Part shown: positions 1-64,000 of the stretch, piece after piece | Numbering within the stretch: the first letter of the stretch is position 1 | Layout of the letters: every line of letters begins with the position of its first letter | NCBI GenBank assembly: GCA_964614585.1 | Contig: CAZTLW010000001.1 | Coordinates: 4 to 64,003 of the forward strand | DNA length: 64,000 nucleotides | Origin: an uncultured Acidimicrobiia bacterium | GTDB taxonomy: Bacteria; Actinomycetota; Acidimicrobiia; Spongiisociales; JAENVV01 | Direction of reading: 5' to 3' | Made by a program: the position numbers and the translations under genes | Notes under the pieces: generated by a model | The model's input: the letters and a program-made list of their open reading frames with translations, nothing else | What the model was told of the DNA's origin: nothing | Databases searched by the model: none

Positions 1-1707
<1,707 letters not shown>

Positions 1708-1721
<14 letters not shown>

Positions 1722-2877
1722 CGGCGGCCTCCTCGATGAGGCGGGTGAAGTCGTCGAACAGCCCGACGGCGTCGTGGGGGCCGGGGGCGGCCTCGGGGTG
1801 GTACTGCACCCCGAAGGCGGGCACCTCGAGGCAGGCGAGGCCCTCGAGGGTGCCGTCGTTGAGGTTCTGGTGGGTGGCCACCGCCCGCCCGACGACCGTC
1901 TCGAGGTGGTCGGGGAACGGCCGGTCCCACGGATTGCCGGCCTCGGGCGCCGCCGGCATGGGCACCCCGAAGCTGCCGGGGTCGACCGCGAAGCCGTGGT
2001 TCTGGCTCGTGATGGCCACGGTGCCGTCGGCGATGCGCCGCACCGGGTGGTTGCCGCCGTGGTGGCCGAAGGGGAGCTTGAAGGTGGCGCCGCCGAGGGC
2101 GAGGCCGAGGACCTGGTGGCCGAGGCAGATGCCGAAGGTGGGCACCTCGCCCAGCAGTGCCCGCACGGTGGCGATGGGGCCCTCGAGTGGCTCGGGGTCC
2201 CCGGGTCCGTTGGAGATGAAGAAGCCGTCGGGGCCCAGTGCCCGCACGTCGTCGGCGGTCGCCGTGGCCGGCAGCACCTCGACGTCCCAGCCCCGGGCGG
2301 CCAGTTGGGTGGTGATGTCGCGCTTCATGCCGAGGTCGAGGGCGGCGACGAGTCCCCGCCGCTCGGCGGTGGCCTCGACCCGGTGCGACTGGGTCGTGCC
2401 CACCGCGGTCGCCAGGTCCTGTCCCTCCATGCGGGGGGCGTCGGCGGCGAGCCGCCGCAGTTCGGCCTCGTCCACGTCGGTACCGATGGCGATGGGTTGG
2501 GCGCCGTGGTCTCGGACGTGGCGGGTGAGCGCCCGGGTGTCGACGTCGGCGAGGGCGACGAGCCCGTGGTGCCGGAGCCATGCGGCGAGGTTGCCGGTGG
2601 CCCGCCAGTTCGAGTGCCGTCGGGCAAGCGCCCGGATGATCAGGCCCCGGGCGTGGGGGCCGGCGGCCTGGTCGTCGTCGGGGGTCGTGCCGTAGTTGCC
2701 CACGTGGGAAGCGGTGAGCACGACGACCTGGCCGGCGTAGGACGGGTCGGTGAGGATCTCCTGGTAGCCGGCCATGGCCGTGTTGAAGACGACCTCGCCG
2801 ACGGCGACGCCGCCGGCGCCCACCCCCCGTCCTCGGAAGACGGCGCCGTCGGCGGTGACGGCGATGGCGGTGCTCAT
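1708..2877 (-). CDS. carA: carbamoyl-phosphate synthase small subunit (glutamine amidotransferase) CarA
   Basis: ORF 1708..3057 contains [21 protein letters not shown]...[15 protein letters not shown]...FGVQYHPEA (CarA hallmarks). Internal ATG chosen at 2877-2875; the Arg-rich N-terminal extension was rejected. Confidence 0.9.
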
Positions 2878-4151
2878 GGGGCCTCCTCGTCGAGATGGGT
2901 GATGCGGCCGCCGAAGACGGTGGCGACGACCCGGCCGCCGAGCTCCCGCCCCACCCAGGGGGAGTTGGCGGACTTGGAGCGGAAGACCGGGCCGACCGTC
3001 CAGCGACGATCGGGACCGAACACGGTCAGGTGACCGATCCCGCCCTCGGCGGGCCACTGGCCGTGGGCGTCGAGTTGGGCGATGCGGGCGGGTCGCACGC
3101 TCAGGCGGTCGAAGAAGTCGACCGGTCCGAGCCCGACGTCGGTGTGGACGGCGGCCGCCGCGGTCTCGAGGCCGATCACCCCGCGGGGCGCCTCCTCGAA
3201 GGGGACGTCCTTCTCGTTCGCCGAGTGCGGGGCGTGGTCGGTGGCGACGGCGTCGATGGTGCCGTCGGCGAGGGCCTCGGCGAGCGCCGCCCGGTCGTCG
3301 GGCGTCCGCAGCGGCGGGTACATCTTGGCGACGCCGTCCATGGCCTCGACCAGCCCGTGGTCGAAGGCGAGGTGGTGGGGGGCGACCTCGGCGGTCACCG
3401 GGAGCCCCGCCGCCTTGGCCTCGGCGACGAGGCGCACGGTGCCGGCCGTGGAGACGTGTTGGACGTGGTAGCGACAGCCGGTCAGCTCGACGAGGCGGAG
3501 GTCGCGGGCGACCACCACCTCCTCGGCCACGGCCGGCAGCCCGCGCATGCCGAGGCGGGCCGAGACACTGCCCTCGTGCATGTGGCCGCCCCGCGCCAGG
3601 CCCGGGTCCTCGGCGTGTTGGGCGATGACGGCCCCGCGGTCGGCGAGGTACTCCATCGCCCGGCGGAGGACTCCCGCGTCGGCGACGGTGTCGCCGTCGT
3701 CGGAGAAGAGCCGCGCCCCGGCGGCCCAGAGCTCGTCGAGGTGGGCGAGTGCCTCACCGCGTCGGCCGAGGGTGATGGCGCCGGCGACGGCGACGTCGAC
3801 GAGGCCGACCTCCCGCCCCCTGGCGACGACGTGGCGGGCCACGTGGCCGGCGTCGATCGCCGGCTCGGTGTTCGGTTGGGCCACGACGGCGGTGAACCCG
3901 CCGGCGGCGGCCGCGTCCGACCCGGTGGCGACGTCCTCCTTCCACTCCTGGCCCGGTTCGCGCAGGTGGACGTGGAGGTCGACCAGTCCGGGGCCGATCC
4001 AGGCGCCGCGGCAGTCGATGGTGGCGTCGACCCCGTCTCGGGGCAGGTCGGGACCGATCCGTTCGATGACGCCGTCGACGACGAGGACATCGGCGGTGAT
4101 GGTGCCGTCGGCGCCGACGACGTCGCCGTCGGTGAGCAGGAGCCTGGTCAT
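2874..4151 (-). CDS. pyrC: dihydroorotase PyrC
   Basis: [12 protein letters not shown]...[10 protein letters not shown]...DHAPH motifs. ATG at 4151-4149; the upstream part of ORF 2874..4763 is a read-through artefact. Overlaps the pyrB stop (ATGA). Confidence 0.9.
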
Positions 4152-5059
4152 GGCGATCCCCCCAGCAGGTGGAAGAGGACCGCCATTCGGATGGCGACCC
4201 CGTTGCGGACTTGGGTCGTGACGAGTGAGCGGGGCCCGTCGGCCACGGACGGGTCGATCTCCACCCCACGGTTCATCGGCCCGGGGTGGAGCACGACGGC
4301 GTGGTCGGGAAGCCGGTCGCCTCGGGCCACCGTGAGGCCGTAGCGATCGATGTACTCCGCGACCGAGGGGAACACGTCGCCGCCGCCGCGTTCGGTCTGG
4401 ATCCGGAGCAGGTAGACGGCATCGAGGTCGGGGAGGATGGCGTCGAGGTCGTCGGTGACGTCGACCGGCCAGTCCTCGACCGTCGGGGGGAGCATCGTCC
4501 GAGGCCCCACCAGCGTCACCCGGGCCCCGAGGGTGGTGAAGGCGTCGATGTCCGATCGCGCCACCCGGCTGTGGCGGATGTCGCCGACGAGGGCGATCCG
4601 GAGCCCGGTGAGTTCGCCGAAGTGCTGGCGGAGGGTGAGGGCGTCGAGCAGGCCCTGGGTGGGGTGCTGGTGGGCCCCGTCGCCGGCGTTGACGGTGGGG
4701 ACGCCGGTCCACTCGGCGATGCGCCACGGCGCCCCCGTGGCGGTGTGGCGGACGACGAGGCACTCGGGGCCCATGGCGAGGAGGGTGAGGGCCGTGTCCT
4801 TGAGGCTCTCGCCCTTCGAGAGGGACGAGCCCGACGGCGAGAAGGCCATCGTGTCTGCCGACAACGCCCGAGCGGCCCGGTCGAACGAGAGCTTCGTGCG
4901 GGTGGACGGTTCGAAGAAGAGCATGGCGACGGTGCGGCCGCGCAGGGCGGGGACCTTGGGGATGGGTCGCTCGAGGACCTCGAGGAACTCGTCCGCCTGG
5001 TCGAGGAGCCCCGTCATCGTGGTCTCGCCGAGGTCGCGGAGCGACAGCAGGTGGTTCAC
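4148..5059 (-). CDS. pyrB: aspartate carbamoyltransferase catalytic subunit PyrB
   Basis: [10 protein letters not shown]...[12 protein letters not shown]...HPTQGLLD... Probable GTG start at 5059-5057, by analogy with MKHLLSIDDL-type N-termini. 4-nt overlap with the pyrR stop. Confidence 0.85.
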
Positions 5060-5679
5060 GGTCGCTCCAGGAGCACGGCGTCGGCGCCGTCGACCTCGTC
5101 GACCTGGACGGTCACCCGCTCGCCCGAAGCGGTGGGCAGGTTCTTGCCGACGTAGTCGGCGCGGATGGGGAGTTGGCGGTGGCCGCGGTCGACGAGCACC
5201 GCCAGTTGGACGGCGGCCGGCCGGCCGAGGTCGGCCAGGGCGTCGAGGGCGGCCCGGATCGTGCGACCGGTGTAGAGGACGTCGTCGACGAGCACCACGG
5301 TGCGGCCGTCGAGGTCGACGGGGATGTCGGTGCGGGCGAGGACGGGGGTCGGGCGGGTGCCGAGGTCGTCCCGATAGGGGCCGATGTCGAGGGTCCCGAC
5401 CGGCACCTCGGTGCCGGTCACCTCGGCCAGGTCGGCGCCGAGGCGGCGGGCGAGCGGGACACCTCGGGTGTGGAGGCCGACGAGGACGACGTCGTCGACG
5501 CTGCGGCATCGCTCCACGATCTCGTGGGCGATCCGACGCAACGAACGCCGCACGTCGGCGGCGTCGAGGATGGTGGCGGTCACCGCTGACCGCCGTTCGT
5601 GTGTCGCATTCGGCTCCTTCCCGGCCTCACGGGACCGGCTTAAAGGGTTCGTCCCCGACCCTAGCGCCTCGGACGCCAA
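5056..5679 (-). CDS. pyrR: bifunctional pyr operon regulator / uracil phosphoribosyltransferase PyrR
   Basis: ...[21 protein letters not shown]...[17 protein letters not shown]...[20 protein letters not shown]...[24 protein letters not shown]. Start at ATG 5679; an alternative GTG at 5583 would give 176 aa. Mycobacterial PyrR also carries a ~20-aa N-terminal lead. Confidence 0.8.
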
Positions 5680-5761
5680 CCCTGGGTTGTGAGCGTCGCC
5701 TTCCCGCCGACCCTGGGTTGTGAGCGTCGGATTCCGACGCTCACAGCCCTCGGTTGGCGCC
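5675..5761. repeat. intergenic palindromic repeat element, family 1 copy A (ccctgggttgtgagcgtcg arms; two direct copies plus one inverted copy around an attc loop)
   Basis: Direct inspection: aaccctgggttgtgagcgtcg (5679-5699), gaccctgggttgtgagcgtcgg (5709-5731), inverted ccgacgctcacagccctcggttgg (5735-5758). Outer arms cgccaacc/ggttggcg pair. The same element recurs at 32665-32752. Confidence 0.8.
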
Positions 5762-5790
5762 GACCGAGGATCGTTGGTCCCGCCCGATCG

Positions 5791-6177
5791 CTAGTGCGGC
5801 GGCGCCGGTCCGGATGTCCGTTCCGCCGCCACCGCCGAGAGGACCCCGTTGACGAACGGTGCGCTCTTCTCGGTCGAGTAGGCCGAGGCGAGGCGGGCCG
5901 CTTCCGAGAGCACCACACCCGGCGGCGTGTCCTCCCACAGCAGTTCGTAGACGCCCATGCGGAGGACGGTGAGGTCGACGACGGGCATGCGATCGGTCCG
6001 CCAATGGGCGGAGAGCCGGTTGAGCGTGGCGTCGATGTCGGCGAGGTGCTCGGTGACCCCGTGGACGATCCGCGCCGCCTTCCCGGTGAGGGGCCCCAGA
6101 TCGGGCTCCTCGAAGCCGCGCCGCTCGGCCTCGTAGAGGATCTGCAGCGCCCGGTCGCGTGGTTCGCCGTCGGTCAC
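5791..6177 (-). CDS. nusB: transcription antitermination factor NusB
   Basis: 128 aa, MTDGEPRDRALQILYEAERRG...NGVLSAV, NusB family. 4-nt overlap with the efp stop. Confidence 0.9.
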   Translation of the reverse strand: MTDGEPRDRALQILYEAERRGFEEPDLGPLTGKAARIVHGVTEHLADIDATLNRLSAHWRTDRMPVVDLTVLRMGVYELLWEDTPPGVVLSEAARLASAYSTEKSAPFVNGVLSAVAAERTSGPAPPH

Positions 6178-6731
6178 ACGCGGGTCATGTACTCGCCGGA
6201 ACGGGTGTCGACCTTGATGCGGTCGCCCTGCTCGACGAAGAGTGGGACCTGCACGACGAGGCCGGTCTCGGTGGTCACCGGTTTGGTGGCCCCCGACACC
6301 CGATCGCCCTTGACGGCCGGCTCGGCGTGGGCGACCTCCAACTCCACCGAGGTCGGGAGGTCGACGCCGATGGCGGTGCCCTCGAAGATCGTGATGGAGA
6401 CCGTGGCGCCCTCGAGCAGGTAGTCGGCAGCGTCACCGACCAGGTCCTCGGAGAGGGCGAACTGGCCGTAGTCGTCGAGGTTCATGAAGTGGAAGCCGAG
6501 GTCGTCGCGGAAGAGGTACTGGTGGTCGCGGGTCTCGACGATCGCCCGGGGCACGTCCTCCCCGGCCCGGAACGTCCGATCGAGCACCTGCCCGGTCTCG
6601 ATGTTCTTCAACTTGATCCGCACGAAGGCCTTGCCCTTGCCCGGCTTCACGTGCTCCTGCTGGACGACCGAGTACAGGCCGTCGGGCAGATTGAGCGCCA
6701 TCCCGGGGCGCACGTCATTGGTGGAGATCAT
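6174..6731 (-). CDS. efp: elongation factor P
   Basis: MISTNDVRPGMAL...KPGKGKAFVRIKLKN...VQVPLFVEQGDRIKVDTRSGEY. Internal ATG at 6731-6729; the 56-aa N-terminal extension of ORF 6174..6899 was rejected. Confidence 0.9.
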   Translation of the reverse strand: MISTNDVRPGMALNLPDGLYSVVQQEHVKPGKGKAFVRIKLKNIETGQVLDRTFRAGEDVPRAIVETRDHQYLFRDDLGFHFMNLDDYGQFALSEDLVGDAADYLLEGATVSITIFEGTAIGVDLPTSVELEVAHAEPAVKGDRVSGATKPVTTETGLVVQVPLFVEQGDRIKVDTRSGEYMTRV

Positions 6732-6780
6732 GGCCCGGCGAGGGTACCCGTCCGCCGGCGCTGCACCGCCCCGGAGCGCC

Positions 6781-6915
6781 GTTCTTGTGTCGTCCAGCCC
6801 TTCTCTCGAGGGCTGGACGACACAAGAACGGGCGTGGGCGGGCCTGTCACCGGCGTTCTGGTCGGGCGGGGCCATGCCTGGGACGGTTGAGCCCGACAAG
6901 AACGAGCGTGGGCGG
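6781..6915. repeat. intergenic palindromic repeat element, family 2 (20-bp perfect hairpin plus partial second copy)
   Basis: gttcttgtgtcgtccagccc (6781-6800) pairs perfectly with gggctggacgacacaagaac (6810-6829); loop ttctctcga. The right-arm motif gacaagaacg(a/g)gcgtgggcggg recurs at 6894-6915 and a related copy sits at 43660-43720. Lies downstream of the aroB stop, so it may also act as a terminator. Confidence 0.75.
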
Positions 6916-6918
6916 GGT

Positions 6919-7935
6919 CTACGCGAGGACGGCGGCGATACCCGCCCGGACGTCGTCGAGGTCGACGACCTCGACGACCGGCCGTTGGTAGGCCTCGAGG
7001 AGCACCATGCGAATCCCCGCCGCGGTGCGCTTCTTGTCGAGGCCGACGAGCTCGAGCACCTCCTCGGGGTCGAGGCCCCCGACCGCGATGGGCAGTCCCA
7101 CGACCTCGAGCGTCGACCGGTGCTCGTTGCTCGGGTCGAAGCCGGTGCGGCGCGCCCCGACGGCAGCGGCCGCGACCATCCCGACGGCCACGGCCTCGCC
7201 GTGGCTCAGTCCCGCCAGTCGCTCGATCGCATGGCCGATGGTGTGCCCGTAGTTGAGGATCGCCCGCCGTCCCGCCTCCCGCTCGTCCTCTCCCACCACG
7301 GCCACCTTCACGGCCACGGCGCGCTCGACGACCTCCCGCAGGGGGGCACCGAGACCGTCCCGGGACACCATCGCCTGCAACTCGGCATCGGCGAGGTAGC
7401 CCACCTTGAGCGCCTCGGCCATGCCCTCTCGGCGCAGGTGGGCGGGGAGCGTCTCGAGCACCGACACGTCGATGGCGACCCGGGCGGGCTGCCAGAACGA
7501 GCCCACGAGGTTCTTGCCGGCCACGTTGATCCCGGTCTTGCCGCCGATGGCCGCGTCGACGGCGGCCAGCAGCGTCGTGGGGACGTGGACCACCTCCACG
7601 CCCCGCATCCAGGTGGCGGCCGCGAACCCGGCCAGGTCCGTCACCGCTCCCCCGCCGACGCCGACCACCGTGTCACCGCGTCCCAGGCCGATGTCGGCGA
7701 ACCAGGCCCAGACGTCGGCCAGCGCCTCGGGCGTCTTGGCGGCATCGCGGTCGGGCAGCACCCGGACGTCGACGGGCAGGTCGACGCGTCGGACGACCCG
7801 GTCGGCGATGTCCGAGGCGCCGGGCTGGGTGAGGACTGCGACCCGTCGGCGGCCCTCCCGTGGTGGGAGCACCTGGGGAAGCACGTCGTCGACGAGGACG
7901 TTGCCGCCGCCGGGCAGGGTCAGCGCGGTCGACAC
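6919..7935 (-). CDS. aroB: 3-dehydroquinate synthase AroB
   Basis: ...GGGAVTDLAGFAAATWMRGV...AIGGKTGIN...NYGHTIGHAIE. GTG start at 7935-7933 (VSTALTLPGGGNVLV); the Arg/Pro-rich 67-aa N-terminal extension was rejected. Confidence 0.85.
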   Translation of the reverse strand: MSTALTLPGGGNVLVDDVLPQVLPPREGRRRVAVLTQPGASDIADRVVRRVDLPVDVRVLPDRDAAKTPEALADVWAWFADIGLGRGDTVVGVGGGAVTDLAGFAAATWMRGVEVVHVPTTLLAAVDAAIGGKTGINVAGKNLVGSFWQPARVAIDVSVLETLPAHLRREGMAEALKVGYLADAELQAMVSRDGLGAPLREVVERAVAVKVAVVGEDEREAGRRAILNYGHTIGHAIERLAGLSHGEAVAVGMVAAAAVGARRTGFDPSNEHRSTLEVVGLPIAVGGLDPEEVLELVGLDKKRTAAGIRMVLLEAYQRPVVEVVDLDDVRAGIAAVLA

Positions 7936-8426
7936 AGCTCGATCACCTCGCCGGCGATGTCCGCCGGTTCCCGGCCCGTCGTGGTCACCCGGTGGTGGGC
8001 GGCGGCCTCGTAGAGCGGGGCCCGGCGGGCGAGGAGGTCGCCGAGACTGCCCTCGACGTCGTCGTCGGCCAGCAGCGGGCGTCCCTCGCCGGCACCCACC
8101 CGGTCGGCGAGGTCGCCGGTGGCGGCGGTGAGCCACACGACATCGCCGGAGGCCCGCATGTGCTCGACGGAGGCCGGGTCGAGGACGACGCCGCCGCCGG
8201 TGGAGACCACGACGTCCCCCCCGTCGGCCGCGAGCTCGGCCACCACGGCCGCCTCGAACAACCGGAACGTGGGCTCCCCGACGGTCTCGAAGAGGCGGTT
8301 GATCGACGAGTCCGATCGGCGTTCGATCTCGGCATCGGTGTCCACGTGGCGGAGGCCGGTGGCGGCGGCGACGGCCTCACCGACGGCCGACTTGCCCACC
8401 CCCATCATCCCGACCAGCCAGATCAT
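7920..8426 (-). CDS. aroK: shikimate kinase AroK
   Basis: MIWLVGMMGVGKSAVGEAV (P-loop) ...VVSTGGGVV. 168 aa at the C-terminal end of ORF 7920..9677. Its ATG overlaps the aroC stop by 1 nt. Confidence 0.85.
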   Translation of the reverse strand: MIWLVGMMGVGKSAVGEAVAAATGLRHVDTDAEIERRSDSSINRLFETVGEPTFRLFEAAVVAELAADGGDVVVSTGGGVVLDPASVEHMRASGDVVWLTAATGDLADRVGAGEGRPLLADDDVEGSLGDLLARRAPLYEAAAHHRVTTTGREPADIAGEVIELCRPR

Positions 8427-9580
8427 CAGAACGCAGCGACCCGGGCCCGGTACCGATCGACGGCGGCGACCACGTCGTCGACGGTGTCGCCGCCGAACAT
8501 CCGCAGGACCTCGTCGGCCAAGGTGATGGCAACGACCTGCTCGGCCACGACGCCCGCCCGGGGCACCGCGCAGACGTCGCTGCGCTCCCGGAAGGCGACG
8601 TCCGGTTCCTTCGTCGCCACGTCGACGGTGCGCAACGGACGCATGACGGTGGAGATCGGCTTCATGGCCGCCCGCACCCGCAGGGGCTCCCCGGTGGTCA
8701 TGCCGCCCTCGGTGCCGCCCGACCGGTTGGTGGCCCGGGCGAACCCGTCGCCGTCGGGGAGGATCTCGTCGTGGGCCGCCGACCCGCGCCGGCGCGCCGT
8801 CTCGAAGCCGTCGCCGATCTCGACCCCCTTGATGGCCTGGATCGACATGAGGGCGGCCGCGAGGCGGGCGTCGATCTTGCGGTCCCAGTGCACGTGGCTG
8901 CCGAGACCGGGCGGCAGGCCGTGGACGACCACCTCCACGACACCGCCCAACGTGTCGCGATCGGCCTTGGCGGCGTCGATTGCCGCCACCATCGCCGCCG
9001 AGGAGTCGGGGTCGAGGCACCGCACCGGGTCGTCGTCGATCGCGTCCTGACTTCCCCGCTCGGGCACCAGTTCGCCGGGTGCGGTCACGTCGCCGATGGC
9101 GACGACATGGCCGAGGATCTCGACGTCGATCGCGGCGAGCAGTTGGCGGGCGATGAGGCCGACCACCGTTCGGGCGGCGGTCTCGCGGGCCGACGCCCGC
9201 TCGAGGATGTCCCGGGCGTCGTGGGTGTCGTACTTCTGCATCCCGACGAGGTCGGCATGGCCGGGACGGGGTGCCGTCAGGGTCCGGCGGGCCTCGCCGC
9301 CGGGATGGGGGGACATGTCCTGCTCCCAGCGCGGCCACTCGGTGTTGCGGACCAGGACGGCCACCGGGGAGCCCAGCGTGCGGCCGAAGCGGACCCCACC
9401 GAGGATCTCCAACTCGTCGCGTTCGAGCTTCATCCGGTTGCCGCGACCGTGGCCGAGGCGCCGCCGGGCCAGTTGGTGGGCGAGGCCGTCGACGGTCACC
9501 TCGAGACCGGCAGGGACGCCCTCGACGATGGCGACGAGTCCGGGCCCGTGCGATTCGCCGGCGGTGAGGTAGCGAAGCAT
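8426..9580 (-). CDS. aroC: chorismate synthase AroC
   Basis: 384 aa, MLRYLTAGESHGPGLVAIVEGVPAGL...GRSSARETA-like motifs. aroC-aroK-aroB order as in actinobacteria. Confidence 0.92.
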   Translation of the reverse strand: MLRYLTAGESHGPGLVAIVEGVPAGLEVTVDGLAHQLARRRLGHGRGNRMKLERDELEILGGVRFGRTLGSPVAVLVRNTEWPRWEQDMSPHPGGEARRTLTAPRPGHADLVGMQKYDTHDARDILERASARETAARTVVGLIARQLLAAIDVEILGHVVAIGDVTAPGELVPERGSQDAIDDDPVRCLDPDSSAAMVAAIDAAKADRDTLGGVVEVVVHGLPPGLGSHVHWDRKIDARLAAALMSIQAIKGVEIGDGFETARRRGSAAHDEILPDGDGFARATNRSGGTEGGMTTGEPLRVRAAMKPISTVMRPLRTVDVATKEPDVAFRERSDVCAVPRAGVVAEQVVAITLADEVLRMFGGDTVDDVVAAVDRYRARVAAF

Positions 9581-9642
9581 CCGCCGCAGGATAGGGGCCG
9601 GGTCGCACCTGCCCCGGGCTCGACGCGTACGCTGGCCGGGCC

Positions 9643-10998
9643 ATGGCCCACACCGTCGAGGACCTCCCGGCCGCCAAGCAGGCGGCCTATGCCATCGGCC
9701 AGCTCGGCTGGTCGACCCTCATCAACATCGTCGGCGTCTCGCTCGTCTACTTCTACCTGCCCCCTGAGGCGGCCGGACTCCCCCAACTGATCACCGGGGT
9801 GACGTTCCTCGGCGTGCTCAATGCGATCACGCTCATCGCCGCCTCCGGCCGGCTCCTCGACGCCGTCACCGACCCATGGATCGCCGGGCTCAGCGACCGG
9901 TCGACGAACCCACGCGGCCGTCGGATCCCGTTCATGGCCCGGGGCGCCCTGCCCGCCGCGGTGTTCCTGGTGCTCATGTTCACCCCACCGGTCGGCGAGG
10001 TGTCGGGCTGGAACATCGTGTGGCTCGTGGTCGTCCAGGCCGCGTTCTACGTCTCGCTGACCGTCTACGTGACGCCGTTCTTCGCCCTGCTGCCCGAGAT
10101 GGGCCACACCCCCGAGCAGCGCCTCAACCTCAGCACGTGGATCTCCATCACGTTCGCCCTGGGCATCATCCTCGCCGGGCTGGTGCCGGCGATCGCCGAC
10201 GCGGTGGGCACCGGGCTGGGACTCGAACCCCTGCGGGCGTTCCAGGTGGCGATCGGGGGGTTGGCGCTGCTGGCCGTCATCTGCATGTTCGTCCCGGTGC
10301 TGGCCATCGACGAGCGCCGCTACTCCACCGGCCGACCGAGCACGGTCCCGCTGCTGGAGGCCATCCGGGCGACCTTCGCCAACCTGCAGTTCCGCCGGTT
10401 CATCGTCTCGGACTTCGCCTACTTCACCGGGCTCACGATCGTGCAGACCGGTCTCCTGTTCTACGTCACCGTGCTGCTGGGCCAGGAGGAGGCGCTGGTG
10501 GCCACCCTGCTGGCGCTGTTGGTCATCGTGTCGTTCGTCTTCTATCCGATCGTCAACCTCCTCGCCCGCCGAACCGGCAAGAAGCCGCTCATGGTCGGGG
10601 CCTTCGTCTGGATGTCACTCGTCTTTCTCGCCGTCCCCCTGCTGGGCGCCGAGGCGGTCCCGGCCCTCGCCCAGGCCTACCTGTTGGTCCTGCTGCTCTC
10701 GGTGCCCCTGGCCTTCCTCGGGGTGTTGCCCAACGCGGTGCTCGCCGACATCGCCGAGTTCGACGCCAACGAGACGGGCGAGCCCCGGGAGGGCATGTTC
10801 TTCGCGTCCCGCACCCTCATGCAGAAGTTCGGCCAGACGTTCGGGGTGATGAGTTTCGCCATGCTCACCAGCCTCGGTCGCGACGTCGGCGACGACCTGG
10901 GCATCCGCCTGTCGGGCGTCGTCGGCTTCGCCCTGTGCGCCGTCGCCGCCGTGGTCTTCGCCCGCTACGACGAGGCGACGACGACGGCTCGGTCATGA
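9643..10998 (+). CDS. MFS transporter, GPH (glycoside-pentoside-hexuronide:cation symporter)-like
   Basis: 451 aa, ~12 predicted TM segments, MelB-like N-terminus ([16 protein letters not shown]...). Divergent from aroC across a 62-bp intergenic region. Confidence 0.75.
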
Positions 10999-11750
10999 CC
11001 GAGCTCCTCGACCCCCTGGCCGCCGGGTTCCGCCTCGACGGCGACCGCAACGAGGCGGTGGTGCTGCTCCATGGCTTCACCGGCGTGCCCGCCCACTTCC
11101 GGCCGCTGGCGGGCGACCTGCACGAGGCCGGGTACACGGTGATCGTGCCCAGGCTCGCCGGCCACGGCACGTCGATGGAGGACATGGACCGCACCGGCGC
11201 CGACGACTGGATCGAGAGCGCCACCGCCGCCTACGAGGAGGCGGCGGCCGACAAGGCCCTCGTCCACCTCGGCGGCCTCTCGATGGGCGGCCTCATCTCC
11301 ATCCTGCTCGCCGCCCGGCTGCCGGTGGCGTCCGTGACGACCATCGACAGCCCGGTCGTCGTGCGCGATCCGCGCAGCTACGTGGCGCCCCTGTTCGCCC
11401 GGTGGATGCCCGAGATCCGCTGGGAGGAGGAGCAACTCGACCTCGACCCCGAGGTGGAGCCCTATTGGCTGACCTACCCGGGCTTTCCGACCCGCCGGCT
11501 CGGCGATCTCAATCGCATCATCGGCCGAGCGCTCCTGGCCGCCCGCCGGGTGGACGTCCCCGCCCTCGTCATCCAGTCGAGGACCGACGAGACGGTGGCC
11601 TCGATCAGCGCCCGCATCCTCGCCAACGCCTTCACCGGTGACACCCGCCTCGTCTGGCTCGAACGGTCCATGCACAACGCCCTGCTGGACCGGGAACGGG
11701 ACGTGATCTCGGCGGCCGTCCGATCCCACCTGGCGGACGCCGCTCCATGA
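10995..11750 (+). CDS. alpha/beta hydrolase (carboxylesterase / lysophospholipase-like)
   Basis: [12 protein letters not shown]...VVLLHGFTG...HLGGLSMGG (GxSxG nucleophile elbow). Its ATG overlaps the MFS stop (ATGA). It is the C-terminal part of ORF 9876..11750, whose N-terminal region is an out-of-frame artefact. Confidence 0.8.
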
Positions 11751-11777
11751 CCGAGGCCCCGGGGCATCGCCCCGGGG
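11749..11777. terminator. bidirectional intrinsic terminator-like hairpin between convergent genes
   Basis: gaggccccgggg-catcg-ccccggggcctc: 12-bp GC stem with a 5-nt loop, immediately after the hydrolase stop. A second hairpin ggccgg-tgaag-ccggcc follows at ~11804-11820. Confidence 0.6.
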
Positions 11778-11822
11778 CCTCGTCTCGATACTCGGTACTC
11801 GGTACGGCCGGTGAAGCCGGCC

Positions 11823-12353
11823 TCACTTCAGGATCGACTGCCCGACACTCGCTTCGAAGGTGTTGTCCCCGAACTGGAACACACCCGAGGCGGTCGACCC
11901 GTCATCGGACGGGGTGAGCGAGACGACCTTGAAGTTGCCGGCGAAGGTGTCGCCGACCCCGACGGTGTACTCGACGTTGTCGACCTGTACGACCGCCCGG
12001 GGCACGCCGTCCACCTCATTGACGGACACGAGCCCGAAGGTCAGGCGGTCGCCGGGGTCGGTGGCGCCACCGTCACCGCCATCCGACACGAGTGGTCGGA
12101 ACGGGTCGCGTGGCTGGGCCACCTGGATCGACGTCGAGATCCGGACGCCTTCGCTGAGCGCCGCCGCCGGGGCGGCATCGGCCACCACCGTCTCGGCGTA
12201 CGCCCCGTCGAGGTTCCCGATCGCGGGGGTGTCGGCGCCCAGGACCGTCGGGGCGACGGCCCACCAGGCGGCGGCGAATCCGACCCCGATCAGGAGGATG
12301 GCGAGGGCTGTCGCCAGACCCGAGCGAGGCCGAGGGTTTGCATGCGCTGCCAT
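11823..12353 (-). CDS. pilP: PilP-like type IV pilus assembly protein
   Basis: MAAHANPRPRSGLATALAILLIGVGFAAAWW (signal anchor) ...RDPFRP (PilP-type motif). ATG sits immediately after the pilO stop and is the last gene of pilMNOP. The Arg/Pro-rich N-terminal extension of the ORF was rejected. Confidence 0.6.
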   Translation of the reverse strand: MAAHANPRPRSGLATALAILLIGVGFAAAWWAVAPTVLGADTPAIGNLDGAYAETVVADAAPAAALSEGVRISTSIQVAQPRDPFRPLVSDGGDGGATDPGDRLTFGLVSVNEVDGVPRAVVQVDNVEYTVGVGDTFAGNFKVVSLTPSDDGSTASGVFQFGDNTFEASVGQSILK

Positions 12354-12354
12354 C

Positions 12355-13041
12355 TCAGCCTCCATTCGTTTCCGCCGAGGCACCCTCGGCTTCGTCGACG
12401 GCGTCCTCCGTGTCGGAGGTGGCGTCGTCGGTGGGCGGATCGGCGTCGGACATGCCGTCCCCGCCCGTCCCGAGATCGCCTCCGGGCACGTCGACGACCG
12501 GTGCCGCAATGTCACCCGTGGTGAACGCCGTCGCCTGGATCGTCACGGTGAGCTCGACCGTGTTGTCCTCCACGGCCGGCGAGAACGCCGCCGAGTCCAG
12601 ACGGATCAGCCGGTCGAGGTCCTCCATGCCATACAGGTAGCCGAGGAGCTCGAAGTACTGGCCGGTCACCGAGACCGTCGTCTGGATTTCGTTGTAGCCG
12701 CCCTCGTCGTTCGGCGCCGGGGTGCCGAACGACGCCCCGTTCCAGGTGACGGCCGATTCCGTCGCCAGCGTCTCGAGGGCATTGATGAGCTCGCTCTGGG
12801 ATGGGCTCGCCGGGATCGACGCCTCGAGCTCGCCGACGGCGTCGATGTATTGGAGCTCGGCCTCCTGGATGCGGAGCAGCTCATTGCGCTCGGCGGTCAG
12901 CGCCGCCTCCCGCTGCTGTTCCGACTCCGTCTGGGCGGCGATCTCGTTGGTGTTGTCGATGATCGGGGAGATCACGAGGAACCAGAACCCGGCGGCGACG
13001 AGGATCGCCAGCAGGGTCCCGAGTAGCAGTCGGGCTCTCAT
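12355..13041 (-). CDS. pilO: PilO-like type IV pilus assembly protein
   Basis: MRARLLLGTLLAILVAAGFWFLVISP (single TM), coiled-coil region, acidic C-terminus. Position between pilN and pilP. Internal ATG at 13041 abuts the pilN stop. Confidence 0.7.
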   Translation of the reverse strand: MRARLLLGTLLAILVAAGFWFLVISPIIDNTNEIAAQTESEQQREAALTAERNELLRIQEAELQYIDAVGELEASIPASPSQSELINALETLATESAVTWNGASFGTPAPNDEGGYNEIQTTVSVTGQYFELLGYLYGMEDLDRLIRLDSAAFSPAVEDNTVELTVTIQATAFTTGDIAAPVVDVPGGDLGTGGDGMSDADPPTDDATSDTEDAVDEAEGASAETNGG

Positions 13042-13664
13042 TCGGCCACCTCCGGGATCCGGGTCTCGGCCCGGTCGGACAGGGCCCCACCGGTGATCGA
13101 GGTCGTCAGGTTCCAGGCGACGAGGCTCGCCTCGTCGTCCTCGTTCTGGAGCACGGATGCGGCCCAGGCCCCGGTCACCGAGTCCCAGTCCTGGGAGTCG
13201 AGGGTGAGGAGCCACGACGAGACGTCCGGGTAGTCGAACCCGGAGCCGGCCATGGCGACGCCGCCATAGACGCCGGGCGCCTCCTCGGTCGGGACCCCGG
13301 CGGTGATCGACAGCGACTCCATCCAGACCCGCTTGTCGGAGATCATCCGGCCGAAGTCGCCCAGCAGGCGGCCCCAGGCGACGTCTGCCGCCAGGGCGTG
13401 CCGGACGCGGTCGGCGCCCTGGTCGTAGTCATCACGGAGTTCCCGATAGGGCTCGAGTGCGGCGATCTCCGCCTGGAGTTGGGCGTTCTGGGCCACCTGG
13501 GCGTCGTACTCGGCCTGGGCCGTTGTCTCCTGGCCCTTGAAGAACATGAACACGGCGCCGAGGAGGGCGAGGTAGGCGATGGCCACGAAGGCCGTGCCGA
13601 TCCACCCTCGCCGGGCCTTCTGGGCCTCGGCTCGCTCCTGGGGCAGCAGGTTGATCTTCGACAT
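13038..13664 (-). CDS. pilN: PilN-like type IV pilus (fimbrial) assembly protein
   Basis: MSKINLLPQERAE... INLLP hallmark plus TM helix. Its ATG overlaps the pilM stop (ATGA); an alternative start 5 codons upstream is possible. Confidence 0.75.
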   Translation of the reverse strand: MSKINLLPQERAEAQKARRGWIGTAFVAIAYLALLGAVFMFFKGQETTAQAEYDAQVAQNAQLQAEIAALEPYRELRDDYDQGADRVRHALAADVAWGRLLGDFGRMISDKRVWMESLSITAGVPTEEAPGVYGGVAMAGSGFDYPDVSSWLLTLDSQDWDSVTGAWAASVLQNEDDEASLVAWNLTTSITGGALSDRAETRIPEVAE

Positions 13665-14746
13665 CAGACGAGCCCCCATTCGGCCAGGCCCACCGCCACC
13701 GGCAGCACCGGCTGGGCATGGGCGAGTTGTTCGTCGCTCAACCCCGTCTTGCCGACCTGGACGGACTCCCCCAACAGCTTCACCGGTGTGACGGGCATGT
13801 CGAGGGCCATCCCCATCCGGGTGGCGAGGTGTGGGAGTCGGGCAGCGTTGCCGCTGATCATGAGTTCGCCGACGGCGGCGTCGGCCGACGAGGAGTTGTA
13901 GAACTCCAGCGTCCCGCGAATCTCCTCGATCAACTGGGCCGCCTGTTCGGTGAGGATGTCGCGGGCCCGGTCGTCGGGCATGGACGACGCACCGAAGACG
14001 GCGCCCGGGTCGGCGTGGACGCCCACCCGCCGCTTGACCTCCTCGGCCTCCTCGGGAGCGATCCCGAGTCCGGTCGACAGTGCCCGGGTCATGTCGTTGC
14101 CGCCGATCGGGATGAGGCGCAGGAAGCGGAGAGTGCCGTCCTTGGTGACGATCACCTGGGTCATCCCGGCGCCGAGACTGACGACCGCCTGGGGGGCGTC
14201 CCCGAGCGGGATCCGGGCCCCGAACACCGATCGCACGAGGGCGAACGCCTGCAGGTCGACCGCGTCGACGCGGACACCGGCGGACTCGACGACGCCGAGG
14301 AACTGGTCGATCATCTCCCGTTGGGCGGCGACGACGAGGATGGCCCGTCGGGACTCCTCACCCTCGCCGCCGGGGATGTCCTCGAGCGGCACGAAGTCGA
14401 GGATCGCGTCCTCGGTCGCCATGGGGATGTGCTCGCCGACGTGCTGGGGCAGCGAAGCCCGGAGGGCCTCGTCGCTCATGTCGGGGACCTCCACCCGGCG
14501 GACGATGATCCGCTGGTTGGCGAGTCCCATGACGACGCCCTTCTTGGGTAGCTTCGACGACTTCCAGAGGCGCGAGACGGCGTCCGCCACCACGGCCGGG
14601 TCGACGATCTCACCGCCTTCCACGGCCCCCTTGGGGAGGCCGACCTCCCCGTACTTGCGGAGCACGGGGGCGCCCTTCTTGCCTCCTTGCAGCACGGCAG
14701 CCCTTACGGCGCTCGTGCCGATGTCGAGGCCGACTGTGGCAGTCAT
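13664..14746 (-). CDS. pilM: type IV pilus assembly protein PilM (actin-like ATPase fold)
   Basis: 360 aa, MTATVGLDIGTSAVRAAVL... PilM/FtsA-like family. Heads a pilMNOP operon with overlapping stops and starts. Confidence 0.85.
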   Translation of the reverse strand: MTATVGLDIGTSAVRAAVLQGGKKGAPVLRKYGEVGLPKGAVEGGEIVDPAVVADAVSRLWKSSKLPKKGVVMGLANQRIIVRRVEVPDMSDEALRASLPQHVGEHIPMATEDAILDFVPLEDIPGGEGEESRRAILVVAAQREMIDQFLGVVESAGVRVDAVDLQAFALVRSVFGARIPLGDAPQAVVSLGAGMTQVIVTKDGTLRFLRLIPIGGNDMTRALSTGLGIAPEEAEEVKRRVGVHADPGAVFGASSMPDDRARDILTEQAAQLIEEIRGTLEFYNSSSADAAVGELMISGNAARLPHLATRMGMALDMPVTPVKLLGESVQVGKTGLSDEQLAHAQPVLPVAVGLAEWGLV

Positions 14747-14882
14747 GCCCTCCTCCTGGGTTCGGTCGCGTTCAGGGTCACACGGCTCCGTACATGGGTG
14801 TAATTACCGTTCTGTGATTTCGGAGCGTAGTGGGTGGGTCCGATCGCACCAACGATCGGGGACCCGGCGTCGCGGGATCCGC
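14747..14882 (-). promoter_or_regulatory. putative pilMNOP promoter / 5' leader; also holds a hairpin after the pilD stop
   Basis: Comparatively AT-richer tract gtgtaattaccgttctgtgatttcgg. SD aggaggag precedes the pilM ATG on the minus strand. Hairpin ccgatcg-ttggtg-cgatcgg lies just downstream of the pilD stop. Confidence 0.35.
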
Positions 14883-15695
14883 TCAGCCGAGATAGAGGTC
14901 GAGGAGCTCCGTGCCCGCCACGGTCGCCACCCATGCGGCGACGATCATCGGCGGCCCGAAGGCGAGGTGGTCCTTGCGGCCCCGCCGGCGCAACACCAGC
15001 AGCACGATCGCCGCCAACCCGCCGATCAGGAACGAACCGAATATCGCCACGCCCACCGAGCCGAGCGCTTCGAGCGCTCCCACGGTCGGCTGGCGCACCT
15101 GGAAGGCCACGAAGAGGCCCAACAGGAACGAGAGCTTCACGTCCCCGAAGCCGAAGCCGCCCGGTACCGCGAGGGCCAGGACGAGCATCACCGCGAAGTA
15201 GAGCGCTGCCCCGGCGAAGGCCCACCCCAGCCGGTCGGCGGTCGTCGAGGCGAACGACCCGGCCACCAGCAGCAGCGTCGCCACCACGGTCCCCGGGTAG
15301 ACGATGCGATTCGGCAGTCGGTGCGTGTCCAGGTCGGTGAGGATCAGCGCCACCGTCATCGAGAGCGCCCAGAGGTGGGCGGGCAGCTCCCAGCGGAAGC
15401 CGATGAGCAGCGTCGCCGCCGCCCACAGCAGGCCGGTCGCCAACTCGACCGCCGGGTAGCGCCACGAGATCGGCGCCCGGCAGTGACGGCACTTCCCCAC
15501 CAACAACAACCAGCCGACCACCGGCAGCAGGTCGATCGGCCCGATCGCGTGACCGCAGGCGGGACAATGGGAGCGTCCCATCACCGAGCGGCCGAGCGGG
15601 ATCCGGTAGGCCACCACGTTCACGAACGAGCCGGTCGCCAGGCCGAAGAGGCCCATCGCCGTCGGCCAGAACCAGAGGGGCAGGTCGGCGGTCAT
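14883..15695 (-). CDS. pilD: prepilin peptidase PilD (A24 family aspartic peptidase / N-methyltransferase)
   Basis: 270 aa, N-terminal CPACGH...CRHCRAPI zinc-binding cysteines, multiple TM helices, GFGDVKL-type motif. Confidence 0.85.
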   Translation of the reverse strand: MTADLPLWFWPTAMGLFGLATGSFVNVVAYRIPLGRSVMGRSHCPACGHAIGPIDLLPVVGWLLLVGKCRHCRAPISWRYPAVELATGLLWAAATLLIGFRWELPAHLWALSMTVALILTDLDTHRLPNRIVYPGTVVATLLLVAGSFASTTADRLGWAFAGAALYFAVMLVLALAVPGGFGFGDVKLSFLLGLFVAFQVRQPTVGALEALGSVGVAIFGSFLIGGLAAIVLLVLRRRGRKDHLAFGPPMIVAAWVATVAGTELLDLYLG

Positions 15696-15907
15696 CGGCC
15701 GCGCACCCTAGGGGGGCGTCCGGTCGCGCCGACGCCTTTGGGTCGGTCGTCGCCGTGGTCGCCTCGAGGTCGTGGTGGTGCATGCGTTCCGCTCATTCGC
15801 CGGGCCTCCCAACCCACGAGTGGGTATCGGAGCAAGTCGCGAAACCTTGAGGAGGAACCCTGCCGGGCAGGACTGCGGAACCGCACGACCACCGAGCTCG
15901 GGTCTCG

Positions 15908-15958
15908 GCGGCCCGGGGCAACCGCCAGACGCGAACCGCCCCGGGCCGGTTGGCCCGG
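15908..15958 (-). terminator. intrinsic terminator-like GC hairpin(s) downstream of pilA1
   Basis: cggcccgggg...ccccgggccg 10-bp stem, and ccgggcc-ggtt-ggcccgg perfect 7-bp stem, within 100 nt after the pilA1 stop. Confidence 0.5.
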
Positions 15959-16002
15959 GGCGAGTTCCGTGGTCCCGTGGTTCCGCGGTTCGAGTCGTGT
16001 CG

Positions 16003-16476
16003 CTAGTCCCATCCGCCGACGCACTCGGCGAGGGTGTCGAGCGACGCTCCTCCGGTGAGCGACCGGCCGAAGCGGGTGCCGGTGTTGGAACCGCTCACCT
16101 CGTCGGCGAGGCAGTACCACTCACCCGACTCACTGGCGGTCAGGAAGATGACTGCCTGGTCGGCGGTGCCATCGGTGTTCGGCAGGATCAGGAAGCCGAC
16201 CTGGTCGTCGGCCGGGGCATTGCCGGCCACGAACTCGAGGTTGGCGTGGACGTCGTCGAGGTCGGCGACGGCGAAGCCGTAGTCCTCCTCGTCGGTGTAG
16301 TAGACGCGGGCGGCGGTGAGCGCATTTCGCAAGTCGCTCTGGGCCGACCGGTCCTGGGCTCGGACGCGGGCTCCAAGGAAGACCGGGATGGCGATCGCCA
16401 GGAGAATGGCGATGATCAGGACGACCACCATCAACTCGATCAGCGTGAAGCCCTCGTCCCGCTTGATGCGGGCCAT
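16003..16476 (-). CDS. pilA: type IV major pilin (PilA-type), prepilin with class III signal peptide
   Basis: MARIKRDEG|FTLIELMVVVLIIAILLAIAIP: prepilin cleavage/methylation motif (G-FTLIE). C-terminal Cys pair (disulfide loop). 157 aa. Confidence 0.9.
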   Translation of the reverse strand: MARIKRDEGFTLIELMVVVLIIAILLAIAIPVFLGARVRAQDRSAQSDLRNALTAARVYYTDEEDYGFAVADLDDVHANLEFVAGNAPADDQVGFLILPNTDGTADQAVIFLTASESGEWYCLADEVSGSNTGTRFGRSLTGGASLDTLAECVGGWD

Positions 16477-16548
16477 GGGTTCCCCTCACTCTGGGTTGTC
16501 GAAGTGACCATCGGCCGTGGCGGCCGATTCCTTTAGCCCGAACGCGTC

Positions 16549-16576
16549 GAGGGCGGGGGCCGAAGCCCCCGCCCTC
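16549..16576 (-). terminator. intrinsic terminator hairpin after pilA2
   Basis: gagggcgggggc-cgaa-gcccccgccctc: perfect 12-bp GC stem with a 4-nt loop, 25 nt downstream of the pilA2 stop. Confidence 0.65.
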
Positions 16577-16600
16577 GGACGGTCTAGCTGATGGGTCGGA

Positions 16601-17101
16601 CTACCAGGAGGCGCCGTTGCACTCGCCGGCGGTGTCGACATCGACGAGTGCCGTCTCGCTCGAGGCGAAGAACGTGCCGGAACCGGCACCGGTCGCCGTC
16701 TCGTTGATGCAGAACCAGGTCCCCGACGCCGACTGCTTGGCGAAGGTGATCTGCTGGCGATCGGTACCGGCAACGCTCTCGACCGCATAGCCGACGTTGT
16801 CGGCATCGGACGCAGCGATGGCCACGAACTGCAGGCTCGGCTCGATCGCCTCGAGCTGGGCCACGGTGACGTCGGCCCCAGCGCCGTCCGAGAAGTCCTC
16901 GGTGTCCGTGTAGTGCACCTTCGCCGCCGTGAGGGCGTTCCGAAGGTCCGACTGGGCGGCCCGGTCCTGGGCACGCTCACGGGCACCGAGGAAGGTCGGG
17001 ATGGCGATGGCAATCAGGATGGCGATGATGAGCACCACGACCATCAGCTCGATGAGGGTGAAGCCCTCATCCTTCTTCAGCTGGTTGCGGATCCACGACA
17101 T
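16601..17101 (-). CDS. pilA: type IV pilin paralog (PilA-type), prepilin
   Basis: MSWIRNQLKKDEG|FTLIELMVVVLIIAILIAIAIP... N-terminal 40 aa nearly identical to pilA1, with a C-terminal Cys pair. ~166 aa at the C-terminal end of ORF 16601..17887; the rest of that ORF is antisense to pilC and was rejected. Confidence 0.88.
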   Translation of the reverse strand: MSWIRNQLKKDEGFTLIELMVVVLIIAILIAIAIPTFLGARERAQDRAAQSDLRNALTAAKVHYTDTEDFSDGAGADVTVAQLEAIEPSLQFVAIAASDADNVGYAVESVAGTDRQQITFAKQSASGTWFCINETATGAGSGTFFASSETALVDVDTAGECNGASW

Positions 17102-17343
17102 GTTGTCGTACTCCTTTGTTTGCGTATGGGCGTTGGCGCCCCTTCTCCGATGGTGGATATCGGGGCCGGAGCGCCGGTTCTTGAGGACTTTTCTTCGACG
17201 CTCCGTGGTCGAAGGACCACGCAGCAACCCGACGCGAGACCACGGGATCCGGCATGGGCGCCGGTACCCGATACCCGAGACCGCGCCACGCGCCGGGGCC
17301 CCGACCGATCGGCCGGGGCCCCGTCCGTCGCAGGCGCCAGCGC
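17102..17343 (-). promoter_or_regulatory. pilA2 promoter / leader region (242-bp intergenic)
   Basis: Largest intergenic gap in the pil cluster. SD aggag lies 7 nt before the pilA2 ATG. A separate terminator after pilA2 implies independent, probably high-level transcription of the pilins. Confidence 0.4.
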
Positions 17344-18567
17344 CTACTGGACCAGGTTGACGATGTTGAACATCGGCAGGTAGAGGGCGATGAGCATGCC
17401 GCCGACCACGCCGCCGAGCACCACGATGAGGAGCGGCTCGATGAGGCTCGTGAGCCCCTCGACCATCGTCTCGACCTCGTTGTCGTAGAACTCGCCGATC
17501 TTCTCGAGCATCGTGTCGAGGGCGCCGGTCTCCTCGCCGACGGCCACCATCTGGACGACCATCGGCGGGAAGATCTTCCGCTCGGCCATCGGCTTGGCGA
17601 TCGACTCGCCCTCCGAGACCGAGGCCCGGGAGGCCATCACGGCTTCCTCGACCACGGCGTTGCCCGAGGTCTCCGCCACGATCTCCATGGCCTGGAGGAT
17701 CGGGACACCGCTCTTGGTGAGGGCGGCCATCGTCTGGGCGAATCGGGCGAGTGCGGACTTGTGGATGAGCTTGCCGAAGATGGGCATGCGGAGCTTGATG
17801 CTGTCCCAGGCGTAGCGGCCGCCCTCGGTCTGCTTCCACCGCCGGAACACGACCCAACTCACGATCCCACCGAGGACGGCGACCCACCAGAACGAGGTGA
17901 GGAAGCCCGAGATGGCCAGCAGGATCTGGGTGGGCACCGGCAGCGACGCCCCACCGAGGTCGGCGTAGAGGCCGTCGAACATCGGGACGATGAAGATGAG
18001 CATGGCGGCGGTGATCAGCACCACGAGCACCGCCACGGCCATCGGGTACATCATCGCCGAGCGGATCTTGTTCTTCAGCGCAACCTGGGCCTCGAGCGTG
18101 TCGGCGAGGCGGAGCAGGGAGTCGTCGAGGAGGCCGCCCGTCTCGCCGGATCGCACCATCGAGACGTAGAGCTTGCTGAACACCTTCGGGTGGGCCTCGA
18201 GGGCCTGGCTGAGGCTCTTGCCCTGCTCCACGTCCGTCTTCACGCCGAGGATCACCTCGGCGAGTGTCGTGTTCTCGGTCTGCTCGGCGAGGATCGAGAG
18301 CGCCCGCAGCAGCGAGAGACCCGACGCGATCATCGTGGCGAACTGGCGGCTGAAGACCGCCACCTCCTTGGCGGCCACCCGGTCGGTGATCCCGGGGATG
18401 CGGACCTCGCCGCTCAGCCCCGCCGCATCGGTCTCCTCGAGGGTGACCGGCTTGAGCCCCTTCTGGGCGAGCTCGCGGGCGGCCGCCTCGGCGTTGACGG
18501 CCGACACCTTCCCGTTCTTGACCCGGCCCTTGTCGTCCTGGGCCTTGTAGGCGTATGTCGTGGCCAT
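17344..18567 (-). CDS. pilC: type IV pilus inner-membrane platform protein PilC (GspF family)
   Basis: 407 aa, two GspF-type repeats, ...MMYPMAVAVLVVLITAAML...PILQAMEIVAETSGN... Confidence 0.9.
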   Translation of the reverse strand: MATTYAYKAQDDKGRVKNGKVSAVNAEAAARELAQKGLKPVTLEETDAAGLSGEVRIPGITDRVAAKEVAVFSRQFATMIASGLSLLRALSILAEQTENTTLAEVILGVKTDVEQGKSLSQALEAHPKVFSKLYVSMVRSGETGGLLDDSLLRLADTLEAQVALKNKIRSAMMYPMAVAVLVVLITAAMLIFIVPMFDGLYADLGGASLPVPTQILLAISGFLTSFWWVAVLGGIVSWVVFRRWKQTEGGRYAWDSIKLRMPIFGKLIHKSALARFAQTMAALTKSGVPILQAMEIVAETSGNAVVEEAVMASRASVSEGESIAKPMAERKIFPPMVVQMVAVGEETGALDTMLEKIGEFYDNEVETMVEGLTSLIEPLLIVVLGGVVGGMLIALYLPMFNIVNLVQ

Positions 18568-18577
18568 GGGCTACCTC

Positions 18578-20170
18578 CTAGGCGACGCGTCCGAGCAGGC
18601 GCCGCAGGTCCTCGATGTTGGTGCAGCGCTCGACTGCGGTGTCGAAGTCGATGACGTTCTGGCGGACCAGGTGCGCGAGCGACTGGTCCATCGTCTGCAT
18701 GCCGTGCTTGCCGCCGGCCTGCATCGCGGTGGTGATCTGGTGGATCTTCGCCTCCCGGATGAGGTTCCGGATCGCCGGCGTCGCCAGCATCACCTCGGTC
18801 GCCACCGCCCGCGAGCGGCGGTCACGCGTGGGCAGGAGCTGCTGGGTGACGATCGCCTGGATCGTCGCGGCCAACTGGACCCGCACCTGCGACTGCTGGT
18901 GGCTGGGGAACACGTCGATGATCCGGTCGATCGACTGGGGGGCGTCCTGGGTGTGCAGGGTGGCGAACACGAGGTGGCCGGTCTCGGCGGCGGTCAGCGC
19001 GGTCTGGATCGTCTCGAGGTCGCGCATCTCGCCCACGAGGATCACGTCGGGGTCCTGGCGCAGGGCGTGCTTGAGGGCGGCGCCGAAGTCCATGGTGTCC
19101 GCACCCACCTCGCGCTGGTTCACCAGCGCCCGCTTGTGGGTGTGGACGAACTCGATCGGGTCCTCGATCGTGAGGATGTGGCACGACCGCCGCAGGTTGA
19201 TCTGGTCGATGATCGATGCCAAGGTCGTCGACTTGCCCGAACCGGTCGGCCCGGTGACGAGCACGAGCCCGCGGGGATACTCGGCAAACCCGTCGAGCAC
19301 CTTCGGGAGGCCGAGCTCCCCGAGCGGCTTGACCACCTCGGGGATGGCCCGGAAGACGGCGCCGACGGCGTCGCGCTGGAAGAAGACGTTCATCCGGAAG
19401 CGGGCATGGCCGGGCACGGGGTGGGAAGCGTCGAGTTCGAGCGTGTTCTCCAGCGTCTCGCGCTGCTTCTCGGTGAGGATCGAGTAGATCATGGCCCGCA
19501 ACTCGGCCGGGGTGAGGACGTCGTAGTCCTCCAGCGCCGTGAGGTGCCCATTGATGCGCACGATCGGCTTGGTGCCGGCGGTCAGGTGCAGGTCGGAGCC
19601 GGCCCGTTCGAGCAACTCGAGGAGCAGCGTGTTCGGATGGACCCGGGGGATCTCGTCCTGGCGGGCCGCGGCGATGCGTTCGGCGTCCCCGCCGACCCCG
19701 GGGGGGAGTTCGACGCCGAAGATCCCGTCGATCGCCTTCTCGATGGCTCGCGCCGGGGCGACGGCGACCCGGATGCCACACCCGGCCCGTGCCTCCACCC
19801 GGTCGAGGACCTCCTCGTCGTAGGGGTCGGCGACGGCCACCTTCAGCTCGTTGCCGACCATCTCGATCGGCACGACCTGGAGGGCGCGGCAGGTGTCGGC
19901 GTCGAGGCGGTGGACGATGTCGGGGGCGAAGATGATGCCCTCGAGGTCGACGTACTCGAGGCCCACCCGGGCGGCGAAGACCCGGACGAGGTCCGCCTCG
20001 AGCACCAGGCCCTCGGAGACGACGAGCTCGTCGAACGAGGTGCCGGTCTCCTCCTCGAGGGCGAGCAGTCGCTCGAGTTGGTCGCGCGAGAGGAGACGCT
20101 GGTCGACCAGCAGTTCGCCGAGGGTTCGTGAGTGGTTCGCCATGTCCCGTTGCTCCTTCGTCCGTACCAA
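18578..20170 (-). CDS. pilT: twitching-motility retraction ATPase PilT with N-terminal MshEN/T2SSE_N-like domain
   Basis: C-terminal region carries Walker A GPTGSGKSTT, IEDPIEF, and AIRNLIREAK (PilT/PilU signature). The N-terminal ~170 aa has tandem RTLGELLVDQRLLSRDQLERLL / FDELVVSEGLVLEADLVRVFAARVGL motifs resembling MshEN. Start may be the ATG at 20143. Confidence 0.85.
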   Translation of the reverse strand: MVRTKEQRDMANHSRTLGELLVDQRLLSRDQLERLLALEEETGTSFDELVVSEGLVLEADLVRVFAARVGLEYVDLEGIIFAPDIVHRLDADTCRALQVVPIEMVGNELKVAVADPYDEEVLDRVEARAGCGIRVAVAPARAIEKAIDGIFGVELPPGVGGDAERIAAARQDEIPRVHPNTLLLELLERAGSDLHLTAGTKPIVRINGHLTALEDYDVLTPAELRAMIYSILTEKQRETLENTLELDASHPVPGHARFRMNVFFQRDAVGAVFRAIPEVVKPLGELGLPKVLDGFAEYPRGLVLVTGPTGSGKSTTLASIIDQINLRRSCHILTIEDPIEFVHTHKRALVNQREVGADTMDFGAALKHALRQDPDVILVGEMRDLETIQTALTAAETGHLVFATLHTQDAPQSIDRIIDVFPSHQQSQVRVQLAATIQAIVTQQLLPTRDRRSRAVATEVMLATPAIRNLIREAKIHQITTAMQAGGKHGMQTMDQSLAHLVRQNVIDFDTAVERCTNIEDLRRLLGRVA

Positions 20171-20216
20171 GTGTCGGTCGCCGAGTCGCCTACCTTGAGG
20201 GGCGACTCCGGCCGAC

Positions 20217-21899
20217 TCAGACCGTGACCCGGAGGACCTCCTCGAGGCTGGTGTCGCCCGCGGCCACCTTGCGGAGCCCGTCGACGCGCAGCGGCGTCAT
20301 GCCCTGCTCGAGCGCCTTGTGGGTGAGCGCCTCCGTGGTGGCGTGCTGGACCACCATCCGCTCCACGTCCTCGGTCATCGTCATGAGTTCGTGCACCGCC
20401 ATGCGTCCCCGGTAGCCGGTGCCGGCGCACGCCGTGCAACCCACCGCCCGAAAGATGGTGGCGTTCCCGCCGGGGTCGACCACGGCCGGGTCCCACCCGA
20501 TGCGGTCCAGGGCGTCCTGGGTGGGCTCGTGCGGCTCCTTGCACTTCGTGCACAGGCGCCGGGCGAGGCGCTGGGCGAGCACGGCGTCGAGCGCCGACCC
20601 CACGAGGAACGGCTCCACGCCCATCTCGATGAGGCGGCTGACGGCGGCAGGCGCCGTGTTGGTGTGGAGGGTCGACAGCACCAGGTGACCGGTCAGCGCC
20701 GATTCGATGGCGATGTTGGCCGTCTCGAGGTCCCGGATCTCGCCCACCAGCATGATGTCGGGGTCCTGGCGGAGGAAGGAGCGGAGGGCGTTGGCGAAGC
20801 CGAGCCCCGCCTTGCGGTTGACCTGCACCTGGTTGACACCGGCGAGCCGGTACTCGACGGGGTCCTCCACGGTGACGATGTTGCGCTCGGCGTCGTTGAG
20901 CACGTTGAGGGTGGCGTACAGCGTCGTCGACTTGCCGGAGCCGGTGGGGCCGCACACGAGGATCGTGCCGTAGGGCCGGCGAAACGCGTCCTGGTAGCGC
21001 TCGAGGTTGTCGTGGTGGAAGCCGAGATCGGTGAGGTCCAGCATTGCCGTCGAGTTGTCGAGGATCCGCATGACGACCTTCTCCCCGTAGATCGTGGGGA
21101 GGGTGGAGACACGGAGGTCGACCGACCCGCTGGGGGTCTTCACCGAGATGCGGCCGTCCTGGGGACGACGACGCTCGGCGATGTCGATGTCGGCCATGAT
21201 CTTCAGGCGGGACACCACCCCGGCGAGGAGCCGGCGATTGGTGCGCATCACCTCGTGGAGCACACCGTCGATTCGGTAGCGGACGCGGACGTCGTGGTCG
21301 CCGGGCTCGACGTGGATGTCGGAGGCGCCATCGCTCACTGCTTTGAGGATCACCTGGTTGACGAACTTGACGATCGGGGCGTCCGCGGACGCGGCCTCGA
21401 CCGCGGCCAGGTCCTCCACGTCGATGCCGTCCTCCGACGACCCGACGAAGTCGCTGACGGCGTCCTCGAGCGAACCGAGGCGCTTCACGACCGCATCGAT
21501 GTCGGGCTTCATCGCCACGTGCAGGTCGATCGATCGCCCGGTGGCGGCCTGGATGTCGTCCTTGGCGAGGATGTCGTAGGGGTTGGCGGTGGCGACGAGC
21601 AGCTTCTCGCCGTCGAAGGCGTAGGGGATCGCCTGGTGCTTGCGAGCCAACGGCTCCGGCAGGAGGGCGGCGGCAGCGGGGTCGACGGTGATCTCGCCGA
21701 GGTCGACGAACTGGTAGCCCATGTGCTTGGCGATGACCCGAACGAGCGTCTTCTCGTCGACCAACGACTCCGCCACGACGTACTTGGACAGGGTCATGCC
21801 TGCCGTCTCGGCCGCGTCGGCGGCCGAGTACAACTGGTCGTAGGTGAGCAGGCCCTCCTCGATGAGGACGGCTGCGACACCGGCCTGTTCCTCGGTCAT
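20217..21899 (-). CDS. pilB: type IV pilus assembly (extension) ATPase PilB (GspE family)
   Basis: 560 aa, N-terminal T2SSE_N-like region (LIEEGLLTYDQLYSAADAAETAG), Walker A GPTGSGKSTT, VEDPVEY, tetracysteine CTKC...CTAC motif. Confidence 0.9.
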   Translation of the reverse strand: MTEEQAGVAAVLIEEGLLTYDQLYSAADAAETAGMTLSKYVVAESLVDEKTLVRVIAKHMGYQFVDLGEITVDPAAAALLPEPLARKHQAIPYAFDGEKLLVATANPYDILAKDDIQAATGRSIDLHVAMKPDIDAVVKRLGSLEDAVSDFVGSSEDGIDVEDLAAVEAASADAPIVKFVNQVILKAVSDGASDIHVEPGDHDVRVRYRIDGVLHEVMRTNRRLLAGVVSRLKIMADIDIAERRRPQDGRISVKTPSGSVDLRVSTLPTIYGEKVVMRILDNSTAMLDLTDLGFHHDNLERYQDAFRRPYGTILVCGPTGSGKSTTLYATLNVLNDAERNIVTVEDPVEYRLAGVNQVQVNRKAGLGFANALRSFLRQDPDIMLVGEIRDLETANIAIESALTGHLVLSTLHTNTAPAAVSRLIEMGVEPFLVGSALDAVLAQRLARRLCTKCKEPHEPTQDALDRIGWDPAVVDPGGNATIFRAVGCTACAGTGYRGRMAVHELMTMTEDVERMVVQHATTEALTHKALEQGMTPLRVDGLRKVAAGDTSLEEVLRVTV

Positions 21900-21927
21900 C
21901 GTCGTTCTCCCCAGCCCGGCCCCGGCG

Positions 21928-23190
21928 TCAGTCGCCGAGGGAGCTCAGTTCCTTGGCGAGGAGGCCCTTGGAGCGTCGCCTGAGCAGGTTCGGCAGGCCC
22001 CCGTTGGACTCTTCCTCGACGGCGGGTTCGTCGTCGGCGTCCCCGTCGTCGTCGACGGGCTCGTCGGCGGGCTCGTCGGCGGGCTCGTCCGCGTCCCCGT
22101 CGGCGTCCCCGTCGACCGCCTCGGCGTACTCGCCGGAGGCATCGTCGTCGACGCCCAGTTGAGCGAGCGCGTCCTCTTCGTGCATGGCCGCCACGTCGTC
22201 GTCGATCTCGTCGAGGGCCTCGTCCTGGTCGTCCTCGTCGTCGGCCCGGATGCCGGGCTTGGGGGCGTAGCCCTTGAGGCCGAAGTCGACGCCGGAGTCC
22301 TCGTCGCCGTCGCCCGCCCCTTCTGCGAGCGGGAAGGGCTCGGCGTCCATCAACGGCGGCTCCTCCTCGGGTTCCGGCTCGTCGGTGGCGGCGATGGACA
22401 CCAACTCGTTGGTCCAACCGGTGGGCCCCTCGGCCGACAGCGGGTCCTCGTCGACCTCGACGCCGGGGAACCGGTCCAACCCGCCGGTGGCCCGGCCGGC
22501 CCGGACGTTGTCGCCGACCCAGGCCAGCCCGCGGCTCACGAACGCGGCGACCTTGGAAGCGGCGTCGAACTCGCTCTCGCCGGTGTGCGACGACAGGCGC
22601 TTGACGGTGGTCCCCGACGCGATGAGGCCGAGCAGGGACCATTCGTCCTGGTTCAGCTCGACGAACTCGCTGCCCTCGGGCAGGCTCTCGGCGAGGTGGA
22701 TGCGGGCCGTCATGGACGGCACGATCTCGCGGATGGCGTTCCAGGCCCGGAGCCGCTCGTCGACCTCGTCGAGGGTGTCGTCGATGGAGAGTTCGGTGCC
22801 GAGGCGGATCGAGGTGGTGACGCCCTCCTCGAACTCGAACGAGCCCTGGCGGCGGCGCATGATCTCGACGAAGGCGTCGACCGTGAGGGAGCGGACGGCT
22901 CGGTCGTAGTCGAGCGGCGAGACCTCGTCCGTGAGGAGCTCGTCGGCCGACACGTCACCCGAGGAGACCTGCTCCCAGCCGTCCCGGTCCAACAACCCCC
23001 CACCGACGAGGCGGGACTTCACGGCCCGCTCGTCGCCCGCGCAGGCGAACAGCAGTCGACCGCCCTGCAAGTAGGCCCGCATCTCCTGGTCATCCGCCTT
23101 CACGAGCAACAGGCCCGTCTGTCCCGAGCGGCCGAGCAGGCGCAGGACCTCGGGCAGGGGGAATGAATCCAGGGTGCCCGACAACGCCAT
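21928..23190 (-). CDS. DUF4388 (PATAN-like) domain protein with long acidic C-terminal tail
   Basis: N-terminus MALSGTLDSFPLPEVLRLLGRSGQTGLLLV matches the DUF4388 signature. The C-terminal ~150 aa is extremely D/E-rich. First gene of the pil cluster. Confidence 0.7.
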   Translation of the reverse strand: MALSGTLDSFPLPEVLRLLGRSGQTGLLLVKADDQEMRAYLQGGRLLFACAGDERAVKSRLVGGGLLDRDGWEQVSSGDVSADELLTDEVSPLDYDRAVRSLTVDAFVEIMRRRQGSFEFEEGVTTSIRLGTELSIDDTLDEVDERLRAWNAIREIVPSMTARIHLAESLPEGSEFVELNQDEWSLLGLIASGTTVKRLSSHTGESEFDAASKVAAFVSRGLAWVGDNVRAGRATGGLDRFPGVEVDEDPLSAEGPTGWTNELVSIAATDEPEPEEEPPLMDAEPFPLAEGAGDGDEDSGVDFGLKGYAPKPGIRADDEDDQDEALDEIDDDVAAMHEEDALAQLGVDDDASGEYAEAVDGDADGDADEPADEPADEPVDDDGDADDEPAVEEESNGGLPNLLRRRSKGLLAKELSSLGD

Positions 23191-23230
23191 CGGTTTGAAC
23201 CTCCTTGTCTAGGAGGTGAATCGGCCTCGC

Positions 23231-24016
23231 TCAGGAGCCCCTTGAGTGCTTTGCCGCGGCGGCCATCGCCTCGACGGGCGGCTCGGCAGCGAACCAGAGG
23301 GCGAACGCGGCTGCGGCCTGGCCGACGAGCATGTCGAGCCCCCAACCGATGGGGAGGCCGTTGGCTCGGGCGCGGCTGACGGCCGGCGTCACCTCGGGTG
23401 CGTAGACCATCTCGAACAGGCCGGCAGCCTCTTCCACGACCCCGTCGGGCAGGTCGTCGCCGGCCATCCCGATCGGGGTCGCGTTGACGACGACAGCACC
23501 GGTGAGTGGCTCACCCCACGCCAGTGCGCCGGCCGCTCCCAGCGAGTCGAGGGCCGCGGCGGCCTCGGGGCGGCGGGCGGCCACCCAGACCTCGTGCCGG
23601 CCGGCGAGGACGTCCACCGCCGCGCGAGCCGCTCCCCCGGCCCCAAGGACCAGCACCGGGGCGTCGATGGGCAGCCCACCCCTCGCCCAGGCGTGCAGCA
23701 CGCCCGCGCCGTCGGTGGCGTGGCCGACGACCCGACCGCCGTCGACGTCGAGGGTGTTGAGCGCCCCCAGCCGCGCCGCCACCGGGTCGAGGCGGTCGAC
23801 GAGGCCGACGGCGGCGGACTTGTGGGGCATGGTCACGTTGGCCCCGTCCAGACGCCCTCGACGCAGGTCCTCGATGGCGGCGGCGAGCCCGGCGGGGTCG
23901 ACGTCGCGACGGCCGTAGGTGGCGTCGAGGTCCAACTCGGCGTAGGCGGCCTCGTGGATGGCGGGTGACAGGGAGTGGGCGACCGGATGGCCGAGGACGA
24001 CGAACCGCCGGGTCAC
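23231..24016 (-). CDS. aroE: shikimate dehydrogenase AroE
   Basis: 261 aa, MTRRFVVLGHPVAHSLSPAIHEAAY...NVTMPHK...VLGAGGAARA. Confidence 0.9.
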   Translation of the reverse strand: MTRRFVVLGHPVAHSLSPAIHEAAYAELDLDATYGRRDVDPAGLAAAIEDLRRGRLDGANVTMPHKSAAVGLVDRLDPVAARLGALNTLDVDGGRVVGHATDGAGVLHAWARGGLPIDAPVLVLGAGGAARAAVDVLAGRHEVWVAARRPEAAAALDSLGAAGALAWGEPLTGAVVVNATPIGMAGDDLPDGVVEEAAGLFEMVYAPEVTPAVSRARANGLPIGWGLDMLVGQAAAAFALWFAAEPPVEAMAAAAKHSRGS

Positions 24017-25080
24017 GGGATGACGCCGTCGGCCTTGGCCTGGTCCTTGAGGGCGAGGAACTCGTCGTAGTCGACCGTGAAGGAGTGACTGCCGTCGGTG
24101 GAGGTGAGCACGTAGAAGAGGTAGTCACTCTCGGCCGGAGCGGCCGCTGCCTCGAGGCTGGCGACGCCCGGGGCCCCGATGGGCGTCGGCGGCAGCCCGT
24201 CCACCCGGTAGGTGTTCCAGGGGGAGTCGACCTGCAGGTCGTCGAGGGTCACGGCGCCACCCCGCCGGTCGAGCGCATAGAGGACGGTGGCGTCGATCTG
24301 GAGCCGCATCCCCATCTCCAACCGGTTGGCGATGACCGAGGCGATGAGCGGCCGGTCCTCGTCGATGGCCGCCTCCGATTCGATCAGCGAGGCCATGACG
24401 ATCCCCTCGTACACGGTGAAGCCGGCCTCCTCGAGGCCCGACCAGTCGACGGCCGCCACCCGCTGCTCCATGGTGTCGGCGAGCAGGCCCAGCACGTCGG
24501 CGGCGGTGGCGTCGTCGAAGAACTCATAGGTGTCGGGGAACAGCAATCCCTCCCAGTCCTGCAGGCTTGCCTCGTCCGTGTCCTGGAGCAGCGACGAGGT
24601 CACGGCACCCGACAGCAAGGCCGACTCGAGCTCGGACCGCTCGATGGGCGACTCACGGACGATGACGTCGAGGATCTCATCGACTCGGAGACCCTCGGGG
24701 ATCGTCAGGCGGTAGGTCTCGATGACCGGCCCGGCGACGAGGGCGTCGATGATGACGTCGGCCGATGACCCCGAGACGAGCGTGTACTCCCCCGCCTGCA
24801 GCTGCGCACCCGCCGATCGCTCCCGGACTGCCTGGTCGAATGCCGAGGCCGCGATGACGCCCTCCTCCTCGAGCAGCCCGGCGATGGAGCGGGCCGTGGA
24901 TCCCTCGGGGACCACGACCACCACCTCCTGGCCGGCCACGATCGTGGCGTCCGGCCCCCCGCCGAGCCCCGACGCCCACTCTGCGAGCCCCGTGGCACCC
25001 CACCACGTCACGAGACCCACGGCGGCGACGACGGCGACGATGACGAGCGGACGTAGGGCAGAGCGCGACATGGGTGCCAC
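24013..25080 (-). CDS. mltG: endolytic murein transglycosylase MltG (YceG-like)
   Basis: 355 aa, N-terminal TM, YceG-like domain (...LQIDATVLYAL...). 4-nt overlap with aroE. Conserved aroE-mltG-ruvX-alaS synteny. Confidence 0.85.
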   Translation of the reverse strand: MAPMSRSALRPLVIVAVVAAVGLVTWWGATGLAEWASGLGGGPDATIVAGQEVVVVVPEGSTARSIAGLLEEEGVIAASAFDQAVRERSAGAQLQAGEYTLVSGSSADVIIDALVAGPVIETYRLTIPEGLRVDEILDVIVRESPIERSELESALLSGAVTSSLLQDTDEASLQDWEGLLFPDTYEFFDDATAADVLGLLADTMEQRVAAVDWSGLEEAGFTVYEGIVMASLIESEAAIDEDRPLIASVIANRLEMGMRLQIDATVLYALDRRGGAVTLDDLQVDSPWNTYRVDGLPPTPIGAPGVASLEAAAAPAESDYLFYVLTSTDGSHSFTVDYDEFLALKDQAKADGVIP

Positions 25081-25116
25081 GAATTGTGGCAGCGGCGCGA
25101 CTGAATCAGTAGCAAG

Positions 25117-25170
25117 GTGGGTACCGAGTACTTCGTACTGAGTACTCGGTACGTGGTACTCGGTACCCGG
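25117..25170. repeat. cluster of GTAC-containing palindromes (ggtaccgagtac / gtactgagtac / gtactcggtac x2)
   Basis: ggtaccgagtac (25120-25131) is the perfect reverse complement of gtactcggtacc (~25157-25168), with nested palindromes between. Related motifs lie downstream of other genes (see findings). Confidence 0.7.
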
Positions 25171-25174
25171 CCCC

Positions 25175-25591
25175 TCAGGGCCGAGCCTGCACGTCCAGCC
25201 AGCCCTGCAGCATCACGCTGGCCGCCACCGCGTCGACCTGCTCCCGGCGCCGACGGCGATCGCGCTCACGGGCGGCGAGCAGCTCCTCGGCCCGCGTCGT
25301 GGTGAAGCGCTCGTCGGCGAACTCGACCGGGAGCCCCGTGGCATCGGAGACGAGTTCGGCGAGGGCACGGGCTCCCTCGGCAGAGGGACCCTCGTGCCCG
25401 CCGAGTCCCGTGGGCAGGCCCACGACGACGCGGGCCGGGTCGAGCTCCTCGACGAGGGCGGGGAGCCGGTCCTCGAACTCGCCTGCCGGGACGCTCCCCA
25501 CGGGGCGGGCGGTGATGCCCAGGGGATCGGAGACGGCGACGCCGATTCGCACGGTTCCGTAGTCGAGGCCGAGGACTCGCCCGACGCTCAT
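25175..25591 (-). CDS. ruvX: Holliday junction resolvase-like protein RuvX/YqgF
   Basis: 138 aa, MSVGRVLGLDYGTVRIGVAVSD (RNase H-like fold). Confidence 0.88.
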   Translation of the reverse strand: MSVGRVLGLDYGTVRIGVAVSDPLGITARPVGSVPAGEFEDRLPALVEELDPARVVVGLPTGLGGHEGPSAEGARALAELVSDATGLPVEFADERFTTTRAEELLAARERDRRRRREQVDAVAASVMLQGWLDVQARP

Positions 25592-28203
25592 CGGTCGGCG
25601 ATCGCCCTCCCGGCGGCCTCCCGGGCGACGTCGATGGCTCGGTCGATGCCGGAGCCCTCGGGGCCACCGGCCTGGGCGAGTCGCGGGTCACGGGAGCCGC
25701 CTCCGCCGACCTCGCGCGCAGCGAGTCCGGCGATCTCACCGGCGCTGACCCCCTCGTCCACGAGGTCGTCGGAGACCACCGCGACGAGCGCGCCCTTGGG
25801 ACCGTTCATCGCTCCGAGCACGACCACCCCCGATCCCAGCCGGGCGATGAGCTCGAGGGCGAGGTTGCGCAGTTCGTTGGGGGGCAGGTCCTCGCGGGCG
25901 ACGAGCAGCGAATGCTCACCCACCATCTCCGCCTGGTCGAGGAGCGCGGTAGCCGTCTCGCCGCGCTGGGCATCGCGAAGGGTGGCCAACTCGGTCTCGA
26001 GTCCCTTCGTTCGCTCGATGAGCGCCTCGATCCGAGCCGGCACCTCCTCCTCCGGGGCACGCAGCAGCGCTGCGGCCCGGGACAGCGATCCCCGCAGGGC
26101 CGCGAACCGGTCGTAGCCGGCCTCCCCCACGAGGGCCTCGACGCGACGGGTGTTGGCACCGATCGACGACTCGCCGGTCACGACGAGTGGCCCGACGGCG
26201 CCGGAGGTGTCGACATGGGTGCCGCCGCAGAACTCCTTGGAGTAGGCGCCGACGCTGACCACGCGCACGATCTCGCCGTACTTGTCACCGAAGAAGGCGA
26301 CGGCCCCCGACTCCAGGGCCTCCTCCTTCGGCATGACGTCGGTGTGGACCGGGAGGTTGGCGACGACGTGCTCGTTGGCGATGCGCTCGACCTCCCCGAG
26401 GGTCTCGATGTCGACGCCCTGGTAGTGCGAGAAGTCGAACCGCAACCGACTCGCCTCGTTCAGGGAGCCCGCCTGGCGGACGTGGTCACCGACGACGTCG
26501 CGCAGGGCGGCGTAGAGGATGTGGGTACCGGTGTGGGCCTTGCGGATCTCGTCGCGACGGGGCGAGTCGATGGCCGCCTCGGCCTCCTGGCCCACGGCGA
26601 CCGAGCCCCGGGTCACGACGCCCCGGTGGCCGTGGAGACCCTGGACGGCATGTTGGGTGTCGGTGACCCGGACGGTGCCGGTGGGCGTGGTGATGGTGCC
26701 GACGTCGCCGACCTGGCCACCGGCCTCGGCGTAGAAGGGCGACACGTCGAGGAAGACCTCGACCTCTCGCCCCCGCTCGGCGGCATCGAGCTGCTCGCCG
26801 TCGGCAAGGATGGCGAGCACCTGGCCGGTGGCGAGCTCGGCGTCGTAGCCCACGAAGTCGGTGAGGCCGGTGACGTCGAGGATGCGCCGGTAGGCATCCT
26901 CGCGGGCAGCCGTCTCGCCGCCCTTCCACGCCGCCCGGGCCCGATCCCGCTGGGCCTCCATGGCGGCCTCGAACCCGTCGAGATCGACGGTGACGCCACG
27001 CTCGAGGGCGATCTCGGTCGTCAACTCGATGGGGAACCCGAAGGTGTCGTGGAGCGTGAAGGCCGCGTCCCCCGACAGGGTGTCGCCCCCAGACAGCCCC
27101 TCGAGTGCCACCTCCAGCTCCCGCTCCCCCTGTCCGAGGGTCCGCAGGAAGCGTTCCTCCTCGCGGGTGGCGACCTCGATGACGTGGTCCTTGGCGGCGG
27201 CGAGGTCCTCGTAGGCCTCGCCGAGCACGCCGACCGTCTCGTCGATGAGGGCCGGCATGACCAGGTCGTCGGCCCCGAGCTGGTGGGCGGCCCGAATCGC
27301 GCGCCGCATGATGCGCCGCAGCACGTAGCCCCGACCCTCGTTCGAGGGCATGACGTGGTCGCCGATGAGCATGGCGGTCGTTCTGGCGTGGTCGCCGATG
27401 ATGCGCAGCCGGGTGTCGCCCTCCCCGCCGTAGGCGGTCCCGGTGAGGTGCTCGGCAACGGTGATGATCGGGCGGATGAGGTCGGTCTCGAAGTTGGATC
27501 CGGCGTCCTGGAGCACCATGGCGAGTCGTTCGAGGCCCATGCCCGTGTCGATGTTCTTGCTCGGCAGGTCGCCGACCACGTGGTACGGCTCGTCCTGGAT
27601 GTTCTGCATGAAGACGAGGTTCCAGATCTCGACGAAGCGGTCCTCGCCCCCACCGATCGGGCCGCCGTCGGGACCGTGCTCGGGTCCCCGGTCCACGAAG
27701 ATCTCCGAGGCCGGTCCGCACGGGCCGGGGACGCCCATCTGCCAGAAGTTGTCCTTCCCACCCCGCTGGACCCGGTCGCCCGGCACGCCGATGACGTCCG
27801 TCCAGATGTCGGCGGCCTCGTCGTCGGTCTCGTGGACGGTGTACCAGAGCCGCTCGGGGGCGATTCCGAGCACCTCGGTGACGAACTCATGGGCGAGCGA
27901 GATCGCCCCTTCCTTGAAGTAGTCCCCGAAGCTGAAGTTGCCGAGCATCTCGAAGAACGAGAGATGGCGGTCGGTGGTGCCGATGATGTCGATGTCGATC
28001 GTGCGGACGCACTTCTGGACGCTCACGGCCCGGGGAAACGGCGGGGGCTCCTCACCGAGGAAGTACGGCTTGAACGGAACCATGCCGGCGTTGTTGAGCA
28101 GCAGGGTCGGGTCCGTGGGGATGAGCGACGCGGACGGGCGGTAGGTGTGCTCCCGCTCGACGAAGAAATCCACGAAGGCGCGCCGGATCTGGTTGGAGTC
28201 CAT
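25588..28203 (-). CDS. alaS: alanine--tRNA ligase AlaS
   Basis: MDSNQIRRAFVDFF...FFEMLGNFSFGDYFK...HTGTHIL...CGGTHV. ATG at ~28203; the 5' part of the 1284-aa ORF 25588..29442 is read-through and was rejected. Confidence 0.9.
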   Translation of the reverse strand: MDSNQIRRAFVDFFVEREHTYRPSASLIPTDPTLLLNNAGMVPFKPYFLGEEPPPFPRAVSVQKCVRTIDIDIIGTTDRHLSFFEMLGNFSFGDYFKEGAISLAHEFVTEVLGIAPERLWYTVHETDDEAADIWTDVIGVPGDRVQRGGKDNFWQMGVPGPCGPASEIFVDRGPEHGPDGGPIGGGEDRFVEIWNLVFMQNIQDEPYHVVGDLPSKNIDTGMGLERLAMVLQDAGSNFETDLIRPIITVAEHLTGTAYGGEGDTRLRIIGDHARTTAMLIGDHVMPSNEGRGYVLRRIMRRAIRAAHQLGADDLVMPALIDETVGVLGEAYEDLAAAKDHVIEVATREEERFLRTLGQGERELEVALEGLSGGDTLSGDAAFTLHDTFGFPIELTTEIALERGVTVDLDGFEAAMEAQRDRARAAWKGGETAAREDAYRRILDVTGLTDFVGYDAELATGQVLAILADGEQLDAAERGREVEVFLDVSPFYAEAGGQVGDVGTITTPTGTVRVTDTQHAVQGLHGHRGVVTRGSVAVGQEAEAAIDSPRRDEIRKAHTGTHILYAALRDVVGDHVRQAGSLNEASRLRFDFSHYQGVDIETLGEVERIANEHVVANLPVHTDVMPKEEALESGAVAFFGDKYGEIVRVVSVGAYSKEFCGGTHVDTSGAVGPLVVTGESSIGANTRRVEALVGEAGYDRFAALRGSLSRAAALLRAPEEEVPARIEALIERTKGLETELATLRDAQRGETATALLDQAEMVGEHSLLVAREDLPPNELRNLALELIARLGSGVVVLGAMNGPKGALVAVVSDDLVDEGVSAGEIAGLAAREVGGGGSRDPRLAQAGGPEGSGIDRAIDVAREAAGRAIADR

Positions 28204-28280
28204 CGTGGCGGCAGGATAGGGCGGTGGCCGGGCCTGCGGCCCGGAGGTACCTCGGTACGACGGTATGACGGTACGACGGA

Positions 28281-29615
28281 TCAGCGGTCGCGGTGGCGCT
28301 TCGTGACGCGGTCGACGTCCGAGAGCCGCTTGGCCACCTCCGCTTCGGCACCTTGGTCCGTCGGGTGGTACAGGGTCGCCTCCCCGATCTCGTCGGGGAA
28401 GTACGGCTGGGCGACGACGTGGCCGGCGTGGTCGTGGGGGTACCGATACCCCTCGCCATGGCCGAGGGCGGCGGCACCCCGGTAGTGGGCGTCGCGCAGG
28501 TGCATCGGCACCGACACGCGGCTCTGCTCCCCCACCAACCGGCGGGCCTCGCCCATGGCCCGGGTGACGCTGTTCGACTTGGGGGCGGTGGCGAGGGCGA
28601 CGGCGGCGTGGGAGAGCGCATACGAGGCCTCGGGGAGCCCCACGTAGGCGAGGGCGTCGGCGGCGGCCACCGCCAGCGGCAAGGCGGTGGGGTCGGCCAT
28701 CCCGACGTCCTCGGACGCGAAGATCACCATCCGGCGGGCGATGAACTCCGGGTCCTCCCCCGCCTCGAGCATGGTGTGGAGCCAGTACAGGGCAGCATCG
28801 GGATCCGTGCCCCGGAGGCTCTTGATGAACGCCGAGATCACGTCGTAGTGGGCGTCGCCCGCCTTGTCGTAGCGGATGACCCGACGTTGGAGGGCCTCCT
28901 CGACGTCGGTCACCTCGATCCGATCGGCGCCCCGGCCCGCCGCCACGATGGCGGCGGTCTCCAGTGCGTTGAGGGCGAGGCGGGCATCGCCTCCTGAGCG
29001 GTCGGCGAGGCCATCGCGGGCATCGTCCTCGAGACCGAGCCCGTCCCGGGCCAGACCCTCGGGGTCGGTGGCGGCCCGCTCCAACAGGATGGCGACGTCC
29101 TCGGTCGACAACGGTTCGAGCCGGAACAGGGTAAGACGACTGAGCAGGGGCGCGTTGACCTCGAAGAACGGGTTCTCGGTCGTCGCACCCACCAGCACGA
29201 CGGTGCCGTCCTCCACCCCAGGGAGGAGGGCGTCCTGTTGGTTGCGGCTGAACCGGTGGATCTCGTCGAGGAACAGCACGGTTCTCCGGCTGTCGTCCTC
29301 CAGTCGGCGGCGGGCGGCGGCAAGTGTCTCGCGCACCTCCTTCACCCCGGCCGTGACCGCCGAGAGTTGGTCGAAGCGGGCATCGGTCTCGGCCGCCATC
29401 GCCCGGGCGATGGTCGTCTTGCCCGTCCCCGGGGGCCCCCACAGCAACACCGAGACCAGCCGGCCGCTCCCCACCATCGCCCGAAACGCCGAACCCTCGG
29501 CGAGGAGATGACGCTGGCCGACGACCTCGGTGAGCCGCTCCGGCCGCATGCGGGCCGCCAGGGGGGCGGCGGCCTGGCGCCGCTCGGCCCGCTGCTCGGA
29601 GAAGAGGTCGTCCAT
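28281..29615 (-). CDS. rarA: replication-associated recombination protein A (RarA/MgsA, AAA+ ATPase)
   Basis: 444 aa, LLWGPPGTGKTT Walker A, DEIHRFS, MgsA C-terminal domain. Confidence 0.88.
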   Translation of the reverse strand: MDDLFSEQRAERRQAAAPLAARMRPERLTEVVGQRHLLAEGSAFRAMVGSGRLVSVLLWGPPGTGKTTIARAMAAETDARFDQLSAVTAGVKEVRETLAAARRRLEDDSRRTVLFLDEIHRFSRNQQDALLPGVEDGTVVLVGATTENPFFEVNAPLLSRLTLFRLEPLSTEDVAILLERAATDPEGLARDGLGLEDDARDGLADRSGGDARLALNALETAAIVAAGRGADRIEVTDVEEALQRRVIRYDKAGDAHYDVISAFIKSLRGTDPDAALYWLHTMLEAGEDPEFIARRMVIFASEDVGMADPTALPLAVAAADALAYVGLPEASYALSHAAVALATAPKSNSVTRAMGEARRLVGEQSRVSVPMHLRDAHYRGAAALGHGEGYRYPHDHAGHVVAQPYFPDEIGEATLYHPTDQGAEAEVAKRLSDVDRVTKRHRDR

Positions 29616-29640
29616 GCTCTCAGTACTCAGTACCGAGTCC

Positions 29641-31410
29641 TCAGTACTGAGACGACTCCTCCAACGCCGCTCGTGTCTCCGGGCGCAGATCCAGGCCCAA
29701 CTCGATCAGTTGGGCCTCCTCGACCGGGGTCGGGGAGCCGGTGAGGGGGTCGACGCCACGCTGGGTCTTGGGGAAGGGGATGACCTCGCGGATCGAGTCG
29801 GCGCCCACGAGGATGGCCACGAACCGGTCCAGGCCGACTGCGAAGCCGGCGTGGGGTGGCGTGCCGTACCGCAGGGCCCGCAGGAACCAGCCGAAGCGCC
29901 GTTCGGCCTCCTCGGCCGAGATGCCCAGCACCTCGAAGACCGTGGACTGCACGGCGGGGTCGTGGATCCGCACGGAACCCGACCCGAGTTCGGAGCCGTT
30001 GAGGACGAGGTCATAGGCCTGGGCGATCGCCTCGGCGGGTCGCTCGGTGAGGTCGGCGACCGACTTCGGGGCGGTGAACGGGTGATGGGCCGGCACCAGA
30101 CCCTCGTCGGTCTGCTCGAACACCGGGAAGTCGACCACCCACAGGAAGGCGAGTTCCCCTGGGTCCTCGGGGGTCCCCAGATGGGCCCGGAGGGCGCCGA
30201 GGGCCTCGACGGTGGTCCGCCACGGCCCGGCCACCAGCAGCAGGGTGTCGCCCTCGACCGCCCTGAATGCGTCGATGAGCCCGGCGACCTCGGCCTCGGA
30301 GAGGAACTTGGCGACCGGGGAGCGGAGGGTGCCGTCCGCTTCGACGACGGCCCACACGAGGCCGGCGGCGCCGTGGGCCCGGGCCCGGTCGGTGAGGTCG
30401 TCGAACCCGGCTCGGGAGAGCCCGAGCTGCCCGGCGTTGATCCCGCGGACGATGCCGCCCGCCTCGAGGGCGCCGCCGAAGCCCCGGAAGCCCGTGTGGG
30501 CGAAGACGGCCGAGACGTCGACCAACTCCAGGCCGAAGCGGGTGTCGGGCTTGTCGATCCCGTAGCGGTCCATGGTTTCCCGCCACGTCAGCGTCGGGAA
30601 GGGGGCCGGGGGTGGGGTGCCCCGTACCGCCTCGGTGGCGGCGACGATGGCCGCCTCGATGGCGGCCCGCACGTCCGCCTCGCCCCAGAACGCACCCTCG
30701 AGATCGAGCTGGGTGAACTCCAGCTGGCGGTCGGCCCGGAAGTCCTCGTCCCGGTAGCAGCGGGCGAACTGGAAGTACCGGTCGATCCCGCCGACCATGA
30801 GCAGCTGCTTGAAGATCTGGGGGCTCTGGGGCAGGGCGTAGAACGAGCCCTGGCGGAGCCGGGACGGCACGAGCATGTCCCGGGCGCCTTCGGGAGTGGA
30901 GGCGATGAGCGTCGGGGTCTCCACCTCGAGGAAGTCCCGCTCCACGAGCGCGGAGCGCATGGCGGCGGTGGCATGCGACCTGGCGCGCAGGTTGGCGGCC
31001 ATCCGGTCGCGGCGGAAGTCGAGGTAGCGGTACTGGAGTCGGGTGAGCTCGTCGACGTCGAATCGGTCGTCGACCATGAACGGCAACGGGTCGGCGGCGG
31101 ACAGCACCTCGACGTCCGTGGCGTGGACCTCGACGGTGCCCGTGGCCAACTCGGGGTTCTCGGTGCCGGGCGGGCGGGGCTGCTTGGTGCCCACCACCCG
31201 GACGCAGTACTCCATCTTCAGTTCGTCCACGCCGGGGATCGCGGCGGGATCGGCCACGACCTGCACCTTGCCGCTGGCATCGCGGAGGTCGAAGAAGACG
31301 ACGCCGCCCATGTCCCGGGTGCGGGCCACCCAGCCGCCGAGTACGACCTCGGTGTCGTCGGCCGCCTCGGGCACGTCACCGGCGTAGTGGGTTCTCAGCT
31401 GCGCAGCCAT
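29641..31410 (-). CDS. aspS: aspartate--tRNA ligase AspS
   Basis: MAAQLRTHYAGDV...FYALPQSPQ...class II motifs...GLDR. ATG at 31410-31408; the 26-aa upstream extension was rejected. Overlaps the hisS 3' end by ~16 nt. Confidence 0.88.
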   Translation of the reverse strand: MAAQLRTHYAGDVPEAADDTEVVLGGWVARTRDMGGVVFFDLRDASGKVQVVADPAAIPGVDELKMEYCVRVVGTKQPRPPGTENPELATGTVEVHATDVEVLSAADPLPFMVDDRFDVDELTRLQYRYLDFRRDRMAANLRARSHATAAMRSALVERDFLEVETPTLIASTPEGARDMLVPSRLRQGSFYALPQSPQIFKQLLMVGGIDRYFQFARCYRDEDFRADRQLEFTQLDLEGAFWGEADVRAAIEAAIVAATEAVRGTPPPAPFPTLTWRETMDRYGIDKPDTRFGLELVDVSAVFAHTGFRGFGGALEAGGIVRGINAGQLGLSRAGFDDLTDRARAHGAAGLVWAVVEADGTLRSPVAKFLSEAEVAGLIDAFRAVEGDTLLLVAGPWRTTVEALGALRAHLGTPEDPGELAFLWVVDFPVFEQTDEGLVPAHHPFTAPKSVADLTERPAEAIAQAYDLVLNGSELGSGSVRIHDPAVQSTVFEVLGISAEEAERRFGWFLRALRYGTPPHAGFAVGLDRFVAILVGADSIREVIPFPKTQRGVDPLTGSPTPVEEAQLIELGLDLRPETRAALEESSQY

Positions 31411-32621
31411 GTGGCCACCTCCAGGCGATCGATGTCGGATTCGGTGCCGTCGGCCATGCGTCGGGCCCGCACGATCCCGGCGTCCCATTCGTCACCCACC
31501 ACGAGCGTCACCGGGGCGCCCGACCGGTCGGCGGCCTTGAACTGGGCCTTGACCGAGCGTCCGGGGTCGGTGGCGTCGACGCGCAGGCCGTCGCGGCGGA
31601 GCTCGGAGAGCAACCGGGCCGACTCGGTGGCCCGCTCCCCCGCCGTCACGACGAAGGCGTCGAGGTCGGCAGGCGGGGTCTCGTCCCCGAGCGCCAGGAT
31701 GATCCGGTCGACGCCCATGGCGAGGCCGACGCCCGGCACCCGGCGCCCACCGATCTCCTCGGCGAGGCCGTCGTAGCGGCCACCACCACCGAGGGCCACC
31801 TGGGCGATGTCGAGCGACCCGCCGACGTATTCGAAGGCAGTGCGGGTGTAGTAGTCGAGGCCGCGGACGAGCCGCGGGTCGTCCTCCCAGGGCACACCAA
31901 CGGCGTCGAGTCGGGCCTTCACCACCTCGTAGGCGGCGGCGGCGTCGGCGCCGAGACGGTCCCGGGGCGTGGGTGCGTCCACGAGGAGCGGGGCGCACGT
32001 CTTGCAGTCCAGCACCCGCATCGGGTTGACCACCAGGGTCTCTCGGGAGTCGGCGCAGAGGTCGTCGACACGGTCCTCGAGCCACGACCGGAGCTCGGCC
32101 ACGTAGGCGGGTCGGTCGCCGGGGTCGCCGAGGGAGTTGAGCTGGACGACCACGTCGGGGACGCCGAGGTCGACGAGGAAGCGGTAGCCGAGCTCGATGA
32201 CGTCGGCGTCGGCCTCGGGCCGCTCGGTGGCGAGGTGCTCGACGCCGACCTGCCAGAACTGGCGGCGGCGGCCGGCCTGGGGCCGCTCGTAGCGGAACAT
32301 GGCGCCGCCGTAGGCGACCTTCAGCTCGCCCTGCAGGCCGGCGTTGAGGTAGGCGCGCACGACACCGGCGGTGCCCTCGGGGCGGAGTGTGACGGACCGC
32401 CCACCGAGGTCGGTGAACGTGTACATCTGCTTGCGGACGATCTCGGTGCTCTCGCCCACCCCGCGCTCGAACAACTCGGTCGCCTCGAAGAGCGGGGTCA
32501 TGGCCAGTTCGTACCCGAACCGCTCGGCCCAGTCGTCCCAGACGCGCAGGACGCGCCGCCAGGTCCGGGAGGCGGGCGGGAGGATGTCGTCGGTGCCCTT
32601 GGGCGGGCGCAGAGAGGCCAC
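31395..32621 (-). CDS. hisS: histidine--tRNA ligase HisS
   Basis: 408 aa, ...RPEGTAGVVRAY...MFRYERPQAGRRRQFWQ...GGGRYDGL. Confidence 0.9.
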   Translation of the reverse strand: MASLRPPKGTDDILPPASRTWRRVLRVWDDWAERFGYELAMTPLFEATELFERGVGESTEIVRKQMYTFTDLGGRSVTLRPEGTAGVVRAYLNAGLQGELKVAYGGAMFRYERPQAGRRRQFWQVGVEHLATERPEADADVIELGYRFLVDLGVPDVVVQLNSLGDPGDRPAYVAELRSWLEDRVDDLCADSRETLVVNPMRVLDCKTCAPLLVDAPTPRDRLGADAAAAYEVVKARLDAVGVPWEDDPRLVRGLDYYTRTAFEYVGGSLDIAQVALGGGGRYDGLAEEIGGRRVPGVGLAMGVDRIILALGDETPPADLDAFVVTAGERATESARLLSELRRDGLRVDATDPGRSVKAQFKAADRSGAPVTLVVGDEWDAGIVRARRMADGTESDIDRLEVATWLRS

Positions 32622-32664
32622 GGGGGCGGCATGGTACCGGCGCTCCCGCCCCCACCCACACCCG

Positions 32665-32752
32665 AACCGTCAACCCTGGGTTGTGAGCGTCGACAGCGGG
32701 TGGACCGAGGGCCGTGAGCGTCGGAATCCGACGCCCACAACCCAGGGTTGGA
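32665..32752. repeat. intergenic palindromic repeat element, family 1 copy B (inverted orientation relative to copy A)
   Basis: caaccctgggttgtgagcgtcg ... gagggccgtgagcgtcggaatccgacgcccacaacccagggttgg. Reverse complement aligns with 5709-5758 of copy A. Confidence 0.8.
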
Positions 32753-33403
32753 TCAGGTCCAGAGGTCGCGGAACGGGTTGGTGCGGCGCTCGCGGCCGAT
32801 CGTGGTCTCCGGACCGTGGCCGGTGAGGACTCGCACGTCGTCGTCGAGCGACATCACCTCGTTGGCCATCGACGCTGCCAACTGTGGGAGCGAACCACCG
32901 GGCAGGTCGGTGCGACCGATCGACCCGGCGAACAACTGGTCCCCCGAGCAGAGGACGCCCTCGTCGGCGAACAGGAACACGCAATGGCCGGGCGTATGGC
33001 CCGGCGTGTGCCGCACCTCGACGGACAGCCCTGCCACCTCCAGCAGCTGACCGTGGACGAGCTCATGTCGCTCGGTCGGAGCCTCGTAGGAACCCGGCGG
33101 CACCATCCCGAACAGGCCCCGCAGTTGATCGGCCGGATGCAGGGTGAGGAAGTCGTCGGCCGGATGGACGAACGTGGTCATCGTGGGATGGGAGGCCGCC
33201 AGGCCTCCCGAACCGCCCATGTGGTCGACATGCCCGTGGGTGAGTAGCAATGCCTCCGGCCACAGGTCATGGTGGGCCAACAGGGTGTCGATCCCCTCGG
33301 GGTCCGGCGGAGCATCGACCACCAAGCAGGGGCCACTTCGCTCGGGAGCGAGGACCCACGTGTTGGTGGCGGCGAACCAGAGGACGCGATGGTCGACGAT
33401 CAC
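32753..33403 (-). CDS. MBL-fold metallo-hydrolase (hydroxyacylglutathione hydrolase / GloB-like)
   Basis: 216 aa, THGHVDHMGG (HxHxDH motif) ...TPGHTPGH... Confidence 0.8.
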   Translation of the reverse strand: MIVDHRVLWFAATNTWVLAPERSGPCLVVDAPPDPEGIDTLLAHHDLWPEALLLTHGHVDHMGGSGGLAASHPTMTTFVHPADDFLTLHPADQLRGLFGMVPPGSYEAPTERHELVHGQLLEVAGLSVEVRHTPGHTPGHCVFLFADEGVLCSGDQLFAGSIGRTDLPGGSLPQLAASMANEVMSLDDDVRVLTGHGPETTIGRERRTNPFRDLWT

Positions 33404-33424
33404 TCCCGCGAGGCTAGGGACCGC

Positions 33425-35125
33425 TCAGGGGATGGTGGTCGTCGTCACCACTCCCTCGATCCGACCCCACGGCGGGAGTGGGTCCTCCTGCCAGTCCTCG
33501 TAGCGCCACTGGTCGACCAGCAGCGGCCAGAAGGGCGGACGGAGGAAGGCGAGGCGGTCGTCGAACTGGTAGTTGCGGACCGAGAACAGGGCGGAGCCCG
33601 ACATCGCCGACGTGCTCCGCGACGCCCGCGATCCGTGGAAGTCGAGCACCGAGTTGGGCGGGGTCACGCCGTTGCCGCTGTTGCGCCCGCAGGCCCGGGA
33701 GGTGAAGTTGGAGTTGGGGGACTGGCCGAGCCAGGCGACCCAGGTCTCGAGTTCCCGGTCGACCGTCGAGATCGCATACGGGTTGATGGCGATCGACTCC
33801 GAAGCCGCCAACCCGAGGACGTCGGTGAACCCGGTCTCGTTGCTCAGGAGGATGTCGGCGTTGATCGTGATGTTCTTCGAGTCGGCCGACGAACCGGCGT
33901 AGACCGTGAGCCCGCCCTTCATGACGATCTCCTTGAATCCGTCGCCGTTGGAGTCGGTGGCCGACGGGAACCCCCGGTAGCCCATGACGACCGCCTCGTT
34001 GGCCCACACCACCCCGGCGTCGGGGTACTCGACGTCGTCCCACAGGGTCCAGAGGTCGCTGAACGCGCCGGCAGGGGCCGGCGTCGTCGATCCGTTGCGG
34101 CCCTCCTCGGGCAGCGCCGGCTCGGGGTTGAGGATCCACCACTCGTCGCTGTTCAGACAGGAGTTGGTGGGCGGGTTGACCGTCGACTTCCAGATCGCGA
34201 TCCGACCGATGCCGGCGGAGACGTACGGATGGAGCATCCAGGCGGTGGCGTCGGCATCGTCGAGGCAGATGCCGGCCCCGGCGTCACAGGCAACCCCCCG
34301 GATGAGGTCGAGGTCGTCCCAGAAGTTGTTGAAGTCGAGCGGCTCGGGGAACACTTCGCGGATGTCCTCGTGCTCGCCCCGCCCGTCGTACAACACGGCG
34401 TCGTCGCGGACGATCGGCTCGCTGAAGATCTGATCCTCGGCGTAGATGTTGTAGAAGGTCTCGTTGTCCGAGGCGAAGTCGAGGTCGTCCCCGGAATAGA
34501 CGGGACCGTTGAGGATGGCGCCGGACCCGAAGGAGATGTCGCCTTCGGCCACCCGGGCGAACTCCGACAGGGCGGTGGCCCGCACCGACGCCGAGATGGC
34601 CCGACGGTTCACCGAGTCACCGCGCCGGCCGACCACGGTCACCCGCACGGGCTCGCCGTCACCCGGGGGCGCGACCTCCATCATCACGGCCGCGTCCTTG
34701 GATCCGAGGGTGGCGGGGTCGCCGTCCTGGTCGAAGAGCGGGTGCACCCACCAGTCGGGTCGGCCGTCGCCATCGCCGTCGGGAGGATCGACGTAGTCCC
34801 ACGTCCCACACGAGTCGTCCCAGTCCGAGCCGGGGTCGAATGAAACGCCCAGCGAGACGGACGAAACATCGGTGCAGACCCGGGTGCGCTCGGCCTCGTC
34901 CACTCGGTGGAAGTAGTAGGCGGGATCGAGGGTCAGCTTGGTGGCGTAGCGCTCGAGCATGGCCTCCGTCGCCGCGAGGGTGACGTCCTCCTGCTCCTGG
35001 AACGACGCCTGGCGCACCTCGCGCACCGACAACTGGGCGAGGAGCACGGAGAAGCCCATGATGACGGTGCCGATGAGAATGGCGGTGATGAGGGCGGTCC
35101 CCTCGTCGCGACGGAGGTCACGCAT
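33425..35125 (-). CDS. large PilX-like / TadG-like putative minor pilin or pilus-associated protein
   Basis: 566 aa. N-terminus MRDLRRDEGTALITAILIGTVIMGFSVLLAQL resembles PilX_N/TadG N-terminal hydrophobic segments. Large Trp/Asp-rich extracellular region. Confidence 0.55.
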   Translation of the reverse strand: MRDLRRDEGTALITAILIGTVIMGFSVLLAQLSVREVRQASFQEQEDVTLAATEAMLERYATKLTLDPAYYFHRVDEAERTRVCTDVSSVSLGVSFDPGSDWDDSCGTWDYVDPPDGDGDGRPDWWVHPLFDQDGDPATLGSKDAAVMMEVAPPGDGEPVRVTVVGRRGDSVNRRAISASVRATALSEFARVAEGDISFGSGAILNGPVYSGDDLDFASDNETFYNIYAEDQIFSEPIVRDDAVLYDGRGEHEDIREVFPEPLDFNNFWDDLDLIRGVACDAGAGICLDDADATAWMLHPYVSAGIGRIAIWKSTVNPPTNSCLNSDEWWILNPEPALPEEGRNGSTTPAPAGAFSDLWTLWDDVEYPDAGVVWANEAVVMGYRGFPSATDSNGDGFKEIVMKGGLTVYAGSSADSKNITINADILLSNETGFTDVLGLAASESIAINPYAISTVDRELETWVAWLGQSPNSNFTSRACGRNSGNGVTPPNSVLDFHGSRASRSTSAMSGSALFSVRNYQFDDRLAFLRPPFWPLLVDQWRYEDWQEDPLPPWGRIEGVVTTTTIP

Positions 35126-35762
35126 TGCGAAGCCTCACTTCCTCGAGGATCCGGAGGGTGCCTGGGTTCGCCCGGGTGCGCAGCGGTTGGACCCGCAGGT
35201 CGATGGTGATGGCGCCGACGTCACATGACGTGCAGGTGTCGACCGTCGTACGAGTCGAGGAAGCAGAGTCCCAGTCGACGCCCTCGAAGAGCGGCTCGGC
35301 GTCGCTGGCGACGACACCCTCGAGGAGGGTCCGGGCAGGGAGGGCGTCGTCGTCGTCGTAGCTCAACACCGCGGCGGCGGGGTCGACCGGTGGGGTGACG
35401 ACCAAGCGCAGATCACAGAACTGGCCATCGCAGTTGACGAGGTCATAGCGGATGCGGTCCGGCACGCCGTCGCTCGGGGCGACGTCGGCGAACACCGTCA
35501 TCCCGTCCCAGTCGAGATCCACGACCAGGTCGCCCGACCCCGGGTCGGAGGCCTCCCGAAGGTGGATGAGCATCTCGCGCAGGACCACCCGGCTGTCGGA
35601 CTCGGCCTCCGACAGGGCGATCTGGCCCTGCGTGTGGCGGAGGAAGCCCCAGATGATGCCGAACGCGATCGCCAGGGCGGCGGTGGTGACCACCGACGCA
35701 ACGAACGCCTCCATGAGGGTGGTGCCCCGCTCGTCGGCGTGGATGCGGCGGATCAAGGACAT
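35118..35762 (-). CDS. PilW-like putative minor pilin (degenerate prepilin N-terminus)
   Basis: MSLIRRIHADERG|TTLMEAFVASVVTTAALAIAFGII. ATG at 35762-35760; the 84-aa Arg/Gly-rich N-terminal extension of ORF 35118..36014 was rejected. Overlaps the neighbouring start by 8 nt. Confidence 0.5.
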   Translation of the reverse strand: MSLIRRIHADERGTTLMEAFVASVVTTAALAIAFGIIWGFLRHTQGQIALSEAESDSRVVLREMLIHLREASDPGSGDLVVDLDWDGMTVFADVAPSDGVPDRIRYDLVNCDGQFCDLRLVVTPPVDPAAAVLSYDDDDALPARTLLEGVVASDAEPLFEGVDWDSASSTRTTVDTCTSCDVGAITIDLRVQPLRTRANPGTLRILEEVRLRNA

Positions 35763-37372
35763 GAGCTCACCCCCGCAGCATCCGAGTAGCGCCACTCGCC
35801 GAGGGAGACGTAGTTCGCCACCGGGCCCCCGACCCGCACCTCGTTGCACCACCATTCGACTCGCTGGGACACGTACGGTGGGGCGACCCAGGTGTGGTGC
35901 CCGAAGGCATCCGGCTTCGGGTCGATGACGAGGGTGTCTGGCTCCCCGCTGACGTACGTCCGCCACTCGAGGTCGCCCTTGTCGTCGATGTTGTACAGCG
36001 TCCAGTGGCCCCACCCGGCCGGGGGCTCCAGCGTCAGGGCGGTCGGCAGGTCCTCGACGAGCTCCGTGAACGTCTGGGGCACGAGCCCGTTGGTGGGGTC
36101 GACGATCATCTGCACCGGATCGGTCGTGACGGGCAGGTCGATGTCAAGCTTCCCCTCGCCGTCGGCGGTGCCGAACAGGTCGATGCCCGTGCCGAGGAAT
36201 CGAACCTCCACCCAGGGGGCGGGTTGGCCGTCGCGGAGCGTCAGCACGAGCTCGTAGGGGACCGTGGTCGCCTCGGCGAGGGTGAAGTCGACACTCGCCA
36301 CCGTCCCGACCTCGACCTGCTGCGTCTGGCTCTCCTTGCCCGGTGCCGAGGCGGTGATCGAGTACTCGCCGGCGGTGAGCGGCACCCCGGCGTCGAGGGT
36401 GTTGATGTCCACCGTGCCGCCGGTGACCGTGACCGGATACGTGGCGGCCCCGTCATCGACCTCGAGCACGGCGTCGATCGGCGTCGCCGTGTCGTCGAAG
36501 ACGTTGACGGTCAACTGCTCGGCCTTGGTGAGCGTGAGGCTGATCGTGGCGGTGGCGGTCGGCGCCACGTGCGCCCGGTCGGCACCGGACGTCAGGTCGG
36601 CGGGCACGATCATCCAACCGCTGAGGGCGTCGACCGTGTCGCAGGCGGCACCGATCCTGGCCGTGTACCAGTAGTCGGGGAAGGCGGCATCGTCGTTGTT
36701 GGGATCGACGCCGATGAAGACCGACTCGCCGACCGCATCGGGGGTGGCGGTGAACGTGTCGGTGCCGTCGGTCAGACAGACCTGCGGCAGCGGGGTGGTG
36801 TCGGAGGCGAGGATGGCCGACTTCACGAGCTGGACGCGCACGTTGGACAAGCCCTCGTTGGCGGCGATGTCGGGTGGGGCGACGATGGTCTCGAACACCG
36901 TCGGCGAGAGGAGGCGACCGTTGTCGTCGGTGACCGTGATCTCGACGCGCTTGTAGTCGATGCCCGAGTCGTACGACAGCGGGGTGCCGTCACCGGACGG
37001 CGTGGCCCCACCGGGGTCGATGACGTCGAGGCCCGTGGCAGAACCCTCGTAGGTCACCGAGTAGTTGACCGTGAAGTCCCGGCCGTCGATCGAGACGGTG
37101 TCGGTGCTCGGGAACACCCCCAGGGGGACCCCGGCGGTGGTACCCACGTCGTCGTAGTCGACGAGCCGGACCTCCTCGATGAGGGCCTGGCCGAGGTTGG
37201 AGGCCATCGCCTCCACGCGCGCCCGGGAGAGCGAGTTGAGCGACGAGGCGAGCACGGCGGCGCCGAGGGTGAAGATGACGGCGAGCATGGCCAACGCCAC
37301 CATCGATTCGATGATGGAGAAGCCGTCGTCATCCCGGGCCAGCTTCGTGGACGCGCCTCGGTCCACACACAC
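35753..37372 (-). CDS. large PilV-like putative minor pilin with prepilin-type N-terminal cleavage/methylation motif
   Basis: 539 aa. ...KLARDDDG|FSIIESMVALAMLAVIFTLGAAVL: G-FS(I/M)IE motif typical of PilV. Start is GTG (ggaggtgtgtgtgg), exact start codon uncertain. Confidence 0.6.
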   Translation of the reverse strand: MCVDRGASTKLARDDDGFSIIESMVALAMLAVIFTLGAAVLASSLNSLSRARVEAMASNLGQALIEEVRLVDYDDVGTTAGVPLGVFPSTDTVSIDGRDFTVNYSVTYEGSATGLDVIDPGGATPSGDGTPLSYDSGIDYKRVEITVTDDNGRLLSPTVFETIVAPPDIAANEGLSNVRVQLVKSAILASDTTPLPQVCLTDGTDTFTATPDAVGESVFIGVDPNNDDAAFPDYWYTARIGAACDTVDALSGWMIVPADLTSGADRAHVAPTATATISLTLTKAEQLTVNVFDDTATPIDAVLEVDDGAATYPVTVTGGTVDINTLDAGVPLTAGEYSITASAPGKESQTQQVEVGTVASVDFTLAEATTVPYELVLTLRDGQPAPWVEVRFLGTGIDLFGTADGEGKLDIDLPVTTDPVQMIVDPTNGLVPQTFTELVEDLPTALTLEPPAGWGHWTLYNIDDKGDLEWRTYVSGEPDTLVIDPKPDAFGHHTWVAPPYVSQRVEWWCNEVRVGGPVANYVSLGEWRYSDAAGVSSCP

Positions 37373-37456
37373 CTCCGTGTCCTTGTGGTGCGTGTCGGAG
37401 GAATCGAACGCCGACTTGAGAGGTTTCTGCGCGAATCCCTCGCGGCTCCGGGCCGG

Positions 37457-39640
37457 TCAGCGGGCCGGCACCATCCGGTGGACGTCGTAGACACCGTCGA
37501 CACCGCGCACCTCGTCGAGGAGCCGGGCGATCTGGGTCGTGTCCGAGAGTTGGACCTCGTAGCGGAGCCAGGCGATGCGGTCGCCGTCGGTGGCCGACGA
37601 CGAGGCGAGGATGTAGGCATCGAGCCCGGAGATGGCCGACGTCACGTCGCGCAGCAATCCGGTGCGGTCCAGCGCCTCCACCTCGATCCAGACCGAGAAG
37701 AGGCCGGTGGCATCGTCGGACCACGCCACGTCGACCATGCGGCCCGGGTCCATCTGGCCGATGTTGGCGCAGTCGGTGCGGTGGACGGAGATGCCCCGTC
37801 CGACCGTCACGAAGCCCACGAGCGGATCGCCGGGCGCCGGGGCGCAGCACCGGGCCAGGCGCACCATCATCCCGTCCCACCCGTCCACCACGATGCCGGG
37901 CCCCTCGGTCGTCCGCCGGCGGACCGGTGGGGGCGGGGCGAGGAACTCGGACGGCTCCGGCTCGGCCTCCTCGGGACGCACCGCACGCAGGACCCGCGTC
38001 ACCACCATGGCCGGGCTGATCCCACCCTCCCCCACCGCCACGAACATGGCGTCGGCATCCCGGTGGCCCAGGTCGGCCGCCACCTCGGCGAGTACTCGCT
38101 CGCGGGCGGCGTGACCGAGGCCGACACCCTCCTTGCGGAGGAGCTCCAGCACCCGATCCCGCCCGTCGCCCGCGGCCGCCTCCCGCCGTTCCCGCTGGAA
38201 CCACTGCTTGATGCGGGAGCGGGCACGTGACGACGACACGAACTTGGACCAGTCCCGGCTCGGGCCGGCGTCCGACCGTTTGGAGGTGAGGATCTCGACG
38301 ACGTCCCCGGACTGGAGTTCGGTGTCGAGGGGTACGAGCCGCCCGTTCACCTTGGCGCCCACGCACCGGTGCCCGACCTCGGTGTGCACGGCGTAGGCGA
38401 AGTCCACCGGGGTGGCCCCGATCGGGAGGGTCTTCACGTCGCCGGCGGGCGTCACCGCGAACACCTCGTCCCGGTACAGGTCGAGCTTCAGCGACTCGAG
38501 GAACTGCTCGGGGTCGGTCGATTCCTCCTGCAGCACCCGGAGGTCGGCGAGCCAGGGGACGTCGTCGGCGTTGATGCCCTCCTTGTACCGCCAATGGGCG
38601 GCGATCCCGTACTCGGCCCGCTGGTGCATGTCCCACGACCGAACCTGCACCTCGAGCGGCTTGCCGTCGGGGCCCACGACCGTCGTGTGCAACGACTGGT
38701 AGAGGTTGAACTTGGGCATGGCGATGTAGTCCTTGAAGCGCCCGGTCAGGGGCGTCCAGAGGGCGTGCACCTCGCCCAGCGCGGCGTAACAAGCGGGGAG
38801 GTCGGCCGTCACGACCCGGATGCCGATCAGGTCGTAGATCTGCTCGAACGCCTGCCCGGAGTCGACCATCTTCCGCCAAATCGAGTAGTGGTGCTTGGGG
38901 CGGCCGGTCACCTCGGCGTCGACGCCCCGGGCCGCGAGCCGATCCACGATCGCGGCAACCGCCTCGTCGACCACCGCCTGCCGCTGGGGCGCACGCTCGG
39001 CGATGAGCTCGCTGATCTCGTCGAACGGCCCGGGGTGGAGGATCGCGAAGCAGGTGTCCTCCATCTCGTGCTTGATGTCCTGGGCCCCGAGGCGATGGGC
39101 GAGGGGGGCGTACACCTCGAGCGTCTCGGCGGCGATTCGCCGCTGCTTGTCCTCCGGCATCGCGTCGAGGGTGCGGACGTTGTGCAGCCGGTCGGCGAGC
39201 TTGATGAGGATGACCCGGACGTCCTGGGCCATCGCCACGACCATCTTGCGAATCGTGGCGGCCTGGGCCTCCTCCCGCGACTCGAAGCGGATCCGATCGA
39301 GTTTGGTGACCCCGTCGATCAGAGCGGCGACCTCGGGGCCGAAGCGTTCGATCAGCTCACCGAGGTCCACCTCGGTGTCCTCCACGGTGTCATGGAGGAG
39401 CGCCGCCTCGATCGTGACGGCATCGAGGCCGTAGCCGGCGAGGATGAGGGCCACCGCGACCGGGTGGGTGATGTAGGGGTCACCGGTCTTGCGGAACTGG
39501 CCCTCATGGGCGGCGGCCGCCACGTCGTGGGCGCGCCTGATGCCTTCCACGTCGCCGTCGGGATGGTGGCGACGGAACTCGTCGAGCAGGTCGACCAACT
39601 GGGGTGCCCGCCCGACGTCATGGGTCGGCACGGCCGTCAT
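37457..39640 (-). CDS. relA: bifunctional (p)ppGpp synthetase/hydrolase Rel (RelA/SpoT family)
   Basis: HD domain (...HDTVEDT...), synthetase domain, TGS, ACT. ATG at 39640 (MTAVPTHDVG); the longer start at 39766 would overlap secF and was rejected. Confidence 0.9.
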   Translation of the reverse strand: MTAVPTHDVGRAPQLVDLLDEFRRHHPDGDVEGIRRAHDVAAAAHEGQFRKTGDPYITHPVAVALILAGYGLDAVTIEAALLHDTVEDTEVDLGELIERFGPEVAALIDGVTKLDRIRFESREEAQAATIRKMVVAMAQDVRVILIKLADRLHNVRTLDAMPEDKQRRIAAETLEVYAPLAHRLGAQDIKHEMEDTCFAILHPGPFDEISELIAERAPQRQAVVDEAVAAIVDRLAARGVDAEVTGRPKHHYSIWRKMVDSGQAFEQIYDLIGIRVVTADLPACYAALGEVHALWTPLTGRFKDYIAMPKFNLYQSLHTTVVGPDGKPLEVQVRSWDMHQRAEYGIAAHWRYKEGINADDVPWLADLRVLQEESTDPEQFLESLKLDLYRDEVFAVTPAGDVKTLPIGATPVDFAYAVHTEVGHRCVGAKVNGRLVPLDTELQSGDVVEILTSKRSDAGPSRDWSKFVSSSRARSRIKQWFQRERREAAAGDGRDRVLELLRKEGVGLGHAARERVLAEVAADLGHRDADAMFVAVGEGGISPAMVVTRVLRAVRPEEAEPEPSEFLAPPPPVRRRTTEGPGIVVDGWDGMMVRLARCCAPAPGDPLVGFVTVGRGISVHRTDCANIGQMDPGRMVDVAWSDDATGLFSVWIEVEALDRTGLLRDVTSAISGLDAYILASSSATDGDRIAWLRYEVQLSDTTQIARLLDEVRGVDGVYDVHRMVPAR

Positions 39641-39692
39641 GGGCCCATGGTACCGGGGTGATGCCCCTCCCCCGGTGGGGGCGGGCGCCTGT

Positions 39693-40733
39693 TCAGCCAG
39701 GTCGTTGGGGTGGGCGGCGGCGACCACTCGATCGGCCGCTCGGCGGCTTGGCCGACTCGTAGGCACCGGCCGCGTAGGTGCCGCCCTTGCGCCGGCGGGA
39801 CGCGACCTCCGGGCGGGTCGGGTCCTCGCCCCGCCACGCCTTCCAGGAGACGAGGATCGGTGAGGCGAGGAAGATCGACGAATAGGTCCCCAGCGAGATG
39901 CCGACGAAGAGGGCGAGGGCGAACTCCTGCAGGGTGCTGGCGCCGAGGAGCAGGCTGCCGACGAAGAGCAAGCTGCCCACGGGGACCAGGGAGGTCAGGG
40001 AGGTCATGATCGACCGGACGAGCACCTGGTTGATGGAGCCGTTGATCACATCGGCGTACGGCGCCCGTCCCTCGGCGGCCTCGAGGTTCTCGTTGATCGT
40101 GTCATAGACGACGACGGTGTCATAGAGCGAGTACCCGAGGATCGTGAGGATGGCGACGATGGTGGCCGGCGTGACCTCGAAGCGGACCACGGCGTAGACG
40201 CCGGCCGTGATCGTCAGGTCGTGCAGCAGCGCCGTGATGGCGCCGACCGCCATCGGGAACTCGAACCGCCACGAGATGAAGAGGATGACGACGCCGAGGA
40301 ACACGCCGAGCGCAATGAGCGCCTGGCGGGTGATGGCCGCCCCGAAGGTCGGCCCGACCGAGGCGATCTCGGTGTCGGCATTGCTGGCCCCGGCGATCTC
40401 CTCGACCGTGGCGACGAAGACGAGCTCCTCCTCCTCGGTCAACTGCTCGGTGCGTACCCGGAGGTCGGCCCCCTCATCGAGCTCCTCGACCCGCACCTGG
40501 TCGAATCCGGCGGCCACCAGGGAGTCGGTCATCTCCTGGGCCGACACCCCCGCCTCGTTGGGGACGAGGACGGTGGTGCCGCCCGTGAAGTCGATCGAGA
40601 GGTTCAGCCCGAAGATCGCCAGGGCGGCGATCGACAGGATCACCGCCGCCCCCGAGATGCGGTACCAGAGGACCCGTCGACCGATGAAGTCGAACGCCGC
40701 CTGGCCACGCAGGAGTCGGCCCACGGCGCTCAT
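39693..40733 (-). CDS. secF: protein translocase subunit SecF
   Basis: MSAVGRLLRGQAAFDFIGRR... SecF family TM topology. Internal ATG at 40733; 4-nt overlap with the secD stop. Confidence 0.88.
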   Translation of the reverse strand: MSAVGRLLRGQAAFDFIGRRVLWYRISGAAVILSIAALAIFGLNLSIDFTGGTTVLVPNEAGVSAQEMTDSLVAAGFDQVRVEELDEGADLRVRTEQLTEEEELVFVATVEEIAGASNADTEIASVGPTFGAAITRQALIALGVFLGVVILFISWRFEFPMAVGAITALLHDLTITAGVYAVVRFEVTPATIVAILTILGYSLYDTVVVYDTINENLEAAEGRAPYADVINGSINQVLVRSIMTSLTSLVPVGSLLFVGSLLLGASTLQEFALALFVGISLGTYSSIFLASPILVSWKAWRGEDPTRPEVASRRRKGGTYAAGAYESAKPPSGRSSGRRRPPQRPG

Positions 40734-42115
40734 GCCGGCACCTCCTCGGCTCGCTTCCGGGCACCGGCGGCCGCCGGGATGGACAGGAAGCCCCTGCGTC
40801 CGAGTCCGGTGCCCGAGACGATCGCCACGGCGTGGGCGGTGTAGAGGCGGGCCACGACGACGTCGATGATCGTGGCGATGCCCAGGGAGATCGCGAAACC
40901 CTTGACGGGACCGATCGCCAGCACCCACAGCAGGAAGGCGCCCGTGAGCGAGACGAAGTCGGCGGTCAGGATGGTGCGGAAGGCCTTCTTGAACGCGATC
41001 GGCGCCGCCTCCTCGGTGTCGACCCCGAGGCGCACCTGTTCCTTGAGACGCTCGAAGTAGACGATGTAGGAGTCGGAGGTGATGCCGATCGCCACGATGA
41101 TGCCCGTCACGCCGGCGAGTGTGAGCGTCAGGCCGATGCCCTGGCCGAGCACCGAGAACACCAGCAGGAGCAGCGACCCGAAGATGGTGAGACCGACCAC
41201 GGCCACGAGGCCCAGGCTGCGGTAGTAGGCCACCAGGAGCAGGGCCACCACACCGAGCCCGACGAGGCCGGCGAGCACCCCGGTGCGCAGGGCCTCCTCA
41301 CCGAGCGTGGCCGAGACCTGCTGCAGGGACTGTCGCTCGAGCTCCACCGGGAGGGCGCCGTAGCGAAGGATGACGGCGAGGTCCTCGGACTCCTCCCGGG
41401 CCTCGGCGCCGGTGCCGAGCGTGATCACGGCCTGCCCCCCGGCGATGCCGGTGGACGGGGAGACGTCGGCGGCCACCGGCGGGGCGTTGATGACCTCGGC
41501 GTCGAGCACGATGGCGATCTCGCGGCGGGGGTCGCCGAAGGGGAAGGACGCCGCCTCGGCCGTGAGTTCGGCGAAGAGGACGGCGCCCTCGTCGTCGAAG
41601 GAGATGTTGACCCCGGCACTGCCATCGGGCTGGGGCGCCGCCACCGCCTCGGAGATCAGGCTGCCCACGAGCTCCGAGGGACCCACCCGGTAGGCGAGCC
41701 CACCCGGGCCCGGCAACCACGACTCGGCACCGGGACTGTCGTCGTCGGCCAGCGTGACCTGGTCGGGTGGTGCCACCTCGAGTACCGGGCGGAACGACAG
41801 CTGGCCGGTCTGGCCGATGATCTCGAGGGCGGCCTCGGTGTCCGTGACGCCGGGGAGCTGCACCAGCACGGCGTTGTCGCCCTGGATGGAGATCTCGGGC
41901 TCGGCGACACCGGCATCCTCGATGCGGTTCCGCATCACGTCCACGGCCTGCTCGAGTTGGTCTCGCGGGGTGTCGGGCGGGGCCGAGAGGATGACCGAGA
42001 TGCCACCCTGGAGGTCGAGGCCGAGCGCCGGGGTCACCCCGGCCGAGAGGGCCCACGCGATGCCTCCCCACGCGAACGCGGCGATGAGGAGGATCGAGAC
42101 GACCCGACGGGCCAC
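40730..42115 (-). CDS. secD: protein translocase subunit SecD
   Basis: SecD periplasmic and TM domains. GTG start at 42115 (VARRVVSILLIAAF) abutting the yajC stop; the ATG at 42187 would overlap yajC by 70 nt. Confidence 0.85.
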   Translation of the reverse strand: MARRVVSILLIAAFAWGGIAWALSAGVTPALGLDLQGGISVILSAPPDTPRDQLEQAVDVMRNRIEDAGVAEPEISIQGDNAVLVQLPGVTDTEAALEIIGQTGQLSFRPVLEVAPPDQVTLADDDSPGAESWLPGPGGLAYRVGPSELVGSLISEAVAAPQPDGSAGVNISFDDEGAVLFAELTAEAASFPFGDPRREIAIVLDAEVINAPPVAADVSPSTGIAGGQAVITLGTGAEAREESEDLAVILRYGALPVELERQSLQQVSATLGEEALRTGVLAGLVGLGVVALLLVAYYRSLGLVAVVGLTIFGSLLLLVFSVLGQGIGLTLTLAGVTGIIVAIGITSDSYIVYFERLKEQVRLGVDTEEAAPIAFKKAFRTILTADFVSLTGAFLLWVLAIGPVKGFAISLGIATIIDVVVARLYTAHAVAIVSGTGLGRRGFLSIPAAAGARKRAEEVPA

Positions 42116-42116
42116 G

Positions 42117-42434
42117 TCAGTCCTCGGAGACGGGCGAGTCGACGATCTTCTCGGCGATCGCCCGCCGAAGGATGCGCAGGCTGCCACCGTCCTCGACGGT
42201 GATCACGACGTCGTCGTCGCCGAGCTCCCGGACGCGGCCGTAGATGCCGCCGATCGTCCGCACCCGGTCGCCGATGCCGATCGAACCGAGCAACTCGCGC
42301 TGCTCCTTCTGGCGCTTGCGCTGGGGTCGGATCACCAGAAACCAGAAGACGACGCCGATCAACAGGAAGGGCAGCAGGGACGTCAGCAGGTTGCCGGTGC
42401 CGGCCTCGGCCTGGGCGAGCACGATCAGGGGCAT
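42117..42434 (-). CDS. yajC: preprotein translocase subunit YajC
   Basis: 105 aa, LLPFLLIGVVFWFLVIRPQRKRQKE. Confidence 0.88.
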   Translation of the reverse strand: MPLIVLAQAEAGTGNLLTSLLPFLLIGVVFWFLVIRPQRKRQKEQRELLGSIGIGDRVRTIGGIYGRVRELGDDDVVITVEDGGSLRILRRAIAEKIVDSPVSED

Positions 42435-42497
42435 GAGGACCTCGGGGAGATGACCGGCGGCAGGGTAGCGAGCGCGACCGCCGTACGCCCACCACCC

Positions 42498-43595
42498 TCA
42501 GGCACGCGCCGCCAGCACCTCGGCGCGGAACCCGTCGAACCGACTCTCCGCGATGGCGACCCGCGCCCCACGCAGCACCTCGAGCGTGTAGTGGAGGTTG
42601 TGGATGGAGAGCAACCGGTGGGCGGTGAGCTCGCCGGTTCGATGCAGGTGCCGCAGATAGGCGCGACTGTGGCGGCGGCACGTGAGGCAGCCGCAGTCGT
42701 CGTCCAGCGGTCGACCGTCCTCGACGTTGGCCAGGGTGCGGATGTTGTAGTCACCTGTCGCGGTCAGCACCTTGCCGTGGCGGGCGAGTCGGGTCGGCCA
42801 CACGCAGTCGAACAGGTCGGCACCCCGGGCGACCGCGTCGAGGACGCCCTCCGTGTCGCCGAGCCCCATGACGTAGCGGACCTTGCCGGCGGGCAGTTCG
42901 GCGATGCAGGCATCGAGGGCGACGTTGCGATCGGCGGCGGACTCGCCCACCGACAGCCCGCCGATCCCGAATCCGGGGAGCCCGAGGTCGGCGGTACGGC
43001 GGGCCGACTCGGCCCGCAGGTCGGGGTCGACGCCGCCCTGGACGATGCCGAACAGGGCCTGGTCGTCGCGGTCGTGGACCGACATCGCCCGCTCGGTCCA
43101 GCGCAGCGTCCGTTCCATGGCCTCGCGCACCGCCTCGCGGGGTGCAGGGAGGCCGATGAGGTGGTCGAAGGCCATCACCACGTCGGCGCCGAGGGCCTGC
43201 TGGATCGCCATGGACGACTCGGGCCCGATGTGGACGGTCGAGCCGTCGTAGGTGGACCGGAACTCGGCGCCGGACTCGGTGATCGTCGGCTCCAGCGAGA
43301 ACACCTGGTACCCGCCGGAGTCGGTCAGGAACGGACCGGACCAGCCGGTGAAGCCGTGCAGCCCACCGAGCCGTTCGATGACGTCGGCTCCCGGTCGGAG
43401 CATGAGGTGGTACGTGTTGGCCAGCACCATCGACGCCCCGAGCGCCTCGAGGTCGGTGGTGTCGAGCGCCTTCACCACGCCCCGGGTCCCGACCGGCATG
43501 AACGTGGGCGTCGGCACCGCGCCGTGGGCGAGTTCCAGGGTCCCGGCCCGGGCAGCGCCGTCGGTCGCCTCGACGGTGAAGGGAGCCGGGTGCAT
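42498..43595 (-). CDS. tgt: queuine tRNA-ribosyltransferase Tgt
   Basis: MHPAPFTVEATDGAARAGTLELAHG...LGDTEGV...CxCxxC...H zinc motif (CGCLTCRRHSRAYLRHL). ATG at 43595; the upstream 190 aa of ORF 42498..44168 is a translated repeat region and was rejected. Confidence 0.9.
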   Translation of the reverse strand: MHPAPFTVEATDGAARAGTLELAHGAVPTPTFMPVGTRGVVKALDTTDLEALGASMVLANTYHLMLRPGADVIERLGGLHGFTGWSGPFLTDSGGYQVFSLEPTITESGAEFRSTYDGSTVHIGPESSMAIQQALGADVVMAFDHLIGLPAPREAVREAMERTLRWTERAMSVHDRDDQALFGIVQGGVDPDLRAESARRTADLGLPGFGIGGLSVGESAADRNVALDACIAELPAGKVRYVMGLGDTEGVLDAVARGADLFDCVWPTRLARHGKVLTATGDYNIRTLANVEDGRPLDDDCGCLTCRRHSRAYLRHLHRTGELTAHRLLSIHNLHYTLEVLRGARVAIAESRFDGFRAEVLAARA

Positions 43596-43659
43596 GGCCG
43601 GGAGGGTATCGGGTACCAAGCATCGGCCAGCAGGCGCGGAGGTGGGGCCCCTCCCCCAT

Positions 43660-43720
43660 TCCTGTGTCGGTGGGCCCTTCCCTTGAGGGCTGGGCGACAC
43701 GAGAACGAGCGTGGCGGCCG
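43660..43720. repeat. family 2 palindromic repeat element copy (queA-tgt intergenic)
   Basis: gtgtcggtgggccc-ttcccttga-gggctgggcgacacgagaacgagcgtggcgg. Shares arms and loop (ttc(t/c)c(t)tga) with 6781-6855. Confidence 0.7.
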
Positions 43721-43800
43721 GCTTGGGGACCGGCTTGGGGACCGGCTTGGGGACCGGCTCAGGAACCGGCTTGGGGGCCGGCTCAGGAACCGGCCGGACC
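43711..43800. repeat. 12-bp tandem repeat (ccggcttgggga x ~7, degenerating)
   Basis: ggcttggggaccggcttggggaccggcttggggaccggctcaggaaccggcttgggggccggctcaggaaccgg. Overlaps the last codons and 3' flank of queA. Confidence 0.85.
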
Positions 43801-44841
43801 GTCCCGACCGCCGCGCGGCACCTCGGCGAGCATGGCGTCGCCGAAGCTGAGGAACCGATAGCCCCGTTCGAGGGCCGTGCGATAGACGTCCCGCCACCGA
43901 TCGCCCAGCACCGCCGCCACCAGCGCCACCAGCGTCGAACCGGGCACGTGGAAGTTGGTGACCAGCAGATCGGCGAACCGGAACGCGAAGCCGGGCACGA
44001 TGAACAGGTCGGTGCTGCCCCCACCCGGCTCGATCCCGCCCGCGCCGTCGGCGGTCGACTCGAGGGTGCGCAGCACGGTGGTCCCCACGGCCACCACCCG
44101 CCCGCCCCGGGCCCGGCACTCGGCCACCGCGGTGGCGGCCTCGGGTGGCACGACGTAGCGCTCGGCATGCATGACGTGGTCGGCTACCCGCTCGGTCGCC
44201 ACCGGGCGGAAGGTGCCGAGGCCGACCTCCAACTCCACCTCGGTCATCGCCACGCCCCGGGCCGCGAGGCCATCGACCACACCCGCCGTGAAGTGGAGGG
44301 CGGCGGTCGGCGCGGCGGCCGAGCCGACCGTCCTGGCAAAGATCGTCTGGTAGCGCTCGGGGTCCTCGAGTTCCCGGGTGATGTAGGGCGGGAGCGGCAC
44401 CTGCCCGGCCTGGTCGAACCACGCCTCGGGATCGACGTCGCCGTGGAGTCGGAACCGGACGCGGGCCCGTCCCTCGACGGGGTCGGAGACCACCTCGGCG
44501 TCCACCCCGTCGGGGAACTCGACGACCACCCCGGGACGGAGACGTCGGGCGGGTCGCAGCAGCGCCTCCCAGGTGTCGTCGCCGACGGGCGCCAGGACCA
44601 ACACCTCCACCGAGCCACCGGTCCCCCGCCGGGTCCCCACGAGCCGAGCGGCACGCACCCGCGTGCGGTTCACCACCACCAGGTCACCGGGTTCGAGGAG
44701 GTCGGGGAGGCCGGCGAAGCGATGGTCGGACAGGTCGCGGGTGTCGAGCAGGCGGGCGGCGTCACGCGGTTCGACGGGCTGCTGGGCGATCGCCGTCTCC
44801 GGCAGGTCGTACCAGAGGTCGTCGCGGGTGAGGTCCCCCAC
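43783..44841 (-). CDS. queA: S-adenosylmethionine:tRNA ribosyltransferase-isomerase QueA
   Basis: 352 aa, MGDLTRDDLWYDLPETAIAQQP...GTTVLRTLES. Confidence 0.9.
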   Translation of the reverse strand: MGDLTRDDLWYDLPETAIAQQPVEPRDAARLLDTRDLSDHRFAGLPDLLEPGDLVVVNRTRVRAARLVGTRRGTGGSVEVLVLAPVGDDTWEALLRPARRLRPGVVVEFPDGVDAEVVSDPVEGRARVRFRLHGDVDPEAWFDQAGQVPLPPYITRELEDPERYQTIFARTVGSAAAPTAALHFTAGVVDGLAARGVAMTEVELEVGLGTFRPVATERVADHVMHAERYVVPPEAATAVAECRARGGRVVAVGTTVLRTLESTADGAGGIEPGGGSTDLFIVPGFAFRFADLLVTNFHVPGSTLVALVAAVLGDRWRDVYRTALERGYRFLSFGDAMLAEVPRGGRDGPAGS

Positions 44842-44858
44842 CTATCCGATGCCCGCCG

Positions 44859-45896
44859 TCACAGCAGGCGCCCCTGGGTGTCGTCCCCGTCGGCGGTGTC
44901 GGCCGGGGGCTGGAGGCCGAGGTGGAGGTAGGCGGCCGTCGTGACGGTCCGACCCCGCGGGGTGCGCTGGAGCAGGCCGCGGATGAGCAGGTAGGGCTCG
45001 TAGGCCTCCTCCACGGTGTCGGGCTCCTCGCCGACCGCCACGGCCAGGGTGGAGAGCCCCACCGGTCCCCCGCCGAAGCGCTGGGCGATCGCCCGCAGGA
45101 TGGCCCGATCGACGGGGTCGAGGCCCAGTTCGTCGACCTGGAACACCTCGAGGGCCCGGCCGGTGGTGGCCGGGTCGATGGTGCCGTCGGAGCGGGCGAC
45201 GGCGTAGTCCCGGACCCGGGCGAGCAGCCGGTTGGCAACCCGGGGGGTGCCCCGAGCGCGACGGGCGATCTCGTCGGCGGACTCGTCGTCGGCGGCGATC
45301 TCGAGGATGCCGGCGGAGCGACGCACGATCTCGGCGAGTTCGTCGGCGTCGTAGTGGTCGAGGCGGTCGACGATGCCGAACCGGTCGCGCAGCGGGCTGG
45401 CGACCATCCCGAGACGGGTGGTGGCGCCGACGAGGGTGAACCGCGGCAGGGTCAGTCGGATGCTCTGGGCGGCCGGGCCCTTGCCCAGCACCACGTCGAG
45501 TTGGAAGTCCTCCATCGCCGTGTAGAGGACCTCCTCGACGGTCCGGGGAAGGCGATGGACCTCGTCGATGAAGAAGACGTCGCCCTCGTCGAGATTGGAG
45601 AGGATGGCGGCCAGGTCGCCGGGCCGCTCGAGCGCCGGTCCCGACGTGATCTGGATGCGGGCACCGAGCTCGTTGGCGACGATGCCCGCCAGCGTCGTCT
45701 TGCCGAGGCCGGGCGGTCCCGAGAGCAGCAGGTGGTCGAGGGGGCGCTCCATGGCCCGGGCCGCCTCGATCGAGATGGAGAGCCGCTCCTTGAGGGCGGC
45801 CTGGCCGATGAACTCGCCGAGCCGCTGGGGCCGCAGCGTCCGCTCGAGCTCGTCGTCCCAGGTGGTCCCGGGGTCGAGGAGTCGTTCGTCCCTCAC
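44859..45896 (-). CDS. ruvB: Holliday junction branch migration DNA helicase RuvB
   Basis: [10 protein letters not shown]...[14 protein letters not shown]...DEVHRL... GTG start at ~45896, 4-nt overlap with ruvA. The upstream portion of ORF 44859..46616 was rejected. Confidence 0.88.
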
Positions 45897-46474
45897 CCGC
45901 GTCGCCTCCCCGCCAGGCTCCGGAGCGCCGCCCGCAGCTGCTCCTCGGGGGTGGTGGCCGGGTCGACGTCGGGCAGCACCTCGGCAACCTCGGCATCGGA
46001 GTAGCCGAGTTGGCCGAGGGCGAGCCGCACCTCGGTCAGTGCTCCCGACGAGCCGACGGCGGCGACCTCGGCGGCACTGACCTTCGGTTTGAGCTCGAGC
46101 ACCATCTTCTGGGCCGTGCGCTTGCCGATGCCCGGCACCGAGGCGAGCGTGGTGATGTCCTCCTCGGCGATCGCCAACGTCACCGCATCGGGGTCGAGCG
46201 TCGAGAGCACGGCGAGGGCGACCCGGGGACCGACCCCGGGGGCGGCGAGCAGGAGTCGGAAGGTGGTGAGCCCCCGCTCGGAGGGGAACCCGAACAAGGT
46301 GAGGGCGTCCTCGCGGACGTGGAGGTGGGTGTGGAGGACGACCTCCTCGCCGACACCCGGCAACTCGGTCACACCACGGGTGGGGACGTGGACCTCGTAG
46401 CCGACGCCCGCAACGTCGACGATGAGCCGGTCGCCCATCACCGCCGCCAGCGTCCCGCGCAACCGGCCGATCAC
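45893..46474 (-). CDS. ruvA: Holliday junction branch migration protein RuvA
   Basis: 193 aa, [10 protein letters not shown]...VGYEV...[12 protein letters not shown]... Confidence 0.9.
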
Positions 46475-46959
46475 GAGGCGGCCGCCCCGAATCGAGCCTG
46501 GGCGAGGTGGCAGAGGGCCACTGCGAGGGCGTCGGCGGCGTCGGCCGGACGGGGTGCCTCGTCGAGGCCGAGCCGGGAGGCGACCAGTCGGGCCACCTGG
46601 CCCTTGTCGGCGGCACCGTCGCCCGCGACGGTCGCCTTCACCTCGCTCGGCGTGTACTCGTGGAGGGCGACGCCGGCACGGGCCGCACAGAGCATGGCGA
46701 CGCCCGACGCCCGGGCGACGGACATGGCATTGGTCAGGTTGCGGCGGACGAAGACCCGTTCGAGGGCGACGACGTCGGGGCGGACCTCGGCCAGCAACTC
46801 GTCGAGGTCATCGGCGAGCTCCGCCAGGCGGGCCGGGACCGGCCGATCGGGTTCGGTACGGAGCACGCCGAAGCGCTCCGCGGTCGGCCCCCCACGCGTG
46901 GAGCGAACGACGCCGAAGCCGGTGCGGGTCAACCCCGGATCGAGGCCCAACACGAACAT
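46471..46959 (-). CDS. ruvC: crossover junction endodeoxyribonuclease RuvC
   Basis: [18 protein letters not shown]... RuvC catalytic Asp residues. Internal ATG at 46959. Confidence 0.88.
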
Positions 46960-47034
46960 GTGTACGAGTGTATGCCGGGCATGCGACCGAACCAAGCACC
47001 GAGCCCCTCTGAGGTACTGAAGTACCGGCGCCCG

Positions 47035-47778
47035 TCAGGTCGCCTGCTCGAGCACCGACTCGTCGACGTCGAAGTTGGCGTAGACGTCCTGGACGTCGTC
47101 GATGTCCTCGAGGGCATCCACCAGCCGCAGGACCTTGCCGGCCGACTCGGCATCGAGGGGCACCGTGACCGAGGGCAGGTAGGTCACCTCGGCCTGCTCG
47201 ATGACGAGGCCGGCGTCCTCGATCGCCTGCCGCACCGTCATGAAGTCGGACGGGTCGGTGATCACCTCGTAGCGGCCGTCGCCGGCATCGCGAACGTCGT
47301 CGGCCCCGGCGTCGAGCGCCACGAGCATGACGTCCTCCTCGTCGCCGGCGACCAGCACGTAGCCCCGCTGGTCGAAGAGGTAGGCGACCGAGCCCGGCTC
47401 ACCGAGGCTGCCGCCGTGGCGGGTGAACCCCACTCGCACGTCGGACGAGGCCCGGTTGCGGTTGTCGGTGAGGATCTTGACGAGGACGGCCACCCCGCTG
47501 GGGCCGTAGCCCTCGTAGAAGAACTCGTCGTAGGTGACGCCCTCGTCGAGCTCGCCGGAGCCCCGCTTGATGGCTCGCTCGATGTTGTCGTTGGGCATCG
47601 AGGCGGCCTTGGCCTTGGCGACGGCTTGGGCGAGCGTGGCATTGGTGTCGGGGTCGCCCCCACCCTGGCGGGCAGCCGCCTCGATGGCCCGGGCGAGCTT
47701 GGCGAACAGCTTGCCGCGGGCCGCGTCCTGACGGCCCTTGCGATGCTTGATGTTGGCCCACTTGGAGTGACCGGCCAT
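47035..47778 (-). CDS. yebC: YebC/PmpR family DNA-binding transcriptional regulator
   Basis: [23 protein letters not shown]. 247 aa. The upstream part of ORF 47035..48027 was rejected. Confidence 0.9.
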
Positions 47779-47813
47779 CAGCGCCCTCCTTCGACGCTCC
47801 GAGGTGGTGCTCG

Positions 47814-48398
47814 GTGTCGGAAATGACCCTAGAGGTCCGCTCCGGCTGTGCGATGATGGCCACCATGACCCGTCGCATCTTCGTCGACACCGAATGGACC
47901 GCTCCGCCCTGGTCGGAGAGCTCCGAGTTGTTGTCGCTGGGGCTCGCCGACGAGGCCGGGGCCACCTGGAGCGCCGTGGCCGCCGAGGTGGATCTCGGGC
48001 CACTCTCCGGCAGCTCGGTCGTGGCACTCATCACCGCCGACCAGCCACGACTCACGAGCCCGGAGATGTCGGCGGAAGTGGCGGCATTCTGCGGCGACGT
48101 CGACGAGTTCTGGGCGTGGATCCCCACCGAGGAGAGCGTGGCGGCGTGGTTCGGACTCGACGCCGACGAGGCGCCCGAGTTGTTCGCCCGCCACTGGGAC
48201 GTCGACCTCCAGCACCTGCAAGCGTTGGTGCAGCCGTGGCCGGAGCGGTGGCCCACCCGACTGTCGAACCTGCGGGTCGCTGCGGAGGAGGCCGGCGTCG
48301 AGTTGCCCCCGAGACGTCCCGACCACCTGAACCCCCGCGTCCACGCCGAGTGGAACCGGGAACTCTTCGAGCGGATCCGTCGGTCCGGCGACACCTGA
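47814..48398 (+). CDS. hypothetical protein (sole plus-strand gene in a minus-strand block; weak DEDD-exonuclease-like RIFVDTEW motif)
   Basis: 194-aa ORF exactly fills the yebC-pdxT gap. Strong GC3 bias and Trp-rich, non-low-complexity composition. No confident family assignment from sequence alone. Confidence 0.5.
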
Positions 48399-48421
48399 GG
48401 TCCCGGACCTCGGGCAGGCCG

Positions 48422-49000
48422 CTACCCCTGGCCCCCCTCGATCAGGTCCAACAGCATCCGATGGATGCGGTCGTCGTCGGTGAGTTCGGGGTGGAACGAG
48501 GCGGCGAGGACCGATCCCTGACGGACCATCACCGGTCGGTCGGCCCACGTCGCCAGCACCTCGACCTCGTCGCCGACCCGCGTGATCCACGGCGCCCGGA
48601 TGAAGACGGCGCGGACCGGGTCACCGAGTCCGGCGACCGCGAGATCGGCCTCGAAGGACTCGTTCTGGGTCCCCCAGGCGTTGCGACGCACCGTCGCGTC
48701 GAGCACGCCGAGCTGGTCCTGGGTCCCCTCCTCGACGTCGGTGGCCAGCAGGATCATCCCCGCGCAGGTGCCGAAGGTCGGCAGCCCCGAGGCGATGTGC
48801 TTGCGGAGCGGGTCGAGGAGGCCGTAGAGGCGGGCGAGGCGCCCGATCGTGGTCGACTCCCCGCCGGGGATCACCAGTCCGTCGAGCCCATCGAGGTCGG
48901 TGGCCCGACGCACCTCGACGACGTCGGCGCCGAGGCGCTCGAGCACGGCCCGGTGTTCGCGTACGTCGCCCTGGAGGGCGAGGACGCCGATCGTCACCAA
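48422..49000 (-). CDS. pdxT: pyridoxal 5'-phosphate synthase glutaminase subunit PdxT
   Basis: 192 aa, [16 protein letters not shown]...GTCAG (Cys nucleophile). Confidence 0.9.
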
Positions 49001-49884
49001 CCGCGCCCCGCCAACCGCTGGTCCGCGGGCAGCTGGTCCATCCCGATCCCGGTCATGGGACCACCGAGGTTGCGTGACACCTTGGCGATCACCTCCGGGT
49101 CGGCGTGGTACGTGGTCGCCTCGACGATCGCCCGCGCCCGGGGCTCGGGGTCCACGGACTTGAAGATGCCCGATCCGACGAAGACGCCGTCGACGCCGAG
49201 CTGCATCATGAGGGCGGCGTCGGCCGGGGTGGCGATGCCGCCGGCGGCGAAGTTGACGACCGGGAGCCGACCGGTCTCGGCGACCTCGCGGACGAGTCCG
49301 TAGGGGGCGCCGAGGTCGCGGGCGGCCGACATGAGTTGCTCGGTACGCATCCCGGCGAGCGCCGTGATCTCGTTCGTGATGGTGCGCATGTGGCGCACGG
49401 CTTCGGCGACGTCGCCGGTGCCGGCCTCGCCCTTGGTACGGATCATGGCGGCCCCCTCACCGATCCGGCGGAGGGCCTCACCGAGGTTGCGGGCCCCGCA
49501 CACGAACGGGGTGGTGAAGGCCCACTTGTCGATGTGGTGCTCGTCGTCGGCGGGGGTCAGGACCTCGGACTCGTCGATGTAGTCGACGCCGAGGGCCTGG
49601 AGCACCTGGGCCTCGACGAAGTGGCCGATGCGCGCCTTGGCCATGACGGGGATGGTCACGGCCTCCTGGATCTCGATGATCTTCTCGGGATCGGACATCC
49701 GGGCGACGCCGCCCTCGACCCGGATGTCGGCGGGCACCCGCTCGAGCGCCATGACGGCCACCGCGCCGGCCGCCTCGGCGACACGCGCCTGGTCGGCGTC
49801 GACGACGTCCATGATGACGCCGCCCTTCAGCATCTCGGCGAGACCCCGCTTGACGAGGTCCGTGCCGCGCTCGGTCTGCTCCAT
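48994..49884 (-). CDS. pdxS: pyridoxal 5'-phosphate synthase lyase subunit PdxS
   Basis: 296 aa, ...GGVIMDVV...[11 protein letters not shown]...[13 protein letters not shown]... Confidence 0.92.
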
Positions 49885-49944
49885 CGAGGCTCTCCGGTTG
49901 GGGTACCCGAGTGTAGGAGGGGGGTCCCGGTTGCGTCGCTGCGT

Positions 49945-50943
49945 TCAGCCGATCGCGTCGGCGTACGCCCGCTCGTAGGCCGCCGTCACCGAGGACCAGT
50001 CGTAGGACCGCGCTCGGCGTCGGGCCTGGTCGGCGAGGTTGGTTCGGATCACCTCGTCGTCGAGGAGGCGGTTGATCGCCGCCGCCAGCGCCCGGGCGTC
50101 GCCGACCGGCACGTAGGCGGCCGCCTCGCCGGCGACGGCCCGGAAGGCGGGGATGTCCGACGCCACCACCGCGCACCCGGCGGCCATCGCCTCGACGAGG
50201 ACGAGGCCGAAGCTCTCGCCCCCGGTGGCGGGGACGCAGGCGACCGCCGAGCCGGCGAGGACGGTCCACTTCACCGGGTCGGCGACCCGACCGAGCGATC
50301 GGGTGCCCGGCCCGGCGTCGCGATCGGAGCCCACGATGACGAGCTCGGCCTCGGGATGGCTCCGTCGCACGCTCGCCCAGGCCTCGACCAGCACGTCGAG
50401 GCCTTTGCGTGGCTCGTCGCGGCCCACGAAGACCACCCGGCCCGGCTCCGGTCGGTCGGGGGCGACGCCGGCGACGTCGACGCCGTTCGGGATGCGTCGG
50501 GCCGACAGGCCGATCGCCTCCCATCGGGCGGCCGCCACATCGGAGACGGCCGTCAGGACCGCATGCCGCAGCCGCCGCCTGACGATCGGCGCCGCCACCG
50601 TCGTGAGCGATGCGACCCAGCCCGGGGGGTCGGCATGGAAGGTGCCGACGGTGGGCCGGTCGGCTCCCAGCGCGGCCCACCCCAGCGGTTGCAGGGGCTC
50701 GTGGACGTGGACCACGTCGCGATCGGCGAGGGCGGGGCCGATCCGCCCGAAGCCCAGCGGCGCAACCGACCCGTTGGCCGGCACGGCCATCACCCGGCCG
50801 ACCCGACGGTCGGCGGCGGCGCCTGGGCCCACCACCACGACCTCGTGCTCCCGGGCGGCGAGATGGTGGGCGAGACCCAGCACCTGGCCCTGCACCCCAC
50901 CGGGCACGTCGAGGTCGTAGGGGCTGACGAGGCCGACCTTCAC
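49945..50943 (-). CDS. pimA: GT4 glycosyltransferase, phosphatidylinositol alpha-mannosyltransferase PimA-like
   Basis: VKVGLVSPYDLDVPGGVQGQVLGLAHHL, cf. mycobacterial PimA MRIGMVCPYSFDVPGGVQSHV. GTG start at 50943 (GTGA overlap with patA). Confidence 0.75.
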   Translation of the reverse strand: MKVGLVSPYDLDVPGGVQGQVLGLAHHLAAREHEVVVVGPGAAADRRVGRVMAVPANGSVAPLGFGRIGPALADRDVVHVHEPLQPLGWAALGADRPTVGTFHADPPGWVASLTTVAAPIVRRRLRHAVLTAVSDVAAARWEAIGLSARRIPNGVDVAGVAPDRPEPGRVVFVGRDEPRKGLDVLVEAWASVRRSHPEAELVIVGSDRDAGPGTRSLGRVADPVKWTVLAGSAVACVPATGGESFGLVLVEAMAAGCAVVASDIPAFRAVAGEAAAYVPVGDARALAAAINRLLDDEVIRTNLADQARRRARSYDWSSVTAAYERAYADAIG

Positions 50944-51836
50944 GCCGGGCTCCCCCACCGCCAGCCCGGGTCGCTCGGCCAGTGCGGCTGCAGCACGTGC
51001 CACTGGCTCGGATCCCGGCGGATGAACCCCTCGAACTCGCCGGCGAGGGCGACCACCGCCGCCACGGCGTCGGCTCGCCGATCGGCCGTCACCGGCACCT
51101 CGACGGGGCGGAGTACGAACCGATGGCCGGTCGGCGCCAGGTAACACGCGACCGCCAGCAGCGGTGCCCCCGACAGCCGGGCGAGGGCGCCGGGCCCGAT
51201 CGGCATCGAGGTCGTCTCACCGAAGAAGGGCACCGCCACCCCGGTGCCGGTGACGTCCCGGTCGCTGACCAGCGCCACGGCGGCGTTCTCCTCCAACGCC
51301 GCCAGCAGCCGCCGGGTCCCCGCCCGCTCGGTGCCGGCCAGCTCGATCTCGATGCCCATACGGGCGCGCATCTGGCGATACCACTCGGTCATGTCGGAGT
51401 CCGGGAGGTCTTCGGCCACCGCGACGAGACGGACGCCGACCCGGAGGGGATGGATGGCGGCGAACTCCCAGTTGCCGACATGGGGCAGGGCGAGGATCAC
51501 GCCCCGGCCTGCCACCACCGCGGCGTCGAAGTGCTCCAACCCGTCGAAGGCGAACCCGGCGGCGACCTCGTCGATGCGACGCTCCCGGAACCACAGGGTC
51601 TCGGCGAGGTACACGCCATAGAGCTCGAACAGTCGGAGCGCCATCGCCCGAGCCCGGGCGTCCGGGTGGTCGGGGTCACCGCCCAGCACCCGGGCCATGT
51701 GTCGTTCGGCCATGTGTCGCCGCCGCTCGTCGCGATCGTGGGACCGACGGCCGCCGAGGGCCCCGAGGCGCCGCGCCATCGAAAGGGGCAGACCCGCCAG
51801 GGCGCCGGAGGCGAGCCGGAAGGCCCGACCCGACAT
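50940..51836 (-). CDS. lysophospholipid / PIM acyltransferase (HtrB/LpxL family; PatA-like)
   Basis: MSGRAFRLASGALAGLPLS... LpxL/HtrB acyltransferase family, with HVGNWE-type motif region. ATG at 51836 (ATGA overlap with pgsA). Confidence 0.7.
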   Translation of the reverse strand: MSGRAFRLASGALAGLPLSMARRLGALGGRRSHDRDERRRHMAERHMARVLGGDPDHPDARARAMALRLFELYGVYLAETLWFRERRIDEVAAGFAFDGLEHFDAAVVAGRGVILALPHVGNWEFAAIHPLRVGVRLVAVAEDLPDSDMTEWYRQMRARMGIEIELAGTERAGTRRLLAALEENAAVALVSDRDVTGTGVAVPFFGETTSMPIGPGALARLSGAPLLAVACYLAPTGHRFVLRPVEVPVTADRRADAVAAVVALAGEFEGFIRRDPSQWHVLQPHWPSDPGWRWGSPA

Positions 51837-52465
51837 CAGTCCTCCAGGCGGCGCCAGATCGCCCAGAACCTGAACGCGACGGTCACCCAGATGCCAACGA
51901 GCAGCACCCACAGCACGGGCTCGAGCCACCCGGTCAGGAGCCCGAGGGACAGGATCACGACCCGCTCGCCTCGACCGACCACGCCACCCCGGCCGTCGGC
52001 GCCGACCGCCTCTGCCTTGGCCCGCAGGTACGAGGTCAGCAGGGCACCGGCGAGGCAGAAGATCGACACCATGACGAGTCGAGGGGTGTCGGACAACCAG
52101 AAGGCGACCCCGCCCCACAGCGCCGTCTCGCCGATGCGATCCGCCACCGAGTCGATGAGGGCGCCACGGCGGGTCGCCCGCCCACTCACCCGGGCGACGG
52201 TGCCGTCGAGGCCGTCGAGCGCCGATCCGGCCAGGAAGAGTCCCCCACCCCAGCCGAGGGCACCACGCGCCACCAGCACGGCACCGGCCACGGCCAGCGC
52301 CAGGCCCAGCAGCGTGAGGGCGGTCGGCGTGATCCCGAGGCGGGCGAGGAACCGTCCGATCGGGTCCAGCAACGGCTCGATCCGTCCCCGGATGCGGGTC
52401 TCGATCATCCCCGAGACGGTACCAGTGGGGTCGCCCGGACCCGGTGCGGTACCCACCGCGTACAA
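51836..52465 (-). CDS. pgsA: CDP-alcohol phosphatidyltransferase (phosphatidylinositol phosphate synthase PgsA1-like)
   Basis: DG...DGxxAR...G...D motif (GSALDGLDGTVARV...ALIDSVADRIGE). Order pgsA-acyltransferase-pimA as in mycobacteria. Alternative start at 52408. Confidence 0.8.
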   Translation of the reverse strand: MYAVGTAPGPGDPTGTVSGMIETRIRGRIEPLLDPIGRFLARLGITPTALTLLGLALAVAGAVLVARGALGWGGGLFLAGSALDGLDGTVARVSGRATRRGALIDSVADRIGETALWGGVAFWLSDTPRLVMVSIFCLAGALLTSYLRAKAEAVGADGRGGVVGRGERVVILSLGLLTGWLEPVLWVLLVGIWVTVAFRFWAIWRRLED

Positions 52466-52524
52466 TGCGGTTCGGCCCGGCGGGCGTCGGGCTTCGACGA
52501 CCCTAGGAAGGACGTGGCCCCGAC

Positions 52525-53808
52525 ATGAGCGACGCGACCCTGACCCTCGACGGCGAGAGCCTCCCCCTCGACGTCATCGTCGGGTCGATGGGCGAACGGG
52601 CCATCGACATCTCGGGGCTTCGGCCAACCACGGGCTACACCACCTTCGACCGGGGATTCGGCAACACCGCCGAGACCACGTCGTCGATCACCTTCATCGA
52701 CGGCGAACAGGGCGTCCTCCGCCATCGTGGCTACGCCATCGAGGAGCTGGCCGCCAACGCCTCCTTCCTCGAGGTCGCCTACCTGCTCATCTACGGGGCC
52801 CTGCCGACCGCCGGCGGATTGGCGTCCTTCGACGAGGAGATCCGGGACCGGGCCGCCCTCCCCGAGGACATCCGCTACCTGTTCGAGGCCTTCCCCCACG
52901 CCGCCCACCCGATGGCCAAGCTGGCCGCCGGCGTGTCGACGCTGGGTGCCTACTACCCCGAAGCGGCCGACCCGCTCGACGACGATGCCGTCGAGTTGGC
53001 CACCCGCATCCTGCTGGGCGCCATGCCCACGATGGTCGCCTGGTCCTTCAAGTACCGCCAGCGCCGCCCGTACATCTACCCCCGCTACGACCTCGACTAC
53101 GCGTCCAACTTCCTGCACATGGTCCACTCGCGGCCCAACCGGCCGTACGTGATCACCCCGGCGATCCAGCGGGCCATGAACATGCTGCTGGTGCTGCACG
53201 CCGACCACGAGCAGAACTGCTCGGCGTCGACCGTCCGCATCGTCGGCTCGTCGCACGCCAGCCTGTTCTCGTCGATCTCCGCCGGCATCCACGCCCTGTC
53301 GGGCCCCCTGCACGGCGGCGCCAACCAGGCCGTGCTGGAGATGCTCCAGCACATCGCCGACGACGGCGGCGACCACCAGAAGTACGTCGCCAAGGCGAAG
53401 GACAAGGACGACCCGTTCCGCCTCATGGGCTTCGGCCACCGGGTGTACAAGAACTTCGACCCTCGCTCGCGCATCCTCAAGGGCGCCGTGGAGGACGTGC
53501 TCGACACGCTCGGCCACGACGACCCGCTCCTCGACGTCGCCATGGGCCTCGAGCGGGTGGCGTTGGAGGACGAGTACTTCGTCGACCGCAAACTCTTCCC
53601 GAACGTGGACTTCTACTCGGGGATCATCTACCGGGCGATGGGCTTCCCGGTGGAGATGTTCACGACGCTCTTCGCCCTCGGCCGCCTGCCCGGCTGGCTC
53701 GCCCAGTGGCGGGAGATGCACTCCGATCCGACGACGCGCATCGGTCGCCCCCGCCAGGTGTACACCGGCGAGACCGAGCGACCGTTCACGCCTCTTGGAG
53801 AGCGCTAG
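52525..53808 (+). CDS. gltA: citrate synthase GltA
   Basis: 427 aa, ...LHADHEQNCSASTVR...GFGHRVYKNFDPR... Confidence 0.92.
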   Translation: MSDATLTLDGESLPLDVIVGSMGERAIDISGLRPTTGYTTFDRGFGNTAETTSSITFIDGEQGVLRHRGYAIEELAANASFLEVAYLLIYGALPTAGGLASFDEEIRDRAALPEDIRYLFEAFPHAAHPMAKLAAGVSTLGAYYPEAADPLDDDAVELATRILLGAMPTMVAWSFKYRQRRPYIYPRYDLDYASNFLHMVHSRPNRPYVITPAIQRAMNMLLVLHADHEQNCSASTVRIVGSSHASLFSSISAGIHALSGPLHGGANQAVLEMLQHIADDGGDHQKYVAKAKDKDDPFRLMGFGHRVYKNFDPRSRILKGAVEDVLDTLGHDDPLLDVAMGLERVALEDEYFVDRKLFPNVDFYSGIIYRAMGFPVEMFTTLFALGRLPGWLAQWREMHSDPTTRIGRPRQVYTGETERPFTPLGER

Positions 53809-53818
53809 TCCGGAGCGA

Positions 53819-54457
53819 TCACTCGCCCCTCGCCGTCAGGGCGAGGTCGACCCCCACACCGACCATCACGACCCCGCCGGCGGCTCGGAGCCGTCCGGAG
53901 CGAACCGGAGAGTCGGCGAGCCAGGTCCGGACCGAACCGGCAACCAGCGCCCACAGCGAGTCGATGACCACGGCGAGTCCTGCGAACAGGAATCCGAGCA
54001 GCAGCATCTGCACGCCGGCCGGCATCCCACCCACCTCGACGTACTGGGGCAGGACCGCGGCGAAGAACACGAGCGACTTCGGATTGGCGATCCCGACCAG
54101 CAGGCCTTGCGCGAAGATGCCTCGATCCGCCGTCGTCGGCAACGCATCGCCCACGTCACCGATGAGGTCCGCCCGATGCCTGATCGCCTGGATCCCGAGC
54201 CACACCAGGTAGGCGGCGCCCACCAACTTCACGATCGTGAAGGCAACGGCCGACCGTTCCACCACGGCACCCAGGCCGACCGCGACCGCCGCGACCTGGC
54301 CCACCAACCCGATTGCGTTGCCGAGCACGGTGACGAGCGCCGCCCGGCGACCCAGCGCCATCGCCCGGCCCACGATGAACAGCACGCTCGGCCCGGGTGC
54401 CGCCACGATCGCCACGGCCAGCACCGTGAAGGCGACCAGTGCCCCCGATTCCGGCAC
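53819..54457 (-). CDS. LysE/RhtB family amino-acid exporter
   Basis: 212 aa, six TM helices, LysE family N-terminal motif (TVLAVAIVAAPGPSVLFIV). Confidence 0.8.
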   Translation of the reverse strand: MPESGALVAFTVLAVAIVAAPGPSVLFIVGRAMALGRRAALVTVLGNAIGLVGQVAAVAVGLGAVVERSAVAFTIVKLVGAAYLVWLGIQAIRHRADLIGDVGDALPTTADRGIFAQGLLVGIANPKSLVFFAAVLPQYVEVGGMPAGVQMLLLGFLFAGLAVVIDSLWALVAGSVRTWLADSPVRSGRLRAAGGVVMVGVGVDLALTARGE

Positions 54458-54472
54458 GGTCCGTCCAAGTCC

Positions 54473-54988
54473 TCAGAGGGCCTCGACGAACGCCGCCTCG
54501 ACCAGGTCGCCGGTCACGGCGTCGACCCGCACGAGGGCCCGGTTGCCGGGCGGCTCGGTGGCGTCGTAGACGACGACGTGCCAGATGGGCTTGGCCCGCC
54601 ACCCGGTGAAGCGCACGGCGGCAGAGGCATGGCCGACCGGGAAGGGCAGCTCGGCGACCGCGATACGCAACGCGTGCTGTTCGTCGACGGCGAGCGGCCA
54701 CGCCGCCACGAAGTGGTAGCCCCCCAGCAGGACCAGCCCGGCGGCAGCCGCCCACAGCCCGACGCCGAGTCCGGCAAGGGCCCCGGCGGCGAGCAGGCCC
54801 GCCCCTGCGAGGTAGATCCAGCCGCCGGTGCGCCGACGCCTCGGAGAGGGCACCAGGAACTCCTCGCCGACGTTGGCATCGAGTTCGCTGGGGACGCCCT
54901 CGGCGTCGGCGATCTCGCGGGGAATCCGGATCCCCGACCGATCGAACTCGGGGTCGATCGGCTCGTCGGCGGCCGACCGGTCGCTCAC
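54473..54988 (-). CDS. hypothetical membrane protein
   Basis: 171 aa, two or three predicted TM helices (WIYLAGAGLLAAGALAGLGVGLWAAAAGLVLLGG). 4-nt overlap with the thrS stop. Confidence 0.5.
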   Translation of the reverse strand: MSDRSAADEPIDPEFDRSGIRIPREIADAEGVPSELDANVGEEFLVPSPRRRRTGGWIYLAGAGLLAAGALAGLGVGLWAAAAGLVLLGGYHFVAAWPLAVDEQHALRIAVAELPFPVGHASAAVRFTGWRAKPIWHVVVYDATEPPGNRALVRVDAVTGDLVEAAFVEAL

Positions 54989-56916
54989 GACCCGGGCTCC
55001 CGGGCCAGCGTCGTCATGGTCGCCACGATCTCGTCGAGCGGGGTACCCCGTCGCTCGTCCTCGCCCCGCAGGCGGAACCCGGCGGTGCGGTGGCTGACGT
55101 CGTCGTCGCCGACGACGAGGAGGGCGGGGACCTTGTGGGTCAGCGCCCGGCGGATCTTCTCCCCCAGCTTCCCGGAGCCGGCATCGACCTCGACCCGCAG
55201 GCCGACCTCGCCGAGACGGTCCGCCACCTCACGGGCGTAGGGCTCGTGGCGGTCGGCGACCGTGACCACCGTTGCCTGCACGGGCGACAACCACATCGGG
55301 AATGCCCCTGCGTAGTGCTCGACGAGCACCCCGAAGAACCGCTCCATCGACCCGGCCTTGGCGGCATGGATCATGTACGGACGAGCCCGTTCGTTGTCCG
55401 TGGTCGTGTACTCGAGGCCGAAGCGCTCGGGCAGGTTGAAGTCGACCTGGATGGTCGACATCTGCCAGCGGCGCCCGATGGCGTCCTTGACGTGGACGTC
55501 GATCTTGGGTCCGTAGAAGGCACCCTCGCCCTCGGCCACCTCGTAGGCGAGGCCGGCCCGGTCGAGGGCCGCCGCCAGCGCCTGCTCGGCCGCCTCCCAG
55601 CGTTCGACCTCGCCGACGTACTTCTCGGGGCGGGTCGACAGGTCGGCCTCGAACTCGGTGAAACCAAAGTCCCGCAGCCACGTGAGCACGAACTCGAGAT
55701 GCATGGCGAGCTCGTCGGGGAGTTGCTCGGGGGTGGCAAAGGTGTGGGAGTCGTCCTGGGTGAACCCCCGCGCCCGCAGCAACCCGTGAATGACCCCGGA
55801 CCGCTCGTACCGATACACCGCCCCCAGCTCGGCGAGCCGGATCGGCAGGTCGCGATACGACCGGGTGGACCCCTGGTAGACGAGCACGTGGAACGGGCAG
55901 TTCATCGGCTTGACCCGGTACTCCTCGTCGGAGTCGAGCTCCATGCCCGGGTACATGTTCTCGGCGTAGAAGTCGAGGTGACCCGACGTCCGCCACAGGT
56001 CGGCCTTGGCGAGGTGGGGCGAGAACACGAACTCGAACCCGAACCGTTCATGGAGGTCGCGGGAGTGGTCCTCGATCAGCTTGCGAGCCTGGCCGCCCTT
56101 CGGGTGCCAGACGGCCAACCCCGGGCCGAGCTCGCGGGGAAAGCTGAACAAGTCCAACTCGGGTCCGAGGCGACGGTGGTCGCGGGCCTCGGCCTGCTCG
56201 AGCCGGTGGAGATGGTCCTCGAGGGCGCTCGGGGACTCCCAGGCAGTGCCATAGATCCGCTGGAGTTGGGGGTTGTGCTCGTCGCCCCGCCAGTAGGCGC
56301 CGGCCGTCCGGAGCAGCTTGACCGCCCGCAGTCGGCCCGTCGAGGGGACGTGGGGGCCCCGGCAGAGGTCGGTGAACGTGTCGGTGTTCCGGTAGGCGCT
56401 CACGACGTCGCCGCCGGCGACCTCCGAGGGGTCGACCGACTCGATGATCTCGCACTTGAACGGGTGGCGGGCGAACACCTCGAGGGCGTCCTCGACGTTC
56501 ATCTCCTCGCGGACGAAGGGCTGGTCCTCCGCGATGATCTCGTCCATCTTCGCCTCGATGGCCTCGAGGTCCTCGGGCGTGAAGGGCTCGGGGTTGGCGA
56601 AGTCGTAGTAGAAGCCGTCCTCGATGGGCGGTCCGATGGCGAAGGTGGCTTCGGGGAACAGCTCCAGCACCGCCTGGGCGAGGACGTGGGCGGCGGAGTG
56701 GCGCAGGATGTGGCGGCCTTCGTCCGAGTCGGCCGTCACCACCTCGAACCGGCCACCCGCCTCGGGCAGCTCGCGGTCGAGGTCCCGGGGGGTGCCATCG
56801 ACCTTCACGGCAACGGCCGCCTTCGCCAGGCGACGGCCGATCGATTCGGCCACCTCGCGACCCGTCGTGCCGGTCGGGAACTCGTGCACGGAGCCGTCGG
56901 GGTACGTCAGCTGCAT
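54985..56916 (-). CDS. thrS: threonine--tRNA ligase ThrS
   Basis: MQLTYPDGSVHEF (TGS domain) ...class II core...anticodon-binding domain. ATG at 56916; the 57-aa upstream extension was rejected. Confidence 0.9.
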   Translation of the reverse strand: MQLTYPDGSVHEFPTGTTGREVAESIGRRLAKAAVAVKVDGTPRDLDRELPEAGGRFEVVTADSDEGRHILRHSAAHVLAQAVLELFPEATFAIGPPIEDGFYYDFANPEPFTPEDLEAIEAKMDEIIAEDQPFVREEMNVEDALEVFARHPFKCEIIESVDPSEVAGGDVVSAYRNTDTFTDLCRGPHVPSTGRLRAVKLLRTAGAYWRGDEHNPQLQRIYGTAWESPSALEDHLHRLEQAEARDHRRLGPELDLFSFPRELGPGLAVWHPKGGQARKLIEDHSRDLHERFGFEFVFSPHLAKADLWRTSGHLDFYAENMYPGMELDSDEEYRVKPMNCPFHVLVYQGSTRSYRDLPIRLAELGAVYRYERSGVIHGLLRARGFTQDDSHTFATPEQLPDELAMHLEFVLTWLRDFGFTEFEADLSTRPEKYVGEVERWEAAEQALAAALDRAGLAYEVAEGEGAFYGPKIDVHVKDAIGRRWQMSTIQVDFNLPERFGLEYTTTDNERARPYMIHAAKAGSMERFFGVLVEHYAGAFPMWLSPVQATVVTVADRHEPYAREVADRLGEVGLRVEVDAGSGKLGEKIRRALTHKVPALLVVGDDDVSHRTAGFRLRGEDERRGTPLDEIVATMTTLAREPGS

Positions 56917-57071
56917 CGCCGGTGCTCTCCTCGGTGGTGGCGGGCGGACGAAGGGTAGGTCGTCCGACGGATTGCGCCCGCCCGATTCGCGCCACGCCAT
57001 GGGGCCGAGGTCGCGAAATCCACCGTTGGGACGGGTTCGCTCCGTACGCTGCGCCTCGTCACACAGGGAGG

Positions 57072-57236
57072 ATGAGCACGGTGGCACTGGGTCTGTTCGG
57101 AAAGCCGATCATCGACCTCGACTCCTATGAGCTCCTGCAAGAGCTCCCGACCGACGACCTGCCCTGTCCATGGTGTCGGTGCGCCACGTCCGAGGACGAC
57201 GACCGCTGCCCCGGCTGCAGCCGCCGGTTCGGCTGA
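57072..57236 (+). CDS. possible small zinc-ribbon protein (CxxC...CxxC), antisense-overlapping the 3' end of the acetyltransferase gene
   Basis: MSTVALGLFGKPIIDLDSYELLQELPTDDLPCPWCRCATSEDDDRCPGCSRRFG. GGGAGG immediately upstream; an alternative GTG start at 57082 has better SD spacing. High GC3. Overlaps ~110 nt of ORF 57125..58066 on the opposite strand. Confidence 0.35.
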   Translation: MSTVALGLFGKPIIDLDSYELLQELPTDDLPCPWCRCATSEDDDRCPGCSRRFG

Positions 57237-58066
57237 TCCACCACGAACGCGAGATCGGTGTGCCCCTCCTCGAATCCCAGCTTCTCGTAGAGCGCCAGGC
57301 CCGCCGGATTGGCCCCGTCGACGTAGAGCTGGGCCTCCCCACACCCCCGGTCCTCGTGGAGGTGCCGAAGGCCCTCGGCGACCAACGCCGTACCCCAGCC
57401 CCGGCCGGCGGCCTCGGGCACGAGGCCGATGACGTAGATCTCACCCAGCCCGCCCGGATGCACCTTGGTCCAGCAGAAGCCGACGACGTCGTCGTCGACC
57501 AACCCGAGTCGCAGCCCCGCCGGGTCCCACCACGGGAGCTCGGTCCGCTCCCAGAAGTCCTCGGCCGTCAGGTCGCCTTGCTCGGGGTGGCCGGCGAACG
57601 CCCGGTTGTTGACGGCGACCCAGGCATCCACGTCGGCTGGTTCGAACCCACGGAACGTGAGGTCGCCCTCGGGTGGCCATGTCTCGGCGGGCAGCGGGCG
57701 GCGTAGGCAATGCAACACCCGGTCGAGCGTGAACCCCGCCGCCTCGAAGACGTCCCGATGGCGACCGCGCAGGCTCCAGGCGCGGACGAGACAGTCCTCG
57801 TGCGCCGCCAGCACGTCGTCGACGAGCGCCGCGGCCACGGCCGGGTCCTCGGTGGCGACCTCGAAGGTGCAGGGCCCCTCGCTGCCGACCACGGGGGCGA
57901 CACCCACGAGACCGTCGTCGTCCTCGGCCAGGACGCCGGTGGGCCGGTGGTCCAACTCGATCCACTTCCGCTCCCCGACGGCTTCTCCGCCGAGACGGTC
58001 GCCCAACTCGGCCAGGAACGACTCCACGGCCGGGACGTCTGCTGGTTCGATCGGCCGCCGTCGCAT
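57125..58066 (-). CDS. mshD: tandem-GNAT acetyltransferase (mycothiol synthase MshD-like)
   Basis: 313 aa, two GNAT-like halves (...GFCWTKVHPGGLGEIYVIGLVPEAAGRGWGTALV...LYEKLGF). The C-terminal 30 aa is low-complexity (Ser/Arg-rich), so the true stop is uncertain. Confidence 0.65.
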   Translation of the reverse strand: MRRRPIEPADVPAVESFLAELGDRLGGEAVGERKWIELDHRPTGVLAEDDDGLVGVAPVVGSEGPCTFEVATEDPAVAAALVDDVLAAHEDCLVRAWSLRGRHRDVFEAAGFTLDRVLHCLRRPLPAETWPPEGDLTFRGFEPADVDAWVAVNNRAFAGHPEQGDLTAEDFWERTELPWWDPAGLRLGLVDDDVVGFCWTKVHPGGLGEIYVIGLVPEAAGRGWGTALVAEGLRHLHEDRGCGEAQLYVDGANPAGLALYEKLGFEEGHTDLAFVVDQPNRRLQPGQRSSSSDVAHRHHGQGRSSVGSSCRSS

Positions 58067-58138
58067 CGCCGCGGCACCCTAGGCCCTCCGGGCCGATAGC
58101 CCATTCGTCCGGACAAACGATCAGTACGCTCTCCCCCG

Positions 58139-59116
58139 ATGGGACGACGCATCGGCATCGTGCTCGGAGGCGGTGGTGTCACCGGAGCCGCCTACGAGAT
58201 CGCCGCGCTCATGGCGATTCGGCTCGCCACCGGCTGGGAGCCGGACGAGGCCGAGGTGGTCATCGGCACCTCCGCGGGCTCGACCGTCGCCGCCCTCATC
58301 CGGGGCGGGCGGCTCGACGTCGGCGCCATGGTCCGGGAGATGGAGGACGAGGACGCCGTGGCCCAGCGGATCACGGAGACGCTCTATCCCAGCAGTCGCA
58401 CCCGCAGCGTCGCCCGGTGGGCCCGACGGGGTCTGCTGCCGGGCCTCCGCTCCCCCGGCGTCTCGTTCGTGCTCGGCGCACCCGGCCGATTCGACCCCAT
58501 CGGCATCGGCGACTGGATCGAGGGACTCATCGGCCCCGACGCGGCCGGGACCTGGCCGGACCGCCCGACCGTCGCGGTCGCCTTCGACCTCGAGGAGCGA
58601 CGGCGCGTGGCGTTCGGGACCGAGCAGGCTCCCGACGTGTCGCTCCGCGACGCCGTGTCGGCGTCCTCGGCGGTGCCGATCATCTTCGACCCCCATCGGA
58701 TCGACGGCCGTTCCTACGTGGACGGGGGCGTGGCCTCGGGCACCCACGCCGACCTCGTGCTGGCCGCCGACCAACCCCTCGACCTGGTGATCATCATCGC
58801 CCCGATGGCGGCCGACGAGGGCCGCCAACGCGCCTACCCCTTCGAGTCCCTGCTGGACCGCGTGGGGCGCAAGGCCCTCGAGACCGAGTTGGCCCAGATC
58901 GGCTCGGCCTGGCCCGACACCGACGTCGTCGTACTGCGACCCCGACCGGCGGTGCTGGCCGCGATGCGCCCCAATCCGATGGATCCCACCCGGGCGGTGC
59001 CCACCTTCGTGGCCACGCTCAACTCGATGAAGCAGCGCCTCGCCTCGCCCGAGGTGTGGGCGATCCTCCGCGAGCACCTCGGGGACGGCGAGGACGCGCT
59101 CCGGGCCCGCAACTAG
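58139..59116 (+). CDS. patatin-like phospholipase family protein
   Basis: 325 aa, GGGGVTGAAYEIAAL (oxyanion GGGxxG), GTSAGS (GxSxG serine), DGG (Asp dyad). Confidence 0.85.
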   Translation: MGRRIGIVLGGGGVTGAAYEIAALMAIRLATGWEPDEAEVVIGTSAGSTVAALIRGGRLDVGAMVREMEDEDAVAQRITETLYPSSRTRSVARWARRGLLPGLRSPGVSFVLGAPGRFDPIGIGDWIEGLIGPDAAGTWPDRPTVAVAFDLEERRRVAFGTEQAPDVSLRDAVSASSAVPIIFDPHRIDGRSYVDGGVASGTHADLVLAADQPLDLVIIIAPMAADEGRQRAYPFESLLDRVGRKALETELAQIGSAWPDTDVVVLRPRPAVLAAMRPNPMDPTRAVPTFVATLNSMKQRLASPEVWAILREHLGDGEDALRARN

Positions 59117-60309
59117 TCGGCGACCTCGACCGGTTCCTCGTCGCCGGGGTCCCACACGGTCTCGGGTGGCTCGATGTCTTCCCGGAACGGTGGCTCGTCG
59201 AGCAACTTGGCGTGGGCGTAGCGGAACCCCTCCCGGGCCACGAGGACGACCGGCACGGCCACCAGCGCCCCGAGGATGCCGGCGACCTGCAGGCCGATGA
59301 TGACGCCGAGGAACACGGTGAGCGGGCTCGTCTGGACCGCGCCACCCATGATCCGCGGCGTCGCCAGCTGCGACTCGACCTGCTGGACCACGAAGTACCA
59401 GGCGACCACGAGGATCGCGAACAGCCAGTTGGGCATCTCCCAGCGCTCCGACCCCTGCACCAACGCCACGATGGTGCCCGGCACCCCCGCCAGGATCGGG
59501 CCGAGGGTCGGGATGATGTTGAGGACGCCGGCGATGGCCCCGAGCGAGAACGCCCCGGGCACCCCCAACAGCCAGAGCCCGAGCCACGTGAAGAGACCGA
59601 TGAAGAGCCCGACCCGCACCATCCCCGACGCGTACATGTCGAGCACGAGCCACATCCGGTCGAGGAGCCGATCGACGTCGGCCCGGTGGTCGGGCGGAGC
59701 CAGGTCGGGGATCCCGGCCCGGACCTGGGGCAGGAAGATCGAGAAGTAGAGGGCCAGGACGAGGATCGTGAAGAACTCGACCACGAACCCCACGAGCAGG
59801 GAGGCGATGCCGACCAGCACCCCGGCGCCGCTCGAGAGGATCTCCAACAGCCGTTGGATGTCCACCTCGACGGCCGTCCCCGGCTCGGCCTCCTGCAGGA
59901 ACTCGATGACCGGGTCGATGACCGCGGAGAGGTCGTAGGTCGTCCCGAACACCTCGATGAAGCGCAGGTCCTCGAGGTTGGCCAGCAACCACTCGGCCGT
60001 CGTCTCCACGATCTCGACCCAGTCGATCTCCCCGAGTGATCGGATCAGGGCGGGGATCCCGAACACCAGCAACAACACCGCTCCCACGGTGACGGTCACG
60101 TACGAGATGCCGACCGCCAGTCCGTGGCCGACCCCCAGCCGGTCGAGGCCCCGGATGGGATACGAGGCCACGAAGGCCAACAGCGCCGCGATGAGGAGCC
60201 GGGTGAAGGACTGGGAGATGAAGGCGAGGAAGAGCGAGATGACGATCGCCAGGGCGATGAGGACGATCGTCTTGGTGCGGGACGACCAGGGCGGCGACGG
60301 GTCGGGCAC
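59113..60309 (-). CDS. AI-2E family transporter (PerM/YhhT, UPF0118)
   Basis: 398 aa, 7-8 TM helices, AI-2E-type organisation. Convergent 4-nt overlap with the patatin gene. Confidence 0.8.
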   Translation of the reverse strand: MPDPSPPWSSRTKTIVLIALAIVISLFLAFISQSFTRLLIAALLAFVASYPIRGLDRLGVGHGLAVGISYVTVTVGAVLLLVFGIPALIRSLGEIDWVEIVETTAEWLLANLEDLRFIEVFGTTYDLSAVIDPVIEFLQEAEPGTAVEVDIQRLLEILSSGAGVLVGIASLLVGFVVEFFTILVLALYFSIFLPQVRAGIPDLAPPDHRADVDRLLDRMWLVLDMYASGMVRVGLFIGLFTWLGLWLLGVPGAFSLGAIAGVLNIIPTLGPILAGVPGTIVALVQGSERWEMPNWLFAILVVAWYFVVQQVESQLATPRIMGGAVQTSPLTVFLGVIIGLQVAGILGALVAVPVVLVAREGFRYAHAKLLDEPPFREDIEPPETVWDPGDEEPVEVAD

Positions 60310-60348
60310 GGTGGCCAGCCTACGGGGCCGGCAGGCGACCGGCGTCGA

Positions 60349-60759
60349 TCACGACTGCGTCCACGGCAGGCCGGAGACCTTCCACCCGGCGACGGTGCCC
60401 CGATGGCGGGTCGCGTCGGGCGGGCCCTCGAAGCCATGGGCGACGTTGTAGGCCGCATCGAAGCCGGCGGCGGTGGCTGCCTGGGCGGCAGCCGCGGAGC
60501 GGGCACCCGACCGGCAGATGAAGTAGACGGCGTCGTCCTCGCCGACACCGGCCCGGCGAAGGTCATCCACGAACCCACGGTTGACCGAGCCGTCGGGCCG
60601 CTGCCACTCGAGCAGGAGCGGCCGCTTGCCGAGGGTCGAGAGGTCCGGCGTCCCCACGAAGACCCACTCCGCCTGGGTGCGCACGTCGACCAACACGGCG
60701 TCGGGGTCGGCGCCGAGGGCGGCGTAGGCATCCTCGGGGGTCACGTCTCCGGCATGCAT
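60349..60759 (-). CDS. single-domain rhodanese-like sulfurtransferase
   Basis: MHAGDVTPEDAYAAL...VLVDVRTQAEW...YFICRSGARS (active-site Cys loop). 136 aa at the C-terminal end of the 695-aa ORF 60349..62436; the rest was rejected. Confidence 0.75.
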   Translation of the reverse strand: MHAGDVTPEDAYAALGADPDAVLVDVRTQAEWVFVGTPDLSTLGKRPLLLEWQRPDGSVNRGFVDDLRRAGVGEDDAVYFICRSGARSAAAAQAATAAGFDAAYNVAHGFEGPPDATRHRGTVAGWKVSGLPWTQS

Positions 60760-60831
60760 GTCGGCTCCCTCGGGTCGGGGGGCGGCAGGGTACCCGCGTC
60801 GGTGCCGCCACCCGGCCGGTACGGTCGCCCC

Positions 60832-61404
60832 ATGCCCGCTCCCATGGCCACCCGCCTGCTCGCATCGCCGGGCGTGGTCGAGAAGGTCCACCTCGGCGGC
60901 GACGTCGGCGTGCTGGCCCTCCACGGGCGGTTGGAGAAGCGGACGGAGTGGCTCGCCGAGGTGGTGGCGACGTCCACCGGCGCCTCGCTCTACACGGTGA
61001 CCCTGCCCCCCGACCTGTGGTGGCACGTACCCTCGACGCGCTTCGGTGAGACACCGAGCCCGCGCCTGGCCGCCTTCCTCGGGCGCGTGCGCCGGGTCGT
61101 CTCGATCCACGGATACGGCCGGCCGGGGCTCGAGCACTCGGTGTTGTTGGGCGGTCGCAACCGCCGGCTCGCCGCTGCCGTTGCGGCGCATGTCCGCGCC
61201 ACGGGTCTGCTGGCGGCGGTGGACGACCTGGAGGCGATCCCCCGGGGGCTGCGGGGCATGGCCGCCGCCAACCCGGTGAACCTGCCACCGGAGGCCGGGG
61301 TCCAGGTGGAGGTACCGGGCGGGGCCCGTTCCGGCCGGCGTTTCGACGCGCTCGCCGAGGCGTTGGCAGCCGCCGTCGGCCGAGGTCAGTCGCCGGGGAA
61401 CTGA
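60832..61404 (+). CDS. poly-gamma-glutamate hydrolase family protein (phage-related, UPF0714-like)
   Basis: MPAPMATRLLASPGVVEKVHLGGDVGVLALHGG...VVSIHGYGRPG... resembles the PghP/YjqB family. C-terminal portion of ORF 60124..61404. Confidence 0.55.
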   Translation: MPAPMATRLLASPGVVEKVHLGGDVGVLALHGRLEKRTEWLAEVVATSTGASLYTVTLPPDLWWHVPSTRFGETPSPRLAAFLGRVRRVVSIHGYGRPGLEHSVLLGGRNRRLAAAVAAHVRATGLLAAVDDLEAIPRGLRGMAAANPVNLPPEAGVQVEVPGGARSGRRFDALAEALAAAVGRGQSPGN

Positions 61405-62213
61405 TCGGGGTCGGGGCCGGTCCGCTCCCCGGCCTCCAGGCCGTCGATCACCGCGATCTCCTCGTCGGTCAGGTCGAAGCCGAACACGTCGAAGTTCGAC
61501 CCGATCCGGTCGGCGTGCACCGACTTGGGAATCACCGACAGACCCGACTGGAGGCCCCACCGCAGCACGACCTGGGCCGGTTCGGCGCCGTGGTGGGCGG
61601 CGATCCCGGCGATGGTCGGGTCGTCGAGGACCAGGCCGGTCTGGATCGGGCTCCAGGCCTGGACGACGGCACCGAGGGCCTCGGTGGCCCGCCACGCGTC
61701 CCGTTGTTGGAGGCGGGGATGCAACTCGATCTGGTTGAGCGACGGGGCGACCTCGGCGGTCTGCATGAGTTCGTCGAGGTGGTGGGGCAGGAAGTTGGAC
61801 ACGCCGATGGCTCGGGTCAACCCCTCCTCGCGCAGGCCCTCGAGGGCTCGCCAGGTGTCCGCCATGCGGGAGCGGCGGGGCCAGTGGATGAGGTAGAGGT
61901 CCAGGTGGTCGAGGCCCAGTCGTCCGAGGCTGGCCTCGGCGGCCCGGAGGGTCTCGTCGTAACCCTGTTGGTCGTTCCAGACCTTGGTGGTGACGAAGAC
62001 CTCGTCGCGATCGAGGCCCGATTGCCGGATCCCCTCGCCCACGCCGGCCTCGTTGCGGTAGACCGCGGCCGTGTCCACGAGCCGGTAGCCGGTGTCGAGC
62101 GCCACCCGTACGGCGTCGGTGACCTCGGGCCCGTCCTTGGACTTGTAGGTCCCGAGCCCGAGGCGGGGCATCGGGACCGTGCCGTGCAGCGCGAAGGTGG
62201 GTTGGTCGTCCAT
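61386..62213 (-). CDS. aldo/keto reductase (2,5-diketo-D-gluconate reductase-like)
   Basis: MDDQPTFALHGTVPMPRLGLGTYK...DTAAVYRNE...LYLIHWP...IGVSNF... Internal ATG at 62213. Confidence 0.85.
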   Translation of the reverse strand: MDDQPTFALHGTVPMPRLGLGTYKSKDGPEVTDAVRVALDTGYRLVDTAAVYRNEAGVGEGIRQSGLDRDEVFVTTKVWNDQQGYDETLRAAEASLGRLGLDHLDLYLIHWPRRSRMADTWRALEGLREEGLTRAIGVSNFLPHHLDELMQTAEVAPSLNQIELHPRLQQRDAWRATEALGAVVQAWSPIQTGLVLDDPTIAGIAAHHGAEPAQVVLRWGLQSGLSVIPKSVHADRIGSNFDVFGFDLTDEEIAVIDGLEAGERTGPDPDQFPGD

Positions 62214-62281
62214 GGATTCGACGGTACCCCGGCGATTGTCGGGGGTATGACACGCCCGGCCATACACTGCCGGAGCAGACG

Positions 62282-64000
62282 ATGTCTCGCCGCCTCACCA
62301 TCTTCCTCGTAGCCGTCCCCACCGCAGTCGTGCTCGCGGTGGTCGGCTGGTTCGTGGCCGACGAGGTCGTGAACGACCACGAGGTGCCGCGCAACGTCGT
62401 CGCCGGTGAGGTCGACCTGACCCGGCTCTCACCCACCGAGGCCGTCGAGGCGATGGCGGCCTACGAGCGGGAACTGGCCTCGACGCCGCTCGCCGTGGAG
62501 GTCGAGGGCACCGAGGTCACCGTCGATCCGGCCGCCATCGGGTTGTCGCTCGACGAGGAGGCCATCGTCGCCGAGGCCCTCGCCACCCGACCCGACGGCT
62601 TCTGGTCCGTGCTCGGCGACTGGTTCGCCTCGTGGTTCACCGAGGTGACGATCGACGTTCCCATAGAGGTCGACGACGAGGCGCTCGACGAGTTGGTCGA
62701 CGGCTGGACCCGCGACCTCGTGGCGGAGCCGGCCTTCGAGGGCGCCGTCCAGGTGGTCGACTTCGAGGCCGTACCCGAGTACCCGCAAGCGGGTCGACAG
62801 GTGGACCGGGAGGCGCTCGAACCGGTGTTGGTGGAGGCGCTCGGCGCGACCGTTCGGGGCGAGCCCATCGTGGCGCCGATCACGGTCCTGGAACCCGAGA
62901 TCACCGACGCAGCGGTCGACGAGGCCGTGGCGGTCGCCGCCGATCTGATCGACGACACCGTGATCCTCGTCCCCGAGGAAGGCATCGCACGCCTCGTCTA
63001 CGGGCCCGCGGTGCTGGCCGACCTGCTCAGGAGCGAGGTCGTCCGCCGGTCACCGGCACGTCTCGAGGTCAGCCTCGACGCCGATCGGCTGCAGGAGCTG
63101 GTCGCCGACCAGGCCGAGCTCTTCACCATCGATCCGGTCGACGCCACCTTCGAGTTCGACCAGGAGACGAAGGAGATCACGATCGTCCCCTCGGAGATCG
63201 GGAAGGTCCTCGACCTCGAGGCGCTGCCCGAGGTGGTCACCGCGGCTGCACTCGGCTCCGGTACCGGCGCCGTGCCCCTCACCGACGGGGCCGAGCCGTC
63301 GTTCACCACCGAGGACGCCGAGGCCATGGGCCCGCTCGGCGAGGTCTCCTCGTTCACGACCACCCACTCGTGCTGCGAGTCGCGGGTCACCAACATCCAA
63401 CTCATGGCCGACTACATCGACGGGTCGATCGTCATGCCCGGCGAGGTCTTCTCGATCAACGAGACCGTCGGCCAGCGAACCCGGGAGAAGGGCTTCGTGG
63501 CGGCCGGGGCCATCATCGGCGGTCGCGTCGAGTGCTGCGACAGCCCGATCAACATCGGCGGCGGGACCAGCCAATTCGCCACGACGATGTACAACGCCAT
63601 GTACTTCGGGTGCTACGAGGACGTCTTCCACCAGCCCCACAGCATCTACTTCTCCCGGTACCCCTTCATCCGGGAGGCGACGATCGGGTTCCCCGCTCCC
63701 GACCTGCAGTGGCGCAACGACACGGACGCCGTGGCCATCGTCGACACGTCCTACACGCCGACCTCCATCACCGTGACCATCTTTGGCAACAACGGCGGCC
63801 GGATCTGTGAGTCGGAGACGAGCGGGAACACCAATACCCGGATCATGACGTTCCCCGACGGCACCGTCGAACGCCAGTCCTGGAGTTGGACCTACCGCCC
63901 CGAACTCCCCCCCGAGACGACCACCACGACCGCCCCGGCCACGACGACCACCGAGGCGCCCACCACGACGACGGCGACCACCATCCCGCCGACGACGACC
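62282..64000 (+). CDS. VanW-like domain protein with N-terminal TM anchor and Thr/Pro-rich C-terminal linker; 3'-truncated by window end
   Basis: Read directly from sequence (not in ORF track because no stop is reached). MSRRLTIFLVAVPTAVVLAVVGWFVA... then GGGTSQFATTMYNAMYFGCYEDV (VanW core) ...PETTTTTAPATTTTEAPTTTTATTIPPTTT. Confidence 0.75.
   Translation, partial: MSRRLTIFLVAVPTAVVLAVVGWFVADEVVNDHEVPRNVVAGEVDLTRLSPTEAVEAMAAYERELASTPLAVEVEGTEVTVDPAAIGLSLDEEAIVAEALATRPDGFWSVLGDWFASWFTEVTIDVPIEVDDEALDELVDGWTRDLVAEPAFEGAVQVVDFEAVPEYPQAGRQVDREALEPVLVEALGATVRGEPIVAPITVLEPEITDAAVDEAVAVAADLIDDTVILVPEEGIARLVYGPAVLADLLRSEVVRRSPARLEVSLDADRLQELVADQAELFTIDPVDATFEFDQETKEITIVPSEIGKVLDLEALPEVVTAAALGSGTGAVPLTDGAEPSFTTEDAEAMGPLGEVSSFTTTHSCCESRVTNIQLMADYIDGSIVMPGEVFSINETVGQRTREKGFVAAGAIIGGRVECCDSPINIGGGTSQFATTMYNAMYFGCYEDVFHQPHSIYFSRYPFIREATIGFPAPDLQWRNDTDAVAIVDTSYTPTSITVTIFGNNGGRICESETSGNTNTRIMTFPDGTVERQSWSWTYRPELPPETTTTTAPATTTTEAPTTTTATTIPPTTT

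Follow-up and report, generated by a model that had tools for sequence, protein, structure and literature searches.

A stand-alone PATAN protein with an acidic linker and a conserved basic C-terminus heads a type IV pilus operon in an Acidimicrobiia-like actinobacterium

In an Acidimicrobiia-like actinobacterium, the operon for type IV pili begins with a gene that encodes a 420-amino-acid (aa) protein of the PATAN (DUF4388) family, whose most likely role, favoured here with moderate confidence, would be to regulate the pilus motor by binding to it. The protein consists of a folded module, a long acidic linker and a conserved basic peptide at the C-terminus, and both this architecture and the gene order around it are conserved among relatives. 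The domain family and its expected association with pili were known beforehand; what is new is an uncharacterised variant and no new kind of system, so that the result is useful, not surprising. To our knowledge, hardly any work exists on the type IV pili of Actinomycetota, and we know of no regulator of their motor. PATAN is formally still a domain of unknown function, and the only mechanistic data that we are aware of come from cyanobacterial PATAN-REC regulators.

Across the phylum, the analysis identifies a stand-alone PATAN protein as a fixed component of an ancestral pilus locus linked to aroE. In architecture, the protein joins a folded module through an acidic linker to a putative docking peptide that is conserved, and the PATAN family can be connected to MglA/MglB-like genes of Coriobacteriia and Frankiales. 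These results supply concrete constructs and partners for testing.

The gene and the pilus operon

The preliminary description, made from the sequence, had placed an open reading frame with an N-terminal DUF4388 signature at 21928-23190, and this is a real gene encoding a PATAN protein. It lies on the minus strand of the window (the whole stretch of 64,000 nucleotides that was analysed), runs from an ATG at 23190-23188 to a TGA at 21930-21928, and is preceded by a strong ribosome-binding site (Table 1). GC content by codon position is 0.75/0.44/0.94, which is typical for true genes in this 70% GC window, and the N-terminus MALSGTLD matches the first residue of every full-length homologue in the alignment. 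A word-indexed search returned 20 homologues with E≤1e-3 and an exhaustive search 3025 cluster representatives; all 20 of the former carry a precomputed PF14332 annotation, while a look-up of homologue names gave 'hypothetical protein' only. Residues 5-30 read exactly GTLDSFPLPEVLRLLGRSGQTGLLLV, the signature that had been quoted, and the proposed HMM search matched PF14332 (DUF4388, PatA_N) over the full model (positions 1-122 of 122; E=4.9e-16), with a score well above the gathering score of 25 bits.

It was also correctly described that the gene heads the pil cluster and shares its orientation with pilB, which lies directly downstream. pilB begins at 21899, 28 nt on, and is followed by pilT, pilC, a pilin gene, pilD and pilM, pilN and pilO, the part past pilT (pilC to pilO) spanning 12355..18567 on the minus strand. 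The gap to aroE on the other side is 40 nt. A scan of the flanks of the PATAN gene found neither a sigma-70-like promoter nor a terminator, and is uninformative for high-GC actinobacterial promoters. The short gaps, together with the lack of a terminator-like site nearby, point to co-transcription of aroE, the PATAN gene and pilB. An Rfam scan of the window gave no match.

Table 1. Position of the PATAN gene, of features within it and of neighbouring genes in the window
Feature	Position	Strand	Evidence
aroE (shikimate dehydrogenase), upstream neighbour	23231..24016	-	Shikimate_dh_N 88 bits and SDH_C
Shine-Dalgarno AAGGAGG, 9 nt before the ATG of the PATAN gene	23200..23206	-	read from sequence
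Whole gene, 420-aa PATAN-family protein and stop codon	21928..23190	-	ORF and translation, GC3 0.94, homologues
PATAN / DUF4388 domain, aa 4-151	22738..23181	-	Pfam PF14332 59.3 bits; AlphaFold pLDDT 92-97
Alpha-helical insertion in PATAN domain, ~aa 53-112, degenerate MshEN-like 'alpha-clip'	22855..23034	-	model length, AlphaFold, alignment
Conserved winged-helix-like subdomain after PATAN, aa 152-226	22513..22737	-	AlphaFold pLDDT >90, conservation
Acidic intrinsically disordered linker, aa 227-395	22006..22512	-	composition; AlphaFold pLDDT mostly <50
Linear motif DPLSAEGPTGWTNEL, aa 249-263, inside linker	22402..22446	-	conservation
Linear motif FGLKGYAPKP, aa 303-312, inside linker	22255..22284	-	conservation
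12-nt tandem repeat, 4.8 copies, 86% matches, encodes (ADEP)n	22049..22105	-	Tandem Repeats Finder
Conserved basic C-terminal motif NGGLPNLLRRRSKGLLAKELSSLGD, aa 396-420	21931..22005	-	conservation
pilB, extension ATPase with MshEN N-terminal domain	20217..21899	-	T2SSE 468.5, MshEN 66.9, TIGR02538 645.6 bits
pilT-family ATPase with extra N-terminal MshEN domain	18578..20143	-	TIGR01420 476.8 bits (cutoff 319), Pfam MshEN 60.6, NF053729 35.9 (cutoff 38)
pilC	17344-18567	-	Pfam T2SSF
pilin	16003-16476	-	Pfam N_methyl
prepilin peptidase (pilD)	14883-15695	-	Pfam A24_N_bact/Peptidase_A24
pilM	13664-14746	-	Pfam PilM_2
pilN	13038-13679	-	N-terminus MSKINLLP
pilO	12355-13050	-	Pfam PilO

Three-part architecture of the protein

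The 148 residues of the PATAN domain cover a Pfam model of 122 positions, which reveals an insertion. AlphaFold builds it from helices 54-63, 69-76, 82-85 and 92-111, and in the alignment it forms a block of ~45-55 aa that is missing from insertion-less relatives such as the proteins of loci L022 and L029 and the representative P0155. Past aa 151, a Pfam and NCBIfam scan detected no Response_reg and no other domain; lacking a receiver domain, the protein is not a PatA-type response regulator. The subdomain that follows (aa 152-226) is predicted to comprise helices 181-191, 196-203 and 207-219 and a strand at 223-225. Across the wide family its W184 is invariant and G204 nearly so (at least 90%); F118, R146 and W150, in front of this subdomain, count among the family-invariant residues as well.

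The preliminary description had reported an unusual poly-acidic tail of ~150 aa forming a D/E-rich extreme C-terminus. The acidic string that it quoted is present at residues 360-394, and the length amounts to 126-169 aa, depending on the bounds chosen. The position needs correction, since the protein ends in 25 highly conserved residues (396-420) of basic and hydrophobic character, and the acidic region is an internal linker. Nor is it peculiar to this protein: a linker of conserved composition, ending in a conserved motif, is common to the whole family. In the window protein the linker (aa 227-395) contains 36.7% D/E and 3.6% K/R (net charge -56), and the most acidic 126-aa stretch (aa 270-395) reaches 42.9% D/E (net charge -51), against 25.4% for the runner-up stretch of this length among the 42 predicted window proteins and a median whole-protein D/E content of 14.5%. 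This acidity is far beyond chance in this genome, and the net charge of the whole protein is -69. AlphaFold predicts disorder for residues 229-400.

Over 53 representatives the family linkers measure from 62 to 325 aa, with medians of 31% D/E, 3% K/R and a net charge of -45. Two linear motifs are embedded in the linker of the window protein. The one at aa 249-263 has P250, L251, G255, P256, G258, W259, N261, E262 and L263 invariant in 16 sequences of the subfamily, whose overall identity is 36-89%, and FGLKGYAPKP has G304, L305 and G307 invariant and P312 nearly so in the subfamily alignment; the patterns DPLxxxGPxGWxNEL and FGLxG are retained throughout the subfamily. The tandem repeat encoding (ADEP)n is consistent with slippage-driven changes in linker length.

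The 25-aa motif that closes the linker, LPNLLRRRSKGLLAKELSSLGD, equals the PATAN domain in conservation. Close homologues show a pairwise identity of 0.87 in the motif and 0.89 in the domain, compared to 0.31 in the linker in front of the motif (aa 269-395), and within the subfamily no variation occurs at L402, L403, R404, R405, R406, G409, L411, A412, E414, L415, S417, L418 and D420. An LLRRR..G-type ending, [LMIV][LMRK][RK]RR..G, occurs in 53 of 168 family proteins (the 20 word-indexed matches plus the 148 top representatives). A conserved end motif behind an unconserved linker is the characteristic pattern of a docking peptide on a tether. AlphaFold predicts, at low confidence (pLDDT 55-60), that residues 402-418 form a helix, and leaves the peptide undocked on the folded part in both models; the second run, with a 53-sequence alignment, gave a pLDDT of ~55 for the peptide and no sign of intramolecular docking. 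The undocked state favours, weakly, a partner in trans.

Several candidates for such a peptide were considered and rejected. The only match of the peptide in the PDB was the IGF-II E-peptide (E=1.3), a chance match. The N-terminal peptide of PilN binds PilM, but the window PilN begins MSKINLLPQER and has only NLL in common with LPNLLRRR. The N-terminal peptide of ParB is RRGLGRGL, which some family members approach with RRRGLGxL, but the window protein reads RRRSKGLL; the window genes that were scanned include none of ParA/MinD-like type. The LLRRR variants are too polar for a membrane-targeting amphipathic helix. Among other classes of the family, the C-terminal variants LLLKFLSSVRS and LLLRLIAGVRGL could be amphipathic. 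By their endings, the classes distinguished are LLRRR, LLLKFLSS, RLIxGVxxL and a GSF-ending one.

Gene order among relatives

Across Actinomycetota the gene occupies a fixed site, alaS-ruvX-mltG-aroE-PATAN, and aroE alone or the whole four-gene string is found directly upstream in nearly all related loci that reach far enough. Within the protein's own subfamily, an intact pil cluster follows the PATAN gene in 9 of 12 informative loci and pil remnants in 3 of 12. Co-conservation with pil genes in related genomes, which the preliminary description had named as a check, was found in all four same-subfamily genome loci (L001-L004), where the gene stands beside pilB, and in wider loci; the genome scan with the subfamily alignment yielded four loci, all Acidimicrobiia-type, too few and too related to separate co-conservation from shared descent. 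A reduced alignment retrieved metagenome loci, and four of these from the wider LLRRR class (L009, L010, L013 and L016) again place the gene beside pilB. The order aroE-PATAN-pilB-pilT-pilC is present in L001-L004, L010, L013 and L016, and L009 stops inside pilB; over these loci the PATAN proteins are 29-69% and the PilB proteins 61-83% identical.

We define here an LLRRR class by a PATAN plus winged-helix module, an acidic disordered linker, an end matching [LM][LMRK][RK]RR..G and a position directly downstream of aroE. The window gene shows each of the four, and they are common to L001-L004, L006, L008-L010 and L013-L015. The PilT protein carries an MshEN extension in each of the eight LLRRR-class loci that reach pilT, whereas the PilT of L005 has none.

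More distant relatives also stand beside pilB (L005 and L049-L052). L052 has the order aroE-PATAN-PilB, and L005 the order PilB-PATAN-GTPase-PilB-PilT-PilC. In L049 and L050 (Coriobacteriia) and L051 (Frankiales), the PATAN gene is enclosed in the series Roadblock(MglB-like)-PATAN-small GTPase (MglA-like)-PilB. These MglB-like and MglA-like flanking genes lend support to the earlier suggestion of a regulator or polar-localisation factor. A tblastn search with the Roadblock and GTPase proteins of L049, L051 and L005 gave no match in the window or in any LLRRR-class locus.

The gene may outlast the pilus genes next to it. An intact LLRRR motif is retained in the proteins of L006 and L014, where the adjoining pil genes are reduced to pilD, and in that of L008, where a pilB'-pilO deletion remnant is left. 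In 9 distinct loci, the gene of a divergent, insertion-less branch is flanked by aroE and aroC, and the locus has no pil genes. In every informative locus with an insertion-bearing PATAN protein, pil genes or their remnants adjoin. Orthologues kept at loci with pil remnants or none mean that, at locus level, the association with pili is not obligatory, and persistence after local loss of pilus genes suggests a wider or different role of the family. Much of the synteny could be mere descent within one phylum.

Possible role and comparison with known systems

In Synechocystis, the PATAN domain is an output module that binds PilB1 as well as PilC's N-terminal domain (bioRxiv 10.1101/2021.06.11.447907), which makes a pilus-motor adaptor or regulator the best reading of the window protein. 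From this cyanobacterial precedent we infer that the folded module (aa 1-226: PATAN, its insertion and the winged-helix-like subdomain) most likely binds the extension ATPase PilB, probably at its MshEN N-terminal region; PilC, through its cytoplasmic N-terminal domain, is perhaps a further target. Binding would modulate the place or time of pilus assembly. The acidic disordered linker of ~170 aa would act as a flexible spacer of variable length, carrying the conserved basic C-terminal peptide LLRRRSKGLLAKELSSL, which would dock on a second partner; any role of this tail is likewise inferred. The precedent for PATAN-PilB binding was set by PATAN-REC proteins of a distant phylum, and we have counted this against an adaptor.

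An alternative, unlikely in our view, is that the protein serves Actinomycetota as a general scaffold for cell polarity or the cell envelope, stands beside the insertion site of the pilus cluster by chance and has its main partner outside the pilus machine. The best-conserved neighbourhood is indeed alaS-ruvX-mltG-aroE and not pil, the gene is kept at loci with pil remnants or none (L006, L014, L008, L022/23, L029, L031-34, L037, L039, L043 and L046), PatA is localised at the division planes in Anabaena, and Han et al. (bioRxiv 10.1101/2021.06.11.447907) note functions of some PATAN proteins that have nothing to do with pili. Yet the constant company of pil genes or remnants around insertion-bearing proteins and the MglB/MglA/PilB sets around relatives speak for the pilus, and the pil-less branch has lost the insertion and altered its C-terminal motif, so that it may have changed function. 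That only the N-terminal module matters, the acidic tail being a functionless low-complexity extension made by slippage, appears improbable. The repeat and the free variation of linker sequence and length fit such an origin, but the acidic composition is kept over the 53 diverged representatives, the linker always closes with the basic motif, and both of its internal motifs are invariant in the subfamily.

Two further readings concern the folded module. It is distinctly improbable that the protein regulates transcription of the pil operon by binding DNA with its winged-helix-like subdomain, taken for this reading as aa 160-226. This is suggested by the three-helix-plus-strand topology of the AlphaFold models, by a Foldseek search in which the best domain-sized match was the winged helix 2yu3 (probability 0.66, TM 0.49, E=0.67, not significant), and by weak HTH matches in relatives (HTH_20 on the L010 orthologue at 17.3 bits, below the cutoff of 27, and ArsR- and Csa3-type families on P0025 at E 0.01-0.06); DNA binding of PatA-type regulators was also predicted in earlier work (reference 34 of Han et al.). 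The Pfam/NCBIfam scan of the window protein itself reached threshold for no HTH family, the strong negative charge of the protein and the single basic residue in the putative recognition helix (aa 207-219, EFDAASKVAAFVS) suit DNA poorly, and Han et al. (bioRxiv 10.1101/2021.06.11.447907) observed membrane localisation and PilB binding and argue against DNA binding. A c-di-GMP receptor, with the insertion as an MshEN-type nucleotide-binding module relaying the second messenger to PilB, is very improbable. In its favour, the MshE-type c-di-GMP motif model NF053729 matches the insertion of the relatives P0114 (43.5 bits, the only one of the three above the cutoff of 38), P0017 (30.6) and P0085 (17.4), and the first two hold sequences fitting RLGxxLVxxG(V/Y)IxxxxLxxxVxxQ. 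The same search gave no match at E≤1 in the window protein, P0013, P0025 or P0033. The window insertion is ~10 residues shorter in the alignment, has lost the RLG start and the central glycine of the second motif, and does not conform to the tandem 24-residue motif RLGxx(L/V/I)(L/V/I)xxG(L/V/I)(L/V/I)xxxxLxxxLxxQ of an MshEN-type receptor per NF053729, and hhalign against the MshEN N-termini of the window PilB and PilT found the expected register at non-significant values (P=9e-4 to 6e-3, probability 6-23%). With no receiver domain and a degenerate MshEN-like insertion, the protein is probably not itself switched by phosphorylation or c-di-GMP.

A role at the pilus motor can also be drawn more broadly, as a class of pilus-motor adaptors found phylum-wide in monoderm Actinomycetota. 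The degenerate MshEN-like clip would mimic or pair with the MshEN domains of PilB and of the unusual MshEN-PilT, the tethered basic peptide would act at a second site, and extension and retraction would be arbitrated without MglA/MglB, phosphorylation or c-di-GMP. We consider this extension quite unlikely; the distribution of MshEN-PilT, present in the LLRRR-class loci and not in L005, fits it. If the PATAN/acidic-linker/LLRRR proteins did form such an adaptor class, it would be a previously unrecognised one, in which one protein arbitrates extension versus retraction.

Compared to the cyanobacterial PatA-type regulators (PixE, PixG, LsiR and PilG of Synechocystis and PatA of Anabaena), the window protein shares the N-terminal PATAN domain with an alpha-helical insertion and the link to type IV pili. 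It has no REC domain, is part of no chemotaxis-like operon, and instead possesses the winged-helix-like subdomain, the ~170-aa acidic linker and the basic C-terminal peptide, and its gene comes first in an operon of structural pil genes in an actinobacterium. Fusions of PATAN with GspE_N and neighbourhoods with MglA/MglB are on record (Han et al., bioRxiv 10.1101/2021.06.11.447907), and the MglA/MglB-linked PATAN proteins include SgnC, MXAN_3211 and MXAN_4965 of Myxococcus (Han et al.; PMC11580455). Like the window protein, these are stand-alone PATAN proteins tied to the spatial control of type IVa pili, and actinobacterial relatives similarly lie between Roadblock/LC7 and small Ras-like GTPase genes beside pilB (L049-L051 and L005). 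In contrast, the window and all LLRRR-class loci are without an MglA- or MglB-like gene nearby, and the Arg-rich LLRRRxxG motif of this class is replaced by a hydrophobic LLxRLIxGVxxL in the GTPase-linked relatives.

Known cofactors of PilB are PilZ/FimX of Pseudomonas and Xanthomonas and CpiA; PATAN is absent from the review that covers them (PMC11656802). The action proposed for the window protein would be alike, in that a small cytoplasmic protein binds the extension ATPase and governs how it is recruited or how active it is. By fold and family the proteins are unrelated, and no c-di-GMP-binding motif was detected in the window protein. With MshEN/GspE_N of MshE, PilB and PilF there is a structural likeness, as paired alpha-helical 'clip' repeats also build the PATAN insertion; the insertion of relatives is recognised by the MshE-type motif model, and both PilB and PilT of the window carry MshEN. 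The window protein differs in that its motif is degenerate and escapes detection, and sits inside another domain, not at the N-terminus of an ATPase.

The PATAN gene and its surroundings

The gene that the preliminary description had placed at the head of the pil cluster is real: it is a 420-aa reading frame preceded by a ribosome-binding site, and its third-position GC is 0.94, as in other real genes of this ∼70% GC window. The protein strings quoted in that description correspond exactly to residues 5-30 and 360-394. The proposed DUF4388 identity is borne out by PF14332 (DUF4388, current name PatA_N), whose full model aligns to aa 4-151 with 59.3 bits (gathering score 25). NCBIfam has no model for the protein. 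This match and an alpha-helical insertion together place the window protein in the PATAN/DUF4388 family.

The PATAN gene and the whole pil cluster share the minus strand, and the claimed orientation with pilB holds. The gaps from aroE to PATAN and from PATAN to pilB are 40 and 28 nt, and no terminator-like site was found near either. The otherwise co-directional block is broken between the pil operon and aroC by an MFS_2 transporter. The last pil-operon protein has no Pfam match and could be PilP-like or a novel alignment-complex component. A secretin gene was not found at the cluster; such an absence is expected in a monoderm. Rfam detected no family at its gathering score over positions 1-64000.

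Two side observations concern nearby genes. In the ORF called aroB (6919-8136, minus strand), the dehydroquinate synthase domains start only at residue 126; the first 125 codons may reflect a wrongly assigned start, or may encode a shikimate kinase, either separate or fused. Three adjacent ORFs with prepilin-like N-termini (33425-37372, minus strand) lie 10 kb away from the main pil operon, with relA on one side and an MBL-fold gene/hisS on the other. They have no further Pfam match and may encode either a tip adhesin or a group of minor pilins of large size.

Features of the window, the window protein and related loci (L numbers)
Feature	Position	Strand	Details
Upstream housekeeping genes		minus	aspS, mgsA, alaS, ruvX, mltG, aroE, then PATAN gene
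PATAN gene	21928-23190	minus	ATG at 23190, TGA 21930-21928
Ribosome-binding site	9 nt 5' of PATAN-gene ATG	minus	AAGGAGG, from sequence
12-nt tandem repeat	22049-22105		4.8 copies, 86% matches; encodes (ADEP)n in acidic linker
Pilus genes after PATAN		minus	pilB, pilT, pilC, pilin, prepilin peptidase, pilM, pilN, pilO, membrane protein
PilT-family retraction ATPase	18578-20143	minus	TIGR01420 476.8 bits, cutoff 319
Last pil-operon gene	11823-12515	minus	230 aa, one predicted membrane helix
MFS_2 transporter	9643-10998	plus	
Downstream housekeeping genes		minus	aroC, aroB, efp, nusB
Prepilin-like ORF 1	35753-37372	minus	539 aa, ...DDDG/FSIIESMVALAMLAV; N_methyl 16.9 bits, below cutoff
Prepilin-like ORF 2	inside 35118-36014	minus	about 214 aa, ...DERG/TTLMEAFVASVV
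Prepilin-like ORF 3	33425-35125	minus	566 aa, ...RRDEG/TALITAILIG
Folded module	aa 1-226		single confident AlphaFold fold, pLDDT 92-97
Disordered region	aa 229-400		AlphaFold pLDDT mostly <50
C-terminal helix	final 20 residues		low confidence, pLDDT 55-60, unpacked against folded part (AlphaFold)
Roadblock/LC7 (MglB-like), PATAN, GTPase (MglA-like) next to pilB	L049 7259-10605; L051 668-2918; L005 10001-11773 (PATAN and GTPase)		
Insertion-less PATAN loci	L022, L029, L031-L034, L037, L039, L043, L046		contigs 54-74% GC
Insertion-less PATAN gene start	10001		full-flank loci L022, L029, L032, L034, L037, L043, L046

A folded module, an acidic linker and a C-terminal peptide

Two AlphaFold runs of the window protein, based on alignments of 24 and 53 sequences, gave results that agree. 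The folded module consists of a PATAN core, the insertion (helices between aa 54 and 111) and a winged-helix-like subdomain. The latter (aa 160-226) is outside the span of the Pfam model, yet is conserved family-wide, with W184 invariant and G204 nearly so (at least 90%). No solved PATAN structure was found for comparison.

An acidic region had been described as the C-terminus of the protein. The acidity was confirmed and is not due to chance: the most acidic 126-aa stretch contains 42.9% D/E (net charge -51), and among the 42 predicted window proteins the next most acidic such stretch has 25.4% and the whole-protein median is 14.5%. The placement did not stand: the protein closes with 25 basic and hydrophobic residues, and no other part of the tail is conserved as well as these. 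Mean pairwise identity, from an alignment of 16 subfamily members (36-89% identical), was 0.89 among close members and 0.75 among all 16 for the PATAN domain, 0.73 and 0.55 for aa 152-226, 0.31 and 0.24 for linker aa 269-395, and 0.87 and 0.78 for the C-terminal 25 residues. The linker holds invariant islands, DPLxxxGPxGWxNEL (aa 249-263), PPL (279-280) and FGLxG (303-307). The (ADEP)n repeat suggests that linker length has changed by slippage, and is a likely source of between-strain variation in that length. Judged from the identity pattern, the islands and the repeat, the tail is best seen as an acidic spacer whose composition is conserved, with short linear motifs and, at its end, a conserved putative docking peptide, LPNLLRRRSKGLLAKELSSLGD. 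We thus reinterpret the poly-acidic C-terminal tail as a linker that leads into a conserved peptide.

A word-indexed search found 20 related proteins, called "hypothetical protein" wherever a name was given. An exhaustive profile search of cluster representatives returned 3025 at E ≤ 1e-3, 1107 at E ≤ 1e-10 and 20 at E ≤ 1e-30, steps that indicate a narrow orthologous group within a large family. The ending [LM][LMRK][RK]RR..G occurs in 53/168 collected family proteins, whose linkers are 62-325 aa long (median 153) with median values of 31% D/E, 3% K/R and a net charge of -45. Related short helices end other branches (NRGLLLKFLSSVRS, or LLLRLIAGVRGL and DLVxRLIDGVKGL). Given these endings and the linker composition, the three-part layout is a trait of the family and not a peculiarity of the window gene.

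Co-conservation with the pilus cluster

We examined the context of 4 genome loci, 42 metagenome loci and 6 loci from exact protein look-up, identifying neighbours by Pfam and by tblastn with window proteins. The closest loci were Acidimicrobiia-labelled MAGs and one unclassified MAG, which makes Acidimicrobiia the probable class of the window. In nearly all loci reaching upstream, alaS-ruvX-mltG-aroE immediately precedes the PATAN gene. Among family members with a basic C-terminal motif of the window-protein type (LLRRR..G; the LLRRR class), an intact pilB directly follows PATAN in 9 of 12 informative loci (window, L001-L004, L009, L010, L013, L016), which fully supports the context upstream of pilB. 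In L006 and L014, prepilin peptidase is the only pil gene left before aroC.

A decayed pilus cluster was observed in L008 (10001-13900). Its PATAN protein is intact (772 aa, with the C-terminal motif RRRSRGLLSKELSSLND), and the pilB' after it is truncated to 142 aa (MshEN positions 1-64 of 90) and runs straight into a PilO-like ORF, with aroC next. This arrangement indicates that the cluster has undergone an internal deletion reaching from pilB to pilO.

Other gene orders include aroE-PATAN-PilB (L052), aroE-PilB-PATAN-GTPase-PilB-PilT-PilC (L005) and aroE-(PilB)-Roadblock/LC7-PATAN-small Ras-like GTPase-PilB (L049/L050, Coriobacteriia MAG; L051, Frankiales MAG; triplet records GAB4273414.1 and MCW2605588.1, respectively). 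The L005 GTPase is 49% identical to those of L049/L051, with the P-loop GPSRAGTTT vs GPFNAGKTT (lysine lost). In two divergent classes the alpha-helical insertion is missing and the C-terminus reads ..P(I/V)(S/T)(F/Y)(I/L)GSF (e.g. ..ISFIGSF) or ..DPAFR. These have no pil genes nearby, and PATAN lies directly between aroE and aroC (9 distinct loci).

On the basis of this survey, with its fixed site and its LLRRR, other and insertion-less branches, the PATAN gene and pilB are conserved together wherever the cluster persists. The PATAN gene can also outlive the cluster, in altered form where divergence is longer, and the insertion-less proteins are positional orthologues that have done so. The cluster and its PATAN gene were probably ancestral at the aroE site in the phylum. 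No P-value is given for co-conservation because the loci are phylogenetically non-independent.

Possible role at the pilus motor

PATAN insertions resemble the alpha-clip repeats found N-terminally in PilB-type ATPases (Han et al., bioRxiv 10.1101/2021.06.11.447907). NF053729, the NCBIfam model of the MshE-type c-di-GMP motif (cutoff 38 bits), matches the insertion of three homologous proteins (P0114, 43.5 bits; P0017, 30.6; P0085, 17.4). It gave no match even at E ≤ 1 for the window protein or its homologues P0013, P0025 and P0033. In the alignment, the window insertion is shorter, without the RLG start and the central glycine, and hhalign against the local PilB/PilT MshEN domains found the right register without reaching significance. 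For these reasons canonical c-di-GMP binding by the window protein appears unlikely, and a c-di-GMP receptor is a very improbable reading. A winged-helix transcription factor, acting through the winged-helix-like subdomain, is quite improbable. We regard a low-complexity tail without function as improbable, weighing the divergent linker together with the conserved peptide. A general scaffold for polarity or the envelope, with no relation to pili, is unlikely; on this reading bear both the loci without pil genes and the co-conservation with pilB.

We lean towards a pilus-motor accessory protein, because Synechocystis PatA-type regulators bind PilB1 and PilC. All those tested bind PilB1, and most bind the N-terminal domain of PilC and none PilT1; the isolated PixE PATAN domain binds PilB1, is membrane-localised and reverses phototaxis (bioRxiv 10.1101/2021.06.11.447907). 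In Myxococcus, PATAN proteins are tied to S-motility and MglA/MglB neighbourhoods (PMC11580455). What we observed directly is the PATAN domain, the architecture of the protein and its conservation pattern, the place of the gene in the operon and, in relatives, MglB/GTPase neighbours. By analogy, the folded module would bind PilB or PilC. The linker would serve as a spacer, and the C-terminal peptide may dock a second partner in trans, as hinted by AlphaFold docking it nowhere intramolecularly. The function first proposed, a regulator or polar-localisation factor, is plausible.

MshEN domains are suggestive candidates for the peptide's partner, because an MshEN-extended PilT occurs in all eight LLRRR-class loci reaching pilT (window, L001-L004, L010, L013, L016), whereas the L005 PilT lacks the extension. 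The extra N-terminal domain of the window PilT, whose true start is likely M10 (MANHS...), spans about 170 aa (Pfam 60.6 bits) and is near-threshold for NF053729 at 35.9 bits; the PilB N-terminus scores 21.7. A c-di-GMP-sensing retraction motor, if true, would be unusual.

PATAN goes unmentioned in a recent review of PilB cofactors (PMC11656802), and our literature search turned up no paper on such proteins in Actinomycetota. The finding is a testable and useful lead for actinobacterial pilus biology. PatA-type response regulators have a REC domain, whereas the window protein has none and is therefore not one of them. It also departs from the MshEN c-di-GMP motif and, unlike some relatives, its gene is not flanked by MglA/MglB. 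The association of PATAN with a pilus is what this domain would lead one to expect.

Follow-up and report, generated by a model that had tools for sequence, protein, structure and literature searches.

A three-gene minor pilin operon in an uncultured Acidimicrobiia bacterium, a candidate tip complex of its type IV pilus

The three overlapping genes g1, g2 and g3 probably encode the I-, J- and K-class core minor pilins of the type IV pilus (T4P) that is encoded about 10 kb away. The triad is most likely the priming and tip complex of that T4P, with two bulky modules instead of PilY1. The window, the whole stretch of DNA that was analysed, was 64,000 nt of contig CAZTLW010000001.1 (assembly GCA_964614585.1) from an uncultured Acidimicrobiia bacterium. 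The triad is a known and recognisable kind of system, found here as a lineage-specific version in a new lineage, and it involves no new principle.

The triad and the pil cluster

All three genes are on the minus strand: g1 (35753..37366) encodes a GspI/PilV-class modular minor pilin of 537 aa, g2 (35118..35762) a 214-aa minor pilin that is probably a GspJ/PilW-class subunit, and g3 (33425..35125) a ComZ-like, GspK/PilX-class capping pilin of 566 aa. The real start of g2 was ATG 35762, which overlaps the g1 end at stop 35753 by 10 nt, and the g3 start at ATG 35125 overlaps the g2 end at stop 35118 by 8 nt, as the earlier note had described (three overlapping genes, overlaps of 8-10 nt). Shine-Dalgarno (SD)-like sequences were present inside the preceding gene at the overlaps. 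The g1 reading frame reaches back to the first GTG at 37372 (35753-37372, 539 aa), and a GGAGG was located 5 nt upstream of GTG 37366, which gives 537 aa. The NCBI gene calls for the contig were 537, 214 and 566 aa, identical to g1, g2 and g3. Of the two giant products previously claimed, the one of 566 aa stands, while the figure of 539 aa is obtained only from the first GTG and not from the SD-backed start or the NCBI call. GC3 was 0.93 in both triad genes covered by the scan, g1 and g3, like that of the adjoining genes; g2 was shorter than the length cut-off of the scan. A promoter and terminator scan found neither a sigma-70-like promoter nor a convincing terminator bounding the operon, so it may be co-transcribed with relA or the MBL-hydrolase gene.

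The main pil cluster, also on the minus strand, extends from ~12355 to 23190, in agreement with the distance of ~10 kb given earlier. It encodes an alignment complex of PilO (~12355-13215, PilO 1.1e-7), a PilN-like protein (13038-13679) and PilM (13664-14746, PilM_2 1.7e-43), followed by the prepilin peptidase PilD (14883..15695, Pfam A24_N_bact 3.4e-31 and Peptidase_A24 1.9e-10), which is the presumed processing enzyme. Translations and a motif scan identified two tandem major-type pilin genes (16003-16476 and ~16601-17101) with the motif DEG|FTLIELMVVVLII and an N_methyl match of 8.3e-9. Other genes encoded the PilC platform (17344-18567, T2SSF 1.7e-66), two T2SSE/MshEN ATPases (18578-20170 and 20217-21899, T2SSE 1.5e-140 and 6.9e-45) and a DUF4388 protein (21928-23190, DUF4388 4.9e-16). 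The window contains a full T4P machinery of the monoderm type, PilD included (PilD, PilB, PilC, PilM, PilN, PilO and two PilA), and prepilin peptidase and assembly machinery are encoded in the same genome as the triad, with the pil genes at 12355-21899.

Besides g3, only the two pilA genes, g1 and g2 carried a prepilin motif in a scan of the window. No PilT-type retraction ATPase was recognisable in the window by Pfam scan, and no GspH/FimU-class adaptor pilin gene adjoined the triad. A PilY1-type protein (~1000 aa, with a C-terminal beta-propeller) gave no Pfam or NCBIfam match in g1-g3 or in the scanned ORFs of the pil cluster; unlike PilY1, which is not a pilin, all three triad proteins have pilin N-termini. 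The earlier note had read g1-g2-g3 as minor pilins, which is supported, and as a second pilus locus, which is not: there was no second machine, and the triad is an accessory operon that encodes pilins only.

Pilin domains and grafted modules

The leader and pilin domain of g1 (residues 1-165, 36872..37366) was the best-conserved segment of the family; the Q, E, G and GDG...K columns of the orthologue alignment were invariant. The N-terminal motif is DDDG|FSIIE, the clear prepilin motif previously noted for this protein, and G|F(T/S)xxE, E+5 included, was kept in 37 of 40 clean orthologue extractions. Gly-1 was found in 40/46 extractions, and the remainder had A or were extraction artefacts. 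TIGR02532 matched g1 above its cut-off. The pilin domain is a small alpha-beta fold superposable on GspI. The size is not that of a single-domain GspI/PilV protein (~120-140 aa), since g1 has 537 aa and the mature orthologues have 497-588 aa; grafted onto the pilin are Ig-like modules and a C-terminal domain. The beta-sandwich modules (residues ~172-365, 36272..36853) include a CarboxypepD_reg/transthyretin-like Ig domain at ~272-365, and CarboxypepD_reg Ig-like modules were present in 42 of 45 g1 orthologues. Two Cys flank the C-terminal domain (residues 368-537, 35756..36265), one in ...WWC... and the other in the terminal ...SCP; numbered C493 and C522 on the mature protein, they are near-invariant among 45 orthologues. 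The 170 residues of this domain were modelled at a pLDDT of ~30, with no usable fold.

For g2, a degenerate motif had been claimed. Its N-terminus reads ERG|TTLME, with both Gly-1 and Glu+5, and these two residues were invariant across 33 family representatives and occurred in 44/44 loci (41 counted automatically and 3 read off the listing by eye). G13, E18, C177, C180 and R212 were invariant in the 33 representatives, and a C-terminal EEVRLRNA was conserved. Judged from its sequence, g2 is a genuine prepilin. A g2 profile matched pilin N-termini in the PDB at E 2.6e-4, and matches in the g2 profile searches were limited to the N-terminal helix; likewise, hhalign against E. coli GspG/H/I/J gave an alignment confined to this helix, with the globular domain unmatched. 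Among the 33 relatives, 18 matched TIGR02532, and weak matches to J-class models were obtained for HpsC (11), Verru_Chthon cassette protein C (9), ComGF (4) and GspJ (3). At every locus the gene was flanked by g1 and g3, and its 214 aa and E+5 are as expected for a J gene product of ~200 aa, which suggests the GspJ/PilW class.

The g3 motif is DEG|TALIT, and the orthologues read G|(F/V/L/A)A(L/M)..(T/V/A) at 51 loci. Gly-1 was conserved in at least 90% of the g3 alignment and E at +5 was found in 0/23 aligned homologues; the absence of Glu5 is expected for the K class. The helix aligned with the N-terminus of E. coli GspK (QRG|VALLIV), and Pfam PilX_N reached only E 0.39 on g3 of the window. 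The N-termini score as class III signal peptides in the family, by TIGR02532 for g1 and 18 of 33 g2 relatives and by pilin N-terminal matches in the PDB, and the leader motifs are conserved in the orthologues, two checks that the earlier note had proposed. In the structure model, g3 has a GspK-like pilin fold, and its secondary-structure elements, in the order helix, five strands, solenoid at 189-530 and long strand at 535-548, fit the ComZ arrangement. The N-terminal helix (residues 8-66) and pilin beta-sheet (to ~188) are encoded at 34562..35125, the ice-binding-protein/tapirin-like beta-solenoid module (residues ~189-530) at 33536..34561, and the C-terminal strand and tail after the solenoid (residues 531-566) at 33428..33535. 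Invariant residues clustered at 57-111, including C84 and C106, and RNYxFDxRLxxLRPPxFPLL was conserved in the tail. The alpha-helical insertion domain of T2SS GspK was not matched, the insert of g3 being an all-beta solenoid; the layout, a pilin domain plus an ice-binding-protein-like beta-solenoid, is collinear with that of ComZ. ComZ was the best structural match by two methods, and the solenoid fold was as near to ice-binding and tapirin-type adhesive domains as to ComZ. g3, whose extracellular region the earlier note had called Trp/Asp-rich, has 18 Trp, 90 Asp+Glu vs 40 Lys+Arg, 6 Lys and a pI of 4.2, and the family was acidic throughout (pI 4.2-5.3). In sequence searches, the view that none of the proteins could be assigned beyond the N-terminus held for g2 and g3; at the level of structure it did not, g3 being ComZ-like and g1 having the CarboxypepD_reg Ig-like domain.

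Distribution, proposed role and alternatives

The triad was intact and its order constant in 52/52 loci from 52 Acidimicrobiia genomes, all of them MAGs. The families are tiny, with 23 and 5 matches among 5.8 billion proteins and, for g2, 46 representatives among 1.84 billion, and wherever a source names the proteins the annotation is uninformative. Junctions in the orthologues were as tight as in the window: the distance from the stop codon to the next Gly-1 codon was 11-44 nt in 34/35 loci and 4-49 nt in 43/46. The usual site was between relA and hisS, in the order relA-triad-MBL hydrolase-hisS. The earlier note had named orthologues in non-pilus contexts, and N-termini that do not score as class III signal peptides, as grounds for refuting its reading; neither check refuted it. 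In some 47 of the 52 genomes the genes next to the triad were these housekeeping genes and no pil genes, but the relA-hisS block and the pil cluster belong to one syntenic region in the window, and in one lineage (GCA_031398745.1) the triad is inside the pil cluster, flanked by pilO and aroC. Some Acidimicrobiia relatives had two distinct triads; the window has a single one.

We propose that the overlapping operon would supply g1, g2 and g3 in fixed proportion and that their N-terminal helices would insert into the membrane. PilD is predicted to cut all three after the conserved Gly. The GspI-like g1 would pair with g2 in the membrane, and g3, GspK/ComZ-like and without Glu5, would cap them. 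This trimer would prime polymerisation of the PilA major pilin below it and so end up at the distal tip. Because nothing could stack above g3, its ~340-residue beta-solenoid and the Ig-like stalk and C-terminal domain of g1 would be displayed at the tip, where they may serve as plug and ligand-binding head, the role of PilY1 in diderms. The earlier suggestion that giant minor pilins could stand in for PilY1 as the tip adhesins of a monoderm agrees with published models of S. sanguinis PilABC (PMC9934059) and of solenoid-bearing PilX/ComZ (PMC6561018; preprint 10.64898/2026.02.12.705559). A surface or polysaccharide is favoured over DNA as the ligand because g3 is very acidic.

The same architecture could instead capture DNA for transformation, with g3 as the equivalent of ComZ on the tip of a competence pilus. 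The structural match of g3 to ComZ favours this reading, as do the binding of DNA by Thermus ComZ and its indispensability for transformation (PMC6561018), and a competence-associated subfamily exists among the cyanobacterial solenoid-PilX proteins (preprint 10.64898/2026.02.12.705559). However, DNA binding by ComZ was mapped to two lysines (PMC6561018), whereas g3 and its family are acidic and g3 is poor in Lys; g3 has no detectable sequence homology to ComZ, its solenoid is equally near to the adhesive domains mentioned above, and comEA, comEC and dprA were not recognised among the scanned ORFs of the window. We consider DNA capture unlikely.

Priming of a short secretion pseudopilus (an Hps-like polysaccharide system or a T2SS-like piston) rather than of a long adhesive pilus is less likely again. 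The I-J-K order and 8-nt overlaps are those of the E. coli gsp operon, and g1 gave weak NCBIfam N-terminal matches to HpsB and XpsI, as g2 relatives did to HpsC and GspJ. These matches span the N-terminal helix only, however, at E 1e-3 to 1e-7 and well below family cut-offs; secretin, GspL and GspC were not found in the window, an outer-membrane T2SS would have no target in a monoderm host phylum, and PilM, PilN, PilO and the major pilins of the cluster are typical of T4aP. It is most improbable that g1-g3 are pilin descendants that act as surface proteins on an uncleaved N-terminal helix and not as pilus subunits. Such a role would suit the usual housekeeping context, and Thermus ComZ has been described without a canonical prepilin site (PMC6561018), but the invariance of Gly-1 and Glu+5 in g2, nearly reached in g1, would be difficult to account for unless PilD cleaves the proteins and they pack into a filament; moreover, the triad is within the pil cluster in one lineage and moves as a strict I-J-K unit.

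On the tip complex reading, three uninformatively annotated proteins acquire a concrete role, and the ComZ/solenoid-PilX architecture reaches a third phylum and an envelope of the monoderm type. The known modular pilins would be joined by an I-class subunit that has an Ig-like stalk. The reading also supports the general view that in systems without PilY1 the tip is formed by bulky modules grafted onto core minor pilins. A literature search found no experimental work on T4P of Actinomycetota, and of Acidimicrobiia in particular, and the triad offers a three-gene target for finding out what the abundant Acidimicrobiia of water and soil adhere to or take in. More tentatively, and with doubt on our part, the tip may be two-headed, with large display modules on both the I- and the K-class subunit, and an entire uncultured class may have it fixed in its core genome. 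Were this true, then together with ComZ and cyanobacterial PilX it would make the solenoid-capped, PilY1-independent tip old and common to Deinococcota, Cyanobacteria and Actinomycetota, and the diverged second triads of some Acidimicrobiia would specify a second pilus type on the same machine.

Comparison with known systems

ComZ of Thermus thermophilus (PDB 6QVI) has been argued to be a tip pilin, and its solenoid was placed between the penultimate and last strand (PMC6561018). In its order along the chain, the tail after the solenoid in g3 is collinear with this layout. Identity was 12-15% in structural alignments with no HMM-level homology, and a profile of 23 g3 homologues recovered no ComZ chain among PDB sequences up to E 10. 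The global TM-score was 0.23-0.27, which means that the two differ in domain orientation and solenoid length. In contrast to ComZ, g3 is strongly acidic; the triad belongs to a monoderm actinobacterium, in which a pilus has no secretin channel to cross, and the Thermus order is pilA1-pilA2-comZ-pilA3, whereas here it is I-J-K.

The E. coli gspI, gspJ and gspK genes overlap by 8 nt and have the same order as the triad. Compared with GspI-GspJ-GspK and PilV-PilW-PilX (PDB 3CI0, 5VTM), the triad has no adjoining H/FimU subunit. Its I subunit bears a graft of ~370 aa, whereas GspI has ~120 aa in all, and its K subunit has a solenoid where GspK has an alpha-helical insert.

In the cyanobacterial PilX proteins (PilX-Com, PilX-EPS and HpsA), an ice-binding-like beta-solenoid is inserted ahead of the last strand, after the penultimate one, as appears to be the case in g3, and this solenoid was proposed to substitute for PilY1 as a plug (preprint 10.64898/2026.02.12.705559). 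They co-occur strictly with a cognate PilV of paired subfamilies, comparable with the triad, and the two distinct triads of some Acidimicrobiia relatives are a further likeness. They belong to another phylum with another envelope, and the likeness was not traced to shared sequence. To our knowledge, tapirins are not pilins and have neither a class III signal nor a pilin domain. g3 was less similar to those of Caldicellulosiruptor (PDB 4WA0, 6N2B, 6N2C) than to ComZ and ice-binding proteins.

PilY1 is absent from monoderms, and Streptococcus sanguinis PilA-PilB-PilC is a tip complex of three pilins, two of them modular (PMC9934059, PMC8179133). As in the triad, a monoderm T4P has three minor pilins encoded in one operon, two bulky and modular and one small, and one subunit is without Glu5. 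The modules differ, being vWA and a ConA-like lectin in S. sanguinis and a solenoid, a CarboxypepD_reg Ig domain and a C-terminal domain in the triad; the I-like subunit is small and Glu5-less in S. sanguinis, whereas g1 is giant and has Glu5. In S. sanguinis PilC a binding module comes after an Ig-like one, an arrangement that g1 appears to share, and the S. sanguinis complex is proposed to be at the tip with its adhesive modules in place of PilY1.

Gene structure and distribution of the triad

Three minus-strand ORFs fill positions 33425-37372 of the window, which has a GC content of about 70%. The earlier note had described three genes with overlaps of 8-10 nt, and both the reading of the DNA and the NCBI gene calls, which give identical products of 537, 214 and 566 aa, confirmed this. 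The first gene, g1, is most likely read from a GTG at 37366 to a stop at 35753 (537 aa), with GGAGG located 5 nt upstream. The length of 539 aa proposed before counts from a GTG at 37372, two codons further upstream. The second gene, g2 (214 aa), starts with ATG at 35762 and shares 10 nt with the end of g1 (stop 35753); g3 (566 aa) starts with ATG at 35125 and shares 8 nt with the end of g2 (stop 35118). All N-termini quoted for g1-g3 were present in the DNA. The GC content of third codon positions was 0.93 in g1 and g3, the same as in the adjoining genes.

The g1/g2 and g2/g3 junctions are tight across the whole family. In E. coli K-12, gspI/gspJ and gspJ/gspK (L059:8975-10908) overlap by 8 nt each, the same arrangement as at the g2/g3 junction of the window. 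Tight junctions and 8-nt overlaps are consistent with coupled, stoichiometric translation. No promoter was found in the scan of the triad. The terminator scan gave one hairpin (34846-34863, minus strand) within the g3 coding sequence, which is probably due to chance because such hairpins were as frequent as expected from shuffled sequence. The plus-strand ORFs 33269-34843 and 35894-38230 failed the codon-position GC filter and were dismissed as the antisense shadows that DNA of 70% GC typically produces; ORF 33573-33902, the only plus-strand ORF of the region to pass this filter, lies antisense within g3 and was likewise dismissed.

The three families are small and lineage-restricted. A search of 5.8 billion proteins returned 23 homologues of g3, the few with a source name being from Acidimicrobiia MAGs, and 5 homologues of g1; a further search, with the g1 alignment as a profile, added nothing new besides one unrelated Ig-repeat protein. 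For g2, 46 representatives were found among 1.84 billion. Scanning one genome per GTDB species identified 52 loci, all from MAGs and labelled Acidimicrobiia or Actinomycetota, except for a few with another or no phylum label. When the window proteins were mapped onto these loci, g1, g2 and g3 occurred together and in that order at every one. The triad was located between relA and MBL-hisS/aspS in about 47 of the 52 and was flanked by other housekeeping genes in two further lineages. In GCA_031398745.1 (locus L004), the order was pilC-pilA-(Wzy_C)-pilD-HTH-pilMN-pilO-(202 aa)-triad-aroC, placing the triad within the pil cluster and thus linking it physically to the pilus machinery in one lineage. 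Since the triad is always together in a fixed order in varied settings, it moves as a unit. At the aroC-side site, where L004:7661-11584 holds the triad, the window (9643-11750, plus strand) instead has an MFS transporter together with an ORF at 9876-11750, also on the plus strand, the C-terminal part of which looks hydrolase-like by eye. This suggests that either the triad or the MFS transporter with this ORF was relocated.

Two orthologues were irregular. The g3 orthologue P0007 (L001/L010, about 10001-11650, on a 1.34-Mb long-read contig) was matched by tblastn in two separate pieces, and after about residue 500 the annotated protein departs completely from the g3 family; it probably carries a frameshift, caused by an assembly error or present in a pseudogene. 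In L013, the g1 orthologue was truncated (226 aa).

N-termini and predicted structures of g1, g2 and g3

As the earlier note had recommended, prepilin cleavage motifs were compared among orthologues and were found to be conserved (the bar marks the predicted cleavage point). For g1, 37 of 40 clean extractions had G|F(T/S)xxE, the exceptions being Ala at -1 in two and Asp at +5 in one. The g2 motif had been called degenerate. This was not so, as its key positions are canonical: Gly-1 and Glu+5 were present at every locus and invariant in 33 representatives, so that G|TTLME of the window is a normal variant. In the same 33 representatives, four Cys and the C-terminal EEVRLRNA are also conserved. 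According to the listed orthologue N-termini and the homologue alignment, g3 orthologues keep Gly-1 and never have Glu+5, with the pattern G|(F/V/L/A)A(L/M)..(T/V/A), which at the sequence level is the GspK/PilX signature; the g3 N-terminus also aligned with that of E. coli GspK in hhalign. TIGR02532 scored above its cut-off for g1 and matched 18 of 33 g2 relatives.

Mature g1 orthologues comprised 497-588 aa, and the large size is therefore a family trait. Of 45 orthologues, 42 matched Pfam CarboxypepD_reg, and some matched Big_1, SdrD_B and SpaA. As the profile search had brought nothing new, the g1 model rests on five sequences; it was partial (pLDDT 60.7, usable at residues 40-365 approximately), and the C-terminal domain failed. 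The last 170 residues, unmodelled in this prediction, are bracketed by two near-invariant Cys. The g1 profile matched E. coli GspI at the N-terminus and not beyond. We conclude that g1 is an I-class pilin that departs from the small single-domain form because it is modular. Some g1 orthologues, P0027 and L003:2532-4112, carry long Thr-rich linkers (TTTTT...), a composition suggestive of O-glycosylated spacers. A Wzy_C/O-antigen-ligase-like TPR protein encoded between pilA and pilD in L004 (1686-3473, minus strand) is possibly a pilin glycosylase.

When aligned by hhalign with E. coli GspG, GspH, GspI, GspJ and GspK, the g2 family matched through the N-terminal helix alone, which did not discriminate the classes. 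Against PDB sequences, the g2 profile matched pilin N-termini (E 2.6e-4), and the g1 and g2 profiles otherwise gave Ig-like and spurious matches. From its size, Glu5, its place between I and K, and weak matches of relatives to J-class models, we infer that g2 belongs to the J class. An H-class subunit was not found alongside the triad.

The g3 model, built from a 23-sequence alignment, is confident (pLDDT 83.3, pTM 0.73). Its N-terminal helix of 60 residues leads into a small beta-sheet, the long stretch from about residue 189 to 530 is all-beta, and a long strand comes last. The model scored 17.2 against Thermus thermophilus ComZ (299 residues aligned), 13.4-14.2 against DUF3494 ice-binding proteins, 8.8-9.9 against tapirin-type domains, 9.2 against GspK and 7.0 against XcpX. 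ComZ was also the sole significant Foldseek match in the PDB (E 4.6e-7, probability 1.0). The alignment was full-length and collinear with a low global TM-score (0.23-0.27), suggesting that the domain orientation of the g3 model differs from that of ComZ. Sequence homology between g3 and ComZ was not detectable, and the hhalign match of the g3 profile to E. coli GspK was confined to the N-terminus. At the sequence level, g3 belongs to no described family. Conservation of g3 peaks at the helix end and the sheet start, while solenoid residues 331-390 are the most variable stretch, with many indels. This pattern fits a conserved assembly interface bearing a diversifying exposed module. The earlier view that none of the three proteins is assignable beyond the N-terminus holds for g2, whose profile comparisons reach the helix only, and had to be revised for g1 and g3, which are assignable by structure.

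Pilus genes in the window

The triad is flanked by relA (37457-39766) on one side and by an MBL-fold hydrolase gene (32753-33403), followed by hisS and aspS, on the other. A complete monoderm-style T4P cluster was annotated between aroE and aroC, about 10 kb from the triad. It encodes a DUF4388 protein (21928-23190, minus strand) upstream of PilB, a second PilB-like ATPase adjoining PilB (18578-20170, minus strand; 530 aa, T2SSE and MshEN domains), PilC, two tandem PilA paralogues, PilD, PilM, a PilN-like protein and PilO. The two pilA genes (16003-16476 and 16601-17101, minus strand) have near-identical N-termini, DEG|FTLIELMVVVLIIAIL, and may provide one major pilin and one adaptor, or a heteropolymeric pilus. 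No PilT-type retraction ATPase was recognised in the window, and Rfam and tRNA scans of it gave no matches. When the window was scanned for prepilin motifs, the matches were confined to g1, g2 and the two pilA genes; ORFs scanned elsewhere in the window were housekeeping genes. Next to pilO lies a 230-aa ORF (11823-12515, minus strand) that has no Pfam match and carries a membrane helix at its N-terminus; its positional counterpart in L004 is an ORF of 202 aa (6992-7600). The 230-aa product is perhaps a T4P component that has escaped recognition, possibly resembling PilP.

Proposed tip complex and comparison with known systems

The interpretation as a minor pilin operon is supported with two corrections, concerning the g2 motif and the assignment of g1 and g3. 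The best-supported reading makes the triad a priming and tip complex of the GspI/J/K type for the T4P encoded nearby. PilD would process the three subunits, g1 and g2 would nucleate the complex, g3, without Glu5, would cap it, and PilA major pilins would polymerise beneath. Exposed at the tip would be the solenoid of g3 and, from g1, the Ig-stalk together with the C-terminal domain; complex formation, tip location and ligand are inferred.

ComZ was reported to bind the GspI-like PilA2 and DNA, and its location at the tip was argued (PMC6561018), and the triad might likewise be a ComZ-like DNA receptor. We consider this unlikely, given that g3 is very acidic (pI 4.2, 90 Asp+Glu, only 6 Lys), and for the same reason DNA capture was ranked below surface or polysaccharide adhesion. 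It is quite improbable that the triad is a secretion pseudopilus; a secretin was not found in the window. Slightly less probable still is that g1-g3 are membrane-anchored proteins that do not form part of a pilus.

Several Acidimicrobiia relatives have a second, strongly diverged pilin triad adjoining the first: L002:11620-15580 (659/184/477 aa), L003:6394-8782 (165/171/460 aa) and, on the opposite strand, L006:2046-6470 (777/207/488 aa). As in the first triad, the N-terminus of the first protein reads G|(L/F/M/T/V)..E, that of the second G|..E, and that of the third lacks Glu5. The g3 profile aligned with the K-like protein of the L002 second triad through the N-terminal helix and nothing more. 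The window has one triad only. The two triads of these relatives recall the two core minor-pilin sets of cyanobacteria.

The priming and tip complex proposed here mirrors the Thermus ComZ tip model. In ComZ as described (PMC6561018), a solenoid of the ice-binding type interrupts a GspK-like pilin domain just ahead of its last strand, an architecture that the g3 model appears to share. By analogy with ComZ and solenoid-PilX, which share this architecture, g3 may work alike. The complex also mirrors the S. sanguinis PilABC model, in which three minor pilins, two of them modular, were described and PilY1 is absent in monoderms (PMC9934059), and the proposal that cyanobacterial PilX solenoids replace the PilY1 plug (preprint 10.64898/2026.02.12.705559). 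Among the results listed in our literature search, no paper connected Acidimicrobiia with minor pilins. The combination of a modular I, a small J-like and a solenoid K subunit is a fixed core-genome trait of an uncultured actinobacterial class. The triad is real, conserved and uncharacterised, but Thermus, cyanobacteria and streptococci already provide examples of its underlying logic.
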